64,000 bases of DNA from an uncultured Candidatus Saccharibacteria bacterium (GTDB taxonomy: Bacteria > Patescibacteriota > Doudnabacteria > UBA920): assembly GCA_964532425.1 (NCBI GenBank), contig CAZHIA010000001.1, forward strand, positions 124,951 through 188,950. Direction: 5' to 3'. Below are positions 1 through 64,000 of the stretch, piece after piece. Below the pieces are notes generated by a model that worked only from the letters and a program-made list of their open reading frames with translations, did not search any database and was not told where the DNA came from. The translations under genes were made by a program, and so were the position numbers. Position 1 is the stretch's first letter; each line of letters starts with the position of its first letter.

Positions 1-264
1 CACCGGCTGTACGGGTATAAGTAATTCAACGTAGCGTGCCGATTTATCGGCTTCCAATCCCATGAATGGGCACGCTACAATCTTATTGTTTCATTCCGGA
101 AGCCACGAGCCCAAAGGGCGAGGAACTGTCCGGAATCCATACACTCAAAAAGATTTGGACCTGAAAATCTCGGATCCAGCTCTTTGTTCCGGACCCAAAG
201 TCCGGGGCATGCAGTTTAAAAAAACCAGAGGAGGCAATTCAGTGATTGTTCGAAAGGAGGCTGT

Positions 265-1569
265 ATGGGCCTGGTAATTTCAAAAAAAGATCGGCCTATC
301 ATCAAGTCCCTTCTTGATACCGACTTCTATAAGGATACCATGGGAAAACTGATACAACGTCGGTTTCCCAAGGTTCCCGTGAAGTTCGCGTTCAAGAACC
401 GACACAAGCATGTCCGTCTAGCCGAATGCATAGACCAAGGCGAACTGCGCGAGCAGCTTGATCACTGCATGAAGCTTCGCTTCTGCCCTCAAGAAATCCA
501 TTATCTGCTGGGCACCTACGAATACAACCGGCCGATGTTCGGGCTGGACTACGGCAAGTTCATGCAGGACTTCCGACTGCCGGAATATCACCTGGAAACC
601 AGGGACGGGCAGCTACATTTGGAGTTTTTCGGTGAGTGGCAATATGTGACTCGCTGGGAGACTTTGGCGATGCAGATCGTTGCCGAGCTCTACGGACGGC
701 ATCAATTGCGTGGCTTGTCCCGGTTCGAGCGGGAAGTGGTATTTGCCGAAGGGCGGCGACGGTTGGCGAGGAAGATTAAAGTCCTTAAAGCCAATCCGAA
801 CATTGTATTCTCTGACTTTGGAACCCGCAGGCGGTTCAGTCGTAGGTGGCAGCAGTATGTGGTCTCGGTCCTTGCGCAGGAATTTCCCCGGCCGAGCGCG
901 TTCGTGGACCATCCACAGTTTCGCGGCACATCCAACACGTGGTTGGCCATGAAGTACGGGCTGACCCCCATGGGAACCAATGCCCACGAACTGCCCATGG
1001 TCTACTCCGCTATCTTCCGTAAGGAAGACAATGCGGCCCAGCGGCTCGTTTCCCAAATCAAGATGCTCGAAGACTGGGAAACGGAGTATGGCGAGGGTCT
1101 GTCGATCTTCCTGCCGGATACCTATGGCAGCGACTACTTCTTTAACAACATTCCGGTTGAAATGATTGCGCGCTGGAAAGGCTCGCGTCACGATTCCGGA
1201 CCGGCTATGGAATACGGCGACAAGCGAATCCCGATGTATCGCGACATGGGAGTCGATCCGGCCAAGAAGATTATCGTGTTTGCGGACGGACAGGATCCGT
1301 GGCAGGCTGACTCCATCGAGAAGTACTTCCGCGGTCGGATCATCCCGTCGTTCGGTATTGGTACCAACTTTACCAACGATTTGGGATTTACCTCGGAAGT
1401 TGATCTTAAAGCCCTGTCGATCGTTGTAAAAGTGATCGAAGCGTGTGGTCTCCCGGTGTGCAAGCTTTCCGATAATATCGAGAAGGCGATCGGCAACCCG
1501 GCAGAGATCGAGCGAATGAAACAGTTGGTTGGCTACGGCGTGACCTACGCCGAATCCTGCCGCTACTGA
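265..1569 (+). CDS. pncB: nicotinate phosphoribosyltransferase (NAPRTase)
   Basis: 434 aa. N-terminal LLDTDFYKDTM, DFGTRRRFS, GTSNTWLAMKYGLTPMGTNAHE, RHDSGP, SFGIGTNFTND and C-terminal KLSDNIEKAIG all match the PncB/NAPRTase family blocks in the same order as E. coli PncB. AAGGAGG RBS sits 5 nt upstream of the ATG. Confidence 0.85.
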   Translation: MGLVISKKDRPIIKSLLDTDFYKDTMGKLIQRRFPKVPVKFAFKNRHKHVRLAECIDQGELREQLDHCMKLRFCPQEIHYLLGTYEYNRPMFGLDYGKFMQDFRLPEYHLETRDGQLHLEFFGEWQYVTRWETLAMQIVAELYGRHQLRGLSRFEREVVFAEGRRRLARKIKVLKANPNIVFSDFGTRRRFSRRWQQYVVSVLAQEFPRPSAFVDHPQFRGTSNTWLAMKYGLTPMGTNAHELPMVYSAIFRKEDNAAQRLVSQIKMLEDWETEYGEGLSIFLPDTYGSDYFFNNIPVEMIARWKGSRHDSGPAMEYGDKRIPMYRDMGVDPAKKIIVFADGQDPWQADSIEKYFRGRIIPSFGIGTNFTNDLGFTSEVDLKALSIVVKVIEACGLPVCKLSDNIEKAIGNPAEIERMKQLVGYGVTYAESCRY

Positions 1570-1630
1570 CAATCACTGAAGTAAAAACCCGTGGTGGCTC
1601 GGCTTACCAGCCGCGCCACCACCCATTTCT

Positions 1631-1686
1631 GAAGCGCTCCATAATTATAGATTGGAGCGCTGCAGAGAGGGATATAAGGAGGATTA
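1631..1686 (+). promoter_or_regulatory. operator-like inverted repeat AGCGCTCCA-N11-TGGAGCGCT followed by GCAGAGAGGGA and RBS
   Basis: Perfect 9-bp inverted repeat at 1633-1641 / 1653-1661, directly upstream of the AAGGAGGA RBS of the 1687 gene. The same architecture recurs at 2211-2288. Confidence 0.5.
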
Positions 1687-2154
1687 ATGGTAGGAGTAAT
1701 TCTGATTTACCATAAGGGAGATCCGGAGATGAAGGGGTTAAGCCCTGATTGCAGGGTGTTGCAGTTCCCTGATGCTGATGAAGATAACCAGTATCAGGTG
1801 CCACAGCATATCCTGGAAGGGTCATGTGTTGTGGATTTTCAAGCCCAGGTCAAGGCATATATGTTGTGGAAGCATAACTTCCCAATGAGTGGGGACCGGC
1901 TGGTACATTTTGGGCCGAAAGCTACCACTCATTCAGAGCATGGTGTTGGCGTTGTGGTGTTTACATACCGCCTCACAGACGAAGAAGCTTCTCGTTTTGG
2001 TACTTTTGGTTCTGATGGTGCAAATGAGTCTGACCATCAGGTCGACACCTCAGCTCTCCCTCCGATGTTTTGCCGGATCAAGGCTGTGCTTGACGATCCG
2101 ATTACGACATTGGAGGCCCTTGGCGCAATCACGTATGGCCTGCTTCGATCTTAG
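1687..2154 (+). CDS. hypothetical small protein, member of a 5-paralog family in this block
   Basis: 155 aa. N-terminal beta-strand MVGVILIYHKG resembles the N-termini of the ORFs at 4107 and 4650 (GVVVIVYSPG / GSVVIIYVRGEP). Strong RBS. No catalytic motif recognised. Confidence 0.5.
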   Translation: MVGVILIYHKGDPEMKGLSPDCRVLQFPDADEDNQYQVPQHILEGSCVVDFQAQVKAYMLWKHNFPMSGDRLVHFGPKATTHSEHGVGVVVFTYRLTDEEASRFGTFGSDGANESDHQVDTSALPPMFCRIKAVLDDPITTLEALGAITYGLLRS

Positions 2155-2210
2155 GCCGGGCAAGCGGATCTGCATAAAACTAGCGGTCTCCCTTAGAGAG
2201 ACCGCCCCAT

Positions 2211-2288
2211 TCTCAAGCGCTCCACTCTGATGCTATCTAGTATCATAGTGTGCGGTGAAGCGCTGCAGAGAGGGAAAGAAGGAGGAAC
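2211..2288 (+). promoter_or_regulatory. second copy of operator-like inverted repeat (AGCGCTCCAC ... GTGAAGCGCT) + GCAGAGAGGGA + RBS
   Basis: Same motif order as 1631-1686, upstream of the 2289 gene. The spacer contains the extra palindrome CTATCTAGTATCATAG. Confidence 0.45.
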
Positions 2289-2639
2289 ATGACAGAAGTA
2301 GCCGTGGTAATCCACACTACCGCGTTTCATAAGAGCGGTGTGGAAGTTGTATTTGTACGCGAAAACGAGCGGGAAGTGTTGCCCGCATTCGCTACAGAGT
2401 CGGAGCAGCCGGAAGATCTCGTCCGTTTGGCGGTAGAAAGGATAAGAGAACTTACCGGTACGGAACTCGGAAGACAGTTCTTTTTGTCTCACCGATTGCC
2501 TCCGAACGCAAACTACAATCGGCGCACGGTGTTGTTTTTTGAAGGGCGCGTGCTGGATGCGGGAAGAGCACCGGTGGTCTACAAATCGGTGAGCGAAGTT
2601 CCCGCCGAAATCTGGCGGGCTATTGCCGAGATACGATAG
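2289..2639 (+). CDS. hypothetical small protein with degenerate Nudix-box-like segment
   Basis: 116 aa. VAVVIHTTAF...VVFVRENE beta-strands followed by LPAFATESEQPEDLVRLAVERIRELTG, which aligns to the Nudix box GX5EX7REUXEEXGU with several catalytic Glu replaced. Confidence 0.5.
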   Translation: MTEVAVVIHTTAFHKSGVEVVFVRENEREVLPAFATESEQPEDLVRLAVERIRELTGTELGRQFFLSHRLPPNANYNRRTVLFFEGRVLDAGRAPVVYKSVSEVPAEIWRAIAEIR

Positions 2640-2657
2640 ATCTTTCAGGAGGAAGCG

Positions 2658-3098
2658 ATGGAATTTTACGTGGTTGCCTTCCGGCGGCCTGAGCCCGGGG
2701 TCCAGCTTATTGATCCGGATACGGACATTCTGTTCGTGGCGATTGATGAAAGCAAATTCGAGTTGCCCTGCTACTCTGTGGGTGAACAGTTGGCCGATGA
2801 TGAGTTAAAAAGCGCTGCCGCCAAATATTTCGCCGAAAGTACCGGACTTGCCTTTGAACCGCATCGCTTTGAGTTCGTCTGGCGGCGGCTCAAAGAAAAC
2901 GACCGCGACATGATCGCCATTTGCTCGCTGGAACTGTCGGGTGGAGAAGGAACTGACGTTCAGCGCCTGATCGACGCGCCGGATTCCGCACGTGCATATT
3001 TTATCCCGTTTGCAAACTTTCTATATTTTGCGGGGTACGATATGCAGTCAGCGGGCATTATTACTACCGCCCTCGCGTATTTTCATACGCAGGGCTAA
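2658..3098 (+). CDS. hypothetical small protein with degenerate Nudix-box-like segment
   Basis: 146 aa. FYVVAFRRPEPG...ELPCYSVGEQLADDELKSAAAKYFAESTGL fits the Nudix fold topology and box spacing, but REUXEE is replaced by KYFAES. Confidence 0.5.
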   Translation: MEFYVVAFRRPEPGVQLIDPDTDILFVAIDESKFELPCYSVGEQLADDELKSAAAKYFAESTGLAFEPHRFEFVWRRLKENDRDMIAICSLELSGGEGTDVQRLIDAPDSARAYFIPFANFLYFAGYDMQSAGIITTALAYFHTQG

Positions 3099-3111
3099 TC
3101 CATGACAAACA

Positions 3112-3204
3112 GCGGCCTGGCGAAGTGCACCAGGCCCCCTTACCAGAATTCTTCATACTGCAATACTGCACCGTATTGCAGTATCGAGAATTGCGGTAAG
3201 GAGG
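3112..3204 (+). repeat. structured intercistronic element, copy A (GC hairpin - CCCCTTACCAGA - hairpin - GAGAATTGCGGTAAGGAG)
   Basis: Hairpin GGCCTGGCGAAGTGCACCAGGCC, then CCCCTTACCAGAATT, then hairpin ATACTGCAATAC/GTATTGCAGTAT, then GAGAATTGCGGTAAGGAG. Three further copies at 4505, 5037 and 6195. Confidence 0.7.
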
Positions 3205-3207
3205 GAA

Positions 3208-4064
3208 TGAAAATGACAGGAGGATTTCTAAGAGATTGGTTGTTGCATCTCATCTGGCACAACGAGATGCCGAGTGACTTGGTGCTCGTACGCCACGGCG
3301 AGAGCGAAGGCAACAAGACCAAAAACGAGCAGGAATGGTTTAACCACCCTGAGTTCGCCAAACGGCACAGTTCCGATTGGCGGCTGACCGACAAAGGCCG
3401 CTGGCAGCGGAACGAGGCTGGGTTGTGGATCCGCCAGAATATTCTACCGGTCATTCCCGGTAAGAAGTTCTACCGCCACTACACCTCCAACTATGTTCGC
3501 GCCATGGAAACAGCCGGCGGACTGGGGCTTAATGCCGAATGGTTTGTCCACTTCTTCCTGCGCGAGCGGGACTGGGGCTGGCTCGATGTGATGTCCAAGG
3601 AGCAGCGCCAAAAGTTGTTCCCACGGGAGTTGGAATGGATGAAAATAGGCGGGTTCCTGACCGCGCCGCCCAACGGCGAATCTTTGGCGGACTTGTGCAT
3701 CCGCGGGTATTTGATGAACAATACACTCGGTCGCGAGTGCGCCCGCAGGCCGGTCATAATGGTCAACCATGGCGAGTTCATGTGGGGCGAACGGGTACTG
3801 CTCGAACGGATCCCGCTCGACCGGTATCGGTTACTCGATGAATCGAAAGACCCCAAGGATCGTATCCATAATTGCCAGATTCTCTGGTACACTCGGCGCG
3901 ATCCGGTGTCCGGAAAGCTGGCTAAGTATTTCAAGTGGATGAAGTCGGTCTGTCCGTGGGACCTTTCGCTTTCTCATAACGAGTGGCGGGAAATTGAACG
4001 TCCGCGCTTCAGTGATGAAGAACTCTTAGCGCGGGCCGAAGCGATTCCACAGATCGTGAGTTAG
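3208..4064 (+). CDS. histidine phosphatase (phosphoglycerate-mutase-like) family protein
   Basis: LVLVRHGESEGN (codons 3291-3302) is the catalytic RHGE signature of the histidine phosphatase superfamily. Start moved to the ATG at 3208 (MKMTGG) just after the AAGGAGGG RBS. The listed ORF start at 3102 would read through the repeat element. Confidence 0.65.
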
Positions 4065-4106
4065 AGTCGCTATTCTGAAACGGGATAAAACTTGATCGGA
4101 GGTTGT

Positions 4107-4484
4107 ATGGAAGGTGTTGTTGTAATAGTCTATTCCCCCGGTAACACCCGGTATGGGCCAGGGCGAGATGCCGGTGAATGCGGAACGATGGTGTATTTGA
4201 ATCATCCTCCGGAACAGTTGTCTACCTTCGAAGCTGCATGCCTCGAAGAAGCGAGGGATCTCGCGGCGGAGATCGGCCGCACGTGCCTCCAGCGGGAATG
4301 CGGGATTCTCCCGTATACAGTCTATGATGCCACTATGTGGCTGTTCAGGATCGAGTTGGGTAACCAGGAGTTTGATCAGTTGCCTGACGAGGTCAAATGG
4401 AACTTTGTTTCGTTCAATCGCTTGCGAGCGATACCGGGCTTCGAGGCGGCATGGGATCATGTCCGTGCCGCGGTCGAAGACTAA
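4107..4484 (+). CDS. hypothetical small protein, paralog of the 4650 ORF
   Basis: Start set to the ATG at 4107 (MEGVVVIVYSPG), 7 nt after a GGAGG RBS. The ORF-track start at 4092 is TTG. TFEAACLEEARDLAAEIG parallels LFEAFSRQEAIERATQIG in the next paralog. Confidence 0.5.
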   Translation: MEGVVVIVYSPGNTRYGPGRDAGECGTMVYLNHPPEQLSTFEAACLEEARDLAAEIGRTCLQRECGILPYTVYDATMWLFRIELGNQEFDQLPDEVKWNFVSFNRLRAIPGFEAAWDHVRAAVED

Positions 4485-4504
4485 ACTCCAACCAATCGTA
4501 TACA

Positions 4505-4596
4505 AGCGGTGGCAACATGCTGCCACCGCCCCTTACCAGAATTGTTGATACTGCAGTACTGCACCGTACTGCAGTATGGAGAATTGCGGCAAGGAA
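4505..4596 (+). repeat. structured intercistronic element, copy B
   Basis: AAGCGGTGGCAACATGCTGCCACCGC hairpin, then CCCCTTACCAGAATT, then hairpin ATACTGCAGTAC/GTACTGCAGTAT (G:C where copy A has A:T at the same stem position), then GAGAATTGCGGCAAGGA. Confidence 0.7.
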
Positions 4597-4649
4597 AAGA
4601 GGTTTCTGCTTAATCATTTTTCCTTAAAGATGTTAGCGAAGGAGGATTT

Positions 4650-5018
4650 ATGATAGGGAGTGTAGTGATCATTTATGTGCGGGGGGAACCCCACCATTGT
4701 CGCCTCGGGTATGATGAGGTGGCAGGGGTCCTGCTGAACGGTCCTGAATGTCCAGTGGACCTGTTTGAAGCCTTTTCCCGGCAGGAAGCGATAGAGCGCG
4801 CGACCCAAATCGGCCGGCAGCGCCTCGGCGTTGAACCGCCAAGGCCGTATCTGATGGCTGATATGGAACGGTGGGCGTTCCGGATCGTTCTCGGGGACAG
4901 AGAGTTTAGCGCAATAGGCGAGGATGTACAGAGACAATTCGTCTCATATGACCATCCGCCTCAATGGCTGAGGACCAGCATCTGTTCAAAGCTGGTGCAA
5001 GAGGCCAGCGAAATGTAA
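4650..5018 (+). CDS. hypothetical small protein, paralog family
   Basis: 122 aa. AGGAGGA RBS. N-terminal MIGSVVIIYVRGEP. Similar to the 4107 ORF. Confidence 0.5.
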   Translation: MIGSVVIIYVRGEPHHCRLGYDEVAGVLLNGPECPVDLFEAFSRQEAIERATQIGRQRLGVEPPRPYLMADMERWAFRIVLGDREFSAIGEDVQRQFVSYDHPPQWLRTSICSKLVQEASEM

Positions 5019-5036
5019 CACTCACAACGAAGCGGT

Positions 5037-5127
5037 GGCAGCATGCTGTCACCGCCCCTTACCAGAGTTTTCCACTCTATTACACTCCCGTAATAGAGTA
5101 TGGAAAATTGCGGCAAGGAGAAATCCT
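5037..5127 (+). repeat. structured intercistronic element, copy C
   Basis: GAAGCGGTGGCAGCATGCTGTCACCGC, then CCCCTTACCAGAGTT, then a hairpin of entirely different sequence (CTCTATTAC / GTAATAGAG), then GGAAAATTGCGGCAAGGAG. Hairpin structure is kept while its sequence is replaced. Confidence 0.7.
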
Positions 5128-5173
5128 TGAAGAGTTTACAGAAGCTTGAAAATTTCCAAACAGGAGGAATAAG

Positions 5174-6154
5174 ATGTCGACAGATATCCTACCCGTACTG
5201 AACGGGAACGGCAAGCAGGCGATTGCTCACGGGAGTGGCCAGATGCGCGCCCAGAGCATTTCCATTCAGGTTTCCTCGCGCGTCCGCTGTAACGCGGGCT
5301 GCAAGTTTTGCATTTCGCGAACCACGCCGGACTGCGCAGAGGGTAGCGGGAAGGACCTTACATGGTGTGATCTTGAACGGCTGAGAGTGGGGCTGAATTA
5401 TGCCAGCCACATTGGGGCAACTCACGCGATACTGACCGGCCGTGCCGATCCGACACAAGAGACTTCGGAGTACCTGTGTGAGCTCGTCAAAGCGGCCCGG
5501 GAGCACGTGCCCTTTGTTGATATGCATACGAATGGATTTTTGCTTCTGCCGGGAAGTTCGAAAGCTGGCATGCTTGACGACCTGGCGGCTGCCGGGCTGA
5601 CCCATCTCACGCTTTCCATCGCTGCTATTGACCGGGCGAAGAATCGCGAGCTGATGCTGGTCCGGGATAGCGGGCTCTCTCTCATTCGCTATGCGGTAAA
5701 ACTCGGTTTACTCGTCCGCGCTTCGCTGGTTGTTAACAAAAGCGGGGTATGCGACGTGCCCAGCCTGATCGAATATATCTGGCAAGCCGGCGAATACGGG
5801 GCACATATGGTTGTGGTCCGCGAAGTCTGGGTTCCCGAAGTATACAGCCAGATCAACGAGGAAGTATATGCCTGGAACCGGGAAAACTACGTGGACATTA
5901 AGCCCCTGCAGGATGAATTCATGCGGCTGGCCGAGCAGCGCCGGCATGGCCTGCGACGGCTGAATGATCTACCCTGGGGGACACCGGTGTTTGCCATGGA
6001 GGGGATATTCGAGAGTGATCCCTCTCACGGAGTGAATGTAACGTTTGCCCGGTGTGACGAGGCCAATGTCGGGTCGGTCATGAAATCGATCGTCCACCGG
6101 CCGAACGGCCATGGCTATCGCAACTGGGACAGCATGGGCGACATCTTGTATTAA
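5174..6154 (+). CDS. radical SAM enzyme, subfamily unresolved
   Basis: 326 aa. CNAGCKFC gives the CX3CX2C cluster (Cys codons 5288, 5300, 5309). Downstream LTGRADPTQ (GGEP-like) and HTNGFLL (TNGxLL) fit the radical-SAM core. No SPASM or extra Cys cluster at the C-terminus. GGAGGA RBS. Confidence 0.75.
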   Translation: MSTDILPVLNGNGKQAIAHGSGQMRAQSISIQVSSRVRCNAGCKFCISRTTPDCAEGSGKDLTWCDLERLRVGLNYASHIGATHAILTGRADPTQETSEYLCELVKAAREHVPFVDMHTNGFLLLPGSSKAGMLDDLAAAGLTHLTLSIAAIDRAKNRELMLVRDSGLSLIRYAVKLGLLVRASLVVNKSGVCDVPSLIEYIWQAGEYGAHMVVVREVWVPEVYSQINEEVYAWNRENYVDIKPLQDEFMRLAEQRRHGLRRLNDLPWGTPVFAMEGIFESDPSHGVNVTFARCDEANVGSVMKSIVHRPNGHGYRNWDSMGDILY

Positions 6155-6194
6155 GATCTGTGTGGTAACTTGGCTCTGCCAAGTTATCCAATCA

Positions 6195-6395
6195 AGCGGT
6201 GGCAGCATGCTGCCACCGCCCCTTACCAGAGTTTTCAGTGAGTATGTCATTGCGAGTCAAAGAAATTTTTAGTAATAAATTTCTTCGACGAAGCAATCTT
6301 TCCTGTAACGGTACAAGATTGCCGCGGCCTCATATTGAATTCTAAAAATATGAAGCCTCGCAATGACGACGACATTGAAAATTGCGGTAAGGGAT
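6195..6395 (+). repeat. structured intercistronic element, copy D, with a ~120-bp nested insertion
   Basis: AAGCGGTGGCAGCATGCTGCCACCGC, then CCCCTTACCAGAGTTTTCAG, then [6246-6366 insert], then GACGACATTGAAAATTGCGGTAAGGGA. The short hairpin seen in copies A-C is replaced by a 121-bp structured insert. Confidence 0.65.
6246..6366. repeat. MITE-like structured element X (GTCATTGCGAG ... CTCGCAATGAC termini), second copy at 13569..13684
   Basis: 11-bp terminal inverted repeats GTCATTGCGAG/CTCGCAATGAC, an inner inverted repeat AAGCAATCT/AGATTGC, and internal AAAGAAATTT...AAATTTCTTT hairpins. The same termini and inner blocks occur at 13569-13684. Confidence 0.6.
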
Positions 6396-6453
6396 GATGC
6401 AGTAGGGAAGTAATCATTCCAGGCAGTTTAAAAATACGACAGGGGGAAATTAT

Positions 6454-7395
6454 ATGAGCATTATTCTGTTTGCTGCGCGCCAGGCGCAGAAAATGGCGCA
6501 GGAAATTATCGATATCGGCAGAGGATCTATTGTTCCTGGTACCATCAAATGGGACCGGTACGATGGCGTTTGGGCTAATACGGTCATCGAGAACGCCGAA
6601 TCTTTGCGTAACCGAGATGTGGCTTTCTTAGCCGCATACGAGACCATGGCAGATATTATCGAACAACAGTGGGCACTGAATACGCTCACGCGTCGGTACA
6701 AGGTTCGGTCCATGAAAATGTTGTTGCTCGATTACCCGACTGGCACCAAGGATCGCTGGGAAGAAGAGGGAGAAGTGGTAACGGCGTTCGAGCTGGCTGA
6801 CGGTATGGGCACTATTGCCCAGACGAAGTCTGGCCCGATCGATCTCGGCATATTTGACCTGCATGCACTGCAGGAGGAGAGCTACTTTCCTAAGAACTTC
6901 CGGCCGCCAGACCGCTTGAGCGCCATGCCGCTTTTGTGCGACATGATCGGCGGGTATGACGATATCAGTATTGTCTTTCCCGACGAGGGCGCATACAAGC
7001 GGTACGCTAAGCGCAACTTCAAGGGCTTCGACCAGGTTGTGTGCGAAAAGCGCCGCATCGGAAAAGATCGAATCGTCACCATAAAGGAAGGTGACCCGAA
7101 AGGTCGCCATTGCTACATAGTCGACGACCGTATTATTTCCGGGGTTACCGCCGTGAAGTGCAAGGATGCGTTATTCAGTGCGGGTGCTGCCGCGGTCAGC
7201 TTGTATGTGGGGCATGGCGCTTTCACGACCAACGCGCCGCAAAAGTTCATCGACTCGGGATTTTCGGAAGTCTGGTTTTCGGACTCGTGCCCGGCGATGG
7301 CGGAAAAACTTCGGGGTGTCGGGCAATTCAAGATCATGCCACTCGCCCACGAAGCTGCCAACTGGATTTTGGAAGATACTCGCCAGGCCGCCTAA
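6454..7395 (+). CDS. ribose-phosphate pyrophosphokinase (PRPP synthetase) family protein, divergent
   Basis: 313 aa. DLHALQEESYFP matches the Prs DLHAxQIQGFF block. IVFPDEGAYKR matches VVSPDIGG. YIVDDRIISGVT corresponds to the PRPP-binding loop VDDMIDTGGT, with TGGT replaced by SGVT. Length is typical for Prs. Confidence 0.65.
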   Translation: MSIILFAARQAQKMAQEIIDIGRGSIVPGTIKWDRYDGVWANTVIENAESLRNRDVAFLAAYETMADIIEQQWALNTLTRRYKVRSMKMLLLDYPTGTKDRWEEEGEVVTAFELADGMGTIAQTKSGPIDLGIFDLHALQEESYFPKNFRPPDRLSAMPLLCDMIGGYDDISIVFPDEGAYKRYAKRNFKGFDQVVCEKRRIGKDRIVTIKEGDPKGRHCYIVDDRIISGVTAVKCKDALFSAGAAAVSLYVGHGAFTTNAPQKFIDSGFSEVWFSDSCPAMAEKLRGVGQFKIMPLAHEAANWILEDTRQAA

Positions 7396-7422
7396 AAGCG
7401 CCGGAGAAACAGGAGAAAAATC

Positions 7423-9366
7423 ATGCCTGATTATGGATACATTCGCGTTGCGGCAGTGAGCCCGAAGGTGCACGTCAGCGATCCATATAAGAATATGGAA
7501 GAAATGCTTGCGTGGATCGGGCGGATCAGCAAGGAGAACGTACAGCTTGCGATATTTCCCGAGCTCGGGATGACCGGCTACACATGCAAGGACTTGTTCT
7601 TGCAAACGTGGCTGCAACAGGAGTCGCGAAAAGCCCTGGAGACGCTGGTGGCTGAAACTCGCGACTTGGACATGGTCATTCTGGTTGGTGCTCCGCTGAA
7701 GATCGACGACCAGCTATTCAACGTTGCGGTCGCCATTCAAGACGGACAGGTACTCGGGGTCGTCCCAAAGACGCATCTCCCCGGTTATAAGGAGTTTGAA
7801 GAACGCCGCTGGTTCGCGCCGGCGGCCCGCTTAAAGAGCAAAACCGTGCTTCTTGGCGGCAAGCGGGTTCCGGTCGGAACCAATTTGGTATTTGAGTCGG
7901 CGCAGGTCGAGGATTTCAAGTTCGCGATCGAGATCTGTGAAGATCTGTGGATGCCCATCCCGCCCAGCTCCCACCATTGCCTGCACGGCGCGACGGTGTT
8001 GTGCAATCTTTCGGCTTCAAACGAAGTCGTAGGAAAAGCCAGTTACCGCCGTAAGCTGGTGGAAAGCCAGTCGGCACGCTGTGTTGCGGGATATGTGTAC
8101 AGTTCCTGCGGCGATGGCGAATCAACCTCGGATGTCGTGTTTTCCGGGCACTGCATAGTTGCCGAGAATGGGAACATCATCATGGAGTCGGAGCGCTTCA
8201 AGCGCGGTGGCGACATGGTGATAACCGATCTCGATGTGGAGCGGCTCGTCCGCGAACGCATAATGACTGATAGCTTCGGAGATGCGATCGCGGCGGAAAC
8301 CGCGGAATACATCCACATCCCGTTTGATACCGTCAGACTCGATGTGGAAACGGATTTCCGCAGGACCATCAACCCGGACGTGTTCATTCCTTCTGATCCG
8401 CGTTTGCGCGATGAAGTGTGCCAAGAAGTTTTCAACATCGCGACAATGGGTCTGGGCCATCGGCTTGAAGAAGTGTTCGGCGGCAAGGATCCTAAAGTAA
8501 ACGTGGGTGAGTCGGGTGGTCTTGACTCGTTGCTTTCATTGTTCATTATCGACGAGACCTACGACCGCTGGGGATGGGACAAGAGCGGTATTAACGCTGT
8601 GACAATGCCCGGACCTGGAACGTCCGCCCGCACTCTGGGAAACGCCAAGGGGATTTGTGAAGCCTTGGGCATCGGCCTCAAGATTATCGACATCACCGAG
8701 GATGTGACCCGGCATCTCGAACACATCGGACATTCGCCTGCTTGCATGGACTGCCTGCAGTGCGAAAATGCCCAAGCCCGCGAACGGACCCAGATCTTGA
8801 TGGATTTGGGCTTTACCGTGGGTACGGGAGACCTGTCCGAGGGGTTCATTGGCTGGATGACGTATAACGGCGACCATATGAGCAACTACAACCCCAACTG
8901 CAGTATTCCGAAAACGTTGGTGAAGTATGTTGTTCTGTGGAAGGCTGACCAGTATGAAAAAGCCGGTAACCTTGCTGCGGCACAGAGAGCCCGGGATATC
9001 GCGGCGACGCCAATCTCCCCCGAACTGCGTAAGTTGGGAGAGGGGGGAGTCATCGCGCAAAAATCCGAAGAAGAAAATGGTCCGTATCGGGCTGTTGAAT
9101 TTTTCGGATCGAGCATGCTCCGCTACGGCATTCCGCCCGAAAAGATTTTCTTTTTGGCGCGGCAGGCCTTCAAGAACGACTACAACCGGGACGGGCTGTT
9201 GGCCTGGCTGAAAAAGTACATCTGGAAGTTCTTCCGCAACCAGTTCAAGCGTGATGCGGCGCCGGATGGGGCCAAGGTTGGTACGGTAGCCTTGTCGCAG
9301 CGCGGTGATCTGCGGCTGGCCTCGGATGTCAATCCGAAGCCTTGGGTAGATTCGCTTCCGGACTGA
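7423..9366 (+). CDS. nadE: glutamine-dependent NAD(+) synthetase
   Basis: 647 aa. N-terminal CN-hydrolase/nitrilase domain (IRVAAVSPKVHVSDPYKN...FPELGMTGYTCKDLF). C-terminal NAD-synthase domain with the ESGGLDS P-loop (codons 8509-8529). Confidence 0.9.
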   Translation: MPDYGYIRVAAVSPKVHVSDPYKNMEEMLAWIGRISKENVQLAIFPELGMTGYTCKDLFLQTWLQQESRKALETLVAETRDLDMVILVGAPLKIDDQLFNVAVAIQDGQVLGVVPKTHLPGYKEFEERRWFAPAARLKSKTVLLGGKRVPVGTNLVFESAQVEDFKFAIEICEDLWMPIPPSSHHCLHGATVLCNLSASNEVVGKASYRRKLVESQSARCVAGYVYSSCGDGESTSDVVFSGHCIVAENGNIIMESERFKRGGDMVITDLDVERLVRERIMTDSFGDAIAAETAEYIHIPFDTVRLDVETDFRRTINPDVFIPSDPRLRDEVCQEVFNIATMGLGHRLEEVFGGKDPKVNVGESGGLDSLLSLFIIDETYDRWGWDKSGINAVTMPGPGTSARTLGNAKGICEALGIGLKIIDITEDVTRHLEHIGHSPACMDCLQCENAQARERTQILMDLGFTVGTGDLSEGFIGWMTYNGDHMSNYNPNCSIPKTLVKYVVLWKADQYEKAGNLAAAQRARDIAATPISPELRKLGEGGVIAQKSEEENGPYRAVEFFGSSMLRYGIPPEKIFFLARQAFKNDYNRDGLLAWLKKYIWKFFRNQFKRDAAPDGAKVGTVALSQRGDLRLASDVNPKPWVDSLPD

Positions 9367-9406
9367 GAGAAACATTGAGAAAGGGGGATACGTAGGAGTA
9401 ACATCG

Positions 9407-9448
9407 ACCGCTCCGGTCGCCAGAAATGGCGGCTGGGGCGGTTTTTTT
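9407..9448 (+). terminator. rho-independent terminator after nadE
   Basis: GC-rich imperfect hairpin CCGCTCCGGTCGCC...GGCGGCTGGGGCGG followed by TTTTTTT (9442-9448). Confidence 0.5.
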
Positions 9449-9508
9449 ATGGCGGATAAAGGATTTAAGATTTAGGATTAAGGTTTTAGGTAGGGGGCTG
9501 TTTATCTG

Positions 9509-9537
9509 GTAGGGAACGGTGTCAAACCGTTCCCTAC
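9509..9537. repeat. conserved hairpin GTAGGGAACGGT-N4-ACCGTTCCCTAC, preceded by CTGG, copy 1
   Basis: Perfect 12-bp stem. A near-identical element, CTGGTAGGGAACGGTTTAAAACCGTCCCCTGCA, occurs at 15231-15263. Confidence 0.55.
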
Positions 9538-9564
9538 ATGGGGAGCAGAAGACAAAAAATTTTT

Positions 9565-9593
9565 TGACAACCCACTATCCTTTTTTTATACTA
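9565..9593 (+). promoter_or_regulatory. sigma70-type promoter (TTGACA-17-TATACT)
   Basis: Consensus -35 TTGACA (9565-9570), 17-bp spacer, -10 TATACT (9588-9593), about 30 bp upstream of the 9622 ORF. Confidence 0.55.
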
Positions 9594-9621
9594 CACCAAC
9601 CATCATTAATCAGGAGGAGTT

Positions 9622-10014
9622 ATGACCCAACTCCAGTTTATGGGTATTTTGGGTCTGATGAGTCTGTGCCTGTTCTGGTTTGTGGCAGGGTTCCGGCGCA
9701 TGCGCTTGCTGCGCATGGTTAACGGCCTAGTTATGGGCGATCCGGCAAGTTTGGTGGCATTGCTGCTCTCGGCGTATATGGTCAGTTCATCGGCGGCGAT
9801 GCTGTTGGCGTTCTGCAACGTGCAGAGCGAAGCGGCTAAATATGCCTACTTTTTCGGTTGGCTGCTTCTGGCTGCCTTTATCCTCGTGATACCGTTTTCC
9901 TTGGAACCGGCCCATGCAAAAAAGATCTTCACGCTGCGCGGATTGCTGATCGGCGCGGCCTGGGTATCGACCATTGGCCTGACTCACGTGATCCTCATGC
10001 TCAAAGCCGCTTAA
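9622..10014 (+). CDS. small integral membrane protein, hypothetical
   Basis: 130 aa with about four hydrophobic helices. AGGAGG RBS. Its own consensus promoter upstream and a terminator downstream. Confidence 0.5.
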   Translation: MTQLQFMGILGLMSLCLFWFVAGFRRMRLLRMVNGLVMGDPASLVALLLSAYMVSSSAAMLLAFCNVQSEAAKYAYFFGWLLLAAFILVIPFSLEPAHAKKIFTLRGLLIGAAWVSTIGLTHVILMLKAA

Positions 10015-10031
10015 TGCGGCACGGTTTGCTT

Positions 10032-10063
10032 CCCGCCCTCTGGCTACAGAGGGCGGGTTTTTG
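10032..10063 (+). terminator. rho-independent terminator
   Basis: CCCGCCCTCTG-GCTACA-GAGGGCGGG hairpin followed by TTTTTG. Confidence 0.7.
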
Positions 10064-10292
10064 TATCTATGTTACTTGAGTACCCTCATCTTTATCCTCT
10101 CCCATCCCAACTTCGCTCCGGCCTTCGCCAAGGCTACGGCGGACAAGGCAAGGCTTCGTCGGGTCTGCGAGATAGGGAGAGGAATACTGCAGCTATCTCC
10201 TCTCCTTGTCTAAGGAGAGGGGGGTGAGGTTATTGGGAAAACGGTAACTATTTCCCATTAATTACGTCAGTGTACCAACACTTATTCAAACT

Positions 10293-10934
10293 ATGAACTA
10301 TACAAAAGCTATCCTGATCGGTGTCATACTGATTATCTTATTGGCGGTTATAACCAGGATTATGAAACCAAAACCTCCTTTGGAGGCAACCAATGTACCT
10401 ATCAGAAAAGATGCCACGGTTGTCGCATTTGGCGACAGTTTGGTATGGGGGTTCGGATCCTCCGCCGGGAAAGATTTTGTTTCATTGCTTTCCAGTCGCC
10501 TCGGTGTCCCCATCATCAATGCCGGTAAGAATGGCGACACTACTGCCAGCGCCATGCAGCGGCTGGATGCCGATGTCTTGTCCAAACATCCGGATATTGT
10601 AATTGTGCTGCTCGGGGGAAACGACGCGCTTCAGCAGGTGCCTATTGACCAGACTTTTGCCAACCTGTCGGATATAATCGACCGTATTCAGGGTAGCGGA
10701 GCCAAGGTATTACTGCTCGGGGTGCGCGGTAGTTTGCTTGATGATGTCTACCGTACGAGGTTTGACCAACTGGCGAAAGATAAAAACGTGGCGTATGTAC
10801 CGGATATCCTACAAGGCCTGTTCGGGCATTCGGATACCATGTATGATTTTATCCATCCCAACGACAAAGGGTATGCCGAAATTGCCGATAGGGTAGAGCC
10901 GGTCTTGCGTACGCTGCTACGTTCAGGCCGCTGA
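10293..10934 (+). CDS. SGNH/GDSL hydrolase (arylesterase/lipase-like)
   Basis: N-terminal TM/signal, then VVAFGDSLVWGFG (GDSL block I), then GKNGDTT (block II), GGNDA (block III) and a distal DxxHP block (FIHPNDKGY). Confidence 0.8.
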   Translation: MNYTKAILIGVILIILLAVITRIMKPKPPLEATNVPIRKDATVVAFGDSLVWGFGSSAGKDFVSLLSSRLGVPIINAGKNGDTTASAMQRLDADVLSKHPDIVIVLLGGNDALQQVPIDQTFANLSDIIDRIQGSGAKVLLLGVRGSLLDDVYRTRFDQLAKDKNVAYVPDILQGLFGHSDTMYDFIHPNDKGYAEIADRVEPVLRTLLRSGR

Positions 10935-11039
10935 TGGGAACGCTGAAAGGACGCTGATGTATCGCTGAAGTAACGCAGAAACGTTTGTCAAAGTACGTAA
11001 GTAGTGGGATTTGTAAGAGCATAATACGCTGTTGAGTGG

Positions 11040-11068
11040 TTGACAAAAATACAAAATTATGCTAAAAT
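11040..11068 (+). promoter_or_regulatory. sigma70-type promoter (TTGACA-17-TAAAAT)
   Basis: TTGACA at 11040-11045, 17-bp spacer, TAAAAT at 11063-11068, upstream of the 11108 ORF. Confidence 0.5.
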
Positions 11069-11107
11069 AAGCGCAAATTCCAAAATAGTCCCTCAGGAGG
11101 AAAACCC

Positions 11108-11677
11108 ATGTTGAAGCATTTCGCGATCGTTTTGGCGTGTGCTCTCGCGCCCATGGTGGCGCAGGATCAAGCTACAAGTGAACCCAAAGACGGCAAAAAG
11201 AACTATGAGCAGTTCATGAAGGAATGGCATGCTGAAGAAAATCAACGTGCTATTGCTGCGGTGGTCAAAGGCCGAACCGAGTTGGAGCAGGAGCTCCGAC
11301 AGTACAAGGACCTGCTCGAGACGAGAAAAGATCTTACGGCCAAACTCCAGCGTGCGCTGGATGACGGGGATGAAACCCTGATTCAAGTCGCGGTGTCGGA
11401 TGTGAAGCTGAACACGATGGATCTCCAGTACCGCGCCAAGCAGGTGGTGGGTTGGTCCGGCGAGCGGCTGATGCAAGCCGCGAGGAATGCGTACAGTTCT
11501 TACGAACGCTTGATCACGGAAGAAGTGTATACCGGCCATCTCAAATTTTACCGGGAGGCCAAGAAGTTGACCGAAGAGCCGGCACCGAAGGAGTTGGTGG
11601 AACTTATCGCAAAGGCGAAGGTGAAGCTACCGGACTACTTCGCGATACTGGAACAACAAGGGTACAAGGTGTTGTAA
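11108..11677 (+). CDS. secreted hypothetical protein (signal peptide, coiled-coil rich)
   Basis: 189 aa. N-terminal hydrophobic signal-like segment (MLKHFAIVLACALAPMVAQDQA) and a charged helical remainder. GGAGGA RBS. Confidence 0.5.
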   Translation: MLKHFAIVLACALAPMVAQDQATSEPKDGKKNYEQFMKEWHAEENQRAIAAVVKGRTELEQELRQYKDLLETRKDLTAKLQRALDDGDETLIQVAVSDVKLNTMDLQYRAKQVVGWSGERLMQAARNAYSSYERLITEEVYTGHLKFYREAKKLTEEPAPKELVELIAKAKVKLPDYFAILEQQGYKVL

Positions 11678-11683
11678 GTCGCA

Positions 11684-11725
11684 GACGAGCGGAACCATTG
11701 CGGTTCCGCTCGTGTTTTTATTTTT
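11684..11725. terminator. bidirectional rho-independent terminator between convergent genes
   Basis: GACGAGCGGAACC-ATTG-CGGTTCCGCTCGT hairpin flanked by T-runs. It lies between the + gene ending 11677 and the - gene ending 11778. Confidence 0.7.
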
Positions 11726-11777
11726 GCAAGGGCGGCCAATGGCCGCCCCTACAACTGTAGAACTAATTTTTCAATTT

Positions 11778-13526
11778 TTAATTCCCAAACCCTCCCGCCT
11801 GGATCTCCCAGAGGTGGTGGTAAAAACCTTCCGTACTGACGAGCTCTTCGTGCCGGCCTTCTTCCACGACTTGTCCGTCTTGCAGGACCAGGATGCGGTC
11901 CATTTCCATGATTGTCGACAGGCGGTGGGCAATGACGATGACTGTCTTGTCATGCATGAGCTCGCGCAGCGCGTCTTGAATATGCCGTTCACTTTCGCTG
12001 TCCAAGGCCGAAGTGGCTTCGTCGAGCACGAGTATGGGAGCATTTTTAAGGAAGGCTCGGGCAATGGCAATGCGCTGGCGCTCTCCGCCAGAAAGCTTAA
12101 GGCCACGTTCGCCGACTAAAGAGTCGTAGGCATCAGGCAATTGTTTGATGAATTCGTGGCAGCGGGCGCGCTTAGCGGCTTCGACCGCCTCCTCGACCGA
12201 GGCTTCCGGTTTGGCATAGCGGATATTCTCCAGAATCGAGCGGTGGAAGAGTATGGGATCTTGCGGAACCAGGGCAATCTGCTGCCGGAGCGTTTCCTGG
12301 GTCACACCGGTAATGTCCTGTCCGTCAACATGGATGCTGCCGGAAGTCGGATCATAGAATCGGAACAGGAGTTTGATAATGGTGGATTTGCCGCCGCCGG
12401 AACTTCCCACAAACGCGACCTTTTCGCCGGGATGAATGTCCAGCGTAAAATTCTCAAAAACCCTTTTCCCATCAGGGTAGGCAAAAGCAACCCGGTCAAA
12501 GCTGATGGCGCCGTTGGTAATATTGATCGGTTGTGCATCTAGACTGTCTTCAATCTCATGCGGGGTGAGCAGTACTTCAGTCATCTCATTGGCATCGGCC
12601 AAACCGGAGAACAGGTCGCGGACATAACGGGACAGGCTCCAGAGCCGGGAAAAAACCTGGCCGAGGTATGACTGGATCAGTACGAAGTCGCCGATGGAAA
12701 AATTGCCCTTTTGCCAGCGGCCGACAGCCAAATAAAGGATCAAGGCTTCCATGCCCAGCATGAGCAAAGCCTGGACTGCGTCAGAACTTTCGGACAGCGA
12801 CCAGCTTTTCCAGCGGGCTTTAACCAACTGATCGGTCAGTCGGCTAAACACCCCGACCTCGGTTTTAATGCCGGAGAAAAGCTTGAGGTTGACGTTATTG
12901 GTGACCGTATCGGAAATGTGCGAAGCAATTTCGGTATCTGCCTTGGACTGCCGCAGGTCGTACTTGAGTTTGTAGCGCGAGAAAGAAATGGTAGTGACTG
13001 AGTACAGTGCGGTCCAGCCGAGCATAATAAGAGCAAAGGTCAGGTTTTCGCGCGAAAGAATGAGGATAATGAGCAGCAAGCGGAGCGCAGTCTGGCCGAT
13101 GTTCCAAAAGACCTGGCTCGTGACATTCTCAAAGGCACTGACGAAGCGATGCATTTTGCGCACCAGGCTGCCGGCAAAATTGTTGTTGAAGTAGTTATAC
13201 GAGTGTTGCTGCAGGTAGACATAGCAGGTTTGCAGCAGAGCGGCCATGCTCACATTCTGGAAATAGCTGCCGGAAAATGCGGCGAGGCGCCAGAAGAACC
13301 ACGCGACGGCATTCAGAGCGACATAGAGGACAAGCCAATGAAAAATGCCGGCGGTGTTGTTGGGGGAACCGCTTAAGATGTTAAAAAAGTTTTTGTAGAT
13401 GAGCGGGTTGTAGACTTCTACCGCCGCTGCGCCGGCAATACCAATGGTAAAGCCGGAAAGGGACCAAGGGTGCTGTTTCGCGTGCTGCCAAAAGATGAGC
13501 AACGTGTGTTTCGTGACGTTCTGCAC
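11778..13526 (-). CDS. ABC transporter, fused permease/ATP-binding protein (MsbA-like type I exporter)
   Basis: 582 aa. N-terminal 6-TM domain, Walker A GSSGGGKST, ABC signature LSGGERQRIAIARAF, Walker B ILVLDEATSALD. Confidence 0.9.
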   Translation of the reverse strand: MQNVTKHTLLIFWQHAKQHPWSLSGFTIGIAGAAAVEVYNPLIYKNFFNILSGSPNNTAGIFHWLVLYVALNAVAWFFWRLAAFSGSYFQNVSMAALLQTCYVYLQQHSYNYFNNNFAGSLVRKMHRFVSAFENVTSQVFWNIGQTALRLLLIILILSRENLTFALIMLGWTALYSVTTISFSRYKLKYDLRQSKADTEIASHISDTVTNNVNLKLFSGIKTEVGVFSRLTDQLVKARWKSWSLSESSDAVQALLMLGMEALILYLAVGRWQKGNFSIGDFVLIQSYLGQVFSRLWSLSRYVRDLFSGLADANEMTEVLLTPHEIEDSLDAQPINITNGAISFDRVAFAYPDGKRVFENFTLDIHPGEKVAFVGSSGGGKSTIIKLLFRFYDPTSGSIHVDGQDITGVTQETLRQQIALVPQDPILFHRSILENIRYAKPEASVEEAVEAAKRARCHEFIKQLPDAYDSLVGERGLKLSGGERQRIAIARAFLKNAPILVLDEATSALDSESERHIQDALRELMHDKTVIVIAHRLSTIMEMDRILVLQDGQVVEEGRHEELVSTEGFYHHLWEIQAGGFGN

Positions 13527-13568
13527 TGGTACTTTCCTCCGAAACTGGGGTAATAGCCGGTCGTGATT

Positions 13569-13684
13569 GTCATTGCGAGGAGGTAAGGGCCTTATCTTAC
13601 CGACGAAGCAATCTTAAATTTGACACGATTAGATTGCCTCGCCAAAGAAATTCATTGCTAAAAATTTCTTTGGCTCGCAATGAC
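13569..13684. repeat. MITE-like structured element Y (second copy of the 6246..6366 element)
   Basis: GTCATTGCGAG ... CGACGAAGCAATCT ... AGATTGCC ... CTCGCAATGAC in the same order as element X. Variable arms keep their hairpins (CCAAAGAAATT...AATTTCTTTGG). Confidence 0.6.
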
Positions 13685-13896
13685 AAAGCGCAAGCTTATT
13701 CTGAGTTTCTATCATTAAGTGATTTTTACTGGCCAATTGTAGCAAGGTTTAAAAAATTATTCTACAAACCTTTTCAAATTTTTTTGGTTCAGCTTACCAT
13801 TAAGCCGGAAAAAATTTTTTAAAATTGCTGATCATGGCATGGGTGCGGGCCCATCAAGAATCCAGGATTCCCTTTAAGGGGGCTTGTGGAGGCGGT

Positions 13897-13949
13897 CCTG
13901 CCTGCCGGTCATCGACTCCGAGATCGCTCAGACTCGAGGAGCAGGCAGG
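13897..13949. repeat. 53-nt GC-rich hairpin element (CCTGCCTGC...GCAGGCAGG), copy 1
   Basis: CCTGCCTGCCGGTCATCGACTCCGAGATCGCTCAGACTCGAGGAGCAGGCAGG. The reverse complement of 35488-35541 matches it with about 4 mismatches. Flanked by small CCCTTTAAGGG / CCCTTCAAGGG palindromes. Confidence 0.6.
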
Positions 13950-14066
13950 CGCGACCGCCCCCTACGAGTAATGAAGTCCCCGGAAGGTTCCCTTCAAGGG
14001 CGCTCGCGTGCTCGACGCAATTCCACTCTCGGGGTATACTAGGGGTGCATAATTACAAGGAATTGT

Positions 14067-14294
14067 ATGATCAAAAAGATTTTTAAAACCGGCCATAGCC
14101 TGGCGGTCACCCTGGCCTCCTCCCAGTTGAAGGAGCTTGGGCTTAAGATGGGGGATAGTGTCACGGTCGACCTGGACAAGGCCAGTGGTTGCATTGTAGT
14201 CCGTCCCGGAAATAAGCCGTCGCAGCTGGTGCTGGATTTAAAGACACGGCCGGTGTTGGGGCAAAGTAGAATTGAGCAAAATTTAAAAAATTGA
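14067..14294 (+). CDS. AbrB/MazE (SpoVT_AbrB) family small DNA-binding protein, orphan
   Basis: 75 aa. MIKKIFKTGHSLAVTL...LGLKMGDSVTVDL is the typical swapped-hairpin AbrB/MazE N-terminal domain. No toxin-like partner adjacent. Confidence 0.55.
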   Translation: MIKKIFKTGHSLAVTLASSQLKELGLKMGDSVTVDLDKASGCIVVRPGNKPSQLVLDLKTRPVLGQSRIEQNLKN

Positions 14295-14410
14295 CAGAAT
14301 TGACAAAATTACACTGCAGTATTCTCCTCCTTTTAGGAGGAGTACCTCGCAAAGCGAGGGGAAGTGGTAAAAATTTTGTCAATTTTGCTCAATTTTGTCA
14401 TTTTTGTCAA
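14291..14410. repeat. TTGACAAAA inverted-repeat array E1 (TTGACA[GA]AAT x2 - CTGCAG core - TTTTGTCA x4)
   Basis: Direct TTGACAGAATTGACAAAATT on the left, reverse-complement TTTTGTCAATTTTGCTCAATTTTGTCATTTTTGTCAA on the right. The centre contains CTGCAG and two small hairpins (CTCCTCC/GGAGGAG and CCTCGC/GCGAGG). Related arrays at 24476 and 25955. Confidence 0.6.
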
Positions 14411-14422
14411 TCTTTAAAGAAA

Positions 14423-15219
14423 TGGATTATCGCAAATTCCAAACCCTTATCTATTCCTATTATCACAAACATAAGAGAGCTCTGCCGTGGCGAAAGAGTA
14501 TGACGCCGTACCGCATATTGGTTTCGGAAATAATGCTCCAGCAAACACAGGTCAGCCGGGTAACTGAAAAGTTCCGGGCGTTTTTAAAACTGTTCCCGAA
14601 TTTTGAATCCCTGGCAGTGGCACCTGCCGGCGAGGTCATTAAAGCCTGGAGCGGACTCGGGTATAACCGTCGGGCGCTCTTTTTGCACCAGTCAGCTCAA
14701 ATGATCATGGTTGAGTACGGCGGTAGGCTGCCAAAGGATCAGCAGGAACTTACCAAGCTGCCAGGAGTTGGTTGGAATACTGCCGGCGCCGTGCTGGCGT
14801 ATGCGTATAATCTTCCGGCCGTATTTATCGAAACAAACATCCGGCGCGTCTTACTTCATCACTTCTTTCAGGATAAGGCAGGTATCTCCGATGCGCAGCT
14901 GTTGCCGCTTATTGAACAGACCGTGGACCGGAAGAATCCGCGCGAATGGTACTGGGCATTGATGGATTATGGTACATATTTGGCTGCAACAGTCGAGAAT
15001 CCCAATCGCCGCAGCCGGCATTACAACAAACAGTCTAAATTCGAAGGTTCCCGGCGGCAGGTGAGAGGGAAGATTTTGAAATTATTGATGGACAAGCCGT
15101 CGGTGGCAATCAGCCAATTGGAACAAAAGATCCAGGACCCCCGCGTCGCAGAGGTGGCTCACGAACTGGCTGAAGAGGGGTTTGTGGTGATTGTGAAGAA
15201 TCGGGTACGGTTGAAATAG
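14423..15219 (+). CDS. HhH-GPD superfamily base-excision DNA glycosylase (MutY/endonuclease III-like), apparently without Fe-S cluster
   Basis: ILVSEIMLQQTQV...AWSGLGYNRRA...LPGVGWNTAGAVLAYAY...FIETNIRRV is the HhH-GPD core. No CX6CX2CX5C cluster at the C-terminus. Start set to the ATG at 14423. The listed 14395 start is a TTG inside the repeat array. Confidence 0.75.
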
Positions 15220-15233
15220 AGATATACTTCCTG

Positions 15234-15262
15234 GTAGGGAACGGTTTAAAACCGTCCCCTGC
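15234..15262. repeat. conserved hairpin GTAGGGAACGGT-N4-ACCGTCCCCTGC, copy 2
   Basis: Immediately after the glycosylase stop. The CTGGTAGGGAACGGT left arm is shared with copy 1 at 9505. Confidence 0.5.
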
Positions 15263-15293
15263 ACATGCATTCAAAATAATTAATTAAAACTAT

Positions 15294-15764
15294 ATGGAAA
15301 TCAAAATCGGCAAAGCTGCCCCGGCTTTTTCGCTGCCGGACCAGGACGGTATCATTCATAAATTATCCGGCTATAAAGGCCAGTGGGTGCTGTTGTATTT
15401 TTATCCCAAAGACGATACGCCCGGCTGCACGACCGAGGCATGTACCCTGCGGGACAATCTGCCGAAATTTAAAAAGACTAAAGCGGTCGTGTTGGGGGTG
15501 AGCGTGGATTCGGTGAAGTCCCACAAGAAATTTGCCGACAAGTACGGCTTACCGTTTACGCTGCTCTCGGACGAAGGCAAGGAAGTGATGCAGAAGTACG
15601 GCGTCTGGGGTGAAAAGAAATTCATGGGGCGGACATTCATGGGCGTTCGCCGAACGTCGTTCCTGATTGACCCCAGCGGCAGAATTGCTAAAATATACGA
15701 GAACGTCAAACCGGCAGTCCATGCCGAGGAGGTGCTCCAAGATCTTAAAACATTAACCAAATAA
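15294..15764 (+). CDS. bcp: peroxiredoxin (thiol peroxidase, Bcp-type)
   Basis: 156 aa. LYFYPKDDTPGCTTEAC has the peroxidatic Cys in the PxDxTxGCT motif. It carries the AhpC/TSA-fold blocks KAVVLGVSVDS and FLIDPSG. Confidence 0.9.
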   Translation: MEIKIGKAAPAFSLPDQDGIIHKLSGYKGQWVLLYFYPKDDTPGCTTEACTLRDNLPKFKKTKAVVLGVSVDSVKSHKKFADKYGLPFTLLSDEGKEVMQKYGVWGEKKFMGRTFMGVRRTSFLIDPSGRIAKIYENVKPAVHAEEVLQDLKTLTK

Positions 15765-15798
15765 TCCCACTGTATTACTGTACAGTACGAATACCCGT

Positions 15799-16275
15799 AT
15801 GGAATTGAGAGAAATATCCAAAGCGACCAAGTCATTTACTGACGGCCACGAGGCCGGCAGCCTGTTTTTTGCCTGCTGCGATTTCCGCATGCGTCAGCAA
15901 GTCAACGAATTCAAGGACCAGCAGGACAATCCGCTGATCGATTCGTTCGTGTTCCCTGGCGGCATTATGCTGTTCGTCGGCGGCAAGCACGGCCATGCCG
16001 ACATGAGGGATGGCACGATGTATTGGGTCAAGGCCATGGTAGGCTTGCATCACGTCAAAAATATCAAGCTCATGATTCATAAACAGTGCGGGGCTTACAA
16101 GACCGCTCCTGCGCTTGCCGGGAAAACGCCGGAGGATATATTCACTATCCAGATGGCGGATGCCAAGGAAGCCAAATATCTTCTTCTGAGCCATCTGCCG
16201 GAAGTAACCGTGGACCTGTACTATTTAGACATTACGGATGCAAATGAGGTTGTGTTTAAAGAGATAGTGGAATAG
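15799..16275 (+). CDS. beta-carbonic-anhydrase-like protein (divergent)
   Basis: FFACCDFRMR resembles the beta-CA CxDxR zinc-ligand block. LMIHKQCGAYK resembles the HxxCG block (VVxGHxxCGA). Spacing is compatible with the beta-CA fold. Confidence 0.45.
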   Translation: MELREISKATKSFTDGHEAGSLFFACCDFRMRQQVNEFKDQQDNPLIDSFVFPGGIMLFVGGKHGHADMRDGTMYWVKAMVGLHHVKNIKLMIHKQCGAYKTAPALAGKTPEDIFTIQMADAKEAKYLLLSHLPEVTVDLYYLDITDANEVVFKEIVE

Positions 16276-16385
16276 TCTGGATAGATCCCCTTGCTGTAAA
16301 GCGGGGGATTTTAATTATTGACAACCTCCCTGTCTTCTGATAAAAAAAGGAAGTGCGTTTCGCGTGTTTTTTATCAGGAGGAATT

Positions 16386-16922
16386 ATGCAGGCATTATAC
16401 AGAGAGGCAGTAACGGTGGTTGATGTGCATGATTACACGGCCAAGCCTCACGGAGTCGTACTGGCGTTTCCGAAGCTCAAGAGTAAGCGGTTTGTCTGCG
16501 TGTCTTGCGGTGATGGCAATTACATGCCGGCATTGTTCGAATACTTGCAGCCATTCGTACCGTTTGGGGTCGACTATTTGGTCAGTCCCGGCGGGCCCCG
16601 GTCGTTGTACCGGGACCTGATGGATCCCAGCCGGGTCGGCGTGGGACTTAAAGATCTTGAGTTTTACATGACCCATAACGGGCCGCGGGAGGTCTTTCTG
16701 GTCGGCCACACTGGCTGCGGGAAATACCGGGTCAAGCATCCGGACCGCGCGCGACATATTCATGCGCTCGACGACCTGGTCATTGAACATCTGGTCAATC
16801 TGAAGAAGTTAGTGCTGCAATCCACGAGCGCCGATAAAGTTCACCTTCTGTTCATGACCGAAGACCAGCATTACAAGATCGACAACCCCGATCAGCGGCT
16901 GATCCGCGTGACCTCGCTGTAA
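16386..16922 (+). CDS. beta-carbonic-anhydrase-like paralog (more divergent)
   Basis: Start set to the ATG at 16386 after an AGGAGGA RBS. FLVGHTGCGKYR parallels the HxxCG block of the upstream paralog. SCGDGNY lies where CxDxR is expected, but the Arg is missing. Confidence 0.4.
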   Translation: MQALYREAVTVVDVHDYTAKPHGVVLAFPKLKSKRFVCVSCGDGNYMPALFEYLQPFVPFGVDYLVSPGGPRSLYRDLMDPSRVGVGLKDLEFYMTHNGPREVFLVGHTGCGKYRVKHPDRARHIHALDDLVIEHLVNLKKLVLQSTSADKVHLLFMTEDQHYKIDNPDQRLIRVTSL

Positions 16923-16934
16923 CCTTTGTATCAT

Positions 16935-16966
16935 CAGGAATCTTCTCCGGGAGATTCCTGTTTTTT
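16935..16966 (+). terminator. rho-independent terminator
   Basis: AGGAATCTCTCCGG/GAGATTCCT hairpin followed by TTTTTT. Confidence 0.7.
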
Positions 16967-16990
16967 ATCGCGGTCTGATAGAATAGTGGT

Positions 16991-17269
16991 ATGATCAAGG
17001 CTTTTCAGGTTACTATCTCCGGACACGTCCAAGGCGTGGGTTTCCGGTTTGCCGCCCAGGCAAAGGCAGAGGAACTGGGAGTGTTCGGCTGGGTCAGGAA
17101 TCTCGAGGATGGCCGGGTGGAAATTCATGGGGAAGGGGAAGAGACCGTGCTCGAACAATACATCCGCTGGTGCCGCAAAGGCCCGCTTTGGGCCAAGGTT
17201 ACCGCAGTAGATATCCAAGAAGTGCCGGTTACGGGAGTGGTGGCGTTTACGATTGCGGATAATATTTAA
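16991..17269 (+). CDS. acyP: acylphosphatase
   Basis: 92 aa. VTISGHVQGVGFRFAAQ...GVFGWVRNLEDGRVEI matches the acylphosphatase signatures (VxGxVQGVxFR and GWVxNxxxGxV). Confidence 0.85.
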   Translation: MIKAFQVTISGHVQGVGFRFAAQAKAEELGVFGWVRNLEDGRVEIHGEGEETVLEQYIRWCRKGPLWAKVTAVDIQEVPVTGVVAFTIADNI

Positions 17270-17277
17270 AATGATGC

Positions 17278-17306
17278 TTGACATATTTGTTTATTTATGC
17301 TATACT
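17278..17306 (+). promoter_or_regulatory. sigma70-type promoter (TTGACA-17-TATACT)
   Basis: TTGACA 17278-17283, 17-bp AT-rich spacer, TATACT 17301-17306. It is followed by ~250 nt with no ORF before the GNAT gene. Confidence 0.55.
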
Positions 17307-17559
17307 AGCGAGTTCTGTAACAAGGACAATATAAATAGCGTCTTAATTGCTATAATTCATCAAAGTATATGAAACGATTCTGCCTTAAGCCGAATATGTT
17401 CATTGCCTCCCAGGGTAACGTCTGGGCGGGTTTTGACTTGTCTGGCCAAGGTAGATGTCGTTCGTAATGTAACTGTATTCATTGCGTACCTCGGCTAGAT
17501 CGGCCGGGGTGTTTTTAATTTCGCGCCCGCTCTAGAATCCACATACTAAAGGATGAATT

Positions 17560-18147
17560 ATGGAAAACAATTGCGTACCGCTCACTATGCATGGTGTCTC
17601 CTTGCGCGTTCCGCGAAAATCCACGGACTTCGAAATTGTCCTGGCGGGCATGAACAACCCCGAAACCAAACAGTACCTGTTTGACGTTATGCCGTGTTAC
17701 GAAGATGAGGAACTGAAGTGGTTCGACGAGCAGAGCAAGCGCAAGCCGGAGAACGTCCTGTATGCCATTGATGTGTTAGAGGATAAACCGCGCTATGTTG
17801 GGAATATTGGTTTGCATCGCATAGACTGGATCAGCCGCGTGGCTACCACGGGTACGGCCATCTGGAGCCCGGAAGACTGGGGCAAGCGGATTGGCACGAA
17901 AGCCAAGATGATTCTGCTCAATTATGCCTTCAACGGGCTGAACTTGCGCAAGATCTGTTCCGGCGCCATTGCGTTCAATGAGCGCAGTATCAACTATAGC
18001 CTGGCCTGCGGGTACCAAATCGAAGGCCGCCTCAAGCAGCAGATGTTCCGCAACGGGAAGTATTACGACAAGGTTCTGCTCGCTATTTTCCGCGAGGACT
18101 TTGAGCCGCTGTGGGAGCGGTTTGTAGCGACCGGGTCGGTGAAGTAA
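17560..18147 (+). CDS. GNAT family N-acetyltransferase (RimJ/RimL-like)
   Basis: 195 aa. Typical GNAT layout: LRVPRKSTDFEIVL, NIGLHRIDWISRVATTGTAIW and RIGTKAKMILLNYAFNGLNLRKI (acetyl-CoA binding region). Confidence 0.7.
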   Translation: MENNCVPLTMHGVSLRVPRKSTDFEIVLAGMNNPETKQYLFDVMPCYEDEELKWFDEQSKRKPENVLYAIDVLEDKPRYVGNIGLHRIDWISRVATTGTAIWSPEDWGKRIGTKAKMILLNYAFNGLNLRKICSGAIAFNERSINYSLACGYQIEGRLKQQMFRNGKYYDKVLLAIFREDFEPLWERFVATGSVK

Positions 18148-18164
18148 AACCCGGTTCCGGACTG

Positions 18165-18202
18165 CAACGTTAATCGTTCGCGGCCGCGAACGATTAACGT
18201 TG
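18165..18202. repeat. perfect 38-bp palindrome CAACGTTAATCGTTCGCGGCCGCGAACGATTAACGTTG
   Basis: Perfect dyad symmetry with a GCGGCCGC core. No T-run. Lies between the GNAT gene and the Memo-like gene. Confidence 0.6.
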
Positions 18203-18345
18203 TACAGAACCATGGCCATGTGGTTCGGTTTTCGTGGTGACAGTGGCAGGGGCGGATTACAGACCCATCCCTGCAAAAACACAATGACCCGCTTTGATTA
18301 TCCGGAGCGGGTTTTAATGTTACAATAGAAAAGGCGAATACGTAT

Positions 18346-19866
18346 ATGTCAAAAAATCCAATTTTACTTTTCATCAGTCTGTTCTGTTTGGTAGTCGGTC
18401 TTGCGATCGCAGCCGTACATTTTGATCGAACGGGTCGATCCGCTGGCGATCGAAAATATCCGGAACCGGTCGTCCATTACTCTTTCTTTACCCAGGAAGA
18501 TCCGTATGAACAGGCGTATCGCGATGCTGCTGAACTTCCATCCAAAGAGGCATTGCAGGAATTTCCATCCGGCTTGTTAGTGAATCACCATTTGCTTGCT
18601 TCATCGTTCATCGCTGAAGCTTTTGATCGCGCGGCAACTGCGGTTCCGGTTACGGTGCTGCTTATTAGTCCGAATCATTTTTCAGCCGGGAAGGGAACGG
18701 TTATTCTTTCAGAATCGGTTTGGAGAACGCCATATGGAGACGTGCAGTCGGATCGGCAGCTGGCACGAGCCTTGGTTGGCCGCGGTCTGGCATCCGTAGA
18801 AGAAACCCCGTTTTCCCAGGAGCATGGTATATCCGGCATTGTGGCATTCATTAAAAAGTCCATGCCCGAAGCCAAGATTGTGCCGGTCATTGTCAATGAC
18901 CGCTTGCCGATCGACCAGGCGCGGACTGTAGCGGACCAGCTTCGATCGCTGCTTCCGCCCAACACGATCATTGTTGGCTCATTCGATTTTTCCCACTACT
19001 TGCCATCGCGTGCTGCAGATTTTCACGATTTATTCAGTTCTGCCGCAGTGCGGAATTTTGACTTTGGCAGTATCGAGCGGCTCGATATCGATTCCCATCC
19101 GGGTCTGGCGCTATTTTTAGGGTTGCTGCAGGGCCCGCAATTTCATCAGCTCGAACATTCCAATTCCGCCCGGCTCGTTCATGAGGATGTTCTGGAAACG
19201 ACGAGCTATGTGACCGGCTATTTTGACCATGCAGGCAGCGCCGCGATGTCTGCCGAAACGCTGTTGGCGCTCGGACCAATCCATATATCGCCACAAGTGC
19301 GGTCCGCCCTGCAGCGCAGAGATCCTGGCTATGCCTGGACCTACCTTGAACGGTTCATGACCGGGCAAGGAAAAACGGCATCATTCGTGACCGGCGGTGA
19401 CAGTACTGATGTCCGAGCCTTGTCGAGATATGGCATTGAGGCAGTGCTCGCGTCTCGTGCTTCGTATCAAGTGGGGTCATACACCGTTGTCATGCGGGAC
19501 TGTTCCAGCGCCGCGGCAGCCCGGCAGGAAATTGATGCCGGTGCGGTTGCGGTCTTATGCGAGGGGTCTAAAAGGAACAGCGTGGAATTGTATAAGAACA
19601 AACCCATCATTTTCACCCACGGAGACCTGTTAAGCAGTAGCGGCCTTGCAGGAAAAGAACAGAGCCTGGCAGTCGGCGTGGCTGCAACAAATGCAGGACT
19701 CTCTGCGTATCTGTTTCCGGTCGGTTTTGACGGCAAGGACCAAAAATTGCTTATTGGAAAGGAAAATGATAGTGTGTTAGAAGAGATGTCGAATCATTCG
19801 CCGGTATCTGAGACGGTGAAGTCTCAGATTAAAACCGGAGTCATCAATTTTAATTTCGCAAAATAA
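18346..19866 (+). CDS. Memo-like (AmmeMemoRadiSam protein B / class III extradiol dioxygenase fold) domain protein with N-terminal TM helix and ~230-aa C-terminal extension
   Basis: N-terminal hydrophobic helix. VNHHLLASSFIAEAF, LLISPNHF and EHGISGIVAFIKKSMPEAKIVPVIV match the Memo family conserved blocks (PHAGxxYSG, GPSHH, EHSxExQLPFL...KIVPIL). The C-terminal half is unassigned. Confidence 0.5.
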   Translation: MSKNPILLFISLFCLVVGLAIAAVHFDRTGRSAGDRKYPEPVVHYSFFTQEDPYEQAYRDAAELPSKEALQEFPSGLLVNHHLLASSFIAEAFDRAATAVPVTVLLISPNHFSAGKGTVILSESVWRTPYGDVQSDRQLARALVGRGLASVEETPFSQEHGISGIVAFIKKSMPEAKIVPVIVNDRLPIDQARTVADQLRSLLPPNTIIVGSFDFSHYLPSRAADFHDLFSSAAVRNFDFGSIERLDIDSHPGLALFLGLLQGPQFHQLEHSNSARLVHEDVLETTSYVTGYFDHAGSAAMSAETLLALGPIHISPQVRSALQRRDPGYAWTYLERFMTGQGKTASFVTGGDSTDVRALSRYGIEAVLASRASYQVGSYTVVMRDCSSAAAARQEIDAGAVAVLCEGSKRNSVELYKNKPIIFTHGDLLSSSGLAGKEQSLAVGVAATNAGLSAYLFPVGFDGKDQKLLIGKENDSVLEEMSNHSPVSETVKSQIKTGVINFNFAK

Positions 19867-21713
19867 TGACAGAACAAAATCCGGTTCCGGAGCAGCAAGT
19901 CCCGGACCAAGCCGGCCTTCCTGGCAAAAAGGCGTGGTACGCAGGCTGGAAAGTTTTGAGCGCGGTTGCAATCATCGTGATTCTGGGTGCCGCAGTCGGC
20001 TATGCAGTCTATAAAAAGCAGCAGACGCGGCTGGCCGGACAGCAAACTTCTACTGGCGGATATTCCAAGGACTCGTCCAATAATCCGGTCGTGGTCACTA
20101 CCAACCCGTACGAATTTCCCGCGCCGGTCGAATATAATCCGGCCAGTAGTACCCCGGTAGATTCCAACGATCCGTATTATGAGAGCCTGGCAGCCTCGCC
20201 GACTTTCTTTGATTGTACGTCGACGACCGTTTCCGGTAAAAAAGTCAGTGGTGAAATTGAATGGCAAAGGCCTGAGCCGGTAGCCAGTACGACGCTCTTT
20301 ACTTCCGGAAATCCGTTCTACGGCCAGCCGGTCTACTACAAACTCGGTCATTTCGCTGCCGGCGGTTATGTCGGGGCGGATCTGTATTTAGTTGATGTAC
20401 CCTGCGACGGTATGTGCCTTTCCGATACATTTTATTACCTGGTCAAGAAAGGTGACAAAATATCGCTGCTCGAAAAAGAATCGCCCGGCAGTTCCGCGTT
20501 CTATCCTTCAGCTCCGAGCGTTCCGGGGGTTGGTATAGACAGAAATTACAGCATTCAGGACCTCGTTTATCCCAATTCGGTCAAAGGGCCCCAGGGTCAG
20601 TCGATGAATTTGGCCTCGATGCGCGCGCCCAAAGCGTTCTGTGCCTATGGCAAGATCAAAGCCTTTACCGATCCGGAACTTGGTGATGTCTATACCGACC
20701 CGGTCGATAAAGCGATCGAAGGCAGATCCTCCAATTACGGATTTTATGTTGAGTCTCCGGATGGTATGGAAGTTGATTACACTATCGACATTCCGTTCAT
20801 GGGCGGCGATAACATTCCGAAAATCGTCTGGAATAGCGGGAAAAAGAACATGGATGATTATGTGTATACCGACCGCACCGGGTGTGGTAGTTTCAACTAT
20901 GTCTCCGTGATCACGCCTGATGTGGTCAATCCCGAAGCTGACCTACAGGTTTCCGGCAGTGGTATCGGGGGTGAGCAAATCCTGGAGTTTAAGAACCCCG
21001 GCAATCCGTATTTGAAAGATTTCTACGAGACTTATTATTATCCGATGGATGGCGGTGAAAAAATGCCGTATGCGGACTTCGTAAAAATCCATCCCTTGTT
21101 CTTCTGGAAAGATCCGTTTGGCAGGCTCATTAAATTCCAGAAAAACTCGCTGCTGCCGGTCGCTGAGTGCGGCAAGCCGGTTATTTACCTCTACCCCCAT
21201 CAAACTCAAAAAGTTTCGGTCAAGCTGAATCCGGTTGGCGGTTTTAGCTACACTGAACCGGCCTATGGCAGTGGATGGAACGTTATTGCTGATCCGCAGA
21301 GCAACATTACCAATCTGGCTGACGGGAAAACTTATCCATACCTGTTTTGGGAAGGCCGGGGCGGATTGTACCAAACGCCCAAGCAGGGGTTTGTGGTACA
21401 GCAGGCGGATGTCCATCAATTCCTGGTAACGAAACTGGGTGAACTTGGATTGAATGCGAAAGAATCCAAAGACTTCATGGACTTCTGGGAGCCAAAGATG
21501 CAGGGTAGTCCGTATTACTTCGTAGCGTTCCTTGGTAACCAGGCTATGGATAGTCTTGCCCCGCTTTCGGTCGATCCGAAGCCTGACACCGTCATTAGAG
21601 TCCTCATGGATTTTACACCACTTGACCATCCGATTGATGTACAAGGCTATACCATTCGTACTCCGGAACGCAAAGGGTTTACGGTCGTAGAATGGGGTGG
21701 AGTGATTAGGTAA
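19866..21713 (+). CDS. membrane-anchored hypothetical protein (N-terminal TM, large extracytoplasmic domain)
   Basis: 615 aa. WKVLSAVAIIVILGAAVGYAVY TM helix after a Pro/Gln-rich N-terminus. No recognisable catalytic motif. Confidence 0.5.
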   Translation: MTEQNPVPEQQVPDQAGLPGKKAWYAGWKVLSAVAIIVILGAAVGYAVYKKQQTRLAGQQTSTGGYSKDSSNNPVVVTTNPYEFPAPVEYNPASSTPVDSNDPYYESLAASPTFFDCTSTTVSGKKVSGEIEWQRPEPVASTTLFTSGNPFYGQPVYYKLGHFAAGGYVGADLYLVDVPCDGMCLSDTFYYLVKKGDKISLLEKESPGSSAFYPSAPSVPGVGIDRNYSIQDLVYPNSVKGPQGQSMNLASMRAPKAFCAYGKIKAFTDPELGDVYTDPVDKAIEGRSSNYGFYVESPDGMEVDYTIDIPFMGGDNIPKIVWNSGKKNMDDYVYTDRTGCGSFNYVSVITPDVVNPEADLQVSGSGIGGEQILEFKNPGNPYLKDFYETYYYPMDGGEKMPYADFVKIHPLFFWKDPFGRLIKFQKNSLLPVAECGKPVIYLYPHQTQKVSVKLNPVGGFSYTEPAYGSGWNVIADPQSNITNLADGKTYPYLFWEGRGGLYQTPKQGFVVQQADVHQFLVTKLGELGLNAKESKDFMDFWEPKMQGSPYYFVAFLGNQAMDSLAPLSVDPKPDTVIRVLMDFTPLDHPIDVQGYTIRTPERKGFTVVEWGGVIR

Positions 21714-21726
21714 GTGTTGGAAAAAC

Positions 21727-21764
21727 GTTAGTACAAAAGCCGCTTGGGTTTAAGACCCGGCGGT
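21727..21764 (+). terminator. putative rho-independent terminator
   Basis: AAGCCGCTTGGGTTTAAGACCCGGCGG hairpin followed by TTTTTATTT. Confidence 0.45.
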
Positions 21765-21885
21765 TTTTATTTGGATATTCAGAGGGAAAGGGGAGGGATC
21801 ATGATTAAATGATAAGACGAATAAGACGGATAGGATGGATAGGATAAATAAGAGTTGCCAAGAGGGGGTTTTGCACATAATTTTT

Positions 21886-21914
21886 TTGCCTATAGCGTAA
21901 AAAAATGGTATAAT
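21886..21914 (+). promoter_or_regulatory. sigma70-type promoter with extended -10 (TTGCCT-17-TGGTATAAT)
   Basis: TTGCCT 21886-21891, 17-bp spacer ending TGG, TATAAT 21909-21914, about 35 bp upstream of the pilin gene. Confidence 0.55.
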
Positions 21915-21947
21915 TTTTTATATTCCTGATCAATAGAAATCAAAAAA

Positions 21948-23750
21948 GTGACGAGAAAACAAAGAGGTTTCACCATCGTTGAGGTACTGGTCAGCGTGGC
22001 TATTTTTGCCATTTTACTGACCGGTATTTTAGGCGCGTATGCCGCCTTGTCGAAGACAGTAAAAGCGGCGCGCGAGAAAACTGTCCTGTCGTCCCTGGCC
22101 TCGTACTATGTCGAGACTATCCGCAATATGCCGTATAGCCAGGTAGGAACTGCAAGCGGCAACCCGCACGGCAATCTGCCCGATTACACCAATGCGATCA
22201 CTCAGAAGATCGAAGCTTTTACCTATAAAATTTATTACGAGGTTACGTACATCGACGACCCTTCCGACGGGACGATTCTTGCCGGGACTGATCCGGCCCC
22301 TGATGACTATAAGCAGGTCAAGATGGATATTTTAAACGTGGCAACAGGGCAGGTGACGTCATTTGTGACCAATGTGGTGCCGAAAGGGTTGGAGGGAACT
22401 ATCAATGCCGGTGCCTTGCTGATCAAGGTCATGAATGCGTCGGGTCAACCGGTAACTGATGCGACCATTCACATTCAATCGGTCGGCCTGACTCCGAGCG
22501 TTGTTTTAGACCGCGAGTCGGACAGTAACGGTCAATGGGCGGAAGTCGGTTTGCCGGTTGGGGTCAATGCGTACCATATTGTCGTAACCAAACCTGGGTA
22601 TTCTTCTGACCAGACGTATCCCATTACCGTGCAAAATCCCAATCCGACCAAACCCGATGCTACCATTGCGAACGGTCAGGTGACGCAGATTAGCTTCGCT
22701 ATTGATTACCTGTCGAACCTGAATATCAAGACTTTAGACAGCTTGTGCCAGCCCGTTTCCGGCGTGAATTTGAATGTACTCGGCGCGAAGTTGATTGGCA
22801 CGAGCCCGAAAGTCTATAAATTTAACCAGAACTTCACCTCGAATGCCGGACTGGTCGCACTGAACAATATTGAATGGGATACGTATACGCCGACCTTACT
22901 CACCGGACAGTCGTGGGTGGTTCGTGGGACCTCTCCTATTCAAAAGATTGATGTTTTGCCTGGCACCACCCAGACTTTTACCATGATCCTCGGCTCGAAT
23001 ACCACGGCCAACAGCCTCCTGGTGATTGTGAAAGACAAGACGACCGGAGTGGCACTCGAAGGAGCGAATGTCCACTTGCAGAAAGGCGGTAGCGTACCGC
23101 AGGATTACTACGCCATTACCGGCGGTAGCGTCTGGATTCAAAGCGATTGGAGCGGCGGCAGCGGAACCCAAATGTGGTCAGCTACCAGCAGCAAGGATCA
23201 TTACTATCAGGACGACGGGAATGTTGATTCCAACAGCTCGCCGACCGGGCTGCGCCTGAAAAAGACCTCGGGCAAGTATGCGCCTGCCGGATGGGCCGAG
23301 TCATCCACGTTCGACACCGGGACGAATGCGACTAATTTCACGACTATCTCATGGCAGCCGACATCGCAGGATCCGAACACAGAATTAAAATTCCAGATCG
23401 CGGCTAACACGGACAATGCGACCTGGAACTATGTCGGGCCCGATGGCACTGCCGGGTCATACTATGCGGTATCAGGGAGCAACATTAGCAGCACGCTGGA
23501 CAATAATCGGTATGTCCGCTACAAAGTCTACCTTTCTACAGCGCAGAATAATAAGACCCCAGTGTTGACCTCGGTCAATCTCAATTTTGTGACCGGCTGT
23601 TTTACTCCCGGACAGGTGTTTTTCCCGGACCTGACTGCTGGCAATAATTATTCTCTCGATGTTACCCTTGACGGCTATGCGACGAAAACGATCAATTCAG
23701 TCAATATCAACGGTAATCAACCGTTGGAAATATTGCTGACGCCGCAATAA
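21948..23750 (+). CDS. type IV pilin-like protein (prepilin N-terminal methylation domain) with large C-terminal domain
   Basis: 600 aa. GTG start. N-terminus MTRKQRGFTIVEVLVSVAIFAILLTGILGA is a class III signal with G|FTxxE cleavage/methylation motif. The remainder is rich in beta-type Thr/Ser/Asn repeats. Confidence 0.8.
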   Translation: MTRKQRGFTIVEVLVSVAIFAILLTGILGAYAALSKTVKAAREKTVLSSLASYYVETIRNMPYSQVGTASGNPHGNLPDYTNAITQKIEAFTYKIYYEVTYIDDPSDGTILAGTDPAPDDYKQVKMDILNVATGQVTSFVTNVVPKGLEGTINAGALLIKVMNASGQPVTDATIHIQSVGLTPSVVLDRESDSNGQWAEVGLPVGVNAYHIVVTKPGYSSDQTYPITVQNPNPTKPDATIANGQVTQISFAIDYLSNLNIKTLDSLCQPVSGVNLNVLGAKLIGTSPKVYKFNQNFTSNAGLVALNNIEWDTYTPTLLTGQSWVVRGTSPIQKIDVLPGTTQTFTMILGSNTTANSLLVIVKDKTTGVALEGANVHLQKGGSVPQDYYAITGGSVWIQSDWSGGSGTQMWSATSSKDHYYQDDGNVDSNSSPTGLRLKKTSGKYAPAGWAESSTFDTGTNATNFTTISWQPTSQDPNTELKFQIAANTDNATWNYVGPDGTAGSYYAVSGSNISSTLDNNRYVRYKVYLSTAQNNKTPVLTSVNLNFVTGCFTPGQVFFPDLTAGNNYSLDVTLDGYATKTINSVNINGNQPLEILLTPQ

Positions 23751-23783
23751 GGGCGGCGACATTTGACATGTAACATGTGACAT

Positions 23784-24473
23784 GTGACGATTCAAACATT
23801 TCAAACCTTTTCTTTGGCCAATAGCCATCCGTCGACGCTCAGGCTGTTGCGGACCGAAAAGCCAAGTGGGGGATACGGCTTCACTCTCATAGAGGTCATG
23901 ATCTCGGTGTTTGCATTTTGCCTGATCGCGTTCGGTCTTATAGCGTTGGTCTCTGGCATATTGACCAGTTCTTCCAAACAGAGCGGTATGCTGGCAGATA
24001 CTGATCAGGCCCGCAAGGTGGCGTTTCAAATTAGTACCGAATTACGCAATGCACAGGTGGGGGCCGACGGCTCGTATCCATTGAATGTCGCGGGAGCCCA
24101 ACAAATAATCTTCTTTACCAATGCGGATCGGGACAATACCGTCGAGCGGGTTCGCTACTTTATCCAGAATGGCGACCTCTGGAAGGGTGTAACCGAGTAC
24201 AACGGTTCTTCGTATAATACTTCGACGGAAAGCTCGTACGTGGTCCAGGACAATTTAGCGAACGGATCGAACCCCGTGTTTTACTATTATGACGGCAGTT
24301 TTACCGGTTCGTCCACACAAACCTCACTGTCACAGCCGGTCAACGTTACGGGAGTTAAATTCGTTAAAGTGGTCCTGACAGTTACAAACCGGGGCGGGGT
24401 GAAAAATACCAATACCTTTACCGTGACCGCAGGCGCTGCCGTACGGAATTTGAAGACAAATCTGGGACAATAA
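23784..24473 (+). CDS. type IV pseudopilin / minor pilin
   Basis: KPSGGYGFTLIEVMISVFAFCLIAFGLIALV contains the G|FTLIEV prepilin motif. The true start may be the in-frame TTG at 23847, which would give the usual ~11-aa leader. Confidence 0.65.
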   Translation: MTIQTFQTFSLANSHPSTLRLLRTEKPSGGYGFTLIEVMISVFAFCLIAFGLIALVSGILTSSSKQSGMLADTDQARKVAFQISTELRNAQVGADGSYPLNVAGAQQIIFFTNADRDNTVERVRYFIQNGDLWKGVTEYNGSSYNTSTESSYVVQDNLANGSNPVFYYYDGSFTGSSTQTSLSQPVNVTGVKFVKVVLTVTNRGGVKNTNTFTVTAGAAVRNLKTNLGQ

Positions 24474-24475
24474 CG

Positions 24476-24562
24476 CAAATGACAAAAATTAAAAAATTTA
24501 AAAAATTGACAAAAATGCTGCAGTCGAATTTTTTTAATTTTCGTCGTTTTTGTCATTTTTGT
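24476..24562. repeat. TTGACAAAA inverted-repeat array E2
   Basis: ATGACAAAAATT...AAAAAATTGACAAAAATG-CTGCAG-...TTTTCGTCGTTTTTGTCATTTTTGTTCATTTTC. It overlaps the 5' end of the next ORF. Confidence 0.55.
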
Positions 24563-25951
24563 TCATTTTCAGAATCCGGGTCCATCCTGATCTATAACAT
24601 CGTCATTATCTTCATCTTCACCCTGGTCATGCTGGGTGCGTTGGCGTATGCTACGATCCAGCTGCGCGTGGTTCGCTCCGTGGTCAACCGCGAACAGGCA
24701 TTCCAGATTGCGGAAGCCGGGGCAAATTACTACCAGTGGCATCTGGCGCATTTCGCCACCGATTATGCCGATGGCACGGGGCAGACGTGCAATCCGTGCG
24801 GGCCGTATGTGCATGATTACGTGGATAAGGACACAAACAATGTGATTGGCCGGTATTCGTTGATGGTTACTCCGCCGGTGACCGGTTCTACTATTGTGAC
24901 CATTACGTCTACCGGTTACACGCTGGCCAACCCTTTGCAAAAACGTACCGTGACAGCGCGTTACGGCATTCCGTCGCTGGCCCAATATGCTTTTTTGACG
25001 AACACGGACGCCTGGATTGGTTCGAATGAGACGGTTACCGGGCAATTCATGACCAATGGGGGAGTGCGTTTCGACGGGACCGGGAACGCGCCGATTATGT
25101 CGGCCAAACAAACATACCAATGCCAGAGCTGGTCAGGGAGCCCGTGCCCCGCGACCAAGCCGGGTATTTGGGGAGCAGCGACGCAGTCGACCCAGAATTT
25201 TTGGCAGTATCCCGTGCCGAACGTGGACTTTTCTTCAGTGACTTCCAATTTTGCGAGCATTAAGAGCTCGGCTCAGACCGGCGGCGTGTACCTGCCGCCT
25301 TCGAATCAATCGGGTTACTCGCTGGTTTTTAAATCGGACGGCACAGTGGACGTATACAAGGTAACGTCTCTGCGTGCGAATCCCACCGGATGGGACGTGG
25401 ATAATAAAGCGCACAACGAAGATCTTGATTATAATGCGCGAACATTCCTGTACAATACCCCCATTCCAAACAATGGCCTATTCTACGTTGAAGACCGGAC
25501 CTGGGTGGAGGGAACCGTAAAAGGCCGGGCCCTGGTGGCGGCCGCCAAACTCCCGTACAATGCCAATACAGCCCCAAGCATCCTGATTCCGAACAATATC
25601 GTCTATGCGGCCAAGGACGGGACAAATTCTTTGGGCTTGCTGGCTCAGGAAGACATCCTGCTGACATACTACTCTCCGAACAATCTGGAAATCGATGCGG
25701 CACTGTTTGCACAGAATGGCAGTGCACAGCATTACTACTGGCCGGGAGTGGTGAAAAATTCCATCACCATTTACGGCACAGTGGGCAGTTACGGCCTTTG
25801 GACGTGGAGCTGGGTGGATGGCGGGAATAACATAACCAGCGGGTATTCTTCCACCAATACAACCTATGATGCAAACTTGCTGTATGCACCGCCGCCAAGC
25901 TTTCCTCTGACCAGCGGCGGGTACCAGCAGATTAGCTGGAGCAGCAACTAA
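24515..25951 (+). CDS. PilX-like minor pilin (type IV pilus assembly)
   Basis: Hydrophobic helix ILIYNIVIIFIFTLVMLGALAYA followed by REQAFQIAEAGANYY, as in the PilX N-terminal domain (AFQAAEAGL). The start is uncertain: ATG at 24515, or 24479 inside the repeat array. No clean G|FxxxE motif. Confidence 0.5.
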   Translation: MLQSNFFNFRRFCHFCSFSESGSILIYNIVIIFIFTLVMLGALAYATIQLRVVRSVVNREQAFQIAEAGANYYQWHLAHFATDYADGTGQTCNPCGPYVHDYVDKDTNNVIGRYSLMVTPPVTGSTIVTITSTGYTLANPLQKRTVTARYGIPSLAQYAFLTNTDAWIGSNETVTGQFMTNGGVRFDGTGNAPIMSAKQTYQCQSWSGSPCPATKPGIWGAATQSTQNFWQYPVPNVDFSSVTSNFASIKSSAQTGGVYLPPSNQSGYSLVFKSDGTVDVYKVTSLRANPTGWDVDNKAHNEDLDYNARTFLYNTPIPNNGLFYVEDRTWVEGTVKGRALVAAAKLPYNANTAPSILIPNNIVYAAKDGTNSLGLLAQEDILLTYYSPNNLEIDAALFAQNGSAQHYYWPGVVKNSITIYGTVGSYGLWTWSWVDGGNNITSGYSSTNTTYDANLLYAPPPSFPLTSGGYQQISWSSN

Positions 25952-25954
25952 GTA

Positions 25955-26036
25955 ATTGACAAAATTTTAAAAATTGACAAAAATGACAAAAATTAACTGC
26001 AGTTTGGTTTCCTATTTTTGTCATTTTTGTCAATTA
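25955..26036. repeat. TTGACAAAA inverted-repeat array E3
   Basis: ATTGACAAAATTTTAAAAATTGACAAAAATGACAAAAATTAA-CTGCAG-TTTGGTTTCCTATTTTTGTCATTTTTGTCAATTAA. Confidence 0.55.
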
Positions 26037-26047
26037 ACTAATGTTTT

Positions 26048-26431
26048 ATGTCTAAACCTGCAAAATTTTTAATTATCCTTCTTTTCTCACTGTTCCTTTC
26101 TTGTCCTGCCCATGCTGCCCGCATGGCCCCTGGTTCCTCTAAGGGCGAGGTACCGCAGGTTCAGCCATTGCAACCGATAGACGGAGCGGTGGCGCCGAAC
26201 GTCGGACAGAATATTTTAGCCAAACCGGCACAAGACGATCCGGGACCGGACAATGAGCAGGACGGTCTCCAGGTACCGGCTTCATCTTCGAGCAGTGAAC
26301 CTGAGGCCCATGCGGGAGTGGTTGCGTCTCCCGAGGCTCCGCCGTCACGCCTGTTTAATTATGTGGTAGCGCTGTTGATGCTTGTCGGTGCGGGGTTGGT
26401 AGTGTATGCTGCTAAATCCCGGAAGCAGTAA
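26048..26431 (+). CDS. small secreted protein with signal peptide and C-terminal TM anchor + basic tail
   Basis: 127 aa. Signal peptide ...SCPAHA. Pro/Ser-rich middle. C-terminus PEAPPSRLFNYVVALLMLVGAGLVVYAAKSRKQ (PEA + TM + basic), reminiscent of PEP-CTERM-type sorting signals. Confidence 0.45.
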   Translation: MSKPAKFLIILLFSLFLSCPAHAARMAPGSSKGEVPQVQPLQPIDGAVAPNVGQNILAKPAQDDPGPDNEQDGLQVPASSSSSEPEAHAGVVASPEAPPSRLFNYVVALLMLVGAGLVVYAAKSRKQ

Positions 26432-26507
26432 CCGGTCAAATTAAAAATGCAAAATTCAAAGTTAAAAATTATGGAGCCTTCTTTTGGCGGATAAATTTAA
26501 ATAATGT

Positions 26508-27704
26508 ATGCCAGTATTCCCAAACAGTCAACACGAAACCTGCATATACTGCGGCAACAATCCGGTTCCGCACTTTTTCCATTGGTATTTTGAATCCGTG
26601 AATATCCTGTTCGCTCCGGTTCGGGAAGTGGTACTTTTCAATCCTGTAGCTTCCGCGACTAAACGGGCGATGCGGCGGATGCGGTTCGGCCAGCGGGCGC
26701 TGCGGACTATGCTTGCCTGCCGCGCGGTCAGTATGAACGACAAGCGCGAATTATGCACCAGCCCCCGGGCCAAAGTCCTCTGGGAAGAAGCCGAGCGGCG
26801 GGGCATAGACATGCGCGAGGTACAGATGTTCCGGAGAAATGTCGATACTTTCGTTGCTGAAAAGAACGGCCGGCAAGTGATCTTTTCCGGCTTGCCGAGG
26901 CCCGAAGGACACCATAACAGCATTTTGGATGTTATGGATGATAAAAAATACTTCAAGCACGCCATGCGGGAGGCGGGAATACCGGTGCCTGACGGGGGGA
27001 GTGCCTGGAATTTTATCCAGGCTCGCAATATCTTTCGGCGCGTCCAAAAACCAGTCATTGTGAAGCCTCGTACCGGTAGTCGCGGGCGCCATAGCACCAC
27101 GTATATTTATACTGAAGAGCAGCTCAAAAAAGCCTTCGATGTGGCTAAACAATTGTGCTTCTGGGTTATAGTGGAAGAGCACATTGAAGGGCCGGTGTAT
27201 CGTGGGACGGTGATCAATTACGAGTGCGAGGGTGTTCTGCGCGGCGATGCGCCGAGCGTGGTCGGGGACGGTGTTTCTTCTATAATGGAATTGGCAAAGG
27301 CGAGGAACGCTGCCTTGCCGGAAAATGTGAAGCCGACACCGCTGGATAGCAGGACCGAAATATTCCTGCACCGGCAAGCTTTGGGTTTGGCTTCCGTCCC
27401 GGAAGCCGGCAGGCGGGTTTACCTTTCGGAGAAAGTCGGCATTGGGTATGGCGGTTCTTCGTCCGAGGATTTCGATATCTGTCATCCGGAAAATAAGGAA
27501 TTGTGCGAGCGGGCTGCCCGGGCACTTCGTGAGCCTATTGTGGGTTTTGATTTCATTATTCCTGATATTACGAAGCCATATACCCAGCAGCGCGTCGGTT
27601 TCATTGAAGCGAATTCCATCCCATTTATCAACCTGCACCATCATCCACTGCTCGGCCAGCCGCGTAATGTCGCGGCTGCGGTGTGGGAGTTAGTGGGGTT
27701 CTAA
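26508..27704 (+). CDS. ATP-grasp ligase (cyanophycin-synthetase-N-domain / RimK-like)
   Basis: KPVIVKPRTGSRGRHSTTYI (ATP-grasp phosphate-binding strand), VIVEEHIEGPVYRGTVI, and APSVVGDGVSSIMELAKARN resembling CphA PAHVIGDGKSTIAELI. Start codon uncertain (no RBS at 26508). Confidence 0.55.
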   Translation: MPVFPNSQHETCIYCGNNPVPHFFHWYFESVNILFAPVREVVLFNPVASATKRAMRRMRFGQRALRTMLACRAVSMNDKRELCTSPRAKVLWEEAERRGIDMREVQMFRRNVDTFVAEKNGRQVIFSGLPRPEGHHNSILDVMDDKKYFKHAMREAGIPVPDGGSAWNFIQARNIFRRVQKPVIVKPRTGSRGRHSTTYIYTEEQLKKAFDVAKQLCFWVIVEEHIEGPVYRGTVINYECEGVLRGDAPSVVGDGVSSIMELAKARNAALPENVKPTPLDSRTEIFLHRQALGLASVPEAGRRVYLSEKVGIGYGGSSSEDFDICHPENKELCERAARALREPIVGFDFIIPDITKPYTQQRVGFIEANSIPFINLHHHPLLGQPRNVAAAVWELVGF

Positions 27705-27844
27705 TCCACAATATATCGAATCTACGAATAGAACGAATCAACGAATAACTACGAAATTTCGAATTCGTTGATTCGTAGTCCTTCGCAGATTCGTCAAATT
27801 CGCAGATTCGATATATTCATACGTTTGTCATTCTTATTTCTTAA

Positions 27845-28861
27845 ATGGACCATCATCCTTTCTACAAGCTATCCCATCGCATTGTCTCCGCATGGTCAGA
27901 CCGGCTGACGCGGCCTTTGACTGCGGAAAACATCGGTCCTAAAATTCTTCGTATCTGCGGAGCTACTTTGGATTTGCGCGATTATGACCGCGTGGTTGCG
28001 GTGTGGTGCGGCCGTCATCCCTGGGAAGAGTTTGCCACCCAGGTGGAAGCGGTTTTTGGGAAGGAGGGTATTCCTTTGTACGAGACAGCCACATCGACCC
28101 GGGTTGCGCAGCTGGCAGATGTCCTGCATGAGTTGGGGGAGGACGATGCGGTCGTATTTTTGCATGGCGGTAGTATGTACTGCCGCCCGGATGTACTTCA
28201 GGCGCTCTCCGCATTGAAGCATGCGGGTGCTTTACCGGCGGAACAGGACACGGTTCACAAGCATCTGGATGAATTCAGTGCTCCGGGACTGGCCTGCCTG
28301 GCGCAGCCTGCGGATTGCCTGGAGTTATGCTGGTCGCCGGCCGGTATCGGCTGTCCTTGTCCGAGTTGCCCTACAACAGCACGTGAGGCCCGTGAGGTTC
28401 TAGAATTTTATAACATTCCGGAGATGACCGGTAAGCCGTCATTCCGTCTCGAGCAGCGGAACGCCGAAAACACCAGGCGCGTTGTCTGTATAGACCAGGA
28501 TGAGATGGCACAACTGTTTAAGGACGCGGTTGAAGAATTCGGGTTGACTGTGCATGATGGACGTGGTAATGAAGTTCTGGGCGCCGGCGAGTACCCGGCA
28601 TATTGCTCGTTTGCTTTTTTAGAAGACCAGTCGCGGTTGAGATCTGTCCTTTCTCAGAATCCGGCCCGTACCCATTTGCTTCTCGTCTGGAACGAGCCTA
28701 CAGGCCGGCTTCGATATGTTGCGGCGCTTGCAGGCCACGCTATTCCGGCACAGACCGTACTTTCCGGATTCGATCAGGCTACATGGCAAGGTCCCGGCAT
28801 CTCTGCCGAAGCCGCAGGTTTTCTGAATGAACCGTTCGCGATTGTGGCGGCGTTATTTTAG
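27845..28861 (+). CDS. hypothetical protein (GC-richer than surroundings)
   Basis: 338-aa ORF with coding-like composition. No motif recognised. Immediately downstream of the ATP-grasp gene. Confidence 0.4.
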   Translation: MDHHPFYKLSHRIVSAWSDRLTRPLTAENIGPKILRICGATLDLRDYDRVVAVWCGRHPWEEFATQVEAVFGKEGIPLYETATSTRVAQLADVLHELGEDDAVVFLHGGSMYCRPDVLQALSALKHAGALPAEQDTVHKHLDEFSAPGLACLAQPADCLELCWSPAGIGCPCPSCPTTAREAREVLEFYNIPEMTGKPSFRLEQRNAENTRRVVCIDQDEMAQLFKDAVEEFGLTVHDGRGNEVLGAGEYPAYCSFAFLEDQSRLRSVLSQNPARTHLLLVWNEPTGRLRYVAALAGHAIPAQTVLSGFDQATWQGPGISAEAAGFLNEPFAIVAALF

Positions 28862-28889
28862 ACACGAGGGGTGATTTTATGATATAATT

Positions 28890-31800
28890 ATGGAAAGTTG
28901 GAGGTGTGTTTCGAAATCAAATACAAATCATATGGCCAAGCCAAAATTAACCCATAAGGGGAGAGGGCGTGCTCCTATGGAAAAAGTCACAATCAAGCGG
29001 GTAAAAAGAAATACTAAAAAGCCGACAACTAAAGAAAAAATCCTGGCAGGATTGGGTTTAGGCTCCACGCTGCTCGGCGGCATCGCCTCAGTCAGTCCAA
29101 AGCCTCAAACTACCCAATTTACCAGATCGCAAGGTGATGAAGCCAAGAACAGCGGCAGCAAGGTTAAAAACGTGCTGAACCAGATTTTTGGCGTACCGGT
29201 TGCCCAAGCTTCCACTGATTATAGCACTATGAGCAAGGATGAGCTCGCCCAGCTTGCGGCACAGTTGAACGTGCCGAACCAGACGCCGCAGCAACAAGCG
29301 GAGTACCAGGCCATTGTGAATGCATACTATGGCAGAACGCCCACAACGTCCACAAGTAGCTCGTCAACCTCTTCCTCCAGTACCGGGAACAGTGGTTCAA
29401 CGACTTCCGAGGGTTCTACGCAAGGTACCGCATCGGGAGTTCAGGCGTACCATAATGGACAGTGGGGTGCTCCGCAGTCAGGAGATAAATTCACGGACGG
29501 CGCCGGGGTCAACTATACATTCCAAGGTGGGCAGTGGGTTCCAGACGCGCGCGATACGTACAGTCTTCCGACGACAGGTAATAAAGTGGGGGATACCAAA
29601 GCGGTCGGACCGAATCAAGTCGTCAGGTGGAACGGTGTGGCTTGGGTCGATGCTGACATTGGTACGGCCTTTAGTGACAATAGCGGAAATACCTTTGTAA
29701 TGGATGCCAGCGGAAAATGGATCCAGGGTGTCTACATGACTAATCCGCAGGGGTATAACCAGATCACTGGTGAGTACAGCCAGATGAATCCCATCAGTTT
29801 CGCTACTTTAGAGGCGGCAAAAGGATATGCCCAGTTGCTCGGAGGAACAGTTGAGGCTGTCACCTATGACCAGGGGCCGTATCGATTGGCCCAGCCACAG
29901 TATGTTATACGCGTAGGGAATGCAGTCTTGAATGCCGGTCTCGTGGCTCAGACGTTGAATGCATTCCCGAACGGCATGCAGATGATCCAACAAGAGATCT
30001 CGAAGTATAATTCCGCCGGTGTATCCACAAATAGTATGACCAAAACCCTGGAGGAGCTGCATGCTATGTACCCGAGCATAAATGTTGACGTGCCAGCTGC
30101 GAACGTGAGCGGGAATACGTACACAGGCCTTGCTGGTCAAGGCTCTAATGCTGCTTTTTATGGCCAAACTGCAAACGCCGGCGCCGCAATTCCGGGTTCG
30201 GCACCGGTTTGGAATATTGGGAACACGGGAACCCAGACCGGGACAGCCACCGGTCAACTGACCGCCCAACAACAGCAATGGATCGCTCAGTCCGGCACAA
30301 CCACCCGCCAGGCATTGCAGGGACAGGCCGGAGCGGTGGAATTTTTAGACAGTTATTTCGCCAATCATCCGGAACGGCTGCCCCAGGCTTTTGCGCCCGG
30401 TAGCTATATTGCGTACGGCTTGAGTGTCGGTACTTCCACCAGCGCCAATGTTTCCAATTATAACTTCAATTTTGATACCGGTAAATACGAAAAAGGCGGG
30501 ACAGGAACAACCGTAACTCCGCGAACTGATGCTCCAAATCCTGCTGCAACGGTTAACTTTAATTCGCTGACAGACCAGCAAAAGCAGGATATGACCGCTT
30601 ACTATGGCGGCCATCCGGAACGGCTTCCTGATGCTTTTGCCCCCGGTAGCTTTATCGCTTTTGGGCTGGGACTGGGAGGCGGGGCGCCGGATCTTTCAGA
30701 TCCGACCACGGCCAATACCCTGCAGAAAGCCGGGTACACCTGGAACGGTACGGCTTACGTGAAGATTGGTTCGACTGCAGCCTCGCATACTCCGACCGGA
30801 CCGATTACGACAGGAGACTATTATACCGATGAGCAAATTAAGAACATGGCTAATGGGATCGTGTACGATCCGGTAAAAATTTCCGATGCCCAACTACTGA
30901 GAGTGCAGAGTGGTATTACCGTGCCTGACCGGGTCTTCCCTGGTACGGTGCTTGCATATATGCTGGGCCTGGGGGATGCCAAAACCCAAGCTACCCAAGC
31001 TACGCGCGTCGGAACTGACGGCAAAACCTACCAGTATTCCAGCGGCTGGTGGGTAGTCCAGCCCGGGACGACAACTCAGGGAGCGCATACCAACGTACCG
31101 AATCCGGCACAAACAACCCCACCGGCTACCACTACGAGTCCTGATACTACGGTCACTATCAAGAGTCCCGGGGCAACCAGCGGCTCCACAATTAATGTCT
31201 CAATCAGCCAGCGAGCGAATAATGTGGTGCATATCGAATTCGTCGATCCTAACACGAATCAGCTGGTCAGCAAGGATTTTTCTTCCCTTACCGAATTTAG
31301 CAAACTGTTGCAGAGTTACAATGTAGGCGGAAATGATACCGCTGCCAGGAATTCACAGGCAGTGTTTGCGGCATTGGGATCGATCGGGCAAAACTGGAAT
31401 AAGGTAGCTACCGGGACTGTCCTGCCGCTGCCTCAGACAGTAACCCAGTCATCGGTCAACAATTCGGTATGGACCGACCAGAACGGCAATAGGGCGGTGA
31501 CTGCGGGAGCGTTGGGCATTAACGAACCATTGGGAGTGTTGTTCTATGATGCCGGTACCAACACACTTTACCTTGACCATGGGAACGGACAGTTTGAGAC
31601 TTTAACCGGCAACCAGGCGTATAATCAAGCCCGCGTGATTGAATATACGAATTTGATCAAAGCTGCCACGGCTACGCCCGATCATACGGCTGCGAGCAAT
31701 GACACGCTCCTCAAAGCGCTCGGCCGCAACACGGCAACGGTGGATGCCCAGCACCCGCTCGGTACCGGAGCCCAGAGCACGGGTTCCGGAATGCTGCAGC

Positions 31801-33224
31801 AAGGGGCTTGGTATTCCTGGACCGATTCATCGGTAGTCAAGGATTATGGGAAAAATGCCAACGCCTTCAAGGCGGATTGGCAAACTGATGCGACCGGTAA
31901 AGTTACGAGCATTACCATTACAACTACGAATGCCCAGGGACAACAGGTGCTCAGAACATTCCCGAGTCCCCAGGCCTTAATGAACTTTTTAGACACAACT
32001 TCTGGTCAATGGGCAGGATTGAACCCAGACCAGCAGCAAAATGCCTTTGCTGGTTTGCCTGATAATGTCAAAGCCATGTATACAGCCGCTAATGCAGCGC
32101 GGTCGTATATCCCGAATTTCCCCAATATCCAGACCACGAACCGTGTTGTAACCCCGCCGGGAACAGCCCAGCTTATTTCCACGGTTCCTGGATCGACCGG
32201 TCAGGTGTTGTCAGGAATGAATCCGGAATACTTTACGACTCCCGACCAAGCCAATGCGGCGCTGGCGGCCATCAGACAATACCACCCGGATGCGAAGTTG
32301 GTGGATATGTCGGTCAATTCCAGCCCTGGCTGGTTCACGAGCTATGGAACTGATCCGCGCGTTGGTTGGATGATCGTATATAATATCGATAACGGCAGTA
32401 ACCGCGCCACCTATGTTGACCCGGCAGCCGTGCTCAAGCAAATCGGTACGAGCGGACAATTGGCCAAAGATATTCCCGGTACCCAGCAATCCTTTTTTGC
32501 TACCAATAACGGAATTAACGTGGTCTTTAACACTGCCGTACCGAAAGGGTCCATGGGCGCAGCAAATACTGGGGCGGGTACGGGGACGCCGGCCGGCAGT
32601 ACTGGACAAACATCGAGCGGAACGCCAGCTCTCGGCGCTGTGTTGGGTAAAAACCCTTTCCATAACAACGAGAATGTTATGGTCACAACGGTTAACACGT
32701 TAGACGGATCGCTGCGGCCAACCAATGGTGTACTTTCCGACGGCTCGACCATAGAGATTGGCGGATATAATTTGGACGGGGCGTATAACCATTTCAGCCT
32801 CATGATCGGTACCGCTGAAGTACCCATCGACCAAGCCGTTATTACTGCCAATAAGATAACGTTACATCCAGTTTTCCCCAGCAGTACCCCAAATGGTGCT
32901 ATAATAAGAATTAAGCTACTGAGCGCTAATCCGGCACTCGCCGCAGGCCAGCTTTCCGGCGTATCTTTTAGCTTTACCAGGACCCAGTCTAGTAGTTTAG
33001 ACCAGGTAGACACGGAAACACAGGATTTGGAGTCCTCAGACGCGAGCGGGACTAGTCAGTCTCAATCTACGTATGTGGTCCAACCGGGCGATACGCTGTG
33101 GTCAATAGCTCAAAAAGTTTATCAGAGCGGTACCCAATGGGACAAGATTCTTTCGGCCAATAGTGATACTCTTCATGGGCCCCAGGATCTGAGAGTCGGC
33201 ATGGTACTGCGCATTCCATCTTAA
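28890..33224 (+). CDS. large surface protein (1444 aa) with N-terminal TM anchor, Thr/Ser/Gly/Gln-rich body and C-terminal LysM domain
   Basis: ILAGLGLGSTLLGGIASV anchor. C-terminal YVVQPGDTLWSIAQKVYQSGTQWDKILSANSDTLHGPQDLRVGMVLRIP (33072-33221) is a canonical LysM peptidoglycan-binding motif. Start may be an internal Met (MAKPK at 28932 or MEKVT at 28977). Confidence 0.7.
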   Translation: MESWRCVSKSNTNHMAKPKLTHKGRGRAPMEKVTIKRVKRNTKKPTTKEKILAGLGLGSTLLGGIASVSPKPQTTQFTRSQGDEAKNSGSKVKNVLNQIFGVPVAQASTDYSTMSKDELAQLAAQLNVPNQTPQQQAEYQAIVNAYYGRTPTTSTSSSSTSSSSTGNSGSTTSEGSTQGTASGVQAYHNGQWGAPQSGDKFTDGAGVNYTFQGGQWVPDARDTYSLPTTGNKVGDTKAVGPNQVVRWNGVAWVDADIGTAFSDNSGNTFVMDASGKWIQGVYMTNPQGYNQITGEYSQMNPISFATLEAAKGYAQLLGGTVEAVTYDQGPYRLAQPQYVIRVGNAVLNAGLVAQTLNAFPNGMQMIQQEISKYNSAGVSTNSMTKTLEELHAMYPSINVDVPAANVSGNTYTGLAGQGSNAAFYGQTANAGAAIPGSAPVWNIGNTGTQTGTATGQLTAQQQQWIAQSGTTTRQALQGQAGAVEFLDSYFANHPERLPQAFAPGSYIAYGLSVGTSTSANVSNYNFNFDTGKYEKGGTGTTVTPRTDAPNPAATVNFNSLTDQQKQDMTAYYGGHPERLPDAFAPGSFIAFGLGLGGGAPDLSDPTTANTLQKAGYTWNGTAYVKIGSTAASHTPTGPITTGDYYTDEQIKNMANGIVYDPVKISDAQLLRVQSGITVPDRVFPGTVLAYMLGLGDAKTQATQATRVGTDGKTYQYSSGWWVVQPGTTTQGAHTNVPNPAQTTPPATTTSPDTTVTIKSPGATSGSTINVSISQRANNVVHIEFVDPNTNQLVSKDFSSLTEFSKLLQSYNVGGNDTAARNSQAVFAALGSIGQNWNKVATGTVLPLPQTVTQSSVNNSVWTDQNGNRAVTAGALGINEPLGVLFYDAGTNTLYLDHGNGQFETLTGNQAYNQARVIEYTNLIKAATATPDHTAASNDTLLKALGRNTATVDAQHPLGTGAQSTGSGMLQQGAWYSWTDSSVVKDYGKNANAFKADWQTDATGKVTSITITTTNAQGQQVLRTFPSPQALMNFLDTTSGQWAGLNPDQQQNAFAGLPDNVKAMYTAANAARSYIPNFPNIQTTNRVVTPPGTAQLISTVPGSTGQVLSGMNPEYFTTPDQANAALAAIRQYHPDAKLVDMSVNSSPGWFTSYGTDPRVGWMIVYNIDNGSNRATYVDPAAVLKQIGTSGQLAKDIPGTQQSFFATNNGINVVFNTAVPKGSMGAANTGAGTGTPAGSTGQTSSGTPALGAVLGKNPFHNNENVMVTTVNTLDGSLRPTNGVLSDGSTIEIGGYNLDGAYNHFSLMIGTAEVPIDQAVITANKITLHPVFPSSTPNGAIIRIKLLSANPALAAGQLSGVSFSFTRTQSSSLDQVDTETQDLESSDASGTSQSQSTYVVQPGDTLWSIAQKVYQSGTQWDKILSANSDTLHGPQDLRVGMVLRIPS

Positions 33225-33247
33225 AAGATAATTTATTATAAACACAA

Positions 33248-34063
33248 ATGACAGAACACACCCACCACCACACTCCGGCTACTCCGGATGATGCTGGGCA
33301 GACAGGATCTCCTTCCATGCAGGGCGGCAGCCAGGGCATGGTCGCCTTGAGCATTTTGCTCGGGGCAATCTTAGTAGCAGCAGCGATGTTTTATAACACC
33401 AACGTCCTGGTGAAGAAAATGGGCGGAACGGAATTGACAGCACAAAAGGGTACGGAACAGCAGGCGCAAGCCCAGCCACAACCTCAACCTCAGGCGCAAG
33501 CCCAGCCACAGCAGCCGTCCGGGCCGGTGAGTGTCACGGATCGCGGTGACCAGCCGACTATTGGAAAGTCAAATGCCAAGGTGACCATTTACGAATTCTC
33601 AGATTTCCAGTGCCCATTCTGCCAACGGTTTGAACAGGGAGCTTATGCGCAGATTAAAACCAATTATATCGACACCGGCAAGGCCAAACTCGTATACCGC
33701 CACTATCCGCTGCCTTTCCACGTGAATGCCCAAAAGGCCGCAGAAGCAGGGGAGTGCGCGAATCGTCAAGGTAAGTTTGAGGCTTACCATGATATGCTCT
33801 TCGCCAAAGGCCAAGCTGACGGAACAGGGTTAGCTCCTGCTGATCTCAAGCAGTATGCTTCCCAGGTCGGTCTGGATACCGGCAAGTTCAACAAGTGTCT
33901 GGATAACGGCGAGACTGCCCAGGTGATCAAAGATGATACGGCTGCAGGAACGGCTGCCGGCATCAACGGCACTCCGAGCTTCGTAATCGGCGGTAAGCTG
34001 ATTGTCGGAGCCCAGGACTACAGCCAATTCCAGGCTGCGATCGATGAGGCGCTGAAGAAATAG
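33248..34063 (+). CDS. DsbA-like thiol:disulfide oxidoreductase (thioredoxin fold)
   Basis: TM anchor, (QPQ/AQ)n linker, then FSDFQCPFCQRF with a CPFC active site (33611-33622) and the DsbA-family pattern GTPSFVIGGKLIVGAQ. Confidence 0.85.
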   Translation: MTEHTHHHTPATPDDAGQTGSPSMQGGSQGMVALSILLGAILVAAAMFYNTNVLVKKMGGTELTAQKGTEQQAQAQPQPQPQAQAQPQQPSGPVSVTDRGDQPTIGKSNAKVTIYEFSDFQCPFCQRFEQGAYAQIKTNYIDTGKAKLVYRHYPLPFHVNAQKAAEAGECANRQGKFEAYHDMLFAKGQADGTGLAPADLKQYASQVGLDTGKFNKCLDNGETAQVIKDDTAAGTAAGINGTPSFVIGGKLIVGAQDYSQFQAAIDEALKK

Positions 34064-34107
34064 ATTCGAGAGCAGAGTTGGTAGTGAGTAGTTTATAGTT
34101 TATAGTA

Positions 34108-34147
34108 AACACCGCCTGACTGTATGGTCAGGCGGTGTTTTGGTTTT
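34108..34147 (+). terminator. rho-independent terminator
   Basis: AACACCGCCTGAC-TGTATG-GTCAGGCGGTGTT hairpin followed by TTGGTTTTG. Confidence 0.7.
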
Positions 34148-34149
34148 GA

Positions 34150-35690
34150 ATGCCCTTTGCGCAAAAATCGACGCTCAAATTTGCCATTAGAAAGGAGTTT
34201 TTATGGGTCTTGGTAGATTGAGTAGCTCCTTAAATTATCGTTTGAGGGCAGTAAGTTTGGCGGTAGGCATACATGTTGTTCTGTTTGCGGTAGGACAAGG
34301 GGAGATTTGGTTTGCTGATGCATATTCGTATAATGAAATGAACATCGCTGTCCTTGCTCGCAAGATTTGTAGATTGAACAGACTTACCTGAAATTCGTCG
34401 TGGCCGGAGTGCAAAAATCACAGCCGATAATTAAATTTTATACTTGCAAATGTATAGGGGAATGGAAGGCGAGTGTACAGTGCTGGTGTGACTGAGGTAA
34501 ATATTTTGTTAACACTATTGAACAGAGTGCCAGGTGAATCCCTCTCCTATCTTTCAGGTGGGTGCGTTGCGTAAAGCACGTAAGGAGAGAAATCTTGCTG
34601 AGTAGATTTCAGTCTTCGTCTGAGAGAGTAGAAAGATATCCGCTGGGGGCAAATATTATTACATAATCGGAACGGTTCAATTGTAACCCAACTTTTGCAT
34701 TTGTAAATATTTATTATTTGAGATATGGGCAAGAGGACGTTGCATCATCTGATGATGTATGAATAAATTTCGTCCCTACAAAACACATCCCGACAACTGT
34801 CCGAGGATTCTGTGCAGGAGCAAGCGACAGCTGCCCGCTCCCATTCTGATTGTTAAATTTTTGCGGGCGGATCCAACCTTCGCATGAACCTTCCTTCTTC
34901 GCTTAAGCTATGGAGGACAAGTCGGCGGACACGGTAAGTCCATGCACCATCCGATGGTGCATGGATAAATCTCCCCCCTGTACATATGACGGTGATCGCG
35001 CATGTGTCTCTTGCTCCCTGTAGGGACGAGCGATGGCTGTCCGATTAACCTACAGTGTAACTGTGATGGGCTGATTAATGCGGCCCCTCTATAAACAAAT
35101 TACTGATCACTCCAGTGCAGGAGAGTATTTTTTCCCCGCCATGGCTTTCCCGTCCGACAAAGCTTTTTGACCGTCAGTAGTTTTAACGGAGGAGGGTAGC
35201 GATGATAGGAAGCGACGGTGGGAGTCGCCCTCTAACAGCTTTACATCGGATCCGTTACGGGCGCATGAATGCGGCCTCTACAGAATACATACCGATGATC
35301 GTAAAGATGTTCCTTGTTCCTTGTAGGGGCAAGCGGCAGCTGCCCGTCCCGTTGGAGTTGATACCATGGTGATACGGGCGGGTCTAGTCACGAGCGGATG
35401 AATCCTGCCCTGCTGACTACATATTGATAACCCCTGAAGTGTAGGGGTGTGCTTTCTTGTCTACCAAGACTTTTTGACTGTCCATAGCCCTGCCTGCTCC
35501 TCGAGTCTGAGCAACCTCGGAGTCGAAGACCGGCAGGCAGGTTCATGCGAAGGGTATTGCGACGGGGCGGGAGCTGTCCGCACTCATCATGTATCAGGTG
35601 CTATAACCGGGCGGACTTATTAAATCCATACAACATCTAATGGTTGATGGATAAACCTCACCCCTACGCTGTGAGTAGTTCCTCCTTTTT
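34150..35690. other. 1.5-kb non-coding region with degenerate ~40-bp direct repeats and multiple hairpins; candidate ncRNA(s)/regulatory array
   Basis: No ORF over 65 aa. Repeats at 34814-34842, 35008-35043 and 35311-35351 (consensus TCTTGYTCCYTGTAGGGRCAAGCGRCAGCTGCCCGTCCC). AATGCGGCCYCTCTAYA motif at 35076 and 35263. Hairpins CATGCACCATCCGATGGTGCATG (34941-34963), GCATCATCTGATGATG (34743-34758) and ATCCATACAACATCTAATGGTTGATGGAT (35625-35653). Confidence 0.5.
35488..35541. repeat. 53-nt GC-rich hairpin element, copy 2 (inverted relative to 13897..13949)
   Basis: CCTGCCTGCTCCTCGAGTCTGAGCAACCTCGGAGTCGAAGACCGGCAGGCAGG. Its reverse complement differs from copy 1 at about 4 positions. Confidence 0.6.
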
Positions 35691-36400
35691 TGATTTGCAA
35701 GTTACCTAAATTTTCAGTCTAAAAAATGGAAAAAATTTGTGGATAACAGCAATTATAACATGCAAAATTTGAGGGTCGTAAGAAGGCATTTCAAGAGAGA
35801 TTAGGGAGTAGTATAAATAGTTAAAGATAAAAAAGCCTAACAAACATGAGACCTCAGAGTGGCGTGTAACATATGAAATTGAGAATTGCTCTTTCACTGA
35901 GAAGTAAAGCTTGAAACAAGAACTATCGTGCTTTATTTAAAGAATCTAAGTTTAAAATTAAAAGTATAATGAATCTAAATTCTATAAAATACTGAGGAAA
36001 ATATTTTTGTGGTAACACAGTTGTAACGAAGTTTCATAATGTAGCAAGTACTACCATTCCGGTGTCATTCATTTTATGAACTGCGACAATATACCTAAAA
36101 AACGTATTTAAAAAATCACACATTAATCTCTCTTATGAGATTGTTGGGGATTTTTAGATCTTTTCTGATCAAAAAATCAGCACGGGTTATGGCTAGATGA
36201 AACAGCATTTTTAACTCTCAAATCGCTGTTATTTTGCAATTCAATTTTGAAAGGAAAAATTGTTCATATTTTTGTCCAATAATTTTCTTAACGGTATAAT
36301 TTAAATATGAATATCGGGTATCCGAGAAATGCGAAAAAGACCTATAAACATAATGTATTTTAAAAGGCCAGTAGTTCAGAGACAGACAGGAAACTAACAC
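35690..36400 (+). promoter_or_regulatory. ~700-bp strongly AT-rich leader upstream of the giant gene, with a candidate promoter TTGTCC-17-TATAAT at 36271..36299
   Basis: Composition shifts sharply from ~50% GC to AT-rich. TTGTCC (36271-36276), 17-bp spacer ending CGG, TATAAT (36294-36299), about 105 nt upstream of the GTG start. Confidence 0.45.
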
Positions 36401-36405
36401 CTCAC

Positions 36406-36590
36406 GTGAGCCAAGAAATCAACGAAAATTTGGAAGGAATTGTCTCCCTCGCGGAAGCCAGCAAGGTAACCGGCTACAACCAAGATTACCTTGGCTTTTT
36501 ATGTCGTACCGGTAAACTGCAGGGTTTCAAGCTTGGCCGTAACTGGGTGACGAGCAAACAGGCCCTGGATGATCTCATGCGCCAAGAGGC
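36406..36590 (+). other. domain: excisionase/MerR-type helix-turn-helix at N-terminus of giant protein
   Basis: SLAEASKVTGYNQDYLGFLCRTGKLQGFKLGRNWVTSKQALDDLM fits the excisionase-family HTH pattern (hydrophobic-S/T-x-xEAAxxLGVSxxTVxRLxxxGxLPxxKIGRxWRI). Confidence 0.55.
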
Positions 36591-39500
36591 GGGGCAGCGG
36601 GTACCTGTGCACGTACAATCTACAACCGTTGAAACAGTCAGACCAATTGAACCACAATCCGGGAACCCGCTCGGAACTCAAGTACCACCTGCTATGGGAT
36701 TGGCAGTGTCACAAATTGAACAGCAGCGGACGGAACAAATGAATACTGTTCCTGCCGTGGTGTCTTTGGAGCGTGCTGCTGCCGAAGAGCTTGAGCTTGC
36801 CAAACTAAAGAACGAAGTTGTGGTCGGTGATCTTTCAAAAAAGATTGCCACTCTTACAGAGACGCTCAGCACGACAGTAACAAAGTTACAGGCCCCGGCG
36901 CTCTCACTCAAAGACCAGGTGAACTGGATTAAATCTTTTACTACGCAGAAAACGTCTGCATGGAAATATGTTCTTTCGGGAGGCGCCGCGATGGCGGTAG
37001 TCGCGTTGCTGTCGTGGGGTCTGTGGTTCAATATGCGGATGACGAGAGAATTGGTGGCACAACCGAAAGATTCGCGCGTCGTCTACCAGAACAATTACAA
37101 CAACAACTACAACTACTACAACAACGGAGAGAAGACAAGCGGCACGCCGGTGAGCATGAACGGCACGAGCGGAACTCAGAGTCCCATAGCGGCTGGCAAA
37201 GGGAATGTTCTTTTCCCGAGCGCTCTCGATTACAACTCGCTCATTGATACTCGCATCGAGTCGTATATCGCGAGTGGAAAATTGAAAGGCGAAAAAGGCG
37301 ACAAAGGTGAGAAGGGTGATCGAGGTGACAATGGTCTCGATGGCTTTAGCACAAATGTGGGTACGGGATTGCAGCAGTCATACATTCCGGTTACATACGT
37401 GCAGCCGGTGAATCAACCGGCAAGCGGCGTGACGGGTTCTATGTCCGGCGCTACGCATTTTGCGGTTGCTGACCTCATTGCTGACAAAGCGGTCATCGGC
37501 AGCGGCGGGTTGACCATCAACGGACCGGTGACCTTCAGCAGTCCGCTGACGGTGTCTGATATCAATTTAAATTTCACACCGGGCAGCATCGTGTTCATGG
37601 GACCGAAAGGCCTTGCACAGAACAACGGTAAATTATTCTGGGATAATCTGACCTACCGCTTGGGCCTGAACACGACGACTCCGGAAGCCATGCTCAGCCT
37701 GGTTCAGAACGGCGGCGAAACCATGATCAAAGGTTTCGTAAATTCTACAAACACCCCGCAAGGAGAATTCATCTCTTTGGGGTATTCGGATACGGCTACG
37801 GAAATTTATTCGGTGGACACCAGGGGTAACATTAAAACTTCCGGTACGTTGACCTTGTCAGCCATGACGACCGGCAGTATTCCGTTCGTGGTTACGGGCG
37901 GCACGCTAGCGCAGGATACTTCTAATTTTTATTGGGACAATACCAACAAGCGCTTTGCGGTCGGCACGACCACCGTACCGGCAACGTTCGCTTTAGCCCA
38001 GACAAACAATGGCGATACCATCATTCAAGCAAGCCGCGCGACGGACAACGCGCCAGCCGGTGACTTTATCGCATACAAAGACGCTGCAGGTAATACGCTG
38101 TTCCGCGTCAATAATAACGGCAGCCTTACGGCCCCGGGTGTGACGAGTACGGGAGAACTGGCTGTCGTGGGCACTTCAACTTTAGCAACAACAACTATAA
38201 GCAGTCTGTCGTTGTCACAACCATTGTCATTGTCCTCGGGCGGTCTGGGCTTTGACGGCTCGAGCGTGACCAAAGGAAGTCTGATTGCCGGAACTGGGAA
38301 TGGTTCTTTGGGTGTCCAATCCGTAGGATCGGACGGGTTGTGCTTGACCGCCTCATCTTCAGCCGCTTCAGGAATAGCGTGGACGTCCTGTTCAGCCGCA
38401 GCCGGCGGTATTCAGAGCTTAAACGGCTTGGTTGCAGTCAATCAGTCACTCGCAACAAATACCACGGCTACCGGTTTAGTCCAGACCATCACATCTGCCG
38501 GTGGAACCCATACCTTCAACCTCTCGCTTAATCCCAGCTATACTATCCCGCTGATTGCTTCCACGACCAATTGGAACTTAACGTATGACACAGTCAATGC
38601 GGGTAGCGCCAACTGGACGAGCACTTACGGTATCGTTAACGCTTCGTCTTCGCTTTGGACTGCTGCTACGAATCTTGTGAATGCCAATAGTACCAATTGG
38701 ACCGCGGCTTACAATACCGTTAATGCCTCCTCGACGTATTGGGATAGTGCGTATGCCAATCGCATCACTTCTGCAGCTGCCCCGCTTCAGATAAGCAGCA
38801 ACCAGCTATCTATCCAGGCCGGGTATAGTATTCCGCTTAGTGCCTCTAGTACTAACTGGAACACCTTCTACAATACTCCGTCCACGCAAATTACCGCTGG
38901 TACCGGTATGACGTGGTCAGGCAATACGTTGAACTCAGTGTGGACGCAATCCGGCAGTGACATCTCCAATCTCACCATGGGCAACGTCGGCATTGGCAGT
39001 GCAAGTCCGGTTGCCAAACTCGATGTGGCTGGCGCGGTTCGCCTGGGTGATGCCGGGGCTAATAATCTTTTGAATACTTCAGCCGCAGCAGGTACCGCGA
39101 GCGGTCCCTTGTATTGGGGTAGCAAGCCTTTGGCATATTCGCTGTCTGTCCAGCAGAGCGATGGTAACAGCCTGGTCAACGGCGTGGAATATATTCAGTT
39201 TGACCAGGGTACCGGATTGCACGTGACCGACTTGGGTAATAAGAGCGTCAAGATCAGCATCGGCAGTCACTGGAAGGATCTCTATATTAATGGAGTAAAG
39301 AATTTGACGCCGACCGGCGAAGAACCGCTGAACTTCAACACCGATGCAAATTTGTTGCTGACTGCCAGCTCGAGCACGGTCCCACAATCTTTGAATTTTG
39401 CATTAAGCCCTAACATCCAGGTGACCTCTGTTACTGCTGCGAATGCTTCCACGACGCATTTCACCTCGACCGGTAATGCTTATTTGAATAATCTGGTGTT

Positions 39501-42500
39501 TGCTAACGCCACCGGATCCGCACTAAGCTTGGCCAGTACCTTGGCTGTAGGCGGTGCGTTGAATGTATCCGGAAATTCCAATGTCTCCAATATCATCGTG
39601 ACCGGTAACAGCACCACAACCGGTAATAGCATTTTTGTCGGCAATGTCGGTATTGGCGGAGGTTTGAATTTCAGCAATGCGACCGGTACAAATCTCTATT
39701 TGTCGGGATCGCTTGCCGCATCCAACTTGACCGGCACCAATACCGGCGATGTGACGCTGGCCGGAGAAAATTATGTATCGATCAGCGGCCAGCAAATTAC
39801 CGCCAATGCCATCAACCTAGCTACGACCAATGTTACGGGTATTCTGCCGGTAGCCAAGGGCGGCACTGGATCTTCCACGTTGAATACGAGCGTGGTGCCG
39901 GAAGGGTTGAACCTTTACTATACCGACGCGCGTTCCCGCGCGGCCTTGTCGTCTTCCGCCACCGGACTTTCATACGACAACATCACCGGCATCTTTAATT
40001 TATCCGCAGGCTACAATATTCCTCTGACTGCTTCCACTACTGAATGGTCTTCCGCCTATGCCAATCGCATCACCTCTGCTACCGCACCGCTGGCGATCAC
40101 CAATAACGTTTTGGGTTTGCAGGCTGGCTATTCAATTCCATTGACTGCGTCGACTACGAATTGGAACACGGCCTACAATATCGTGACAGCTTCTTCCACG
40201 TACTGGGATGCCGCGTACGCCAATCGGATCACTTCCGCCCTGGCACCGCTCCAGATTAGCAACAACCAGTTATCACTGGATTCGAATTACACTATCCCGC
40301 TGACCGCGTCTACCACCAATTGGAATAATTTTTATAACACGCCGTCCACCAGAATCACCGCCGGCACTAATTTGTCTTGGTCTGGTAACACCTTAAACGG
40401 TCCGGCTGATTCCTACATCCGCGGACTGCTCTCATCTGCCGCAACTGGGCTGACTTACAATTCCGGTACTGGTGCTTTGAGCGTAACTGCTGGCTACAAC
40501 ATTCCGCTCGCTGCGTCCACCACCAACTGGAATACCTTCTACAATACTCCATCCACCCAGATCACTGCGGGTACTGGTTTGTCGTGGTCGGGCAACACTT
40601 TAAATGCCACCAACAGCTTCACCGGTTCCGGTACGAATAACTACGTTGCCCGCTGGACGGGTACGAGCTCTCTGGGCACTGGAGTGTTGTTCGACAATGG
40701 AACGAGCGTTGGTGTTGGTACGACGTCACCCATAGCCAAACTTGATGTTTGGGGCAACTTAAACGTAGGTACTTCCTCGACTCCAACCCTTTCTGTTAAT
40801 ACAGCAACTAATCAGGTAGGTATTGGCAGAGTACCGGTTAGTCATGCTCTGGAAATTGGCGCTGATCAGACCATTTGGTCCAATTCTGCCCTGACATTGA
40901 TGACTGCAAATTCCGGTAATATGAATTTTAATAGCACCGGAAACATAGTATTAAATCCCTACACCGGTGGAGATGTAACCTTCCCGGGTTTGGGGATATG
41001 GAAAAATAGTGGCAACGTTGGTATCGGAACTACGACTCCTGGGCAGAAGTTGGTTGTTAATGGTAGCGAGTATGTCACCGGAGCGAGGTTGGACAGCAAT
41101 GCCTCGGCGGGAACTTCCGGTTACCTTTTGCAAACCACTGGCACTGGCACGCAGTGGGTGGCAACTTCTTCACTCGGCATCATTGGCGGTATCCAGTCCC
41201 TTAATGGATTGAATTCTCTCAACCAAACCTTCGCCACCGGCACTGCTACCGGGATCGGTTTGAACATTACCTCGGTCGGTTCGACTCATACCTTCACGCC
41301 GACCGTGGCCTCTGGCTATTCAATTCCGCTGACCGCCTCCACGACCGAATGGGCTACGGCCTATACCAATCGCATCACCTCTGCTACTGCGCCGCTTCAG
41401 ATTAATAGTAATACACTCTCGGTCCAGGCTGGTTATAATATTCCATTAACCGCGTCCACTACAAATTGGAATGGCTTTTACGATGTACCCTCAACCCGCA
41501 TCGCTGCTGGCACTAATATGTCCTGGTCTGGCAATACTTTAAATGGTCCGGCTGATTCTTACATCCGTGGATTACTCTCATCTTCTGCCACTGGCTTGTC
41601 GTACAACTCCGGTACTGGCGTGTTCTCTTTGACTGCTGGTTATAACATTCCACTCACGGCCTCGACCACCAACTGGAACACGGCCTACAACACCGTGAAC
41701 GCTTCTTCCACGTACTGGGACAGCGCTTATGCCAATCGCATAACTTCTGCTGTTGCTCCGTTGCAGATAAGTAGCAACCAGTTGTCACTGGATCCCAACT
41801 ATATCATTCCGCTGACTGCGTCCACCACCAATTGGAATAATTTTTATAATGCGCCGTCGACCAGAATCTCTGCAGGCTCTGGCCTAGCCTGGTCTGGTAA
41901 TACGCTGAATTCAGTGTGGAGTGTCAACGGCAATAACATCTATAATAACAACTTGTCCAATGTCGGGATTGGGACGACGAGTCCTGTCTTTGCGCTCGAC
42001 GTGAATGGCCAGGTCAATGCGCAATCAGGTTTGTGCATTGCTGGTGACTGCAAGGCTTCGTGGTCTGCGGTGAGTGCGGCCGGGTACTGGACGCAGAGTG
42101 GCGGCAATTTGTATCCCTCTACGATCGGCAACAATGTCGGAATCGGCTCCTCCAATCCGCAGGCGAAATTGGACGTGGTCGGTAATGTGCGCGTGGCTGG
42201 AAACATCATGCCGGAAATGACCGGCGCGACCGGAAATATTTCCACGCGTAGCATTGGGGATGCTAACAACCGCTTTGCGGATGTCTGGGCCAACGACGTG
42301 CATGTCGGCGCCAGCTCTTTGTACGTAAACGGCAAGAAGGTCATTACCGATGTGTCCAATGTCATGAATTTTACGACTGACGTGGATCAGTCATTGGTTG
42401 TTAAGACTTCCGGCATTGGCAGCATGGGATTGCAGACCGATGCAGGTTCGCTGCTGTTGAATTCCAACAGTCTCATTTCCGCGACCGGCAAGGGTGGCAT

Positions 42501-45500
42501 TAATTTGACGGTGCCGATTGACACACCGTCCATGAATTTGAATCTCACGAATAATTCCTTAAACGGCAACATCACCTTTACCGCAACGGGCAATAACTCC
42601 CAAGTGCTAGCCAGCGCCGTGCAAAAGATTGCTTTGACCTCTCCGAGTATTGAATTGAACGGGACGGTGACCAGCGGCACTTGGAATGGCACCAAGATCG
42701 GTGTGCCGTACGGCGGTACCGGTGTCTCGTACATTACTCCGAACGCGGTTGTTTACGGCAACGGATCCGGAGCGATAGCAACAACGTCCGCACCGTCTGC
42801 CGGTCAAGTGCTCATCGGCAACGGCAGCAACGTTCCGACCTTTGCTTCCATTAGCGGTGATGCTGCATTGAATGGTTCCGGCGCGTTAACTTTGAATTCG
42901 GTCAATTCCAACATTGGCACCTTTAACAATGTTACGGTCAATGCGAAAGGTTTAGTCACTGCAGCTTCCAATGTGTCTTACCTGACCGGCAACCAGACCA
43001 TTACACTTTCCGGTGATGTGAGCGGTAGCGGAACTACGGCTATCAATACCACGCTGGCGACAGTGAATGCCAACACCGGTTCGTTTGGTTCCGCTTCCGC
43101 GGTGCCTACCTTTACGGTCAATGGCAAAGGATTGATTACTGCTGCCGGTTCTGCCCCGATCGCTATTAATGGCAACCAGATTACTTCCGGCACGGTGGCC
43201 CCGACCTACGGCGGCTTAGGATTTAATGCTTCCACGATCGCCAAGGGCGGCCTGCTCACGGGTACCGGATCTGGCAGCTTTGGTATTCAAACTGCGGGAA
43301 CCGATGGCCTGTGCCTGACGGCTTCTTCTACCTCAGCTTCCGGCGTAGCTTGGACTTCCTGTTCCTCCGGTTCCATTACCTCCTTAAATGGTCTGACTGC
43401 TTCTGTCCAAACCTTTGCTACCGGCACGGCAACCAGTATTGGTCTGAATATTACCTCAAACGGTTCAACTCATACTTTTACACCGACAGTCACATCCGGG
43501 TACAGTATCCCTCTGACTGCTTCCACCACGGAATGGGCTACGGCGTACAGCAACCGCATCACTTCGGCTACTTCGCCGCTCCAGATTAGCAATAACCAGC
43601 TTTCGATTGCTGCCGGCTACAACATTCCACTCACAGCTTCCACTACTAACTGGAACACGGCTTACAATACCGTCACTGCATCCTCGACCTACTGGGACAG
43701 TGCGTACACTAACCGCATTACCTCGGCTACGGCTCCTTTGCAAATCTCCAGTAATCAACTTTCTGTCCAGGCTGGTTACAATATTCCTTTGAACGCTTCC
43801 ACTACTAACTGGAATGGCTTCTACAATGTGCCATCATCCAGAATCACTGCCGGTACCGGTCTGTCCTGGAATGGCAATACTTTAAACTCCACCATGCAGG
43901 CTTATGCCACGACCACCATTAACGGTGCAGCTGGTCCGACCTTTGCCTTTGCTGCCGGAACTGATACCAACCTCGGCCTGACCATTGCCACTTCCACCAA
44001 CACGGTGACCTTCACTCCAACCTGGTCAGGGACCCTGGCTGCCGGCAGATTGAACAGCAACGTGGTGCAGGGAATTACCAATGACACCAACATCACCGGC
44101 TCCATCTCTGCCCAGAACCTGACCTTAGGCTGGTCTGGTCAGCTTTCAGTTGCCCGCGGCGGCACTGGCGCTAATAGCTTGACTGGTGTGCTGAAAGGCA
44201 ACGGTGCCTCTGCCTTCACTGCCATGACCGGCACTGCCAACTACGTCACGCGCTGGACCGATGCCAATACCCTCGGGACAGGCACACTCTATGACAATGG
44301 TACTAACGTGGGGATTGGGACAACGAATACTAATGCCACTTTGCAAGTTTATAATTCTTCCGCTACAACGAAATATATAAAAATCGGCAATGTCGCAAAT
44401 CCGACAACAACTGCAGGGGCAGGAGGTATGGTTGTTGATGTCAATGGGGGCGGTGGAATTTACATGGGTGATTCGGTTGCCGGAGTCTATGGGAAATATG
44501 AAGCCTATAGCGGACAATTGGGTGTTGGTACCATGTCTAACCATCCGGTTGGGTTCTGGAGCAACAACATAGAACGTGTCCGTATTTCAAGTGATGGAAG
44601 CGTCGGTATTAATACCACCACTCCGGGTCAAACCTTGGTCGTAAACGGCACCATGCAAATCACAGGCGGCGCCCCCGGAGCCGGCAAGATTCTCCAGAGC
44701 GACGCTAATGGTGTAGCCTCCTGGGTTTCCACCTCTACCATGGTTGGTGGTAACGCCATTGTTTCCTTAAATGGACTGACCGCTTCCTCGCAGACGTTTG
44801 CCACCGGTACTGCTACTGGCATCGGTTTGAATATCACTTCAATCGGCTCAACTCACACCTTTACCCCGACCGTGGCCTCTGGCTATTCAATTCCGCTGAC
44901 CGCCTCCACGACCGAATGGGCTACGGCCTATACCAATCGCATCACCTCTGCTACTGCACCGCTGGCGATTACGAATAACGTTTTGGGTTTGCAGGCTGGT
45001 TACAGCATCCCGCTCACGGCTTCGACCACCAACTGGAACACGGCCTACAACACCGTAAACGCTTCCTCAACCTACTGGGACAGTGCCTATCAAAACAGAA
45101 TCACATCTGCCTCTGCACCGCTGCAGATTTCTAATAATCAATTATCCATACAAGCTGGGTACACTATTCCATTAACTGCTTCTTCTTCAGAGTGGTCCAG
45201 TTTCTACAATACGCCATCGACACGCATCGCAGCTGGAACCAATTTATCTTGGAATGGTAATACCTTAAATGGTCCGGCTGATTCTTACATTCGTGGATTA
45301 CTCTCATCTTCTGCCACTGGCTTGTCTTACAACAACACGAACGGCGTGTTTTCTCTCGCTGCTGGCTACAATATCCCGCTTACAGCGTCTACTACGAATT
45401 GGAATACGGCTTACAACACAGTTACAGCTTCTTCTACTTATTGGGATAGTGCGTACACCAGTCGTATTACATCCGCCGTTGCCCCGCTTCAGATCAGTAA

Positions 45501-48500
45501 TAATCAGTTGTCGGTCCAGGCTGGCTACAACATTCCGCTCAATGCTTCGACTACCAATTGGAATACCTTCTACAACACTCCGTCCACTCAGATAACTGCT
45601 GGTACTGGTTTGTCATGGTCGGGTAATACTTTGAATGCCACCAACAGCTTCACCGGTTCCGGTACGAATAACTATGTCGCACGCTGGACGGGTACCAGCT
45701 CTTTGGGTACTGGTGTACTGTTTGATAATGGTACGAATGTGGGCATTGGTACCACAGGCCCGAGCAAACTGTTTGATGTTGCTGGAGGAAAATTCACGGT
45801 TGACGTGAATGGGTATACAACGGGAACCGGTTACATTACTTTAAATGCGCCAACGTATGCACCGGCATTTGAATGGAATCGCCAGGATAATTTTTCTACG
45901 GACAGAAATGTTGGAGCGTTAACCTCGAAAGCCAACACCTCTGCCGGAGCAGCGGCACAACTTTCGCAAATAATTTTCGGCCAATCTGCAGATTATAACG
46001 GTTATATAACATTCAATACGAACAATGGTGCGTCTTTGGCAGAAAGAATGAGAATAAACAAAGATGGTAATGTCGGTATCAATACTACAACCCCCGGTCA
46101 GACCCTGGTAGTCAACGGCACCATGCAGATCACCGGTGGTACACCTGGAATCGGTAAAGTGTTATCGAGCGATGCCAATGGCATTGCTTCCTGGGTAGCA
46201 ACTTCTACGCTCGCTGTCTCTCCATCTGGTGCTGCTTCCGGCGACCTCTCTGGCAATTACCCCAATCCGACCGTGGCCAAGATCAACGGCGTAGCTCTGG
46301 GTTCGACCACGGCTACGGCTGGTAATCTCCTGATTGGTTCTGGTTCCCAGTGGGTCTCCACGGCCATGAGTGGTGATGCGACTATTAACAGTTCCGGTGC
46401 TCTCACCTTAAAGAACACCGGCACGGCCGGTACCTATGGCTCTGCCACCCAGGTCCCGGTTTTGACTACTGATGCCCAGGGGAGAGTTACCGGTGTTACC
46501 AATACCACTATCTCTGGTGTAGCTCCGGGCGGTTCAGCCGGTGGTGATCTAACCGGTACTTACCCGAACCCCACAGTCAATGGTATTAAGGGTGCAGCCG
46601 TGCCAGCCCTCTCTGCCGGCTTCCTCAAGTACAATGGATCAGCCTGGGCTTTTGATTCTTCGACCTACCTTACCGGTAACCAGACCATTACCTTGTCAGG
46701 TGATATCTCTGGCTCAGGTACTACGGCTATTACAACTGCTATTGGTGCTGGCAAGGTTACCAACACCATGTTAGCTGGATCGATCGATCTAACCACCAAG
46801 GTCACCGGGATCCTGCCCGTTGCCAATGGCGGTACTGGCGCCAACACCTTAACCGGAGTCCTCAAGGGTAACGGCACGTCTGCCTTTACTGCCATGACCG
46901 GTACGCAGAATTACATTACCAAGTGGACTGATGCCAACACGATTGGTAATTCGATAATGTTAGACAATGGTACGAATGTTGGTATTGGGACAAATAATCC
47001 CACAGCCAAACTGCATATCCATGGGGATTACAATAATGCTCTCGGCGGTGGTTTTATGCTGGATGCAACCGACAATACTGATCCAAATAAATACTCTCTG
47101 CGTATTAATCCGTTTGTGATAGGCGCTTACAAAGTTGGATACCAGTTTATTACCACGAGCGCTACCGGCGGTACCAGCACGCCGTTGGTCTTTGACAATG
47201 CCGGCAATGTTGGTATTAACTCCACGGGCCCTGGCTACAAACTCGATGTGGTTGGCACCGGCCATTTTACCGGAGCGTTAACGTTAGATACTGACCTTAC
47301 TGTCCCGTATGGCGGTACCGGCGTCTCTACCTTTACTACCAATGGCGTACTCTATGGCAATGGTGCCAATGCTTTGAATGTGACCACTGCCGGTACAGCT
47401 GGCCAGATCCTGATGGCCAACGGTTCAGCAGTGCCCACCTTTACCACTATGAGCGGCGATGCCACCATTAGTGGCACGGGTGTTATTAGCCTAAAGAACA
47501 CCGGTACTGCCGGTACTTATGGCTCTGCCACCCAAGTACCCGTCTTAACCACCGATGCCCAAGGCAGAGTGACTGGGGTGACTAATACGGCCATCTCAGG
47601 AGTAGCTCCTGGCGGTTCTGCGGGTGGTGATCTAACGGGCACCTACCCAAACCCGACGGTGAACGGCATCAAGGGTGCAGCCGTGCCAGCTTTGTCTGCT
47701 GGTCTTCTCAAATATAATGGATCAGCCTGGGCTTTTGACTCGTCGACTTATTTGACCTCAGCCATCACTTCCATAAACAGCCAGACCGGGCCTTCGCTGA
47801 CCATTGCTTCAGGCACAGCTGGTAACATCTTTAACATCACTTCCGCGGGTAATACCATTACCTTAAACCTACCCTTTGCCTCCGGCTCGAATTCTGGCCA
47901 ACTGTCTGCTACTGATTGGACCACCTTTAACAACAAGCAAGCTGCCGGCAACTATATTACTGCCTTAACCGGGGATGTGACCGCTGCGGGGCCGGGGAGT
48001 GCTGCAGCAACTGTTGCTAAAATCAACGGCGTGGCGCTTGGTTCAACGACTGCTACCGCTGGCAACCTCCTCATTGGCTCTGGTTCCCAGTGGGTCTCCA
48101 CGGCCATGTCCGGTGATGTCACCATCAACTCTTCCGGCGTCTCTGCCATTGGTGCTCTCAAAGTCACCAACGCCATGATTGCCAACTCTACGATCGATCT
48201 GACTACGAAGGTCACGGGTATTCTGCCCATTGCCAATGGTGGTACTAATTCCAACGCTACCCCTACTTCCGGTGGAGTGGGGTATGGTACTGGGTCTGCC
48301 CATGCCTACACCACTGCTGGCTCTGTGGGCCAGATCCTCATGAGCAATGGTGCCTCGGCTCCTTCCTGGATTGCCACTTCTACTATCTTTGGTGGTTCCC
48401 AAGTTACCGGCAGCGGTACTTCTAACTACGTCGCACGCTGGACTGGTACCAACGCGTTGGGAACCGGCGTGCTGACCGATACTGGTACGAATGTAGGAAT

Positions 48501-51500
48501 CGGCACCGCTAACCCGACTGCTAAATTTGCAATTGGGAATGATGGTGGTGCGAGCATTGCTGGTTCCTGGATTCCGGGCAGTCAGGCCGTGGCTTACATG
48601 GGATACAGCAGTGATTTTGTAGCGATCGGTTTGAAGAACGATGGTCCGGATAATCAGAATCCATACATCACGTGGGGCGATGATGGTGCACCACTGACCT
48701 TCTCTCATTACCACTACATGACTGGCACTACTACTATTATGACTTTATTGGCTGGTGGCAACGTCGGTATCGGCTCAGCTGCTCCGGGTGCCAATCTCGA
48801 TGTGGTCGGCACGGGTAGATTTAGTTCAACCCTCACTGCCTCCAACGGCTTCACCGTCTCAGCCGGTTCAGTGACCTTGCCTAACAATTCTATTGCCAAT
48901 GCAGCGCTCCAGGGTAATGGTGCATTGACTGTGACTGCTGGCACAGGCCTCTCGGGCGGCGGCTCAGTCGCACTTGGTTCATCGGTGACCTTGTCACTGC
49001 CGAACACCGGCACGGCCGGCACCTATGGCTCTGCGACCCAAGTTCCGGTCTTAACTACCGATGCCCAGGGGAGAGTGACGGGTGTTACTAATACCACTAT
49101 CTCTGGCGTAGCTCCTGGCGGTTCTGCCGGTGGTGACCTTTCTGGCACTTACCCGAATCCCACCGTGAACGGCATCAAGGGTGCAGCCGTGCCTGCCTTG
49201 TCTGCTGGGTTCCTCAAATACAATGGGTCAGCCTGGACGTTTGATTCTTCTACTTACTTAACGGGTAATCAGACCATTACCTTGTCTGGTGACATTACTG
49301 GCAGCGGTACTACGGCTATTACAACTGCTATTGGTGCTGGCAAGGTTACCAACACCATGTTAGCTGGATCGATCGATCTAACCACCAAAGTCACCGGCAT
49401 CCTGCCAGTTTCTAATGGTGGTTCGGGTGCCAACACTTTGACTGGAGTCTTAAAGGGGAACGGCACGTCTGCCTTTACCGCGATGACCGGCACGCAGAAT
49501 TATGTTACTCGCTGGACTGATGCCAACACGCTCGGAACCGGAGTGTTGTTTGATAATGCCACGAATGTCGGTATTGGAAATTCTGGGCCGAACGAAAAAT
49601 TGGAAGTGAGCGGAACCATTCGTTCCAATTACGATTACACTTCTTCAGTGGTATTTACGGATGGTTGGGCCGCCAATGATTATCAAAACTTTGTGCAAGT
49701 AACTCCGGGTTCGGCCGGTGCTTCAGGCTTGTACGAAATTACTATTGATTCGACTCGCGGCAATTTGGCCGAATCATCCACTTATATGGCTGCGGTTGAC
49801 CATTCTAACGCCAATGTCTGGAGGGAAGCGGGTGTTATAAATGATAATGCGTACGTCAATAACACCAGATGTTTTACTGTTGATGTTAACGGAAATTACG
49901 GCGCAGTCCAGTTCCGCGTCCGCGCTTTGAAGGCGAGTGCTTCCTGCGGGATCACTGGAAATCTGACAGTGAACGTCAAAGTACGATCGGTAGGTAGGAA
50001 CACCGCTTGGAGCGCGTTGTCTAGCGGAGGAAGTGGGGGGACGGTAACCGGTTTTCAGTCCATGACTGGACTGTCTTGGAATTTGTATACGGGAAATCCT
50101 TACAGCGGAGCTGGTAATTTAGCCATAAGTGCCGCAAGCTCAGGCAACGTCGGTATTGGGACGACGAGTCCGGAACAAAAGCTGCAAGTGCAGGGTAATA
50201 TTGCCTTGGGGTATAACGTAATAGGCGGCGGTTTGGGTTACGGCGGTGTTGGGGCATCGTCGGGCAGTACCATAAAACTCCAGGATAACTCTACTGGGGA
50301 CATGGTTTTTACCTCCAACTATCGGTACATGTTTAACAGTTTGTATAACAGCAATACCAGTTTAGCTATAACAAGAGAAGGTAATGTCGGCATTGGAACC
50401 ACAACTCCTAATCAAACCTTGGAAGTTGTCGGTAGCTTTGGTATAAGCAATGGGAATAGCAATACCCGGGTTGTTATGACACCAGTATTCGCTAACACGT
50501 TGCAATTCAGCTATGGCGGGACAGGGGCTAACATCGGCAGTTTGACCAATGGTTCCTACTTATTATTAGGCCCGTCTGGCAGTACCACCACCCCGGTATA
50601 TGCATTCACCAATGACGCCAATACCGGCATTGGCACTGCAGGGAACAGCAGCGACACCATCAGTTTGATTACCGCCGGCTCCAGTAGGATGTTTATTGAT
50701 GCTAATGGAAATGTGGGTGTTGGTTCTACAGTACCAGGTTATGCTTTGGATGTTTCGTCAGGGACAATAAATGGAAATTCTTATAGAGTTGCTGGCGATG
50801 CGTTGGCGCAATCGAACGGCACAACGATAGCAATTGGTTCTGCTGCTTCGCGAAATCTGTCGTTCTATGCCGGAGCAGTGGATAGGATGTTCATTACAAA
50901 TCAAGGTAATGTTGGCATTGGCACCACCACTCCGCAAGCGACCTTGGACGTCAACGGTTCCTTCAATGTATACGGCGGGGCAATCAACTACAATACGACT
51001 ACGGCTTTAACCACGATCGACAACTTGCAATTGGGTAGCATGAGCTTTGACAGCAATGCCGGTCAGGTTACCTGGATGGATATGCCCGTGACCTCTGCGG
51101 CTACGGTTGGCACCATTGAATCTTATACCGCACAAATTGATGGTACTCCGCTGCTCACGGTTTATTCTGAATCCAACGGTTCAGGTGGTATCCAAAATGG
51201 CCGGATTGGCGTAGGTACGACCACTCCGACCCAGACCCTAGTAGTCAACGGCACCATGCAGATTACGGGCGGTGCACCTGGAATCGGTAAAGTGTTATCG
51301 AGTGATGCCAATGGCATTGCTTCCTGGGTGGCAACTTCTACGCTCGCTGTCTCTCCGTCTGGCGCTGCTTCCGGCGATCTCTCCGGCACTTACCCGAACC
51401 CGACGGTGGCCAAGATCAACGGCGTGGCGCTAGGTTCGACCACGGCTACGGCTGGTAACCTCCTGATTGGTTCTGGTTCCCAGTGGGTCTCTACTGCCTT

Positions 51501-54500
51501 GAGCGGGGATGCCACCATCAACAGTTCTGGTGCCTTAACCTTAAAGAACACTGGCACGGCCGGTACCTACGGCTCAGCCTCCCAAGTCCCGGTTTTGACT
51601 ACCGATGCCCAGGGGAGAGTGACCGGCGTAACGAACACATCAATCGCGATTGGTGGAGCAGCCATCACGTCCGGCGTGGTTGGCACAACTTACGGTGGCA
51701 CGGGCCAGAACTCTTCTGCTTGGAACGGCATGGTTAAAACCGTCGGTGGTACTTGGTCAGCCGTGCAGGGTACGACCGGCTACAATGCCTACTGGTCAGA
51801 TGCCAATACCATTGCAGCTGAACAGTATACCGCTGTGACCCGCGGTGGTACCGGCGCTGGTACCTTAACCGGTGTACTGAAAGGCAACGGCACCTCAGCC
51901 TTTACTGCGATGACTGGCACCCAGAATTACATCACCAAGTGGACTGACGCCAACACCATTGGTAATTCGATAATGTTAGACAATGGTACGAATGTGGGTA
52001 TTGGGAGTGCGAGTCCTGGATACAAGCTGGATGTAGTTGGTACAGGAAAATTCAGTAACACATTGACCTTAGGTGACAGCAGTCCGACTATCTTACAGTC
52101 GAGCAGAGGAGCTACCAACGGCAGCCAAATCATTTTGGGTCAGACATATGTACCGACTTTTGGTGGTAGATATTCTGGGGCAGAGGCATTTATGGCCAGC
52201 AACGCGTACCAAACAACCGATAACGTTGATGCTTGGGCAAAAGGAGCGGGTACATATGGCTCAACTATCGCCTTGTTGGGTATTAGTTCTACAGTAACAA
52301 ACCCTGCTTTCCAGATAAAATATTCTCCCGGCAACACAGCTTCTGCCGGACTCGGCTCCTTCTTTACCTCGGACCTGCTTACTGTATTGGGTAATGGCAA
52401 TGTAGGTATTGGAACGTCAGTGCCGGGGTATAAACTGCATGTAAATGGTGATACATTAATCAATGCCAACCTTTACCTGGCAACAGCGGGTGCGAGATTG
52501 GGCAGCGATGGATCTGGCAGTATAGATTTTAATTACAACACTGGCTCGACTAATTCTTGGAATTGGTATGGCGGTGGTACGACCAAATTGGTCACCATGA
52601 CCAATGGTGGCAATGTTGGTATTGGAACGAGTAATCCAGTAGCTAAGCTGCACATTCATGGTAATTACAACAATACCGGTAGCGGCGGTTTCCTGTTAGA
52701 CGCGACTGATACCTCTGATCCGAACACCTATTCGTTGCGCATTAATCCCTACGTTGTGGGTGCTGCGAAAGTTGGATACCAGTTCGTTACCACAAGCGCT
52801 ACCGGCGGTACCAGCACGCCGTTGACTTTTGACAATGCCGGCAACGTGGGCATTGGTTCTACATTGCCTGGCTACAAACTCGATGTGGTTGGCACCGGCC
52901 ACTTCACTGGCGCATTGACCTTGGATACTGATCTCACCGTAGCTAACGGCGGTACCGGCGTCTCTACCTTTACTACCAATGGCGTACTCTATGGCAATGG
53001 TGCCAATGCCCTGAATGTGACGACTGCCGGTACGGCTGGCCAGATCCTTATGGCTAACGGTTCAGCAGTGCCCACCTTTACCACCATGAGCGGCGATGCC
53101 ACCATTAGTGGCACGGGTGTCATTAGCCTAAAGAACACCGGCACGGCCGGCACCTATGGCTCTGCTACCCAAGTGCCAGTCCTGACCACCGATGCACAGG
53201 GAAGAGTTACCGGTGTTACCAATACCACTATCTCAGGAGTAGCTCCAGGCGGTTCAGCCGGTGGTGATCTAACGGGTACCTACCCGAACCCCACCGTGAA
53301 CGGCATCAAGGGTGCAGCCGTGCCTGCCTTGTCTGCTGGGTTCCTCAAATACAATGGGTCAGCTTGGACCTTTGATTCTTCTACTTATTTAACCGGTAAC
53401 CAGACCATAACTCTCTCCGGCGATGTCTCTGGTTCAGGTACTACAGCTATTACCACCGCTATCGGTGCTGGTAAAGTTACCAACATCATGCTCGCTGGCA
53501 GTATTGCTGCCTCCAAGCTCGTTGGCACTGATATTACCACCGTGGGAGCCTTAACCTCCGGTTCCATTGCTTCAGGCTTTGGCACCATTGCTACGGCTAA
53601 CACCATTACTGGTACGACCATTAATGGTACTACCGGTATTAACACCGGTGCGGGTGCCGGTACCCAGCGCATCGATGCCTCCGGCAACCTCGTGAATATC
53701 GGCACTATTACCTCAGGGTTAATTAACGGCCAGACCATTTCTGCGGCTGCTAACTTTACGGGCACTGTAAATGTGGCAACGAGTATTACTACTGGAGGGT
53801 ACCATAATTTAGGTAATGACAATTTCCTGTATAACGGTGATTTTGAAACAGGGAATTCAGCTGGTTGGAGCGGGGTGACCTCAGTTGTTACTGGCGGTTA
53901 TTCCGGAAAATATACTTCGCAAATTACCGGCCCGAGCTACCTCGTCAGCGATGATTATATTCCGGTAAATCCGGTGACTGACGTATTCCAGTTGGAAGCC
54001 TGGGTAAAAAAGACTGTTGCTGGCGGGACGCCGGGAATCCTGTATTTCGGTTATTACGCGTATGATGCTAACAAAACGGTGATAACTTCTTCTCCATGTG
54101 GAAGCTATTGTTACTTTGCTACTTCGGGCTGGACAGTTCCTGTAGATGGAAATTGGCATAAAGTCAGCGCTACGACTTATGGTGAAAGTACAAATGCCCC
54201 AAGCTTCCCGGTCGGGACTAAATTTATTCAGGTCTTGGGCTTAGTCAACTACTCAGCTTCGGGAGATGCAGTTACCCAAATAGACCACATCACCCTAAAG
54301 CGCATAAACAATGGACCCTTGTTCGTTGGCAATAATTTTACCAGCACCAATTTGGTTGACCAAACTCAGGTTACGCAGCTATATACCACCTCGGGAAATA
54401 ATTTCGTTATAACTCCTCCGGGATCCGGTAATGTCGGTATTGGCTCGGCTTCACCCAGCTACAAACTCGATGTGGTTGGCACCGGCCACTTCACTGGCGC

Positions 54501-57500
54501 ATTGACCTTGGATACTGATCTCACGGTAGCTAACGGCGGTACCGGCGTCTCTACCTTTACTACTAACGGCGTACTCTATGGCAATGGTGCCAATGCTTTG
54601 AATGTGACCACTGCTGGTACGGCTGGCCAGCTCCTGATGGCCAATGGTTCAGCAGTGCCCACCTTTACCACCATGAGTGGCGATGCCACCATCAATGGGA
54701 CTGGTGTGATTGCCTTAAAGAACACTGGTACGGCCGGCACCTATGGCTCAGCGACCCAAGTTCCAGTCTTAACTACCGATGCCCAGGGGAGAGTCACCGG
54801 TGTTACCAATACGACCATCTCAGGAGTAGCCCCAGGCGGTTCAGCCGGTGGTGACCTCTCTGGTACCTACCCCAATCCCACGGTAGCTAAGATCAACGGC
54901 GTGGCGCTTGGTTCAACGACTGCTACGGCTGGCAACCTCCTCATTGGCTCTGGTTCCCAGTGGGTCTCGACTGCCATGTCTGGTGATGTCACGATCAATT
55001 CTTCCGGCGTCTCTGCCATTGGCGCACTCAAAGTTACCAATGCCATGATTGCCAATTCCACCATTGACCTGACTACGAAGGTGACTGGAATCTTGCCGGT
55101 TGCCAACGGCGGTTCCAGTGCTAATACCTTAACTGGTGTCTTAAAAGGTAACGGCACCTCGGCTTTTACGGCTATGACCGGTACGCAGAACTATGTCGCG
55201 AGGTGGACGGATGCCAATACGATCGGTACTGGGGTGCTGTTTGATAACGGTACGAACGTTGGTGTTGGTACTTCCAACCCTGCCGGAGCAAAATTACAGG
55301 TGGCAGGTGCTATAGCAGCAAACAACGATATTGGTGGCGGTGGTACTACGGGTACTGCTGGCACCGGCGGCAACACGTGGACCTTACATGGTGCGGGCAA
55401 TGGCTGGTTGTATTTGAATAATGGTAACAACAGCGCATATCATGGTCTTGCTGTCGGGCAGTTATGGGTTTCCGACATTGCTTACTTAACTAGCAATGTT
55501 AACATTCGCGGTACATTGGCAAATGACACTGGAGCAACCTTAACTGTTGGAGGTGGTACCAGCGGCTATACCAACTTTACTGGCAATGTGGGTATTGGCA
55601 GTGCAAGTCCTGGTGTAAAATTGGATGTCGCTGGAGATGTACGCTTGACCGGAACGCTATTTGGTGATATCGATAGTGGAAGGAATCTTGTTGCGGACAA
55701 TGTATATAATTCTGCCGTAACAGGTTATCAGTATACGCATGGACGCGTTTTGGTAAGCGGGAATTTGAACAGAATTGTGTTTTCGAGAGAAAGCGACTAC
55801 ACAACCAATAAAGCCAGGGTGTTGACCCCTGGGTATTACTCGGTTTCTTTCTGGTACAAAGTGGAAAATTTTGTTTCCGGTACTACCATTTATCCGAATT
55901 TAAATGACCAAGGCCTGCCAACTTTTGATGTGTCTGCAAACAAGGGCTGGACATTCTATTCCGGGACTTTGAATGTAACTCAGACTTCTTATGGTTTCTT
56001 GGATATGGAAGGAACCTTTAACTCGACTATTACCGTTTCGGATATTGTCATAGTCCGTTCTCCTAAACCTGCCCAGCAATATATGTTAGCTCCAGAAGAT
56101 ATAGTCCAATATTATGAAAACGGTAATGTTGGCATTGGTTCCATTATTCCTGGAGCCAACCTTGATGTGGTCGGTACCGGCCGCTTCTCCTCTACGCTCA
56201 CTGCTTCCAACGGCTTGACGGTCTCGGCTGGTTCGGTATCCTTGCCGAGCAACTCTATTGCTAACGCAGCCCTCCAGGGTAATGGTGCCTTGACCGTGAC
56301 TGCGGGTACTGGCCTTTCTGGTGGTGGATCAGTGGCCCTGGGTTCATCAGTAACGCTGTCACTTCCAAACGTCGGTACCGCATCCACCTATGGCTCAGCG
56401 ACTCAAGTTCCAGTCTTTACCACCGATGCCCAAGGCCGAGTCACTAGTGTGACTAACACCACCATCTCGGGTGTGGCTCCGGGCGGCTCTGCTGGCGGGG
56501 ACTTAACCGGTACTTATCCGAACCCGACCATTGCCACCGGTGCGGTGACCGGCACGAAGATCGCTGACAACACCATTACCGCTGCAGACCTGCAGGCAGG
56601 AGATTTCTCTTCGAAGATTAATTCCGGAACTTACTCTATTAATATTTCCGGAAACGCGAACTATGTAAATTCCGTTGACACCAGAAATACGAATGATGTC
56701 CCGCAGGATTTTGGATCGCTTGTGAAGTTTGATTTTAAAGCCAATGCCACCAATGGCTTGTCCGACGGAGGCGGGTATAACGGCGTCATGACCTGGAGAA
56801 GGTATGGTTCTGGAACCGACATGTCCGGCGGCTATCCGCAGCAAATTGCATACAGCGATAATAACAATTTGTGGCACCGCATCGGCACCGGAAACACGAC
56901 CTGGGGTTCTTGGGTCAAAGTTTGGGACGCAAACAACCTGACCAACTTGAATCAGTTATCCAACGGGCCGGGATATTTAACTTCCGTTAACAACAGCAAC
57001 TGGTCAGGCACCCAGCTCTCCGTGTCCAACGGCGGTACCGGTGCCACATCTCTGACAGGCGTGCTGAAAGGAAATGGCACTTCCGCATTTACAGCCATGA
57101 CTGGCACTGCTAATTATGTCGCCAGGTGGACTGATGCCAATACCATTGGCACGGGTGTATTGGTAGACAACGCTACCAACGTGGGTATTGGCAGCGCTAG
57201 CCCCGGAGTAAAGCTGGATGTTGCAGGAGCAATTGCTGCCACGGGCGCACCGAATAAGGGATATAATATGAATGCCGGCTCTTATGGTGGTAATACGTAC
57301 TATGCCTATGACAGCTTCTGTGCGGGTGAAAGCAATGGTAATTGCCAGGGAACAGGCGGTGTAATTATTGGCCGCGCCAACACTTCCGCGTATACCAATT
57401 TCCCGAATAGCGGTAGCAGCTTTATCGGCGGCAACCTTGGCCTCGGTGCAGTTGCGCCGGCAGCAAAGCTGGAAATAGATACCGCCAGTTCCGCATCAAC

Positions 57501-60500
57501 TGTAGAGGGCATGAGACTGCTTAACCCGAACACCGGTGCGGGTGGGGTACAAATGCGATTGGGGCAGTATACCACCGGCTACGCGGCAAGCATAGAAACG
57601 GTTGGAAATCCGGTTTCCTATTATGGATCAAGCCTGTGGCTGCGGCCTGGACTGCGTTCCGGCGCAAATACGCTCGGCAACGGTGTCTTTATAGACACGT
57701 ATGATAACGTAGGTGTTGGGACAACAAATCCTACCTATAAGTTGGAAGTGCAAGGGAATTTTAGGGCGTTTACCGCTTCCGGAGCAAATTCCATGGGTGT
57801 ATCTGCTGCAAACGGTAGTCAGTCGGAAATTTTCATCGATCAAAACGGCGTTAGGGCATGGCATTTGCAGAACTTGGCCACGAGCGGGGATTTGCTGCTT
57901 AGCGATGGTGGTGTCAATAATATGTATTGGCAAAAAGCCACGGGTAATGTTGGCATTGGTTCAACAGCTCCGGGCTACAAGTTGGATGTTCAAGGCGATG
58001 CCAGGGTCACGAGCAAATTGTGGCTCGACGCGGCAGAAGGCTTGGGTGTATATGGAATTCGCGGCCGCAATACGAATGAACAGGTGGAAATGTATCAAAA
58101 AGTGTCGATAGGCTATCCAGCCGGTTGGGGTAGTTTCCCGCAAGCTCCAGCGTACGGTTTGTATACATATGGCGGCGCGGTCCTTGCCGGTAATCAAGGC
58201 AATGTCGGTATTGGTAGCGCTAGTCCCGGATATAAATTAGTGGTCTCAGGAGATTCTCAGACAACCGGGTTGTTCTATGACAACCAGGGTTTTGTAGAGC
58301 AACAGAATTCTTACGAATGGAATTGGCATGGCCGCCGCTGGGCTTCGGGTTATGACGGCAGTGTTAGGACCAAGCTATTTGCGGATTTCTATGACAATAC
58401 CACGACTCCGGCTCAGGAAAAATGGATCCATACCAATACATTGGATGCAAACACCCGGCTGGACGGCAGTACTGTTTGGGGCGATGTCCACGCATACATT
58501 GCTATGTGGACTACGTATATTTATGTCCAGCGGCCGTTTACGGTCACTAACGTCACATTAAACGGCGACGATCCGTATGCCCTCTATATTAATGGTGCAT
58601 ACGTGACTGGCGCTGACTCCTGCTGCAGCGGTACAGTGTATTCCTACACATTCAACACCGGCTGGTACCGCCTGGACATGATCTATTCCGAGTCCGGCGG
58701 CGGTCACTATGTCTCGCTCGGTTGGAACCCCAAAGACTACACAGCCTATATTGCTACTATGACCCCATACGGTCCGCAGGATGCCATTTTTACCAAGGAT
58801 GGCAACGTCGGTATTGGGACGAGCTCACCAAGCAAGACATTGGCTGTGCAGGGCGACATTAACTTCACTGGCAACCTCTACCAAAATGGCTCACTATTCA
58901 CCAGTGGTGGTGGCGGTAATTCAGCGTGGACTATTGGCAGTGGTAAGATATATAACGCCACCTCTACGGACAACGTGGGTATCGGTACCTCGAATCCGAC
59001 CGATTTATTGACTGTTGGCAATGGCTCGATTAATCCTATCATCACCCTCAATGCCAATAGCTGGGGCCAGCTCGGTACCACCAAGACTTTAACCTTAGAA
59101 GGCGGCACGGGTATTAATCTCAAGACTAACGGCACCTCGCGCATGTACGTTGATTCGTCAAGCGGCAACATCGGCATTGGCACGACCAATACCAGTGCTA
59201 CCTTAGACGTGGTCTCATCGGTATCTGCCAGTAGCGGGTACGGGTATGCGACCAAGATTTCTCCCACCTTGAACGCTACGGCTAATAATGACACCATGGC
59301 GGCCTTAAGAATCTCTCCTTTAGTGGGAGGCAGCTATACCGGCCTTAAGTATATGGGCTTAATGGTCAACGATGTCTCGTCCGGCGGTAATGCCCAAACG
59401 CATTATGGCGTGTACAGCTCCCTGGTCCCCAACTATGGGGCGGGAGGCGTTGGTTATGGGTTATATGCCACGAACATTGCTACAGCATTTCAGAATACGT
59501 ATTACGGCGTCTATTCCGACGTCAACCAATCGTCCGGAACTGCATATGCCGGTGCCTTTATGGGCGGCAATGTGGGTATCGGCACGGCTAGTCCCACTGA
59601 AACTCTGCACCTGTACGGGACTAATCCTAATTTGCTCCTTAACAGCAACAACGGCTCGTACGCGGATTTAGACTTTGCTACCTATAATTTGGGAGGAACC
59701 GCGCCGACTGCCCGCATCAGGGCTTTAGACAACAACTATTCATCAGATTTGCAGTTCATGACCAAAAACCCCGGGGCGGCCGGCAATATTTTAGCCGAAA
59801 GAATGCGTCTGACCAATTACGGCAATTTTGGTATCGGCACCTCTACGCCCAATTACAAGCTGGTAGTGGCAGACGGTTCCGGCAACGGGGTCTTTAGTGT
59901 CGATAATTCCGCCACGGCTTCCAACGCTGGCATGGACATCACGGCTGGCCCGTCCCAATCCGGCAACCTCTTGAACTTCCTCTCGTCCGGCGGCACGCTG
60001 TTGACCTCGGTCTCGCAGTACGGCGGCCTGATGGTCAACATTTCCTCCTCGACTGCCTTCCAGGTGGCTAATGGTTCAGGTACCAGTGTCCTCAATGTGA
60101 ATACCGTCTCAACGAACGTCGGTATTGGCACTGTGTCACCGGACTACAAGTTGCGGGTAGAAGGCAGCCTGTTCGTCAATAATTCCTTGACGGACAAGCT
60201 TTCCAACACTTCCTGGACTAACCCGTCCGATATTCGCTTAAAGGATGTCCAGGGCACTTTCGACTCGGGCATGAACGAGCTGCTCCAGCTGCAGCCCATC
60301 CGCTATACCTTTAAGAACAATAATCCGTTCGGAGCTGATCCGGCCGCGCCGCATATCGGCTTTGTCGCTCAAGAAGTCCAGCAGGTCCTGCCTGAGGCGG
60401 TCACCGTCGGACAGGACGGGTATCTCCGCTTTACGGCTGATGCGGTCCTCTGGACCATGCTCAACTCTATTAAGCAGGTTGGCCAATCTATTACTCTGCC

Positions 60501-62610
60501 GACAACCACTCCGACACGGGCTGCAATCGTTATCGACACTGCCGGGAATGCGACCATTGCCCGGGACTTGAACGTTGTCGGTAACTTGCACCTATCCACT
60601 TCTTCAGCAGCTTCACTTTTGTCGCTCCTGCAAGGCACCTCTACCGCTGACTCGACATTTACAGCCACTTCGGCTGACATTACTACTTTATCGACTCGCG
60701 CCATCACGGCTTCCTCTGCTGACCTAAGTGTCTTTACAGCACAGTCCGCTTCCGTTGCCGATTTGCTGGCTGGCCAAGCCACACTTTCCTCATTGACTGT
60801 TTCCGGTTCCACTCAGCTGGCGGCATTGAATGCCGGTCTGACTACGATCACTTCCGCGACCATCGCGAACTTGAATGTCAGCGGCGCGTCGAATCTGTCC
60901 AGCTTGTCTATCGAGTCAGGTTTGACCGTGTCGGGTGCGACGCAGTTGTCTGCCTTAAAAGCTAACACCGGCACGTTTGCTGCACTCAATGGTGATGCTG
61001 CATACCTGCACACTATTCAACTCGACGGCGCCCTCAATGGATTGTCCGCCAATGCTTACCTGAACAACCTGACTCTTGCTGGTAATCTACTGGCCACTTC
61101 CAGCCATGCCTCGTTTAACAGCCTGACTTTATTCGGGAATGTCGGAGTCGGTCTGGATACCCCGGGCAGCAAGCTCGACATTTACGATTCCACTTCCAGC
61201 TCGACTACGCCGGTGGACCTGTTCCGCCTTATGTCGGACGTGGACGGCTCACACTCCGTCAAGTTCCGTGTGGACACCAATGGCGACATTTATACCGAAG
61301 GTACACTGCATGCTTCCAGTACTACGGAAGTAGCCCAAGTGTATATGGCTTTTGAACAGGATTTTTTGCCGGGCGATGTGGTTGCCTTGGTGGCAACGAC
61401 TACAAGTGTGTATGCCACGGGCACAGATGGCTCAGTAGTCCAGACCGGGACGAGCACTGTTGCCGGGATTGCCAAAACCAGCTCTTTGAATTCTGCTGTC
61501 TTCGGAGTCATCTCCACGAGGCCAGGATTATTGTTCGGCCAGCAGACTGCCAGTTCAGTGCCGGTAACGTTGTCCGGCGAAGCCCCGGTCAAAGTCACTG
61601 ACGAGAACGGCCCTGTGTTGGCCGGCGACTACCTGGTGCCGTCCAAACAGTTCCCAGGGTATGCCATGAAAGCTACTGAATCCGGCCAGGTCATTGGTGT
61701 TGCTATGGAGGGATTTGGTACCACCACCCAGCCTCAAATCAGGCCGGTGTCCGAGAATCCGGTTGGCGGCGTCATTCGCGTAACCGTCAAGCCTGGTTAC
61801 CAGATGATCAACAGCACTATTGTTCTGGAAGACAAGCCGGTACAGCAGACCGACCAGGTCGGCCAGCTGCCCACCTCCTCGCCGTCGTCATTCGTAATCA
61901 ACCAGAAAGGAAGCGGTGCCTTGCTCCAGCTCCAGCAGAACAATGTCAATCGCTTCCTGATCAACAACAACGGATCCATGGAACTCCTTGCCAATACCAG
62001 TGGCAACTCGCCGGTCCTGACTGTGAGCAATGGGTCTTCCACGCTCTTCACTATCAATTCCGTCGGAGACGTGGCTATAAAGGGTAAGCTGACCGTGGGC
62101 CGCGATACAGCAGGGACAGCCAAGATTACCGCTGGCAACAACCAGACTACGATTACCTTCGATACTGCGTATCCATACGTACCCAAGATAGTGGTAACGG
62201 TCAACGGCGTGCCGAATTTCTTCTACGGCGTCATTAATAAGAGCCAGACCGGGTTCACCATTGCGGCCAACCAGCCCATGACCGAGGATGTGACCTTTGA
62301 CTGGGTTGCGGTAGCCCAGCCGGACAATACCGGTTCGGTGTCCAGCTATAATATCCAAGTCTTGTCCGCCCCAGCCACAGCGCCGACTGAGGTGGTTGGG
62401 CCGACTTTGCCGGCTGACATGACTGCGGGAACCGGAACTTCCAGTGGCGTTTCTACGACCACTACCACCAGCCCGTCGATCGTGAATGATACGACCGTCG
62501 CGCCGCAGCCGGCAACAGGGGAGACAACACCGGCCGACACGACGAGTGCTGCGCCTTCGGCTGATACCACAGTCAGCCAATCAACCGGCACCGGTACGGC
62601 AACGCCATAA
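36406..62610 (+). CDS. giant (8734 aa) membrane-anchored fibre/adhesin-like protein with N-terminal excisionase-type HTH, tail-fibre-like repeat modules, CBM-like and PA14-like domains and an internal intramolecular-chaperone (peptidase S74-like) domain
   Basis: Single uninterrupted 26,205-nt ORF (GTG start). aa ~10-60 HTH (AEASKVTGYNQDYLGFLCRTGKLQGFKLGRNWVTSKQAL). TM helix WKYVLSGGAAMAVVALLSWGLWF. (GKLKGEKGDKGEKGDRGDNGLDG) collagen-like triplets. ~37-aa repeats YNIPLTASTTNWNTAYNTV..SSTYWDSAY.NRITSA.APLQIS. Many ~180-aa modules containing ...TITLSGD.SGSGTTAITTAIGAGKVTNTMLAGSIDLTTKVTGILPVANGGTGANTLTGVLKGNGTSAFTAMTGT.NY..WTDANT.G...DNGTNVGIGT.... NGDFETGNSAGW... (CBM4_9-like). ...YALYINGAYV...WYRLDMIYSESGGGHYVSLGWNP (PA14-like). 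SDIRLKDVQ...LQPIRYTFKNN...HIGFVAQEVQQVLPEAV...DGYLRFTADAVLWTMLNSIKQ (S74/CIMCD-like). Thr-rich C-terminus. Antisense ORFs inside are rejected. Confidence 0.9.
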   Translation: MSQEINENLEGIVSLAEASKVTGYNQDYLGFLCRTGKLQGFKLGRNWVTSKQALDDLMRQEAGQRVPVHVQSTTVETVRPIEPQSGNPLGTQVPPAMGLAVSQIEQQRTEQMNTVPAVVSLERAAAEELELAKLKNEVVVGDLSKKIATLTETLSTTVTKLQAPALSLKDQVNWIKSFTTQKTSAWKYVLSGGAAMAVVALLSWGLWFNMRMTRELVAQPKDSRVVYQNNYNNNYNYYNNGEKTSGTPVSMNGTSGTQSPIAAGKGNVLFPSALDYNSLIDTRIESYIASGKLKGEKGDKGEKGDRGDNGLDGFSTNVGTGLQQSYIPVTYVQPVNQPASGVTGSMSGATHFAVADLIADKAVIGSGGLTINGPVTFSSPLTVSDINLNFTPGSIVFMGPKGLAQNNGKLFWDNLTYRLGLNTTTPEAMLSLVQNGGETMIKGFVNSTNTPQGEFISLGYSDTATEIYSVDTRGNIKTSGTLTLSAMTTGSIPFVVTGGTLAQDTSNFYWDNTNKRFAVGTTTVPATFALAQTNNGDTIIQASRATDNAPAGDFIAYKDAAGNTLFRVNNNGSLTAPGVTSTGELAVVGTSTLATTTISSLSLSQPLSLSSGGLGFDGSSVTKGSLIAGTGNGSLGVQSVGSDGLCLTASSSAASGIAWTSCSAAAGGIQSLNGLVAVNQSLATNTTATGLVQTITSAGGTHTFNLSLNPSYTIPLIASTTNWNLTYDTVNAGSANWTSTYGIVNASSSLWTAATNLVNANSTNWTAAYNTVNASSTYWDSAYANRITSAAAPLQISSNQLSIQAGYSIPLSASSTNWNTFYNTPSTQITAGTGMTWSGNTLNSVWTQSGSDISNLTMGNVGIGSASPVAKLDVAGAVRLGDAGANNLLNTSAAAGTASGPLYWGSKPLAYSLSVQQSDGNSLVNGVEYIQFDQGTGLHVTDLGNKSVKISIGSHWKDLYINGVKNLTPTGEEPLNFNTDANLLLTASSSTVPQSLNFALSPNIQVTSVTAANASTTHFTSTGNAYLNNLVFANATGSALSLASTLAVGGALNVSGNSNVSNIIVTGNSTTTGNSIFVGNVGIGGGLNFSNATGTNLYLSGSLAASNLTGTNTGDVTLAGENYVSISGQQITANAINLATTNVTGILPVAKGGTGSSTLNTSVVPEGLNLYYTDARSRAALSSSATGLSYDNITGIFNLSAGYNIPLTASTTEWSSAYANRITSATAPLAITNNVLGLQAGYSIPLTASTTNWNTAYNIVTASSTYWDAAYANRITSALAPLQISNNQLSLDSNYTIPLTASTTNWNNFYNTPSTRITAGTNLSWSGNTLNGPADSYIRGLLSSAATGLTYNSGTGALSVTAGYNIPLAASTTNWNTFYNTPSTQITAGTGLSWSGNTLNATNSFTGSGTNNYVARWTGTSSLGTGVLFDNGTSVGVGTTSPIAKLDVWGNLNVGTSSTPTLSVNTATNQVGIGRVPVSHALEIGADQTIWSNSALTLMTANSGNMNFNSTGNIVLNPYTGGDVTFPGLGIWKNSGNVGIGTTTPGQKLVVNGSEYVTGARLDSNASAGTSGYLLQTTGTGTQWVATSSLGIIGGIQSLNGLNSLNQTFATGTATGIGLNITSVGSTHTFTPTVASGYSIPLTASTTEWATAYTNRITSATAPLQINSNTLSVQAGYNIPLTASTTNWNGFYDVPSTRIAAGTNMSWSGNTLNGPADSYIRGLLSSSATGLSYNSGTGVFSLTAGYNIPLTASTTNWNTAYNTVNASSTYWDSAYANRITSAVAPLQISSNQLSLDPNYIIPLTASTTNWNNFYNAPSTRISAGSGLAWSGNTLNSVWSVNGNNIYNNNLSNVGIGTTSPVFALDVNGQVNAQSGLCIAGDCKASWSAVSAAGYWTQSGGNLYPSTIGNNVGIGSSNPQAKLDVVGNVRVAGNIMPEMTGATGNISTRSIGDANNRFADVWANDVHVGASSLYVNGKKVITDVSNVMNFTTDVDQSLVVKTSGIGSMGLQTDAGSLLLNSNSLISATGKGGINLTVPIDTPSMNLNLTNNSLNGNITFTATGNNSQVLASAVQKIALTSPSIELNGTVTSGTWNGTKIGVPYGGTGVSYITPNAVVYGNGSGAIATTSAPSAGQVLIGNGSNVPTFASISGDAALNGSGALTLNSVNSNIGTFNNVTVNAKGLVTAASNVSYLTGNQTITLSGDVSGSGTTAINTTLATVNANTGSFGSASAVPTFTVNGKGLITAAGSAPIAINGNQITSGTVAPTYGGLGFNASTIAKGGLLTGTGSGSFGIQTAGTDGLCLTASSTSASGVAWTSCSSGSITSLNGLTASVQTFATGTATSIGLNITSNGSTHTFTPTVTSGYSIPLTASTTEWATAYSNRITSATSPLQISNNQLSIAAGYNIPLTASTTNWNTAYNTVTASSTYWDSAYTNRITSATAPLQISSNQLSVQAGYNIPLNASTTNWNGFYNVPSSRITAGTGLSWNGNTLNSTMQAYATTTINGAAGPTFAFAAGTDTNLGLTIATSTNTVTFTPTWSGTLAAGRLNSNVVQGITNDTNITGSISAQNLTLGWSGQLSVARGGTGANSLTGVLKGNGASAFTAMTGTANYVTRWTDANTLGTGTLYDNGTNVGIGTTNTNATLQVYNSSATTKYIKIGNVANPTTTAGAGGMVVDVNGGGGIYMGDSVAGVYGKYEAYSGQLGVGTMSNHPVGFWSNNIERVRISSDGSVGINTTTPGQTLVVNGTMQITGGAPGAGKILQSDANGVASWVSTSTMVGGNAIVSLNGLTASSQTFATGTATGIGLNITSIGSTHTFTPTVASGYSIPLTASTTEWATAYTNRITSATAPLAITNNVLGLQAGYSIPLTASTTNWNTAYNTVNASSTYWDSAYQNRITSASAPLQISNNQLSIQAGYTIPLTASSSEWSSFYNTPSTRIAAGTNLSWNGNTLNGPADSYIRGLLSSSATGLSYNNTNGVFSLAAGYNIPLTASTTNWNTAYNTVTASSTYWDSAYTSRITSAVAPLQISNNQLSVQAGYNIPLNASTTNWNTFYNTPSTQITAGTGLSWSGNTLNATNSFTGSGTNNYVARWTGTSSLGTGVLFDNGTNVGIGTTGPSKLFDVAGGKFTVDVNGYTTGTGYITLNAPTYAPAFEWNRQDNFSTDRNVGALTSKANTSAGAAAQLSQIIFGQSADYNGYITFNTNNGASLAERMRINKDGNVGINTTTPGQTLVVNGTMQITGGTPGIGKVLSSDANGIASWVATSTLAVSPSGAASGDLSGNYPNPTVAKINGVALGSTTATAGNLLIGSGSQWVSTAMSGDATINSSGALTLKNTGTAGTYGSATQVPVLTTDAQGRVTGVTNTTISGVAPGGSAGGDLTGTYPNPTVNGIKGAAVPALSAGFLKYNGSAWAFDSSTYLTGNQTITLSGDISGSGTTAITTAIGAGKVTNTMLAGSIDLTTKVTGILPVANGGTGANTLTGVLKGNGTSAFTAMTGTQNYITKWTDANTIGNSIMLDNGTNVGIGTNNPTAKLHIHGDYNNALGGGFMLDATDNTDPNKYSLRINPFVIGAYKVGYQFITTSATGGTSTPLVFDNAGNVGINSTGPGYKLDVVGTGHFTGALTLDTDLTVPYGGTGVSTFTTNGVLYGNGANALNVTTAGTAGQILMANGSAVPTFTTMSGDATISGTGVISLKNTGTAGTYGSATQVPVLTTDAQGRVTGVTNTAISGVAPGGSAGGDLTGTYPNPTVNGIKGAAVPALSAGLLKYNGSAWAFDSSTYLTSAITSINSQTGPSLTIASGTAGNIFNITSAGNTITLNLPFASGSNSGQLSATDWTTFNNKQAAGNYITALTGDVTAAGPGSAAATVAKINGVALGSTTATAGNLLIGSGSQWVSTAMSGDVTINSSGVSAIGALKVTNAMIANSTIDLTTKVTGILPIANGGTNSNATPTSGGVGYGTGSAHAYTTAGSVGQILMSNGASAPSWIATSTIFGGSQVTGSGTSNYVARWTGTNALGTGVLTDTGTNVGIGTANPTAKFAIGNDGGASIAGSWIPGSQAVAYMGYSSDFVAIGLKNDGPDNQNPYITWGDDGAPLTFSHYHYMTGTTTIMTLLAGGNVGIGSAAPGANLDVVGTGRFSSTLTASNGFTVSAGSVTLPNNSIANAALQGNGALTVTAGTGLSGGGSVALGSSVTLSLPNTGTAGTYGSATQVPVLTTDAQGRVTGVTNTTISGVAPGGSAGGDLSGTYPNPTVNGIKGAAVPALSAGFLKYNGSAWTFDSSTYLTGNQTITLSGDITGSGTTAITTAIGAGKVTNTMLAGSIDLTTKVTGILPVSNGGSGANTLTGVLKGNGTSAFTAMTGTQNYVTRWTDANTLGTGVLFDNATNVGIGNSGPNEKLEVSGTIRSNYDYTSSVVFTDGWAANDYQNFVQVTPGSAGASGLYEITIDSTRGNLAESSTYMAAVDHSNANVWREAGVINDNAYVNNTRCFTVDVNGNYGAVQFRVRALKASASCGITGNLTVNVKVRSVGRNTAWSALSSGGSGGTVTGFQSMTGLSWNLYTGNPYSGAGNLAISAASSGNVGIGTTSPEQKLQVQGNIALGYNVIGGGLGYGGVGASSGSTIKLQDNSTGDMVFTSNYRYMFNSLYNSNTSLAITREGNVGIGTTTPNQTLEVVGSFGISNGNSNTRVVMTPVFANTLQFSYGGTGANIGSLTNGSYLLLGPSGSTTTPVYAFTNDANTGIGTAGNSSDTISLITAGSSRMFIDANGNVGVGSTVPGYALDVSSGTINGNSYRVAGDALAQSNGTTIAIGSAASRNLSFYAGAVDRMFITNQGNVGIGTTTPQATLDVNGSFNVYGGAINYNTTTALTTIDNLQLGSMSFDSNAGQVTWMDMPVTSAATVGTIESYTAQIDGTPLLTVYSESNGSGGIQNGRIGVGTTTPTQTLVVNGTMQITGGAPGIGKVLSSDANGIASWVATSTLAVSPSGAASGDLSGTYPNPTVAKINGVALGSTTATAGNLLIGSGSQWVSTALSGDATINSSGALTLKNTGTAGTYGSASQVPVLTTDAQGRVTGVTNTSIAIGGAAITSGVVGTTYGGTGQNSSAWNGMVKTVGGTWSAVQGTTGYNAYWSDANTIAAEQYTAVTRGGTGAGTLTGVLKGNGTSAFTAMTGTQNYITKWTDANTIGNSIMLDNGTNVGIGSASPGYKLDVVGTGKFSNTLTLGDSSPTILQSSRGATNGSQIILGQTYVPTFGGRYSGAEAFMASNAYQTTDNVDAWAKGAGTYGSTIALLGISSTVTNPAFQIKYSPGNTASAGLGSFFTSDLLTVLGNGNVGIGTSVPGYKLHVNGDTLINANLYLATAGARLGSDGSGSIDFNYNTGSTNSWNWYGGGTTKLVTMTNGGNVGIGTSNPVAKLHIHGNYNNTGSGGFLLDATDTSDPNTYSLRINPYVVGAAKVGYQFVTTSATGGTSTPLTFDNAGNVGIGSTLPGYKLDVVGTGHFTGALTLDTDLTVANGGTGVSTFTTNGVLYGNGANALNVTTAGTAGQILMANGSAVPTFTTMSGDATISGTGVISLKNTGTAGTYGSATQVPVLTTDAQGRVTGVTNTTISGVAPGGSAGGDLTGTYPNPTVNGIKGAAVPALSAGFLKYNGSAWTFDSSTYLTGNQTITLSGDVSGSGTTAITTAIGAGKVTNIMLAGSIAASKLVGTDITTVGALTSGSIASGFGTIATANTITGTTINGTTGINTGAGAGTQRIDASGNLVNIGTITSGLINGQTISAAANFTGTVNVATSITTGGYHNLGNDNFLYNGDFETGNSAGWSGVTSVVTGGYSGKYTSQITGPSYLVSDDYIPVNPVTDVFQLEAWVKKTVAGGTPGILYFGYYAYDANKTVITSSPCGSYCYFATSGWTVPVDGNWHKVSATTYGESTNAPSFPVGTKFIQVLGLVNYSASGDAVTQIDHITLKRINNGPLFVGNNFTSTNLVDQTQVTQLYTTSGNNFVITPPGSGNVGIGSASPSYKLDVVGTGHFTGALTLDTDLTVANGGTGVSTFTTNGVLYGNGANALNVTTAGTAGQLLMANGSAVPTFTTMSGDATINGTGVIALKNTGTAGTYGSATQVPVLTTDAQGRVTGVTNTTISGVAPGGSAGGDLSGTYPNPTVAKINGVALGSTTATAGNLLIGSGSQWVSTAMSGDVTINSSGVSAIGALKVTNAMIANSTIDLTTKVTGILPVANGGSSANTLTGVLKGNGTSAFTAMTGTQNYVARWTDANTIGTGVLFDNGTNVGVGTSNPAGAKLQVAGAIAANNDIGGGGTTGTAGTGGNTWTLHGAGNGWLYLNNGNNSAYHGLAVGQLWVSDIAYLTSNVNIRGTLANDTGATLTVGGGTSGYTNFTGNVGIGSASPGVKLDVAGDVRLTGTLFGDIDSGRNLVADNVYNSAVTGYQYTHGRVLVSGNLNRIVFSRESDYTTNKARVLTPGYYSVSFWYKVENFVSGTTIYPNLNDQGLPTFDVSANKGWTFYSGTLNVTQTSYGFLDMEGTFNSTITVSDIVIVRSPKPAQQYMLAPEDIVQYYENGNVGIGSIIPGANLDVVGTGRFSSTLTASNGLTVSAGSVSLPSNSIANAALQGNGALTVTAGTGLSGGGSVALGSSVTLSLPNVGTASTYGSATQVPVFTTDAQGRVTSVTNTTISGVAPGGSAGGDLTGTYPNPTIATGAVTGTKIADNTITAADLQAGDFSSKINSGTYSINISGNANYVNSVDTRNTNDVPQDFGSLVKFDFKANATNGLSDGGGYNGVMTWRRYGSGTDMSGGYPQQIAYSDNNNLWHRIGTGNTTWGSWVKVWDANNLTNLNQLSNGPGYLTSVNNSNWSGTQLSVSNGGTGATSLTGVLKGNGTSAFTAMTGTANYVARWTDANTIGTGVLVDNATNVGIGSASPGVKLDVAGAIAATGAPNKGYNMNAGSYGGNTYYAYDSFCAGESNGNCQGTGGVIIGRANTSAYTNFPNSGSSFIGGNLGLGAVAPAAKLEIDTASSASTVEGMRLLNPNTGAGGVQMRLGQYTTGYAASIETVGNPVSYYGSSLWLRPGLRSGANTLGNGVFIDTYDNVGVGTTNPTYKLEVQGNFRAFTASGANSMGVSAANGSQSEIFIDQNGVRAWHLQNLATSGDLLLSDGGVNNMYWQKATGNVGIGSTAPGYKLDVQGDARVTSKLWLDAAEGLGVYGIRGRNTNEQVEMYQKVSIGYPAGWGSFPQAPAYGLYTYGGAVLAGNQGNVGIGSASPGYKLVVSGDSQTTGLFYDNQGFVEQQNSYEWNWHGRRWASGYDGSVRTKLFADFYDNTTTPAQEKWIHTNTLDANTRLDGSTVWGDVHAYIAMWTTYIYVQRPFTVTNVTLNGDDPYALYINGAYVTGADSCCSGTVYSYTFNTGWYRLDMIYSESGGGHYVSLGWNPKDYTAYIATMTPYGPQDAIFTKDGNVGIGTSSPSKTLAVQGDINFTGNLYQNGSLFTSGGGGNSAWTIGSGKIYNATSTDNVGIGTSNPTDLLTVGNGSINPIITLNANSWGQLGTTKTLTLEGGTGINLKTNGTSRMYVDSSSGNIGIGTTNTSATLDVVSSVSASSGYGYATKISPTLNATANNDTMAALRISPLVGGSYTGLKYMGLMVNDVSSGGNAQTHYGVYSSLVPNYGAGGVGYGLYATNIATAFQNTYYGVYSDVNQSSGTAYAGAFMGGNVGIGTASPTETLHLYGTNPNLLLNSNNGSYADLDFATYNLGGTAPTARIRALDNNYSSDLQFMTKNPGAAGNILAERMRLTNYGNFGIGTSTPNYKLVVADGSGNGVFSVDNSATASNAGMDITAGPSQSGNLLNFLSSGGTLLTSVSQYGGLMVNISSSTAFQVANGSGTSVLNVNTVSTNVGIGTVSPDYKLRVEGSLFVNNSLTDKLSNTSWTNPSDIRLKDVQGTFDSGMNELLQLQPIRYTFKNNNPFGADPAAPHIGFVAQEVQQVLPEAVTVGQDGYLRFTADAVLWTMLNSIKQVGQSITLPTTTPTRAAIVIDTAGNATIARDLNVVGNLHLSTSSAASLLSLLQGTSTADSTFTATSADITTLSTRAITASSADLSVFTAQSASVADLLAGQATLSSLTVSGSTQLAALNAGLTTITSATIANLNVSGASNLSSLSIESGLTVSGATQLSALKANTGTFAALNGDAAYLHTIQLDGALNGLSANAYLNNLTLAGNLLATSSHASFNSLTLFGNVGVGLDTPGSKLDIYDSTSSSTTPVDLFRLMSDVDGSHSVKFRVDTNGDIYTEGTLHASSTTEVAQVYMAFEQDFLPGDVVALVATTTSVYATGTDGSVVQTGTSTVAGIAKTSSLNSAVFGVISTRPGLLFGQQTASSVPVTLSGEAPVKVTDENGPVLAGDYLVPSKQFPGYAMKATESGQVIGVAMEGFGTTTQPQIRPVSENPVGGVIRVTVKPGYQMINSTIVLEDKPVQQTDQVGQLPTSSPSSFVINQKGSGALLQLQQNNVNRFLINNNGSMELLANTSGNSPVLTVSNGSSTLFTINSVGDVAIKGKLTVGRDTAGTAKITAGNNQTTITFDTAYPYVPKIVVTVNGVPNFFYGVINKSQTGFTIAANQPMTEDVTFDWVAVAQPDNTGSVSSYNIQVLSAPATAPTEVVGPTLPADMTAGTGTSSGVSTTTTTSPSIVNDTTVAPQPATGETTPADTTSAAPSADTTVSQSTGTGTATP
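53833..54310 (+). other. domain: CBM4_9-like carbohydrate-binding module within giant protein
   Basis: NGDFETGNSAGWSGVT...YTSQITGPSY...FQLEAWVKK begins with the NGxFExGxxxGW signature of CBM_4_9-type beta-sandwich modules. Confidence 0.45.
58440..58740 (+). other. domain: PA14-like module within giant protein
   Basis: VTLNGDDPYALYINGAYVTGADSCCSGTVYSYTFNTGWYRLDMIYSESGGGHYVSLGWNPKDY resembles the PA14 pattern (DDGxxLxIDGxLVIDxWG...YxIxVEYxExGGxAxLxLxW). Confidence 0.5.
60226..60485 (+). other. domain: phage tail-fibre/endosialidase-type C-terminal intramolecular chaperone (peptidase S74-like), here internal
   Basis: SDIRLKDVQGTFDSGMNELLQLQPIRYTFKNNNPFGADPAAPHIGFVAQEVQQVLPEAVTVGQDGYLRFTADAVLWTMLNSIKQV matches the CIMCD consensus (SDxRLKxNI...LxPVxYxWK....HIGFIAQEVEEVxPELV...YxxLxxLLIxAIQEL), including the autocleavage Ser at its first residue. 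Confidence 0.7.
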
Positions 62611-62699
62611 TACCCATGGTGCACTTATTGCCTTCTAACCGCAGTACGTCTTATAACCTCCGTAATAATCAACCGTGATCCGGAGGGTAAGTTAAAAAA

Positions 62700-62728
62700 C
62701 ACCCCACTTGCCGCGGGGTGTTTTTTTT
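62700..62728 (+). terminator. rho-independent terminator after giant gene
   Basis: CACCCCACTTGCCGCGGGGTG hairpin followed by TTTTTTTT. Confidence 0.75.
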
Positions 62729-62878
62729 GTTGAAATTCAGGCCGTAATATCTTTGGTTTTCAACGATATGATTTCGAATTATTTCGTGTTTATGCTAAAA
62801 TAAATGTAAAGTCAGATACTTATGAGATAAAAATTATACCCTTATTGCGGAAATAATAGGGGAGAAATATAAACCATC

Positions 62879-64000
62879 ATGTCGCTGAGGCGAGTATTTT
62901 TTGCGATAGCGGCCCTGGCTCTTTTGGCTCCGGTCGCGCAGGCATTGACCTTTGGGGAAATCCGGCAATCCAGCCTGACTCAACCCCAAGTCTTGGGTGT
63001 CAGCTCGTACCCGAGCATAACTGTGACTTCATCAACAAACAAGAGCTTAACAGTCACGGCTACGCCTGTTTCGTTCGATGGAACATATTGGCAATACCAG
63101 TTCAGCTGGACGCGCGCCAAGAATGCCGTTGGTTCTTTGTATGTCAGTCAAAAAGGCGGCAGCCAGAGCATGGTCGTCAGTATTGACAGTGCGGCCAAAC
63201 AGGGGAACGTGACCGGCAACCTGTTGCCATCTACTGCTTACCGTGTCGAATTTTACGGCCAGGCCAGTGGGGCTGGCACTTTATTGTTAAGAAAGACCTT
63301 GACTGCCCGGGCAGTAGAAGCTGCTACGGCAGGAAGCGTCTCTTTTTCTTTTCCAGGCAATTCGGCGGTTAGCAACGGCACAACTGCGGGATCTGCTGGC
63401 GGCTCAAATTGCGGCACTCCTGGGCTGACATGTGAAAGTTTGGCCGATATGATTTCAAAGACATATGGGATAAAGTGGAATACTTCCAATTTGCCGATAG
63501 ACCAGACTCCGTATGCCAGCACGAATCCATATTCACCCGACACTTATTACGGCACCCCTTCGGTGCAGGTTGGTTTAAAAAAGCTGACGGAATTGGGAGA
63601 TGGTAAAACCAGTGTAGTCTGGGTTGGTCGCTGGAACTTTTTTGACGGCAAGGATTGTTACCAAGCGGACCTGACGAATGGTACTCTGAAGGAAACCAAA
63701 ATCCAGTGTTATGCCAACCACCCATTGCCTACGCTGGCGCACGGCCAGAAACCTCCCCTGAATGACACTACGTACCCGTGGGCCCTGGCCAATGCAGATT
63801 GCTATTACACGTACGGAGACAAAAGCACGGTCATTAATGGCGTGAGGGTCGAAAATCCTGCCTGGCAAATGGGCAGTTCCCGCGACGCATCGTGCATAGC
63901 GGTCGGCTTGCCTGATATGACTTCGCCGGTGAATTTGAGCGGTGCGAATCCTGTGTCTTACAACGGGCTACCGGTAGATGATGGTACCTTCCCTGACAGT
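62879..64000 (+). CDS. secreted hypothetical protein, 3'-partial (runs off window end)
   Basis: ATG at 62879, then signal peptide MSLRRVFFAIAALALLAPVAQA. My manual translation of this frame is open to position 64000 with no stop. It is absent from the ORF track, presumably because no in-window stop exists. Cys-rich, Thr/Ser-rich mature region. Confidence 0.55.
   Translation, partial: MSLRRVFFAIAALALLAPVAQALTFGEIRQSSLTQPQVLGVSSYPSITVTSSTNKSLTVTATPVSFDGTYWQYQFSWTRAKNAVGSLYVSQKGGSQSMVVSIDSAAKQGNVTGNLLPSTAYRVEFYGQASGAGTLLLRKTLTARAVEAATAGSVSFSFPGNSAVSNGTTAGSAGGSNCGTPGLTCESLADMISKTYGIKWNTSNLPIDQTPYASTNPYSPDTYYGTPSVQVGLKKLTELGDGKTSVVWVGRWNFFDGKDCYQADLTNGTLKETKIQCYANHPLPTLAHGQKPPLNDTTYPWALANADCYYTYGDKSTVINGVRVENPAWQMGSSRDASCIAVGLPDMTSPVNLSGANPVSYNGLPVDDGTFPDS

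Follow-up and report, generated by a model that had tools for sequence, protein, structure and literature searches.

A gene-free region upstream of a giant gene appears to combine a conserved control region, a decaying repeat array and a small palindromic element

Ultrasmall episymbiotic bacteria are believed to attach to their hosts by means of giant surface proteins, and to our knowledge nothing is known about the control of such proteins. Repetitive or palindromic non-coding DNA of several described kinds may be compared with the region that precedes the giant gene considered here. REPs have a layout of GTAG and a palindrome, are recognised by RAYT transposases, and occur scattered, with copy numbers of tens to hundreds, together with a RAYT gene. 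Rickettsia palindromic elements (RPE) are genus-specific selfish DNA of about 100-150 bp placed in frame in protein-coding genes. CRISPR arrays consist of repeats of 25-36 nt (23-47 nt as a criterion) and unique spacers of similar size, usually with cas genes nearby. TIGR-Tas systems, which are present in Patescibacteria, are built of units of about 36 nt, either with edge and loop repeats of 8-12 nt that alternate with 9-nt spacers or as box C/D stem-loop units, and a Nop-domain Tas gene adjoins them (PMC12045711).

The gene-free gap occupies positions 34064-36405 (2.3 kb) of the window, by which we mean the whole 64-kb stretch of DNA that was analysed. It lies between a DsbA-like ORF that stops at 34063 and the GTG at 36406 that starts an ORF of 8734 aa, the 26-kb gene for a giant surface protein of a Saccharibacteria-like bacterium. 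The earlier note had called it the largest non-coding stretch of the window, devoid of a long ORF in any frame, and both statements hold: the runner-up is the gap at 13527-14394, and ORFs within the region are no longer than 63 aa. An independent Logan assembly of SRR11567520 is 100% identical to window positions 27783-40632 and reproduces the gap exactly, which excludes a gap-fill artefact, and the frameshifted ordinary gene that could also have simulated such a gap was looked for and not found. Searches for tRNA and tmRNA genes found none, and phage and plasmid collections contained nothing that blastn could match to it. No close relatives of the genome were found; apart from the source contig itself, no DsbA homologue exceeds 62% identity. 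We consider it somewhat probable that the gap consists of three unrelated things that happen to adjoin one another, namely a control region, a decaying repeat array and a 53-nt element. The part next to the DsbA-like gene has the following anatomy.

34107-34140, plus strand: intrinsic terminator of the DsbA-like gene, a perfect 14-bp stem followed by a T-rich tail
34203-34391, plus strand: possible small ORF of 62 aa that includes a single hydrophobic stretch; its ATG follows a GGAG by 5 nt
34392-34714, no strand assigned: unique non-coding spacer, GC about 0.40, without a recognisable feature

The terminator is strongly structured (folding z-score -4.5 to -8.5). The 62-aa ORF has a good GGAG ribosome-binding site and is annotated as a gene in the Logan contig, and a Pfam scan of it gave no match. 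A sliding folding scan also returned a strong z-score at 34200-34319, and this signal disappeared when 34150-34400 was folded against 200 shuffles.

The opposite end of the gap contains the control region and leads into the giant gene.

35701-36405, plus strand: putative control region of the giant gene, AT-rich (GC 0.28-0.33), with equivalents upstream of all homologues
35738-35746, plus strand: TGTGGATAA, a single copy 668 nt upstream of the start codon; its other strand reads as a perfect DnaA-box 9-mer, TTATCCACA
36272-36300, plus strand: predicted sigma-70-type promoter, TTGTCC, 17-nt spacer and TATAAT; the placement of TATAAT is common to five loci
36301-36405, plus strand: putative 5' leader of about 100 nt, its transcription start deduced from the -10 box
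36314-36327, plus strand: operator-like palindrome TCGGGTATCCGAGA, which begins 13 nt past the -10 box
36406-62610, plus strand: giant gene of 8734 aa, from the ORF call, domain searches and a domain structure model

The GC content stays at 0.28-0.33 across 35700-36400, in agreement with the fall over the last 700 bp that had been noted, and the TTGTCC-17-TATAAT sequence proposed there as a promoter is present. The name AT-rich leader, given to the same 700 bp, is a misnomer: the distance from the conserved promoter to the start codon is 111 nt, so that some 600 bp of the 700 precede the promoter, and the putative leader itself has no unusual predicted structure (z = +1.08). Every homologue is likewise preceded by an AT-rich region devoid of genes, 0.46-2.25 kb in length. 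The locus L019 is syntenic, with DsbA, a small ORF, a mostly AT-rich gene-free gap of 2.25 kb and then the HTH gene. An unbiased k-mer scan of the loci returned only two motifs, the operator motif and TGTGGATAA. TATCCGA/TCGGATA occurs 24-138 nt before the start in all nine independent loci that share the N-terminal MerR/Xis-type domain (the window, L009, L014, L019, L082-L085 and L123), and operator 8-9-mers are about 235-fold enriched in the 200-nt stretches of these nine loci as compared with 2.08 Mb of other DNA; the exact operator 9-mer occurs once in the 64-kb window. TATAAT is found at -108 to -111 in five of the nine, and a single TGTGGATAA at -605 to -767, in constant orientation, in five loci. 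The pattern expected of an autoregulated HTH gene, a conserved operator at or just 3' of the promoter that co-occurs with the HTH gene, is thus seen at 9/9 loci. The suggestion that the gap is a regulatory platform is supported for the last 700 bp, where promoter, palindrome and far-upstream motif recur at homologues, and not for the remainder.

The giant protein begins with a MerR/Xis-type winged helix, followed by a coiled coil, one hydrophobic helix and collagen-like GKxKGEKGD repeats; a very long stretch without a Pfam match comes next, and a Peptidase_S74 domain lies near the C-terminus. The structure model of the N-terminal domain (pLDDT about 90) matches TraN, Xis/RdfS, BldC, GlnR and MerR, and Pfam HTH_17 scores 16.6 bits on it, below the curated cut-off of 27 bits. 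The N-terminal 60 aa are predicted to have the fold seen in the DNA-bound domains of TraN (pIP501), Xis, BldC and MerR. The operator lies directly 3' of the -10 box, as repressor sites do, and L014 and L019 carry two direct TCGGATA repeats 14 nt apart, which resemble the head-to-tail sites of Xis and BldC. The predicted arrangement, in which a membrane helix comes after a DNA-binding domain in the cytoplasm, recalls the membrane-tethered regulators ToxR and CadC. Unlike in TraN, Xis, BldC or ToxR, however, the domain here forms part of a protein that can reach 8734 aa and that includes collagen-like and tail-fibre-like parts.

In the mechanism that we propose, RNA polymerase would start at the promoter at 36272-36300 and produce a leader of about 100 nt, and a MerR/Xis-type winged-helix protein would bind TCGGGTATCCGAGA. 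The most economical candidate for the binder is the giant protein's own cytoplasmic N-terminal domain, or a short paralogue of it (representatives of 70-130 aa were found), with the palindrome acting as a repressor or feedback operator. It is the co-occurrence of operator and domain that points to this candidate, and a separate regulator of the same fold would fit equally well. Some 670 nt upstream, TGTGGATAA would be a second conserved site for some binding factor. The distant relatives have in common a concrete and testable control region, in which a promoter is combined with an operator of the TATCCGAGA type and, far upstream, a TGTGGATAA site, and the results suggest that the cytoplasmic DNA-binding head of the giant protein could connect the cell surface with transcription.

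Between the spacer and the control region lies an array of four units.

34715-34920, plus strand: unit U1, degenerate and without the 3' T module; an HMM built from U2 and U3 only detects it (E = 1.3e-5)
34877-34895, no strand assigned: left arm of a 19-nt inverted repeat, its partner at 35535-35553, 639 nt apart; 18/19 complementary
34921-35225, plus strand: unit U2, the most complete; palindrome 34939-34965, S 35019-35043, M 35074-35088, T 35144-35180
35226-35602, plus strand: unit U3, split by the 53-nt element; M 35265-35279, S 35322-35346, T 35451-35487, then an inverted fragment at 35535-35553
35603-35700, plus strand: unit U4, short, with the hairpin module and the hairpin/T-run end of the unit

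The first description of this stretch, at least three copies of a degenerate repeat of about 40 bp, was right in that the repeats are real and non-random, but they are pieces of a longer unit of 100-375 nt. The units are homologous, with alignments between them that score 54-63 as against 21-23 +/- 3.3 in shuffles. The hairpin module is present in three copies (at 34722, 34924 and 35610), as is the TGTAGGGRCRAGCGRYRGCTGYCCG module, for which shuffles predict 0; the two copies of AATGCGGCC(Y)CT diverge after about 12 nt, and the 17-nt consensus initially given is therefore exact in one copy only. Several perfect hairpins had been reported as well; four have a stem of at least 7 bp, and long stems occur in two of these, with 14 bp in the terminator (34107-34140) and 12-13 bp in the palindrome of U2 (34939-34965). 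Within the array, the S blocks (83%) and the hairpin module (77%) are conserved above the intervening sequence, one compensatory change preserves the S mini-hairpin and another the long palindrome. Conserved blocks and compensatory changes could reflect selection on protein-binding sites or RNA hairpins instead of neutrality. Indels are not in multiples of three and the units share no conserved peptide; a small peptide encoded in the units was rejected, as the frames diverge after about nine codons, and so was a type I toxin-antitoxin system, for which a paralogous hydrophobic peptide would be needed and none is present.

The array resembles the REP/BIME clusters of enterobacteria and pseudomonads in that it is an intergenic, non-coding, tandem mosaic of short imperfect palindromes. 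The S module, TGTAGGG(G/A)C(A/G)AGCG....GCTG(C/T)CCG, has a 7-bp interrupted hairpin after an opening TGTAG (TGCAG in U1), which may recall the layout of a REP. The array differs from REPs in that its modules are confined to one array within the 64 kb and 2 Mb of related DNA, and in that their order is fixed inside the 100-375-nt unit. Three copies of the S module were found, all in the array and none elsewhere in the 64 kb analysed of the 335-kb contig or in the 2 Mb of related loci; the pattern is also absent from viral and JGI metagenome contigs, and no Y1_Tnp (RAYT) domain was detected among the window ORFs scanned with Pfam. Terminal inverted repeats, a target-site duplication and near-identical copies, the features of MITEs, are lacking in the units. 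Like CRISPR and TIGR arrays, this one consists of non-coding tandem repeats with palindromic parts in a Patescibacteria-like genome, but its period is 100-375 nt, without alternation of repeat and spacer. A CRISPR array was rejected: repeats are spaced 191-686 nt apart, TRF reported two trivial 7-nt repeats and the scanned ORFs contain no cas domains. A TIGR-Tas locus was rejected as well; there is no 36-nt periodicity, two box C/D snoRNA matches are at chance (E = 1.8-3.3), and the neighbours are DsbA and the giant gene. No Nop-domain gene is found among the scanned ORFs.

Comparison with upstream regions of homologues shows that the array is missing from the syntenic loci L019 and L014 and from four others, where the AT-rich part alone is kept, and a search of 2 Mb of related DNA likewise found no counterpart. 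A search for its function by ORF, Pfam, NCBIfam and Rfam matches, a shared fold or a copy elsewhere returned nothing. Most likely, we infer, the array is a neutral local duplication. It would be a lineage-specific set in which a non-coding unit of small palindromic modules, duplicated locally within a long intergenic stretch that tolerates such changes, is present as four tandem copies in decay, and it has no detectable sequence-specific function, and it is probably of small consequence.

The position of the array directly upstream of the conserved control region invites a different explanation, in which it is a cis-regulatory or phase-variation platform that supplies extra sites for the regulator, inverts between the 19-nt repeats, or alters spacing through unequal recombination. 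Conservation is higher in its modules than in the linkers, the operator half-site ATCCGA is resembled by CCATCCGATGG, at the centre of the 27-nt palindrome, and by its U3 equivalent, ATCGGATCCG, and an 18/19 inverted repeat with arms 639 nt apart has a chance expectation of about 6e-4 by our own estimate. The inverted arm is, however, an inverted copy of part of the repeat unit, and the 639 nt flanked by the arms are without a promoter-like site; no recombinase or invertase is found among the scanned ORFs of more than 100 aa, the two assemblies contain one orientation only, and the exact operator 9-mer does not occur within the array. With the array missing from the homologous loci named above, such a platform is unlikely. 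The units might alternatively encode tandem small RNAs, one per unit on the plus strand and ending at a hairpin and T-run, or the array might encode one long structured RNA; structured ncRNAs were among the possibilities raised by the earlier note. U2, U3 and U4 each have, close to their ends, a hairpin and then a run rich in T, with a terminator-like one at 35430-35448, and apical stems vary between units with pairing kept (ACTCC/GGAG as against ACCCCT/AGGGGT). The Rfam/Infernal scan that had been called for gave no support to this, with nothing at the gathering threshold in the whole window and, at E <= 10, only three chance-level matches in 33900-36600 (E = 1.8-4.7); the syntenic loci gave no Rfam match. 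Outside three hairpins folding is ordinary, with sliding z-scores of -0.3 to -2, typical of random sequence, and the units share almost no structure, their RNAalifold consensus consisting of just 7 pairs (-3.8 kcal/mol). No promoter-like site precedes any unit, unit lengths range from 100 to 375 nt, and no homologue of the units was found anywhere searched, so that an RNA function seems improbable.

Little credence is given to the idea that the GC-normal part of the gap, 34392-35700, represents what is left of a gene or larger mobile element after decay past recognition. Its GC content is that of the genome, a 123-aa PaaX-like gene separates DsbA from the AT-rich region in L019, and the neighbours in L082 include another PaaX-like gene. 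Six-frame searches with Pfam and NCBIfam at E <= 1 nevertheless returned nothing, a tblastx comparison with the window and with 2 Mb of loci found the 53-nt element as the sole match, and tandem units with indels not in threes argue against a single decayed ORF. A PaaX-like pseudogene in particular was rejected, the tblastn matches (E = 1.7-2.7) being unconfirmed by a profile of the PaaX-like neighbours, which gave a negative score. Least credible is a replication origin or replication-related site in the AT-rich region, which we regard as highly improbable. The perfect TTATCCACA lies in an AT-rich gene-free region and is kept in relatives, and the cumulative GC skew changes slope near 36-38 kb. 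Each region contains exactly one box, though, and boxes with at most 2 mismatches are at or below chance; oriC was rejected on one perfect box and 2 boxes with <=2 mismatches as against 3.3 expected, with L014, L019 and L085 alike. The skew moves from positive to negative, which is terminus-like and not origin-like, and is dominated by the composition of one gene; the genes flanking both sides are co-directional, and dnaA is absent among the scanned ORFs. A dif site was rejected too, no dif-like site being found.

In contrast to the rest of the array, for which no similar protein family or other DNA was found, the 53-nt hairpin gives support to the proposal of a mobile element, in that it belongs to a widespread dispersed family. 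The hairpin element named in the earlier note is present in two copies in the window.

13897-13949, minus strand: the other copy of the element (94% identity), set inside a longer palindrome of a different intergenic gap
35489-35541, plus strand: 53-nt palindromic element with sharp borders, core CTCCTCGAGTCTGAGCAACCTCGGAGTCGAAGAC and outer stem CCTGCCTG/CAGGCAGG

The 34-nt core, CTCCTCGAGTCTGAGCGACCTCGGAGTCGAAGAC, is carried by at least 120 metagenome contigs, and its positions are invariant or at least 90% conserved across 107 distinct copies with unrelated flanks. At least 10 contigs have the full 53-nt form with 96-98% identity, and similarity ends at the borders of the element. The core is absent from the viral contigs searched, and in 20 metagenome loci it gave no Rfam match. 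The outer stem, examined in fixed register, showed no signal of covariation, and the inner stem is uninformative in this respect because it is invariant. As regards a MITE, the element is a palindrome with sharp borders and many near-identical copies; no consistent target-site duplication was seen in 12 flanks, and no transposase was found. From the distribution of the element we infer that it is mobile, and its copy at 35489-35541 would be a later insertion into unit U3. A literature search found no description of the core sequence or of palindromic or MITE elements in Patescibacteria, and the family, small and widespread, is apparently undescribed.

A bolder and rather doubtful reading would make the element a member of an undescribed family, horizontally spreading or strongly constrained, whose core is essentially invariant across many uncultured, probably Patescibacteria-like lineages and inserts in frame into LepA and IF-2. 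On this reading, so constant a core amid unrelated flanks would point to a conserved partner that acts in trans, such as a nuclease, a transposase or an RNA-processing activity, and the array would provide binding platforms that feed a membrane-tethered, self-regulating giant surface protein. On the preferred reading the family consists of small palindromic elements, widespread in uncultured bacteria and able to sit in frame in essential genes. In layout and placement it resembles the RPE, being small, palindromic, and found both in intergenic DNA and in frame in conserved genes. It is far shorter than the RPE (34-nt core; inserts of 22-36 aa), and, unlike them, has a core that is near-invariant over many unrelated metagenome contigs, with variable flanks that often contain other short palindromes. 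The core in translation-factor genes nonetheless looks like a counterpart, in uncultured bacteria, of the Rickettsia selfish palindromic elements. As in the RPE, it lies in frame in conserved genes and is tolerated in several frames; it is stop-free in five of six, which are used about evenly (19, 19, 18, 17 and 13). In-frame placement could mislead gene calling and ORF annotation in such genomes. As compared with solved homologues, LepA carries an in-frame insert of 22 aa with the core and IF-2 one of 36 aa, the reading frame being continuous in both, and the core is also in frame within a PEP-utilising enzyme, a RecG-like protein and the tail of RpoC.

The gap between the DsbA-like gene and the giant surface-protein gene runs from the DsbA end at 34063 to the GTG start codon of the 8734-aa ORF at 36406. 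It was held in an earlier note to be free of genes and very poor in GC over its last 700 bp, and both statements are borne out: no open frame exceeds 63 codons, and GC is 0.28-0.33 over 35700-36400 and 0.50-0.55 (genome-like) over 34800-35700. None of the constituents of the gap is of a new kind: it holds an operator-bearing promoter, a tandem repeat and a selfish palindromic element. The specific set of operators in this gene family, however, and the unvarying 34-nt core of the hairpin seem not to have been described before. The features are as follows (window coordinates).

34203-34391, 62-codon ORF with GGAG five bases 5' of its ATG
34479-34528, + strand, weak match to a box C/D snoRNA model (E = 1.8, far below gathering score)
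34715-34920, repeat unit U1
34921-35225, repeat unit U2
35226-35602, repeat unit U3
35603-35700, repeat unit U4, short
34722, 34924 and 35610, hairpin module
34813, 35019 and 35322, S module TGTAGGGRCRAGCGRYRGCTGYCCG
35144 and 35451, T module
35634-35690, - strand, weak match to a box C/D snoRNA model (E = 3.3, far below gathering score)
35738-35746, TGTGGATAA
36272-36300, promoter
36314-36327, palindrome TCGGGTATCCGAGA

The 62-codon ORF may be a real small gene. Window 27783-40632 shows zero differences in a separate Logan assembly, made from run SRR11567520, which excludes an assembler artefact as the source of the region. A frameshifted ordinary gene is likewise not borne out, as six-frame translations had no match among Pfam and NCBIfam models at E<=1. 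The window belongs to a Patescibacteria genome whose nearest group is Candidatus Saccharibacteria: the proteins most similar to the DsbA-like protein (33248-34063) come from MAGs of that group and are 42-57% identical to it, and no near-identical relative was found beyond the source contig itself. Upstream of DsbA (21948-25951) lie type IV pilin-like genes (N_methyl, PilX_N) and the gene for a 1444-aa LysM protein, which places the giant gene in a cell-surface gene neighbourhood. Over 36000-48000, cumulative GC skew climbs to ~37 kb and then drops within the giant gene (64-kb scope), a turn that probably reflects the composition of that gene, though it could mark a replication terminus.

The hairpin, S and T modules of the array (34715-35700) recur far above chance. 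By local alignment, homology spans 100-240 nt between the segments that begin at 34741, 34943 and 35250 (scores 54-63 vs 21-23 +/- 3.3 in shuffles), and an HMM made from U2 and U3 only recovered U1 at E = 1.3e-5; the array therefore consists of four tandem degenerate units. The degenerate repeats described earlier are real, but are fragments of a longer unit. A function for the array is disfavoured by several results. No peptide is conserved among the units, the indels between them are not in multiples of three, and tblastx of the array matched only the 53-nt element. The proposal of structured ncRNAs is unsupported: Rfam returned nothing at gathering score and three chance-level matches only at E<=10; in sliding windows, folding energy departs from the ordinary at three places only, which are the DsbA terminator, a perfect palindrome of 27 nt (34939-34965) and the 53-nt hairpin; and all that RNAalifold retained across the four units was a mini-hairpin of 7 bp in the S module, with an overall energy of -3.8 kcal/mol. 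Patescibacteria TIGR arrays employ box C/D-like RNAs (PMC12045711); such RNAs were rejected for the gap, since both matches are at chance level and a Nop-domain gene was not found nearby.

The array is lineage-specific and decaying. Its modules were found neither elsewhere in the window nor in ~2 Mb of related DNA, viral contigs and JGI metagenome contigs did not contain the S pattern, and the syntenic relatives lack the array and retain the AT-rich part only. Because of this restricted distribution and decay, and because one unit has been struck by the mobile-like hairpin, the array most likely represents neutral expansion, local to a long permissive intergenic region, although its modules are more conserved than the linkers and two compensatory changes preserve hairpins. 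Inversion through a 19-nt inverted repeat (arms 34877-34895 and 35535-35553) could in principle occur.

The 53-nt hairpin (35489-35541, within U3) has a second copy at 13897-13949, on the opposite strand in another intergenic gap and 94% identical. Its 22-nt centre is matched in at least 120 metagenome contig stretches. Among the matches listed are 107 distinct copies, which have unrelated flanks but share 34 nt (CTCCTCGAGTCTGAGCGACCTCGGAGTCGAAGAC), each position being either invariant or conserved at 90% or more. The 53-nt form whose outer stem is CCTGCCTG/CAGGCAGG occurs in at least 10 contigs at 96-98% identity, and similarity among these copies stops exactly at the borders found in the window. 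Five of the six frames of the core lack a stop codon, and all five are crossed about equally by long open frames; the core is therefore not a coding motif. It lies in frame within LepA and IF-2 (22 and 36 extra residues vs solved homologues, respectively) and is also carried by a PEP-utilising enzyme, a RecG-like protein and an RpoC tail. This behaviour, including in-frame presence inside conserved genes, matches that of the Rickettsia palindromic elements, but the invariance of the core across contexts is unlike them. The hairpin was found neither in 2.9 million viral contigs nor in the 80 GTDB loci retrieved through DsbA. It falls within no Rfam family, and a literature search found no paper containing its sequence. 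Covariation is uninformative, as the inner stem is constant and pairing in the outer stems shifts register between copies. The wide dispersal of the copies points to a putative mobile element; the earlier suggestion of a decayed mobile element stands to that extent for the hairpin and finds no support in the rest of the gap.

A metagenome LepA gene with the 22-aa hairpin-derived insert (L191, 1163-3247) has a further ~145-aa insertion in its G domain, between residues 102 and 247, of nuclease-like look (KPDFIIENKIIIELKA...), and its ORF stays open throughout.

The AT-rich control region (35701-36405) is the conserved part of the gap and the one that is best understood. Nine independent loci encoding the giant gene's N-terminal domain at a gene start were compared (the window, L009, L014, L019, L082-L085 and L123). 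TATCCGA or TCGGATA lies 24-138 nt 5' of the start codon in all nine, TATAAT lies at -108 to -111 in five, and the motif 8-9-mers are ~235-fold enriched in these 200-nt upstream stretches. From the upstream kilobases, an unbiased k-mer scan yielded just two motifs, this one and TGTGGATAA, the latter standing at -605 to -767 in one orientation in five loci. All homologues have long AT-rich gene-free upstream regions (0.46 to 2.25 kb), and L019 repeats the gene order of the window (DsbA, small ORF, 2.25-kb gap, HTH gene). The predicted 105-nt leader has no unusual structure. A replication origin at TGTGGATAA was rejected, with exactly one copy per region and degenerate boxes at or below chance. 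The idea of a regulatory platform finds support in the last 700 bp, whose promoter, operator motif and TGTGGATAA recur in homologues, and in no other part of the gap.

The giant protein starts with the highly conserved SLAEASKxTGY(H/N)QDYLGFLCRTGKL, and its N-terminal region, common to ~2,040 cluster representatives, is followed by a coiled coil, a single hydrophobic helix and collagen-like GKxKGEKGD repeats. The model of residues 1-70 (pLDDT ~90) matches the DNA-binding domains of TraN, Xis/RdfS, BldC, GlnR and MerR (TM ~0.6, probability ~1). The position of the candidate operator just after the -10 box and its strict co-occurrence with this head domain suggest, from sequence, that the head domain or a short paralogue would repress or feed back there. 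A small PaaX-like gene (WxxxIFDIPE motif; PaaX_M in L082) is present in L019 (8773-9144), L082 (1979-2458) and a further locus, L011 (17058-17540), adjoins the HTH-headed gene in the first two, and could encode a further regulator acting there; the window shows no detectable trace of it.

Other repeats occur in the window. Four consecutive NAD-related cluster genes are preceded by a leader element (3133-3212, 4526-4603, 5052-5130, 6193-6400) composed of CCCCTTACCAGA, a long hairpin and GAATTGCGG(T/C)AAGGAGG, with a terminator-like hairpin AAGCGGTGGCAGCATGCTGCCACCGC 5' of every copy. Folding of the leader is very strong (z = -6 to -9), and changes within its apical stem keep pairing. The AAGGAGG ribosome-binding site is the pairing partner of its outer stem, and Rfam gave no match; the leader could be a regulatory RNA of an SD-sequestering type not yet described. 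Another dispersed palindromic element, GTCATTGCGAG...CTCGCAATGAC, lies at 6245-6370, inside the loop of the last leader, and at 13565-13690 (89% over 55 nt between copies), and in the metagenome locus L158 the 34-nt core is nested within an element of this type. The second 53-nt hairpin is centred in a longer palindrome (13880-14010; GGGGGCGGTCGCG ... ACCGCCTCC) flanked by CCCTT(A/G)AAGGGAA-type repeats, and the 870-bp gap 13527-14394 ranks second in size among the window's non-coding stretches. AT-rich inverted-repeat structures with TTGACAAAAT-like iterons (AATTGACAGAATTGACAAAATT ... AATTTTGTCAATTTTGCTCAATTTTGTCA) occupy two intergenic regions, 14270-14420 and 25954-26035, at 86-96% mutual similarity. 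A 108-nt imperfect palindrome (27710-27817; 78%), rich in CGAAT/ATTCG, lies just 5' of a 338-aa ORF that precedes the LysM protein gene.
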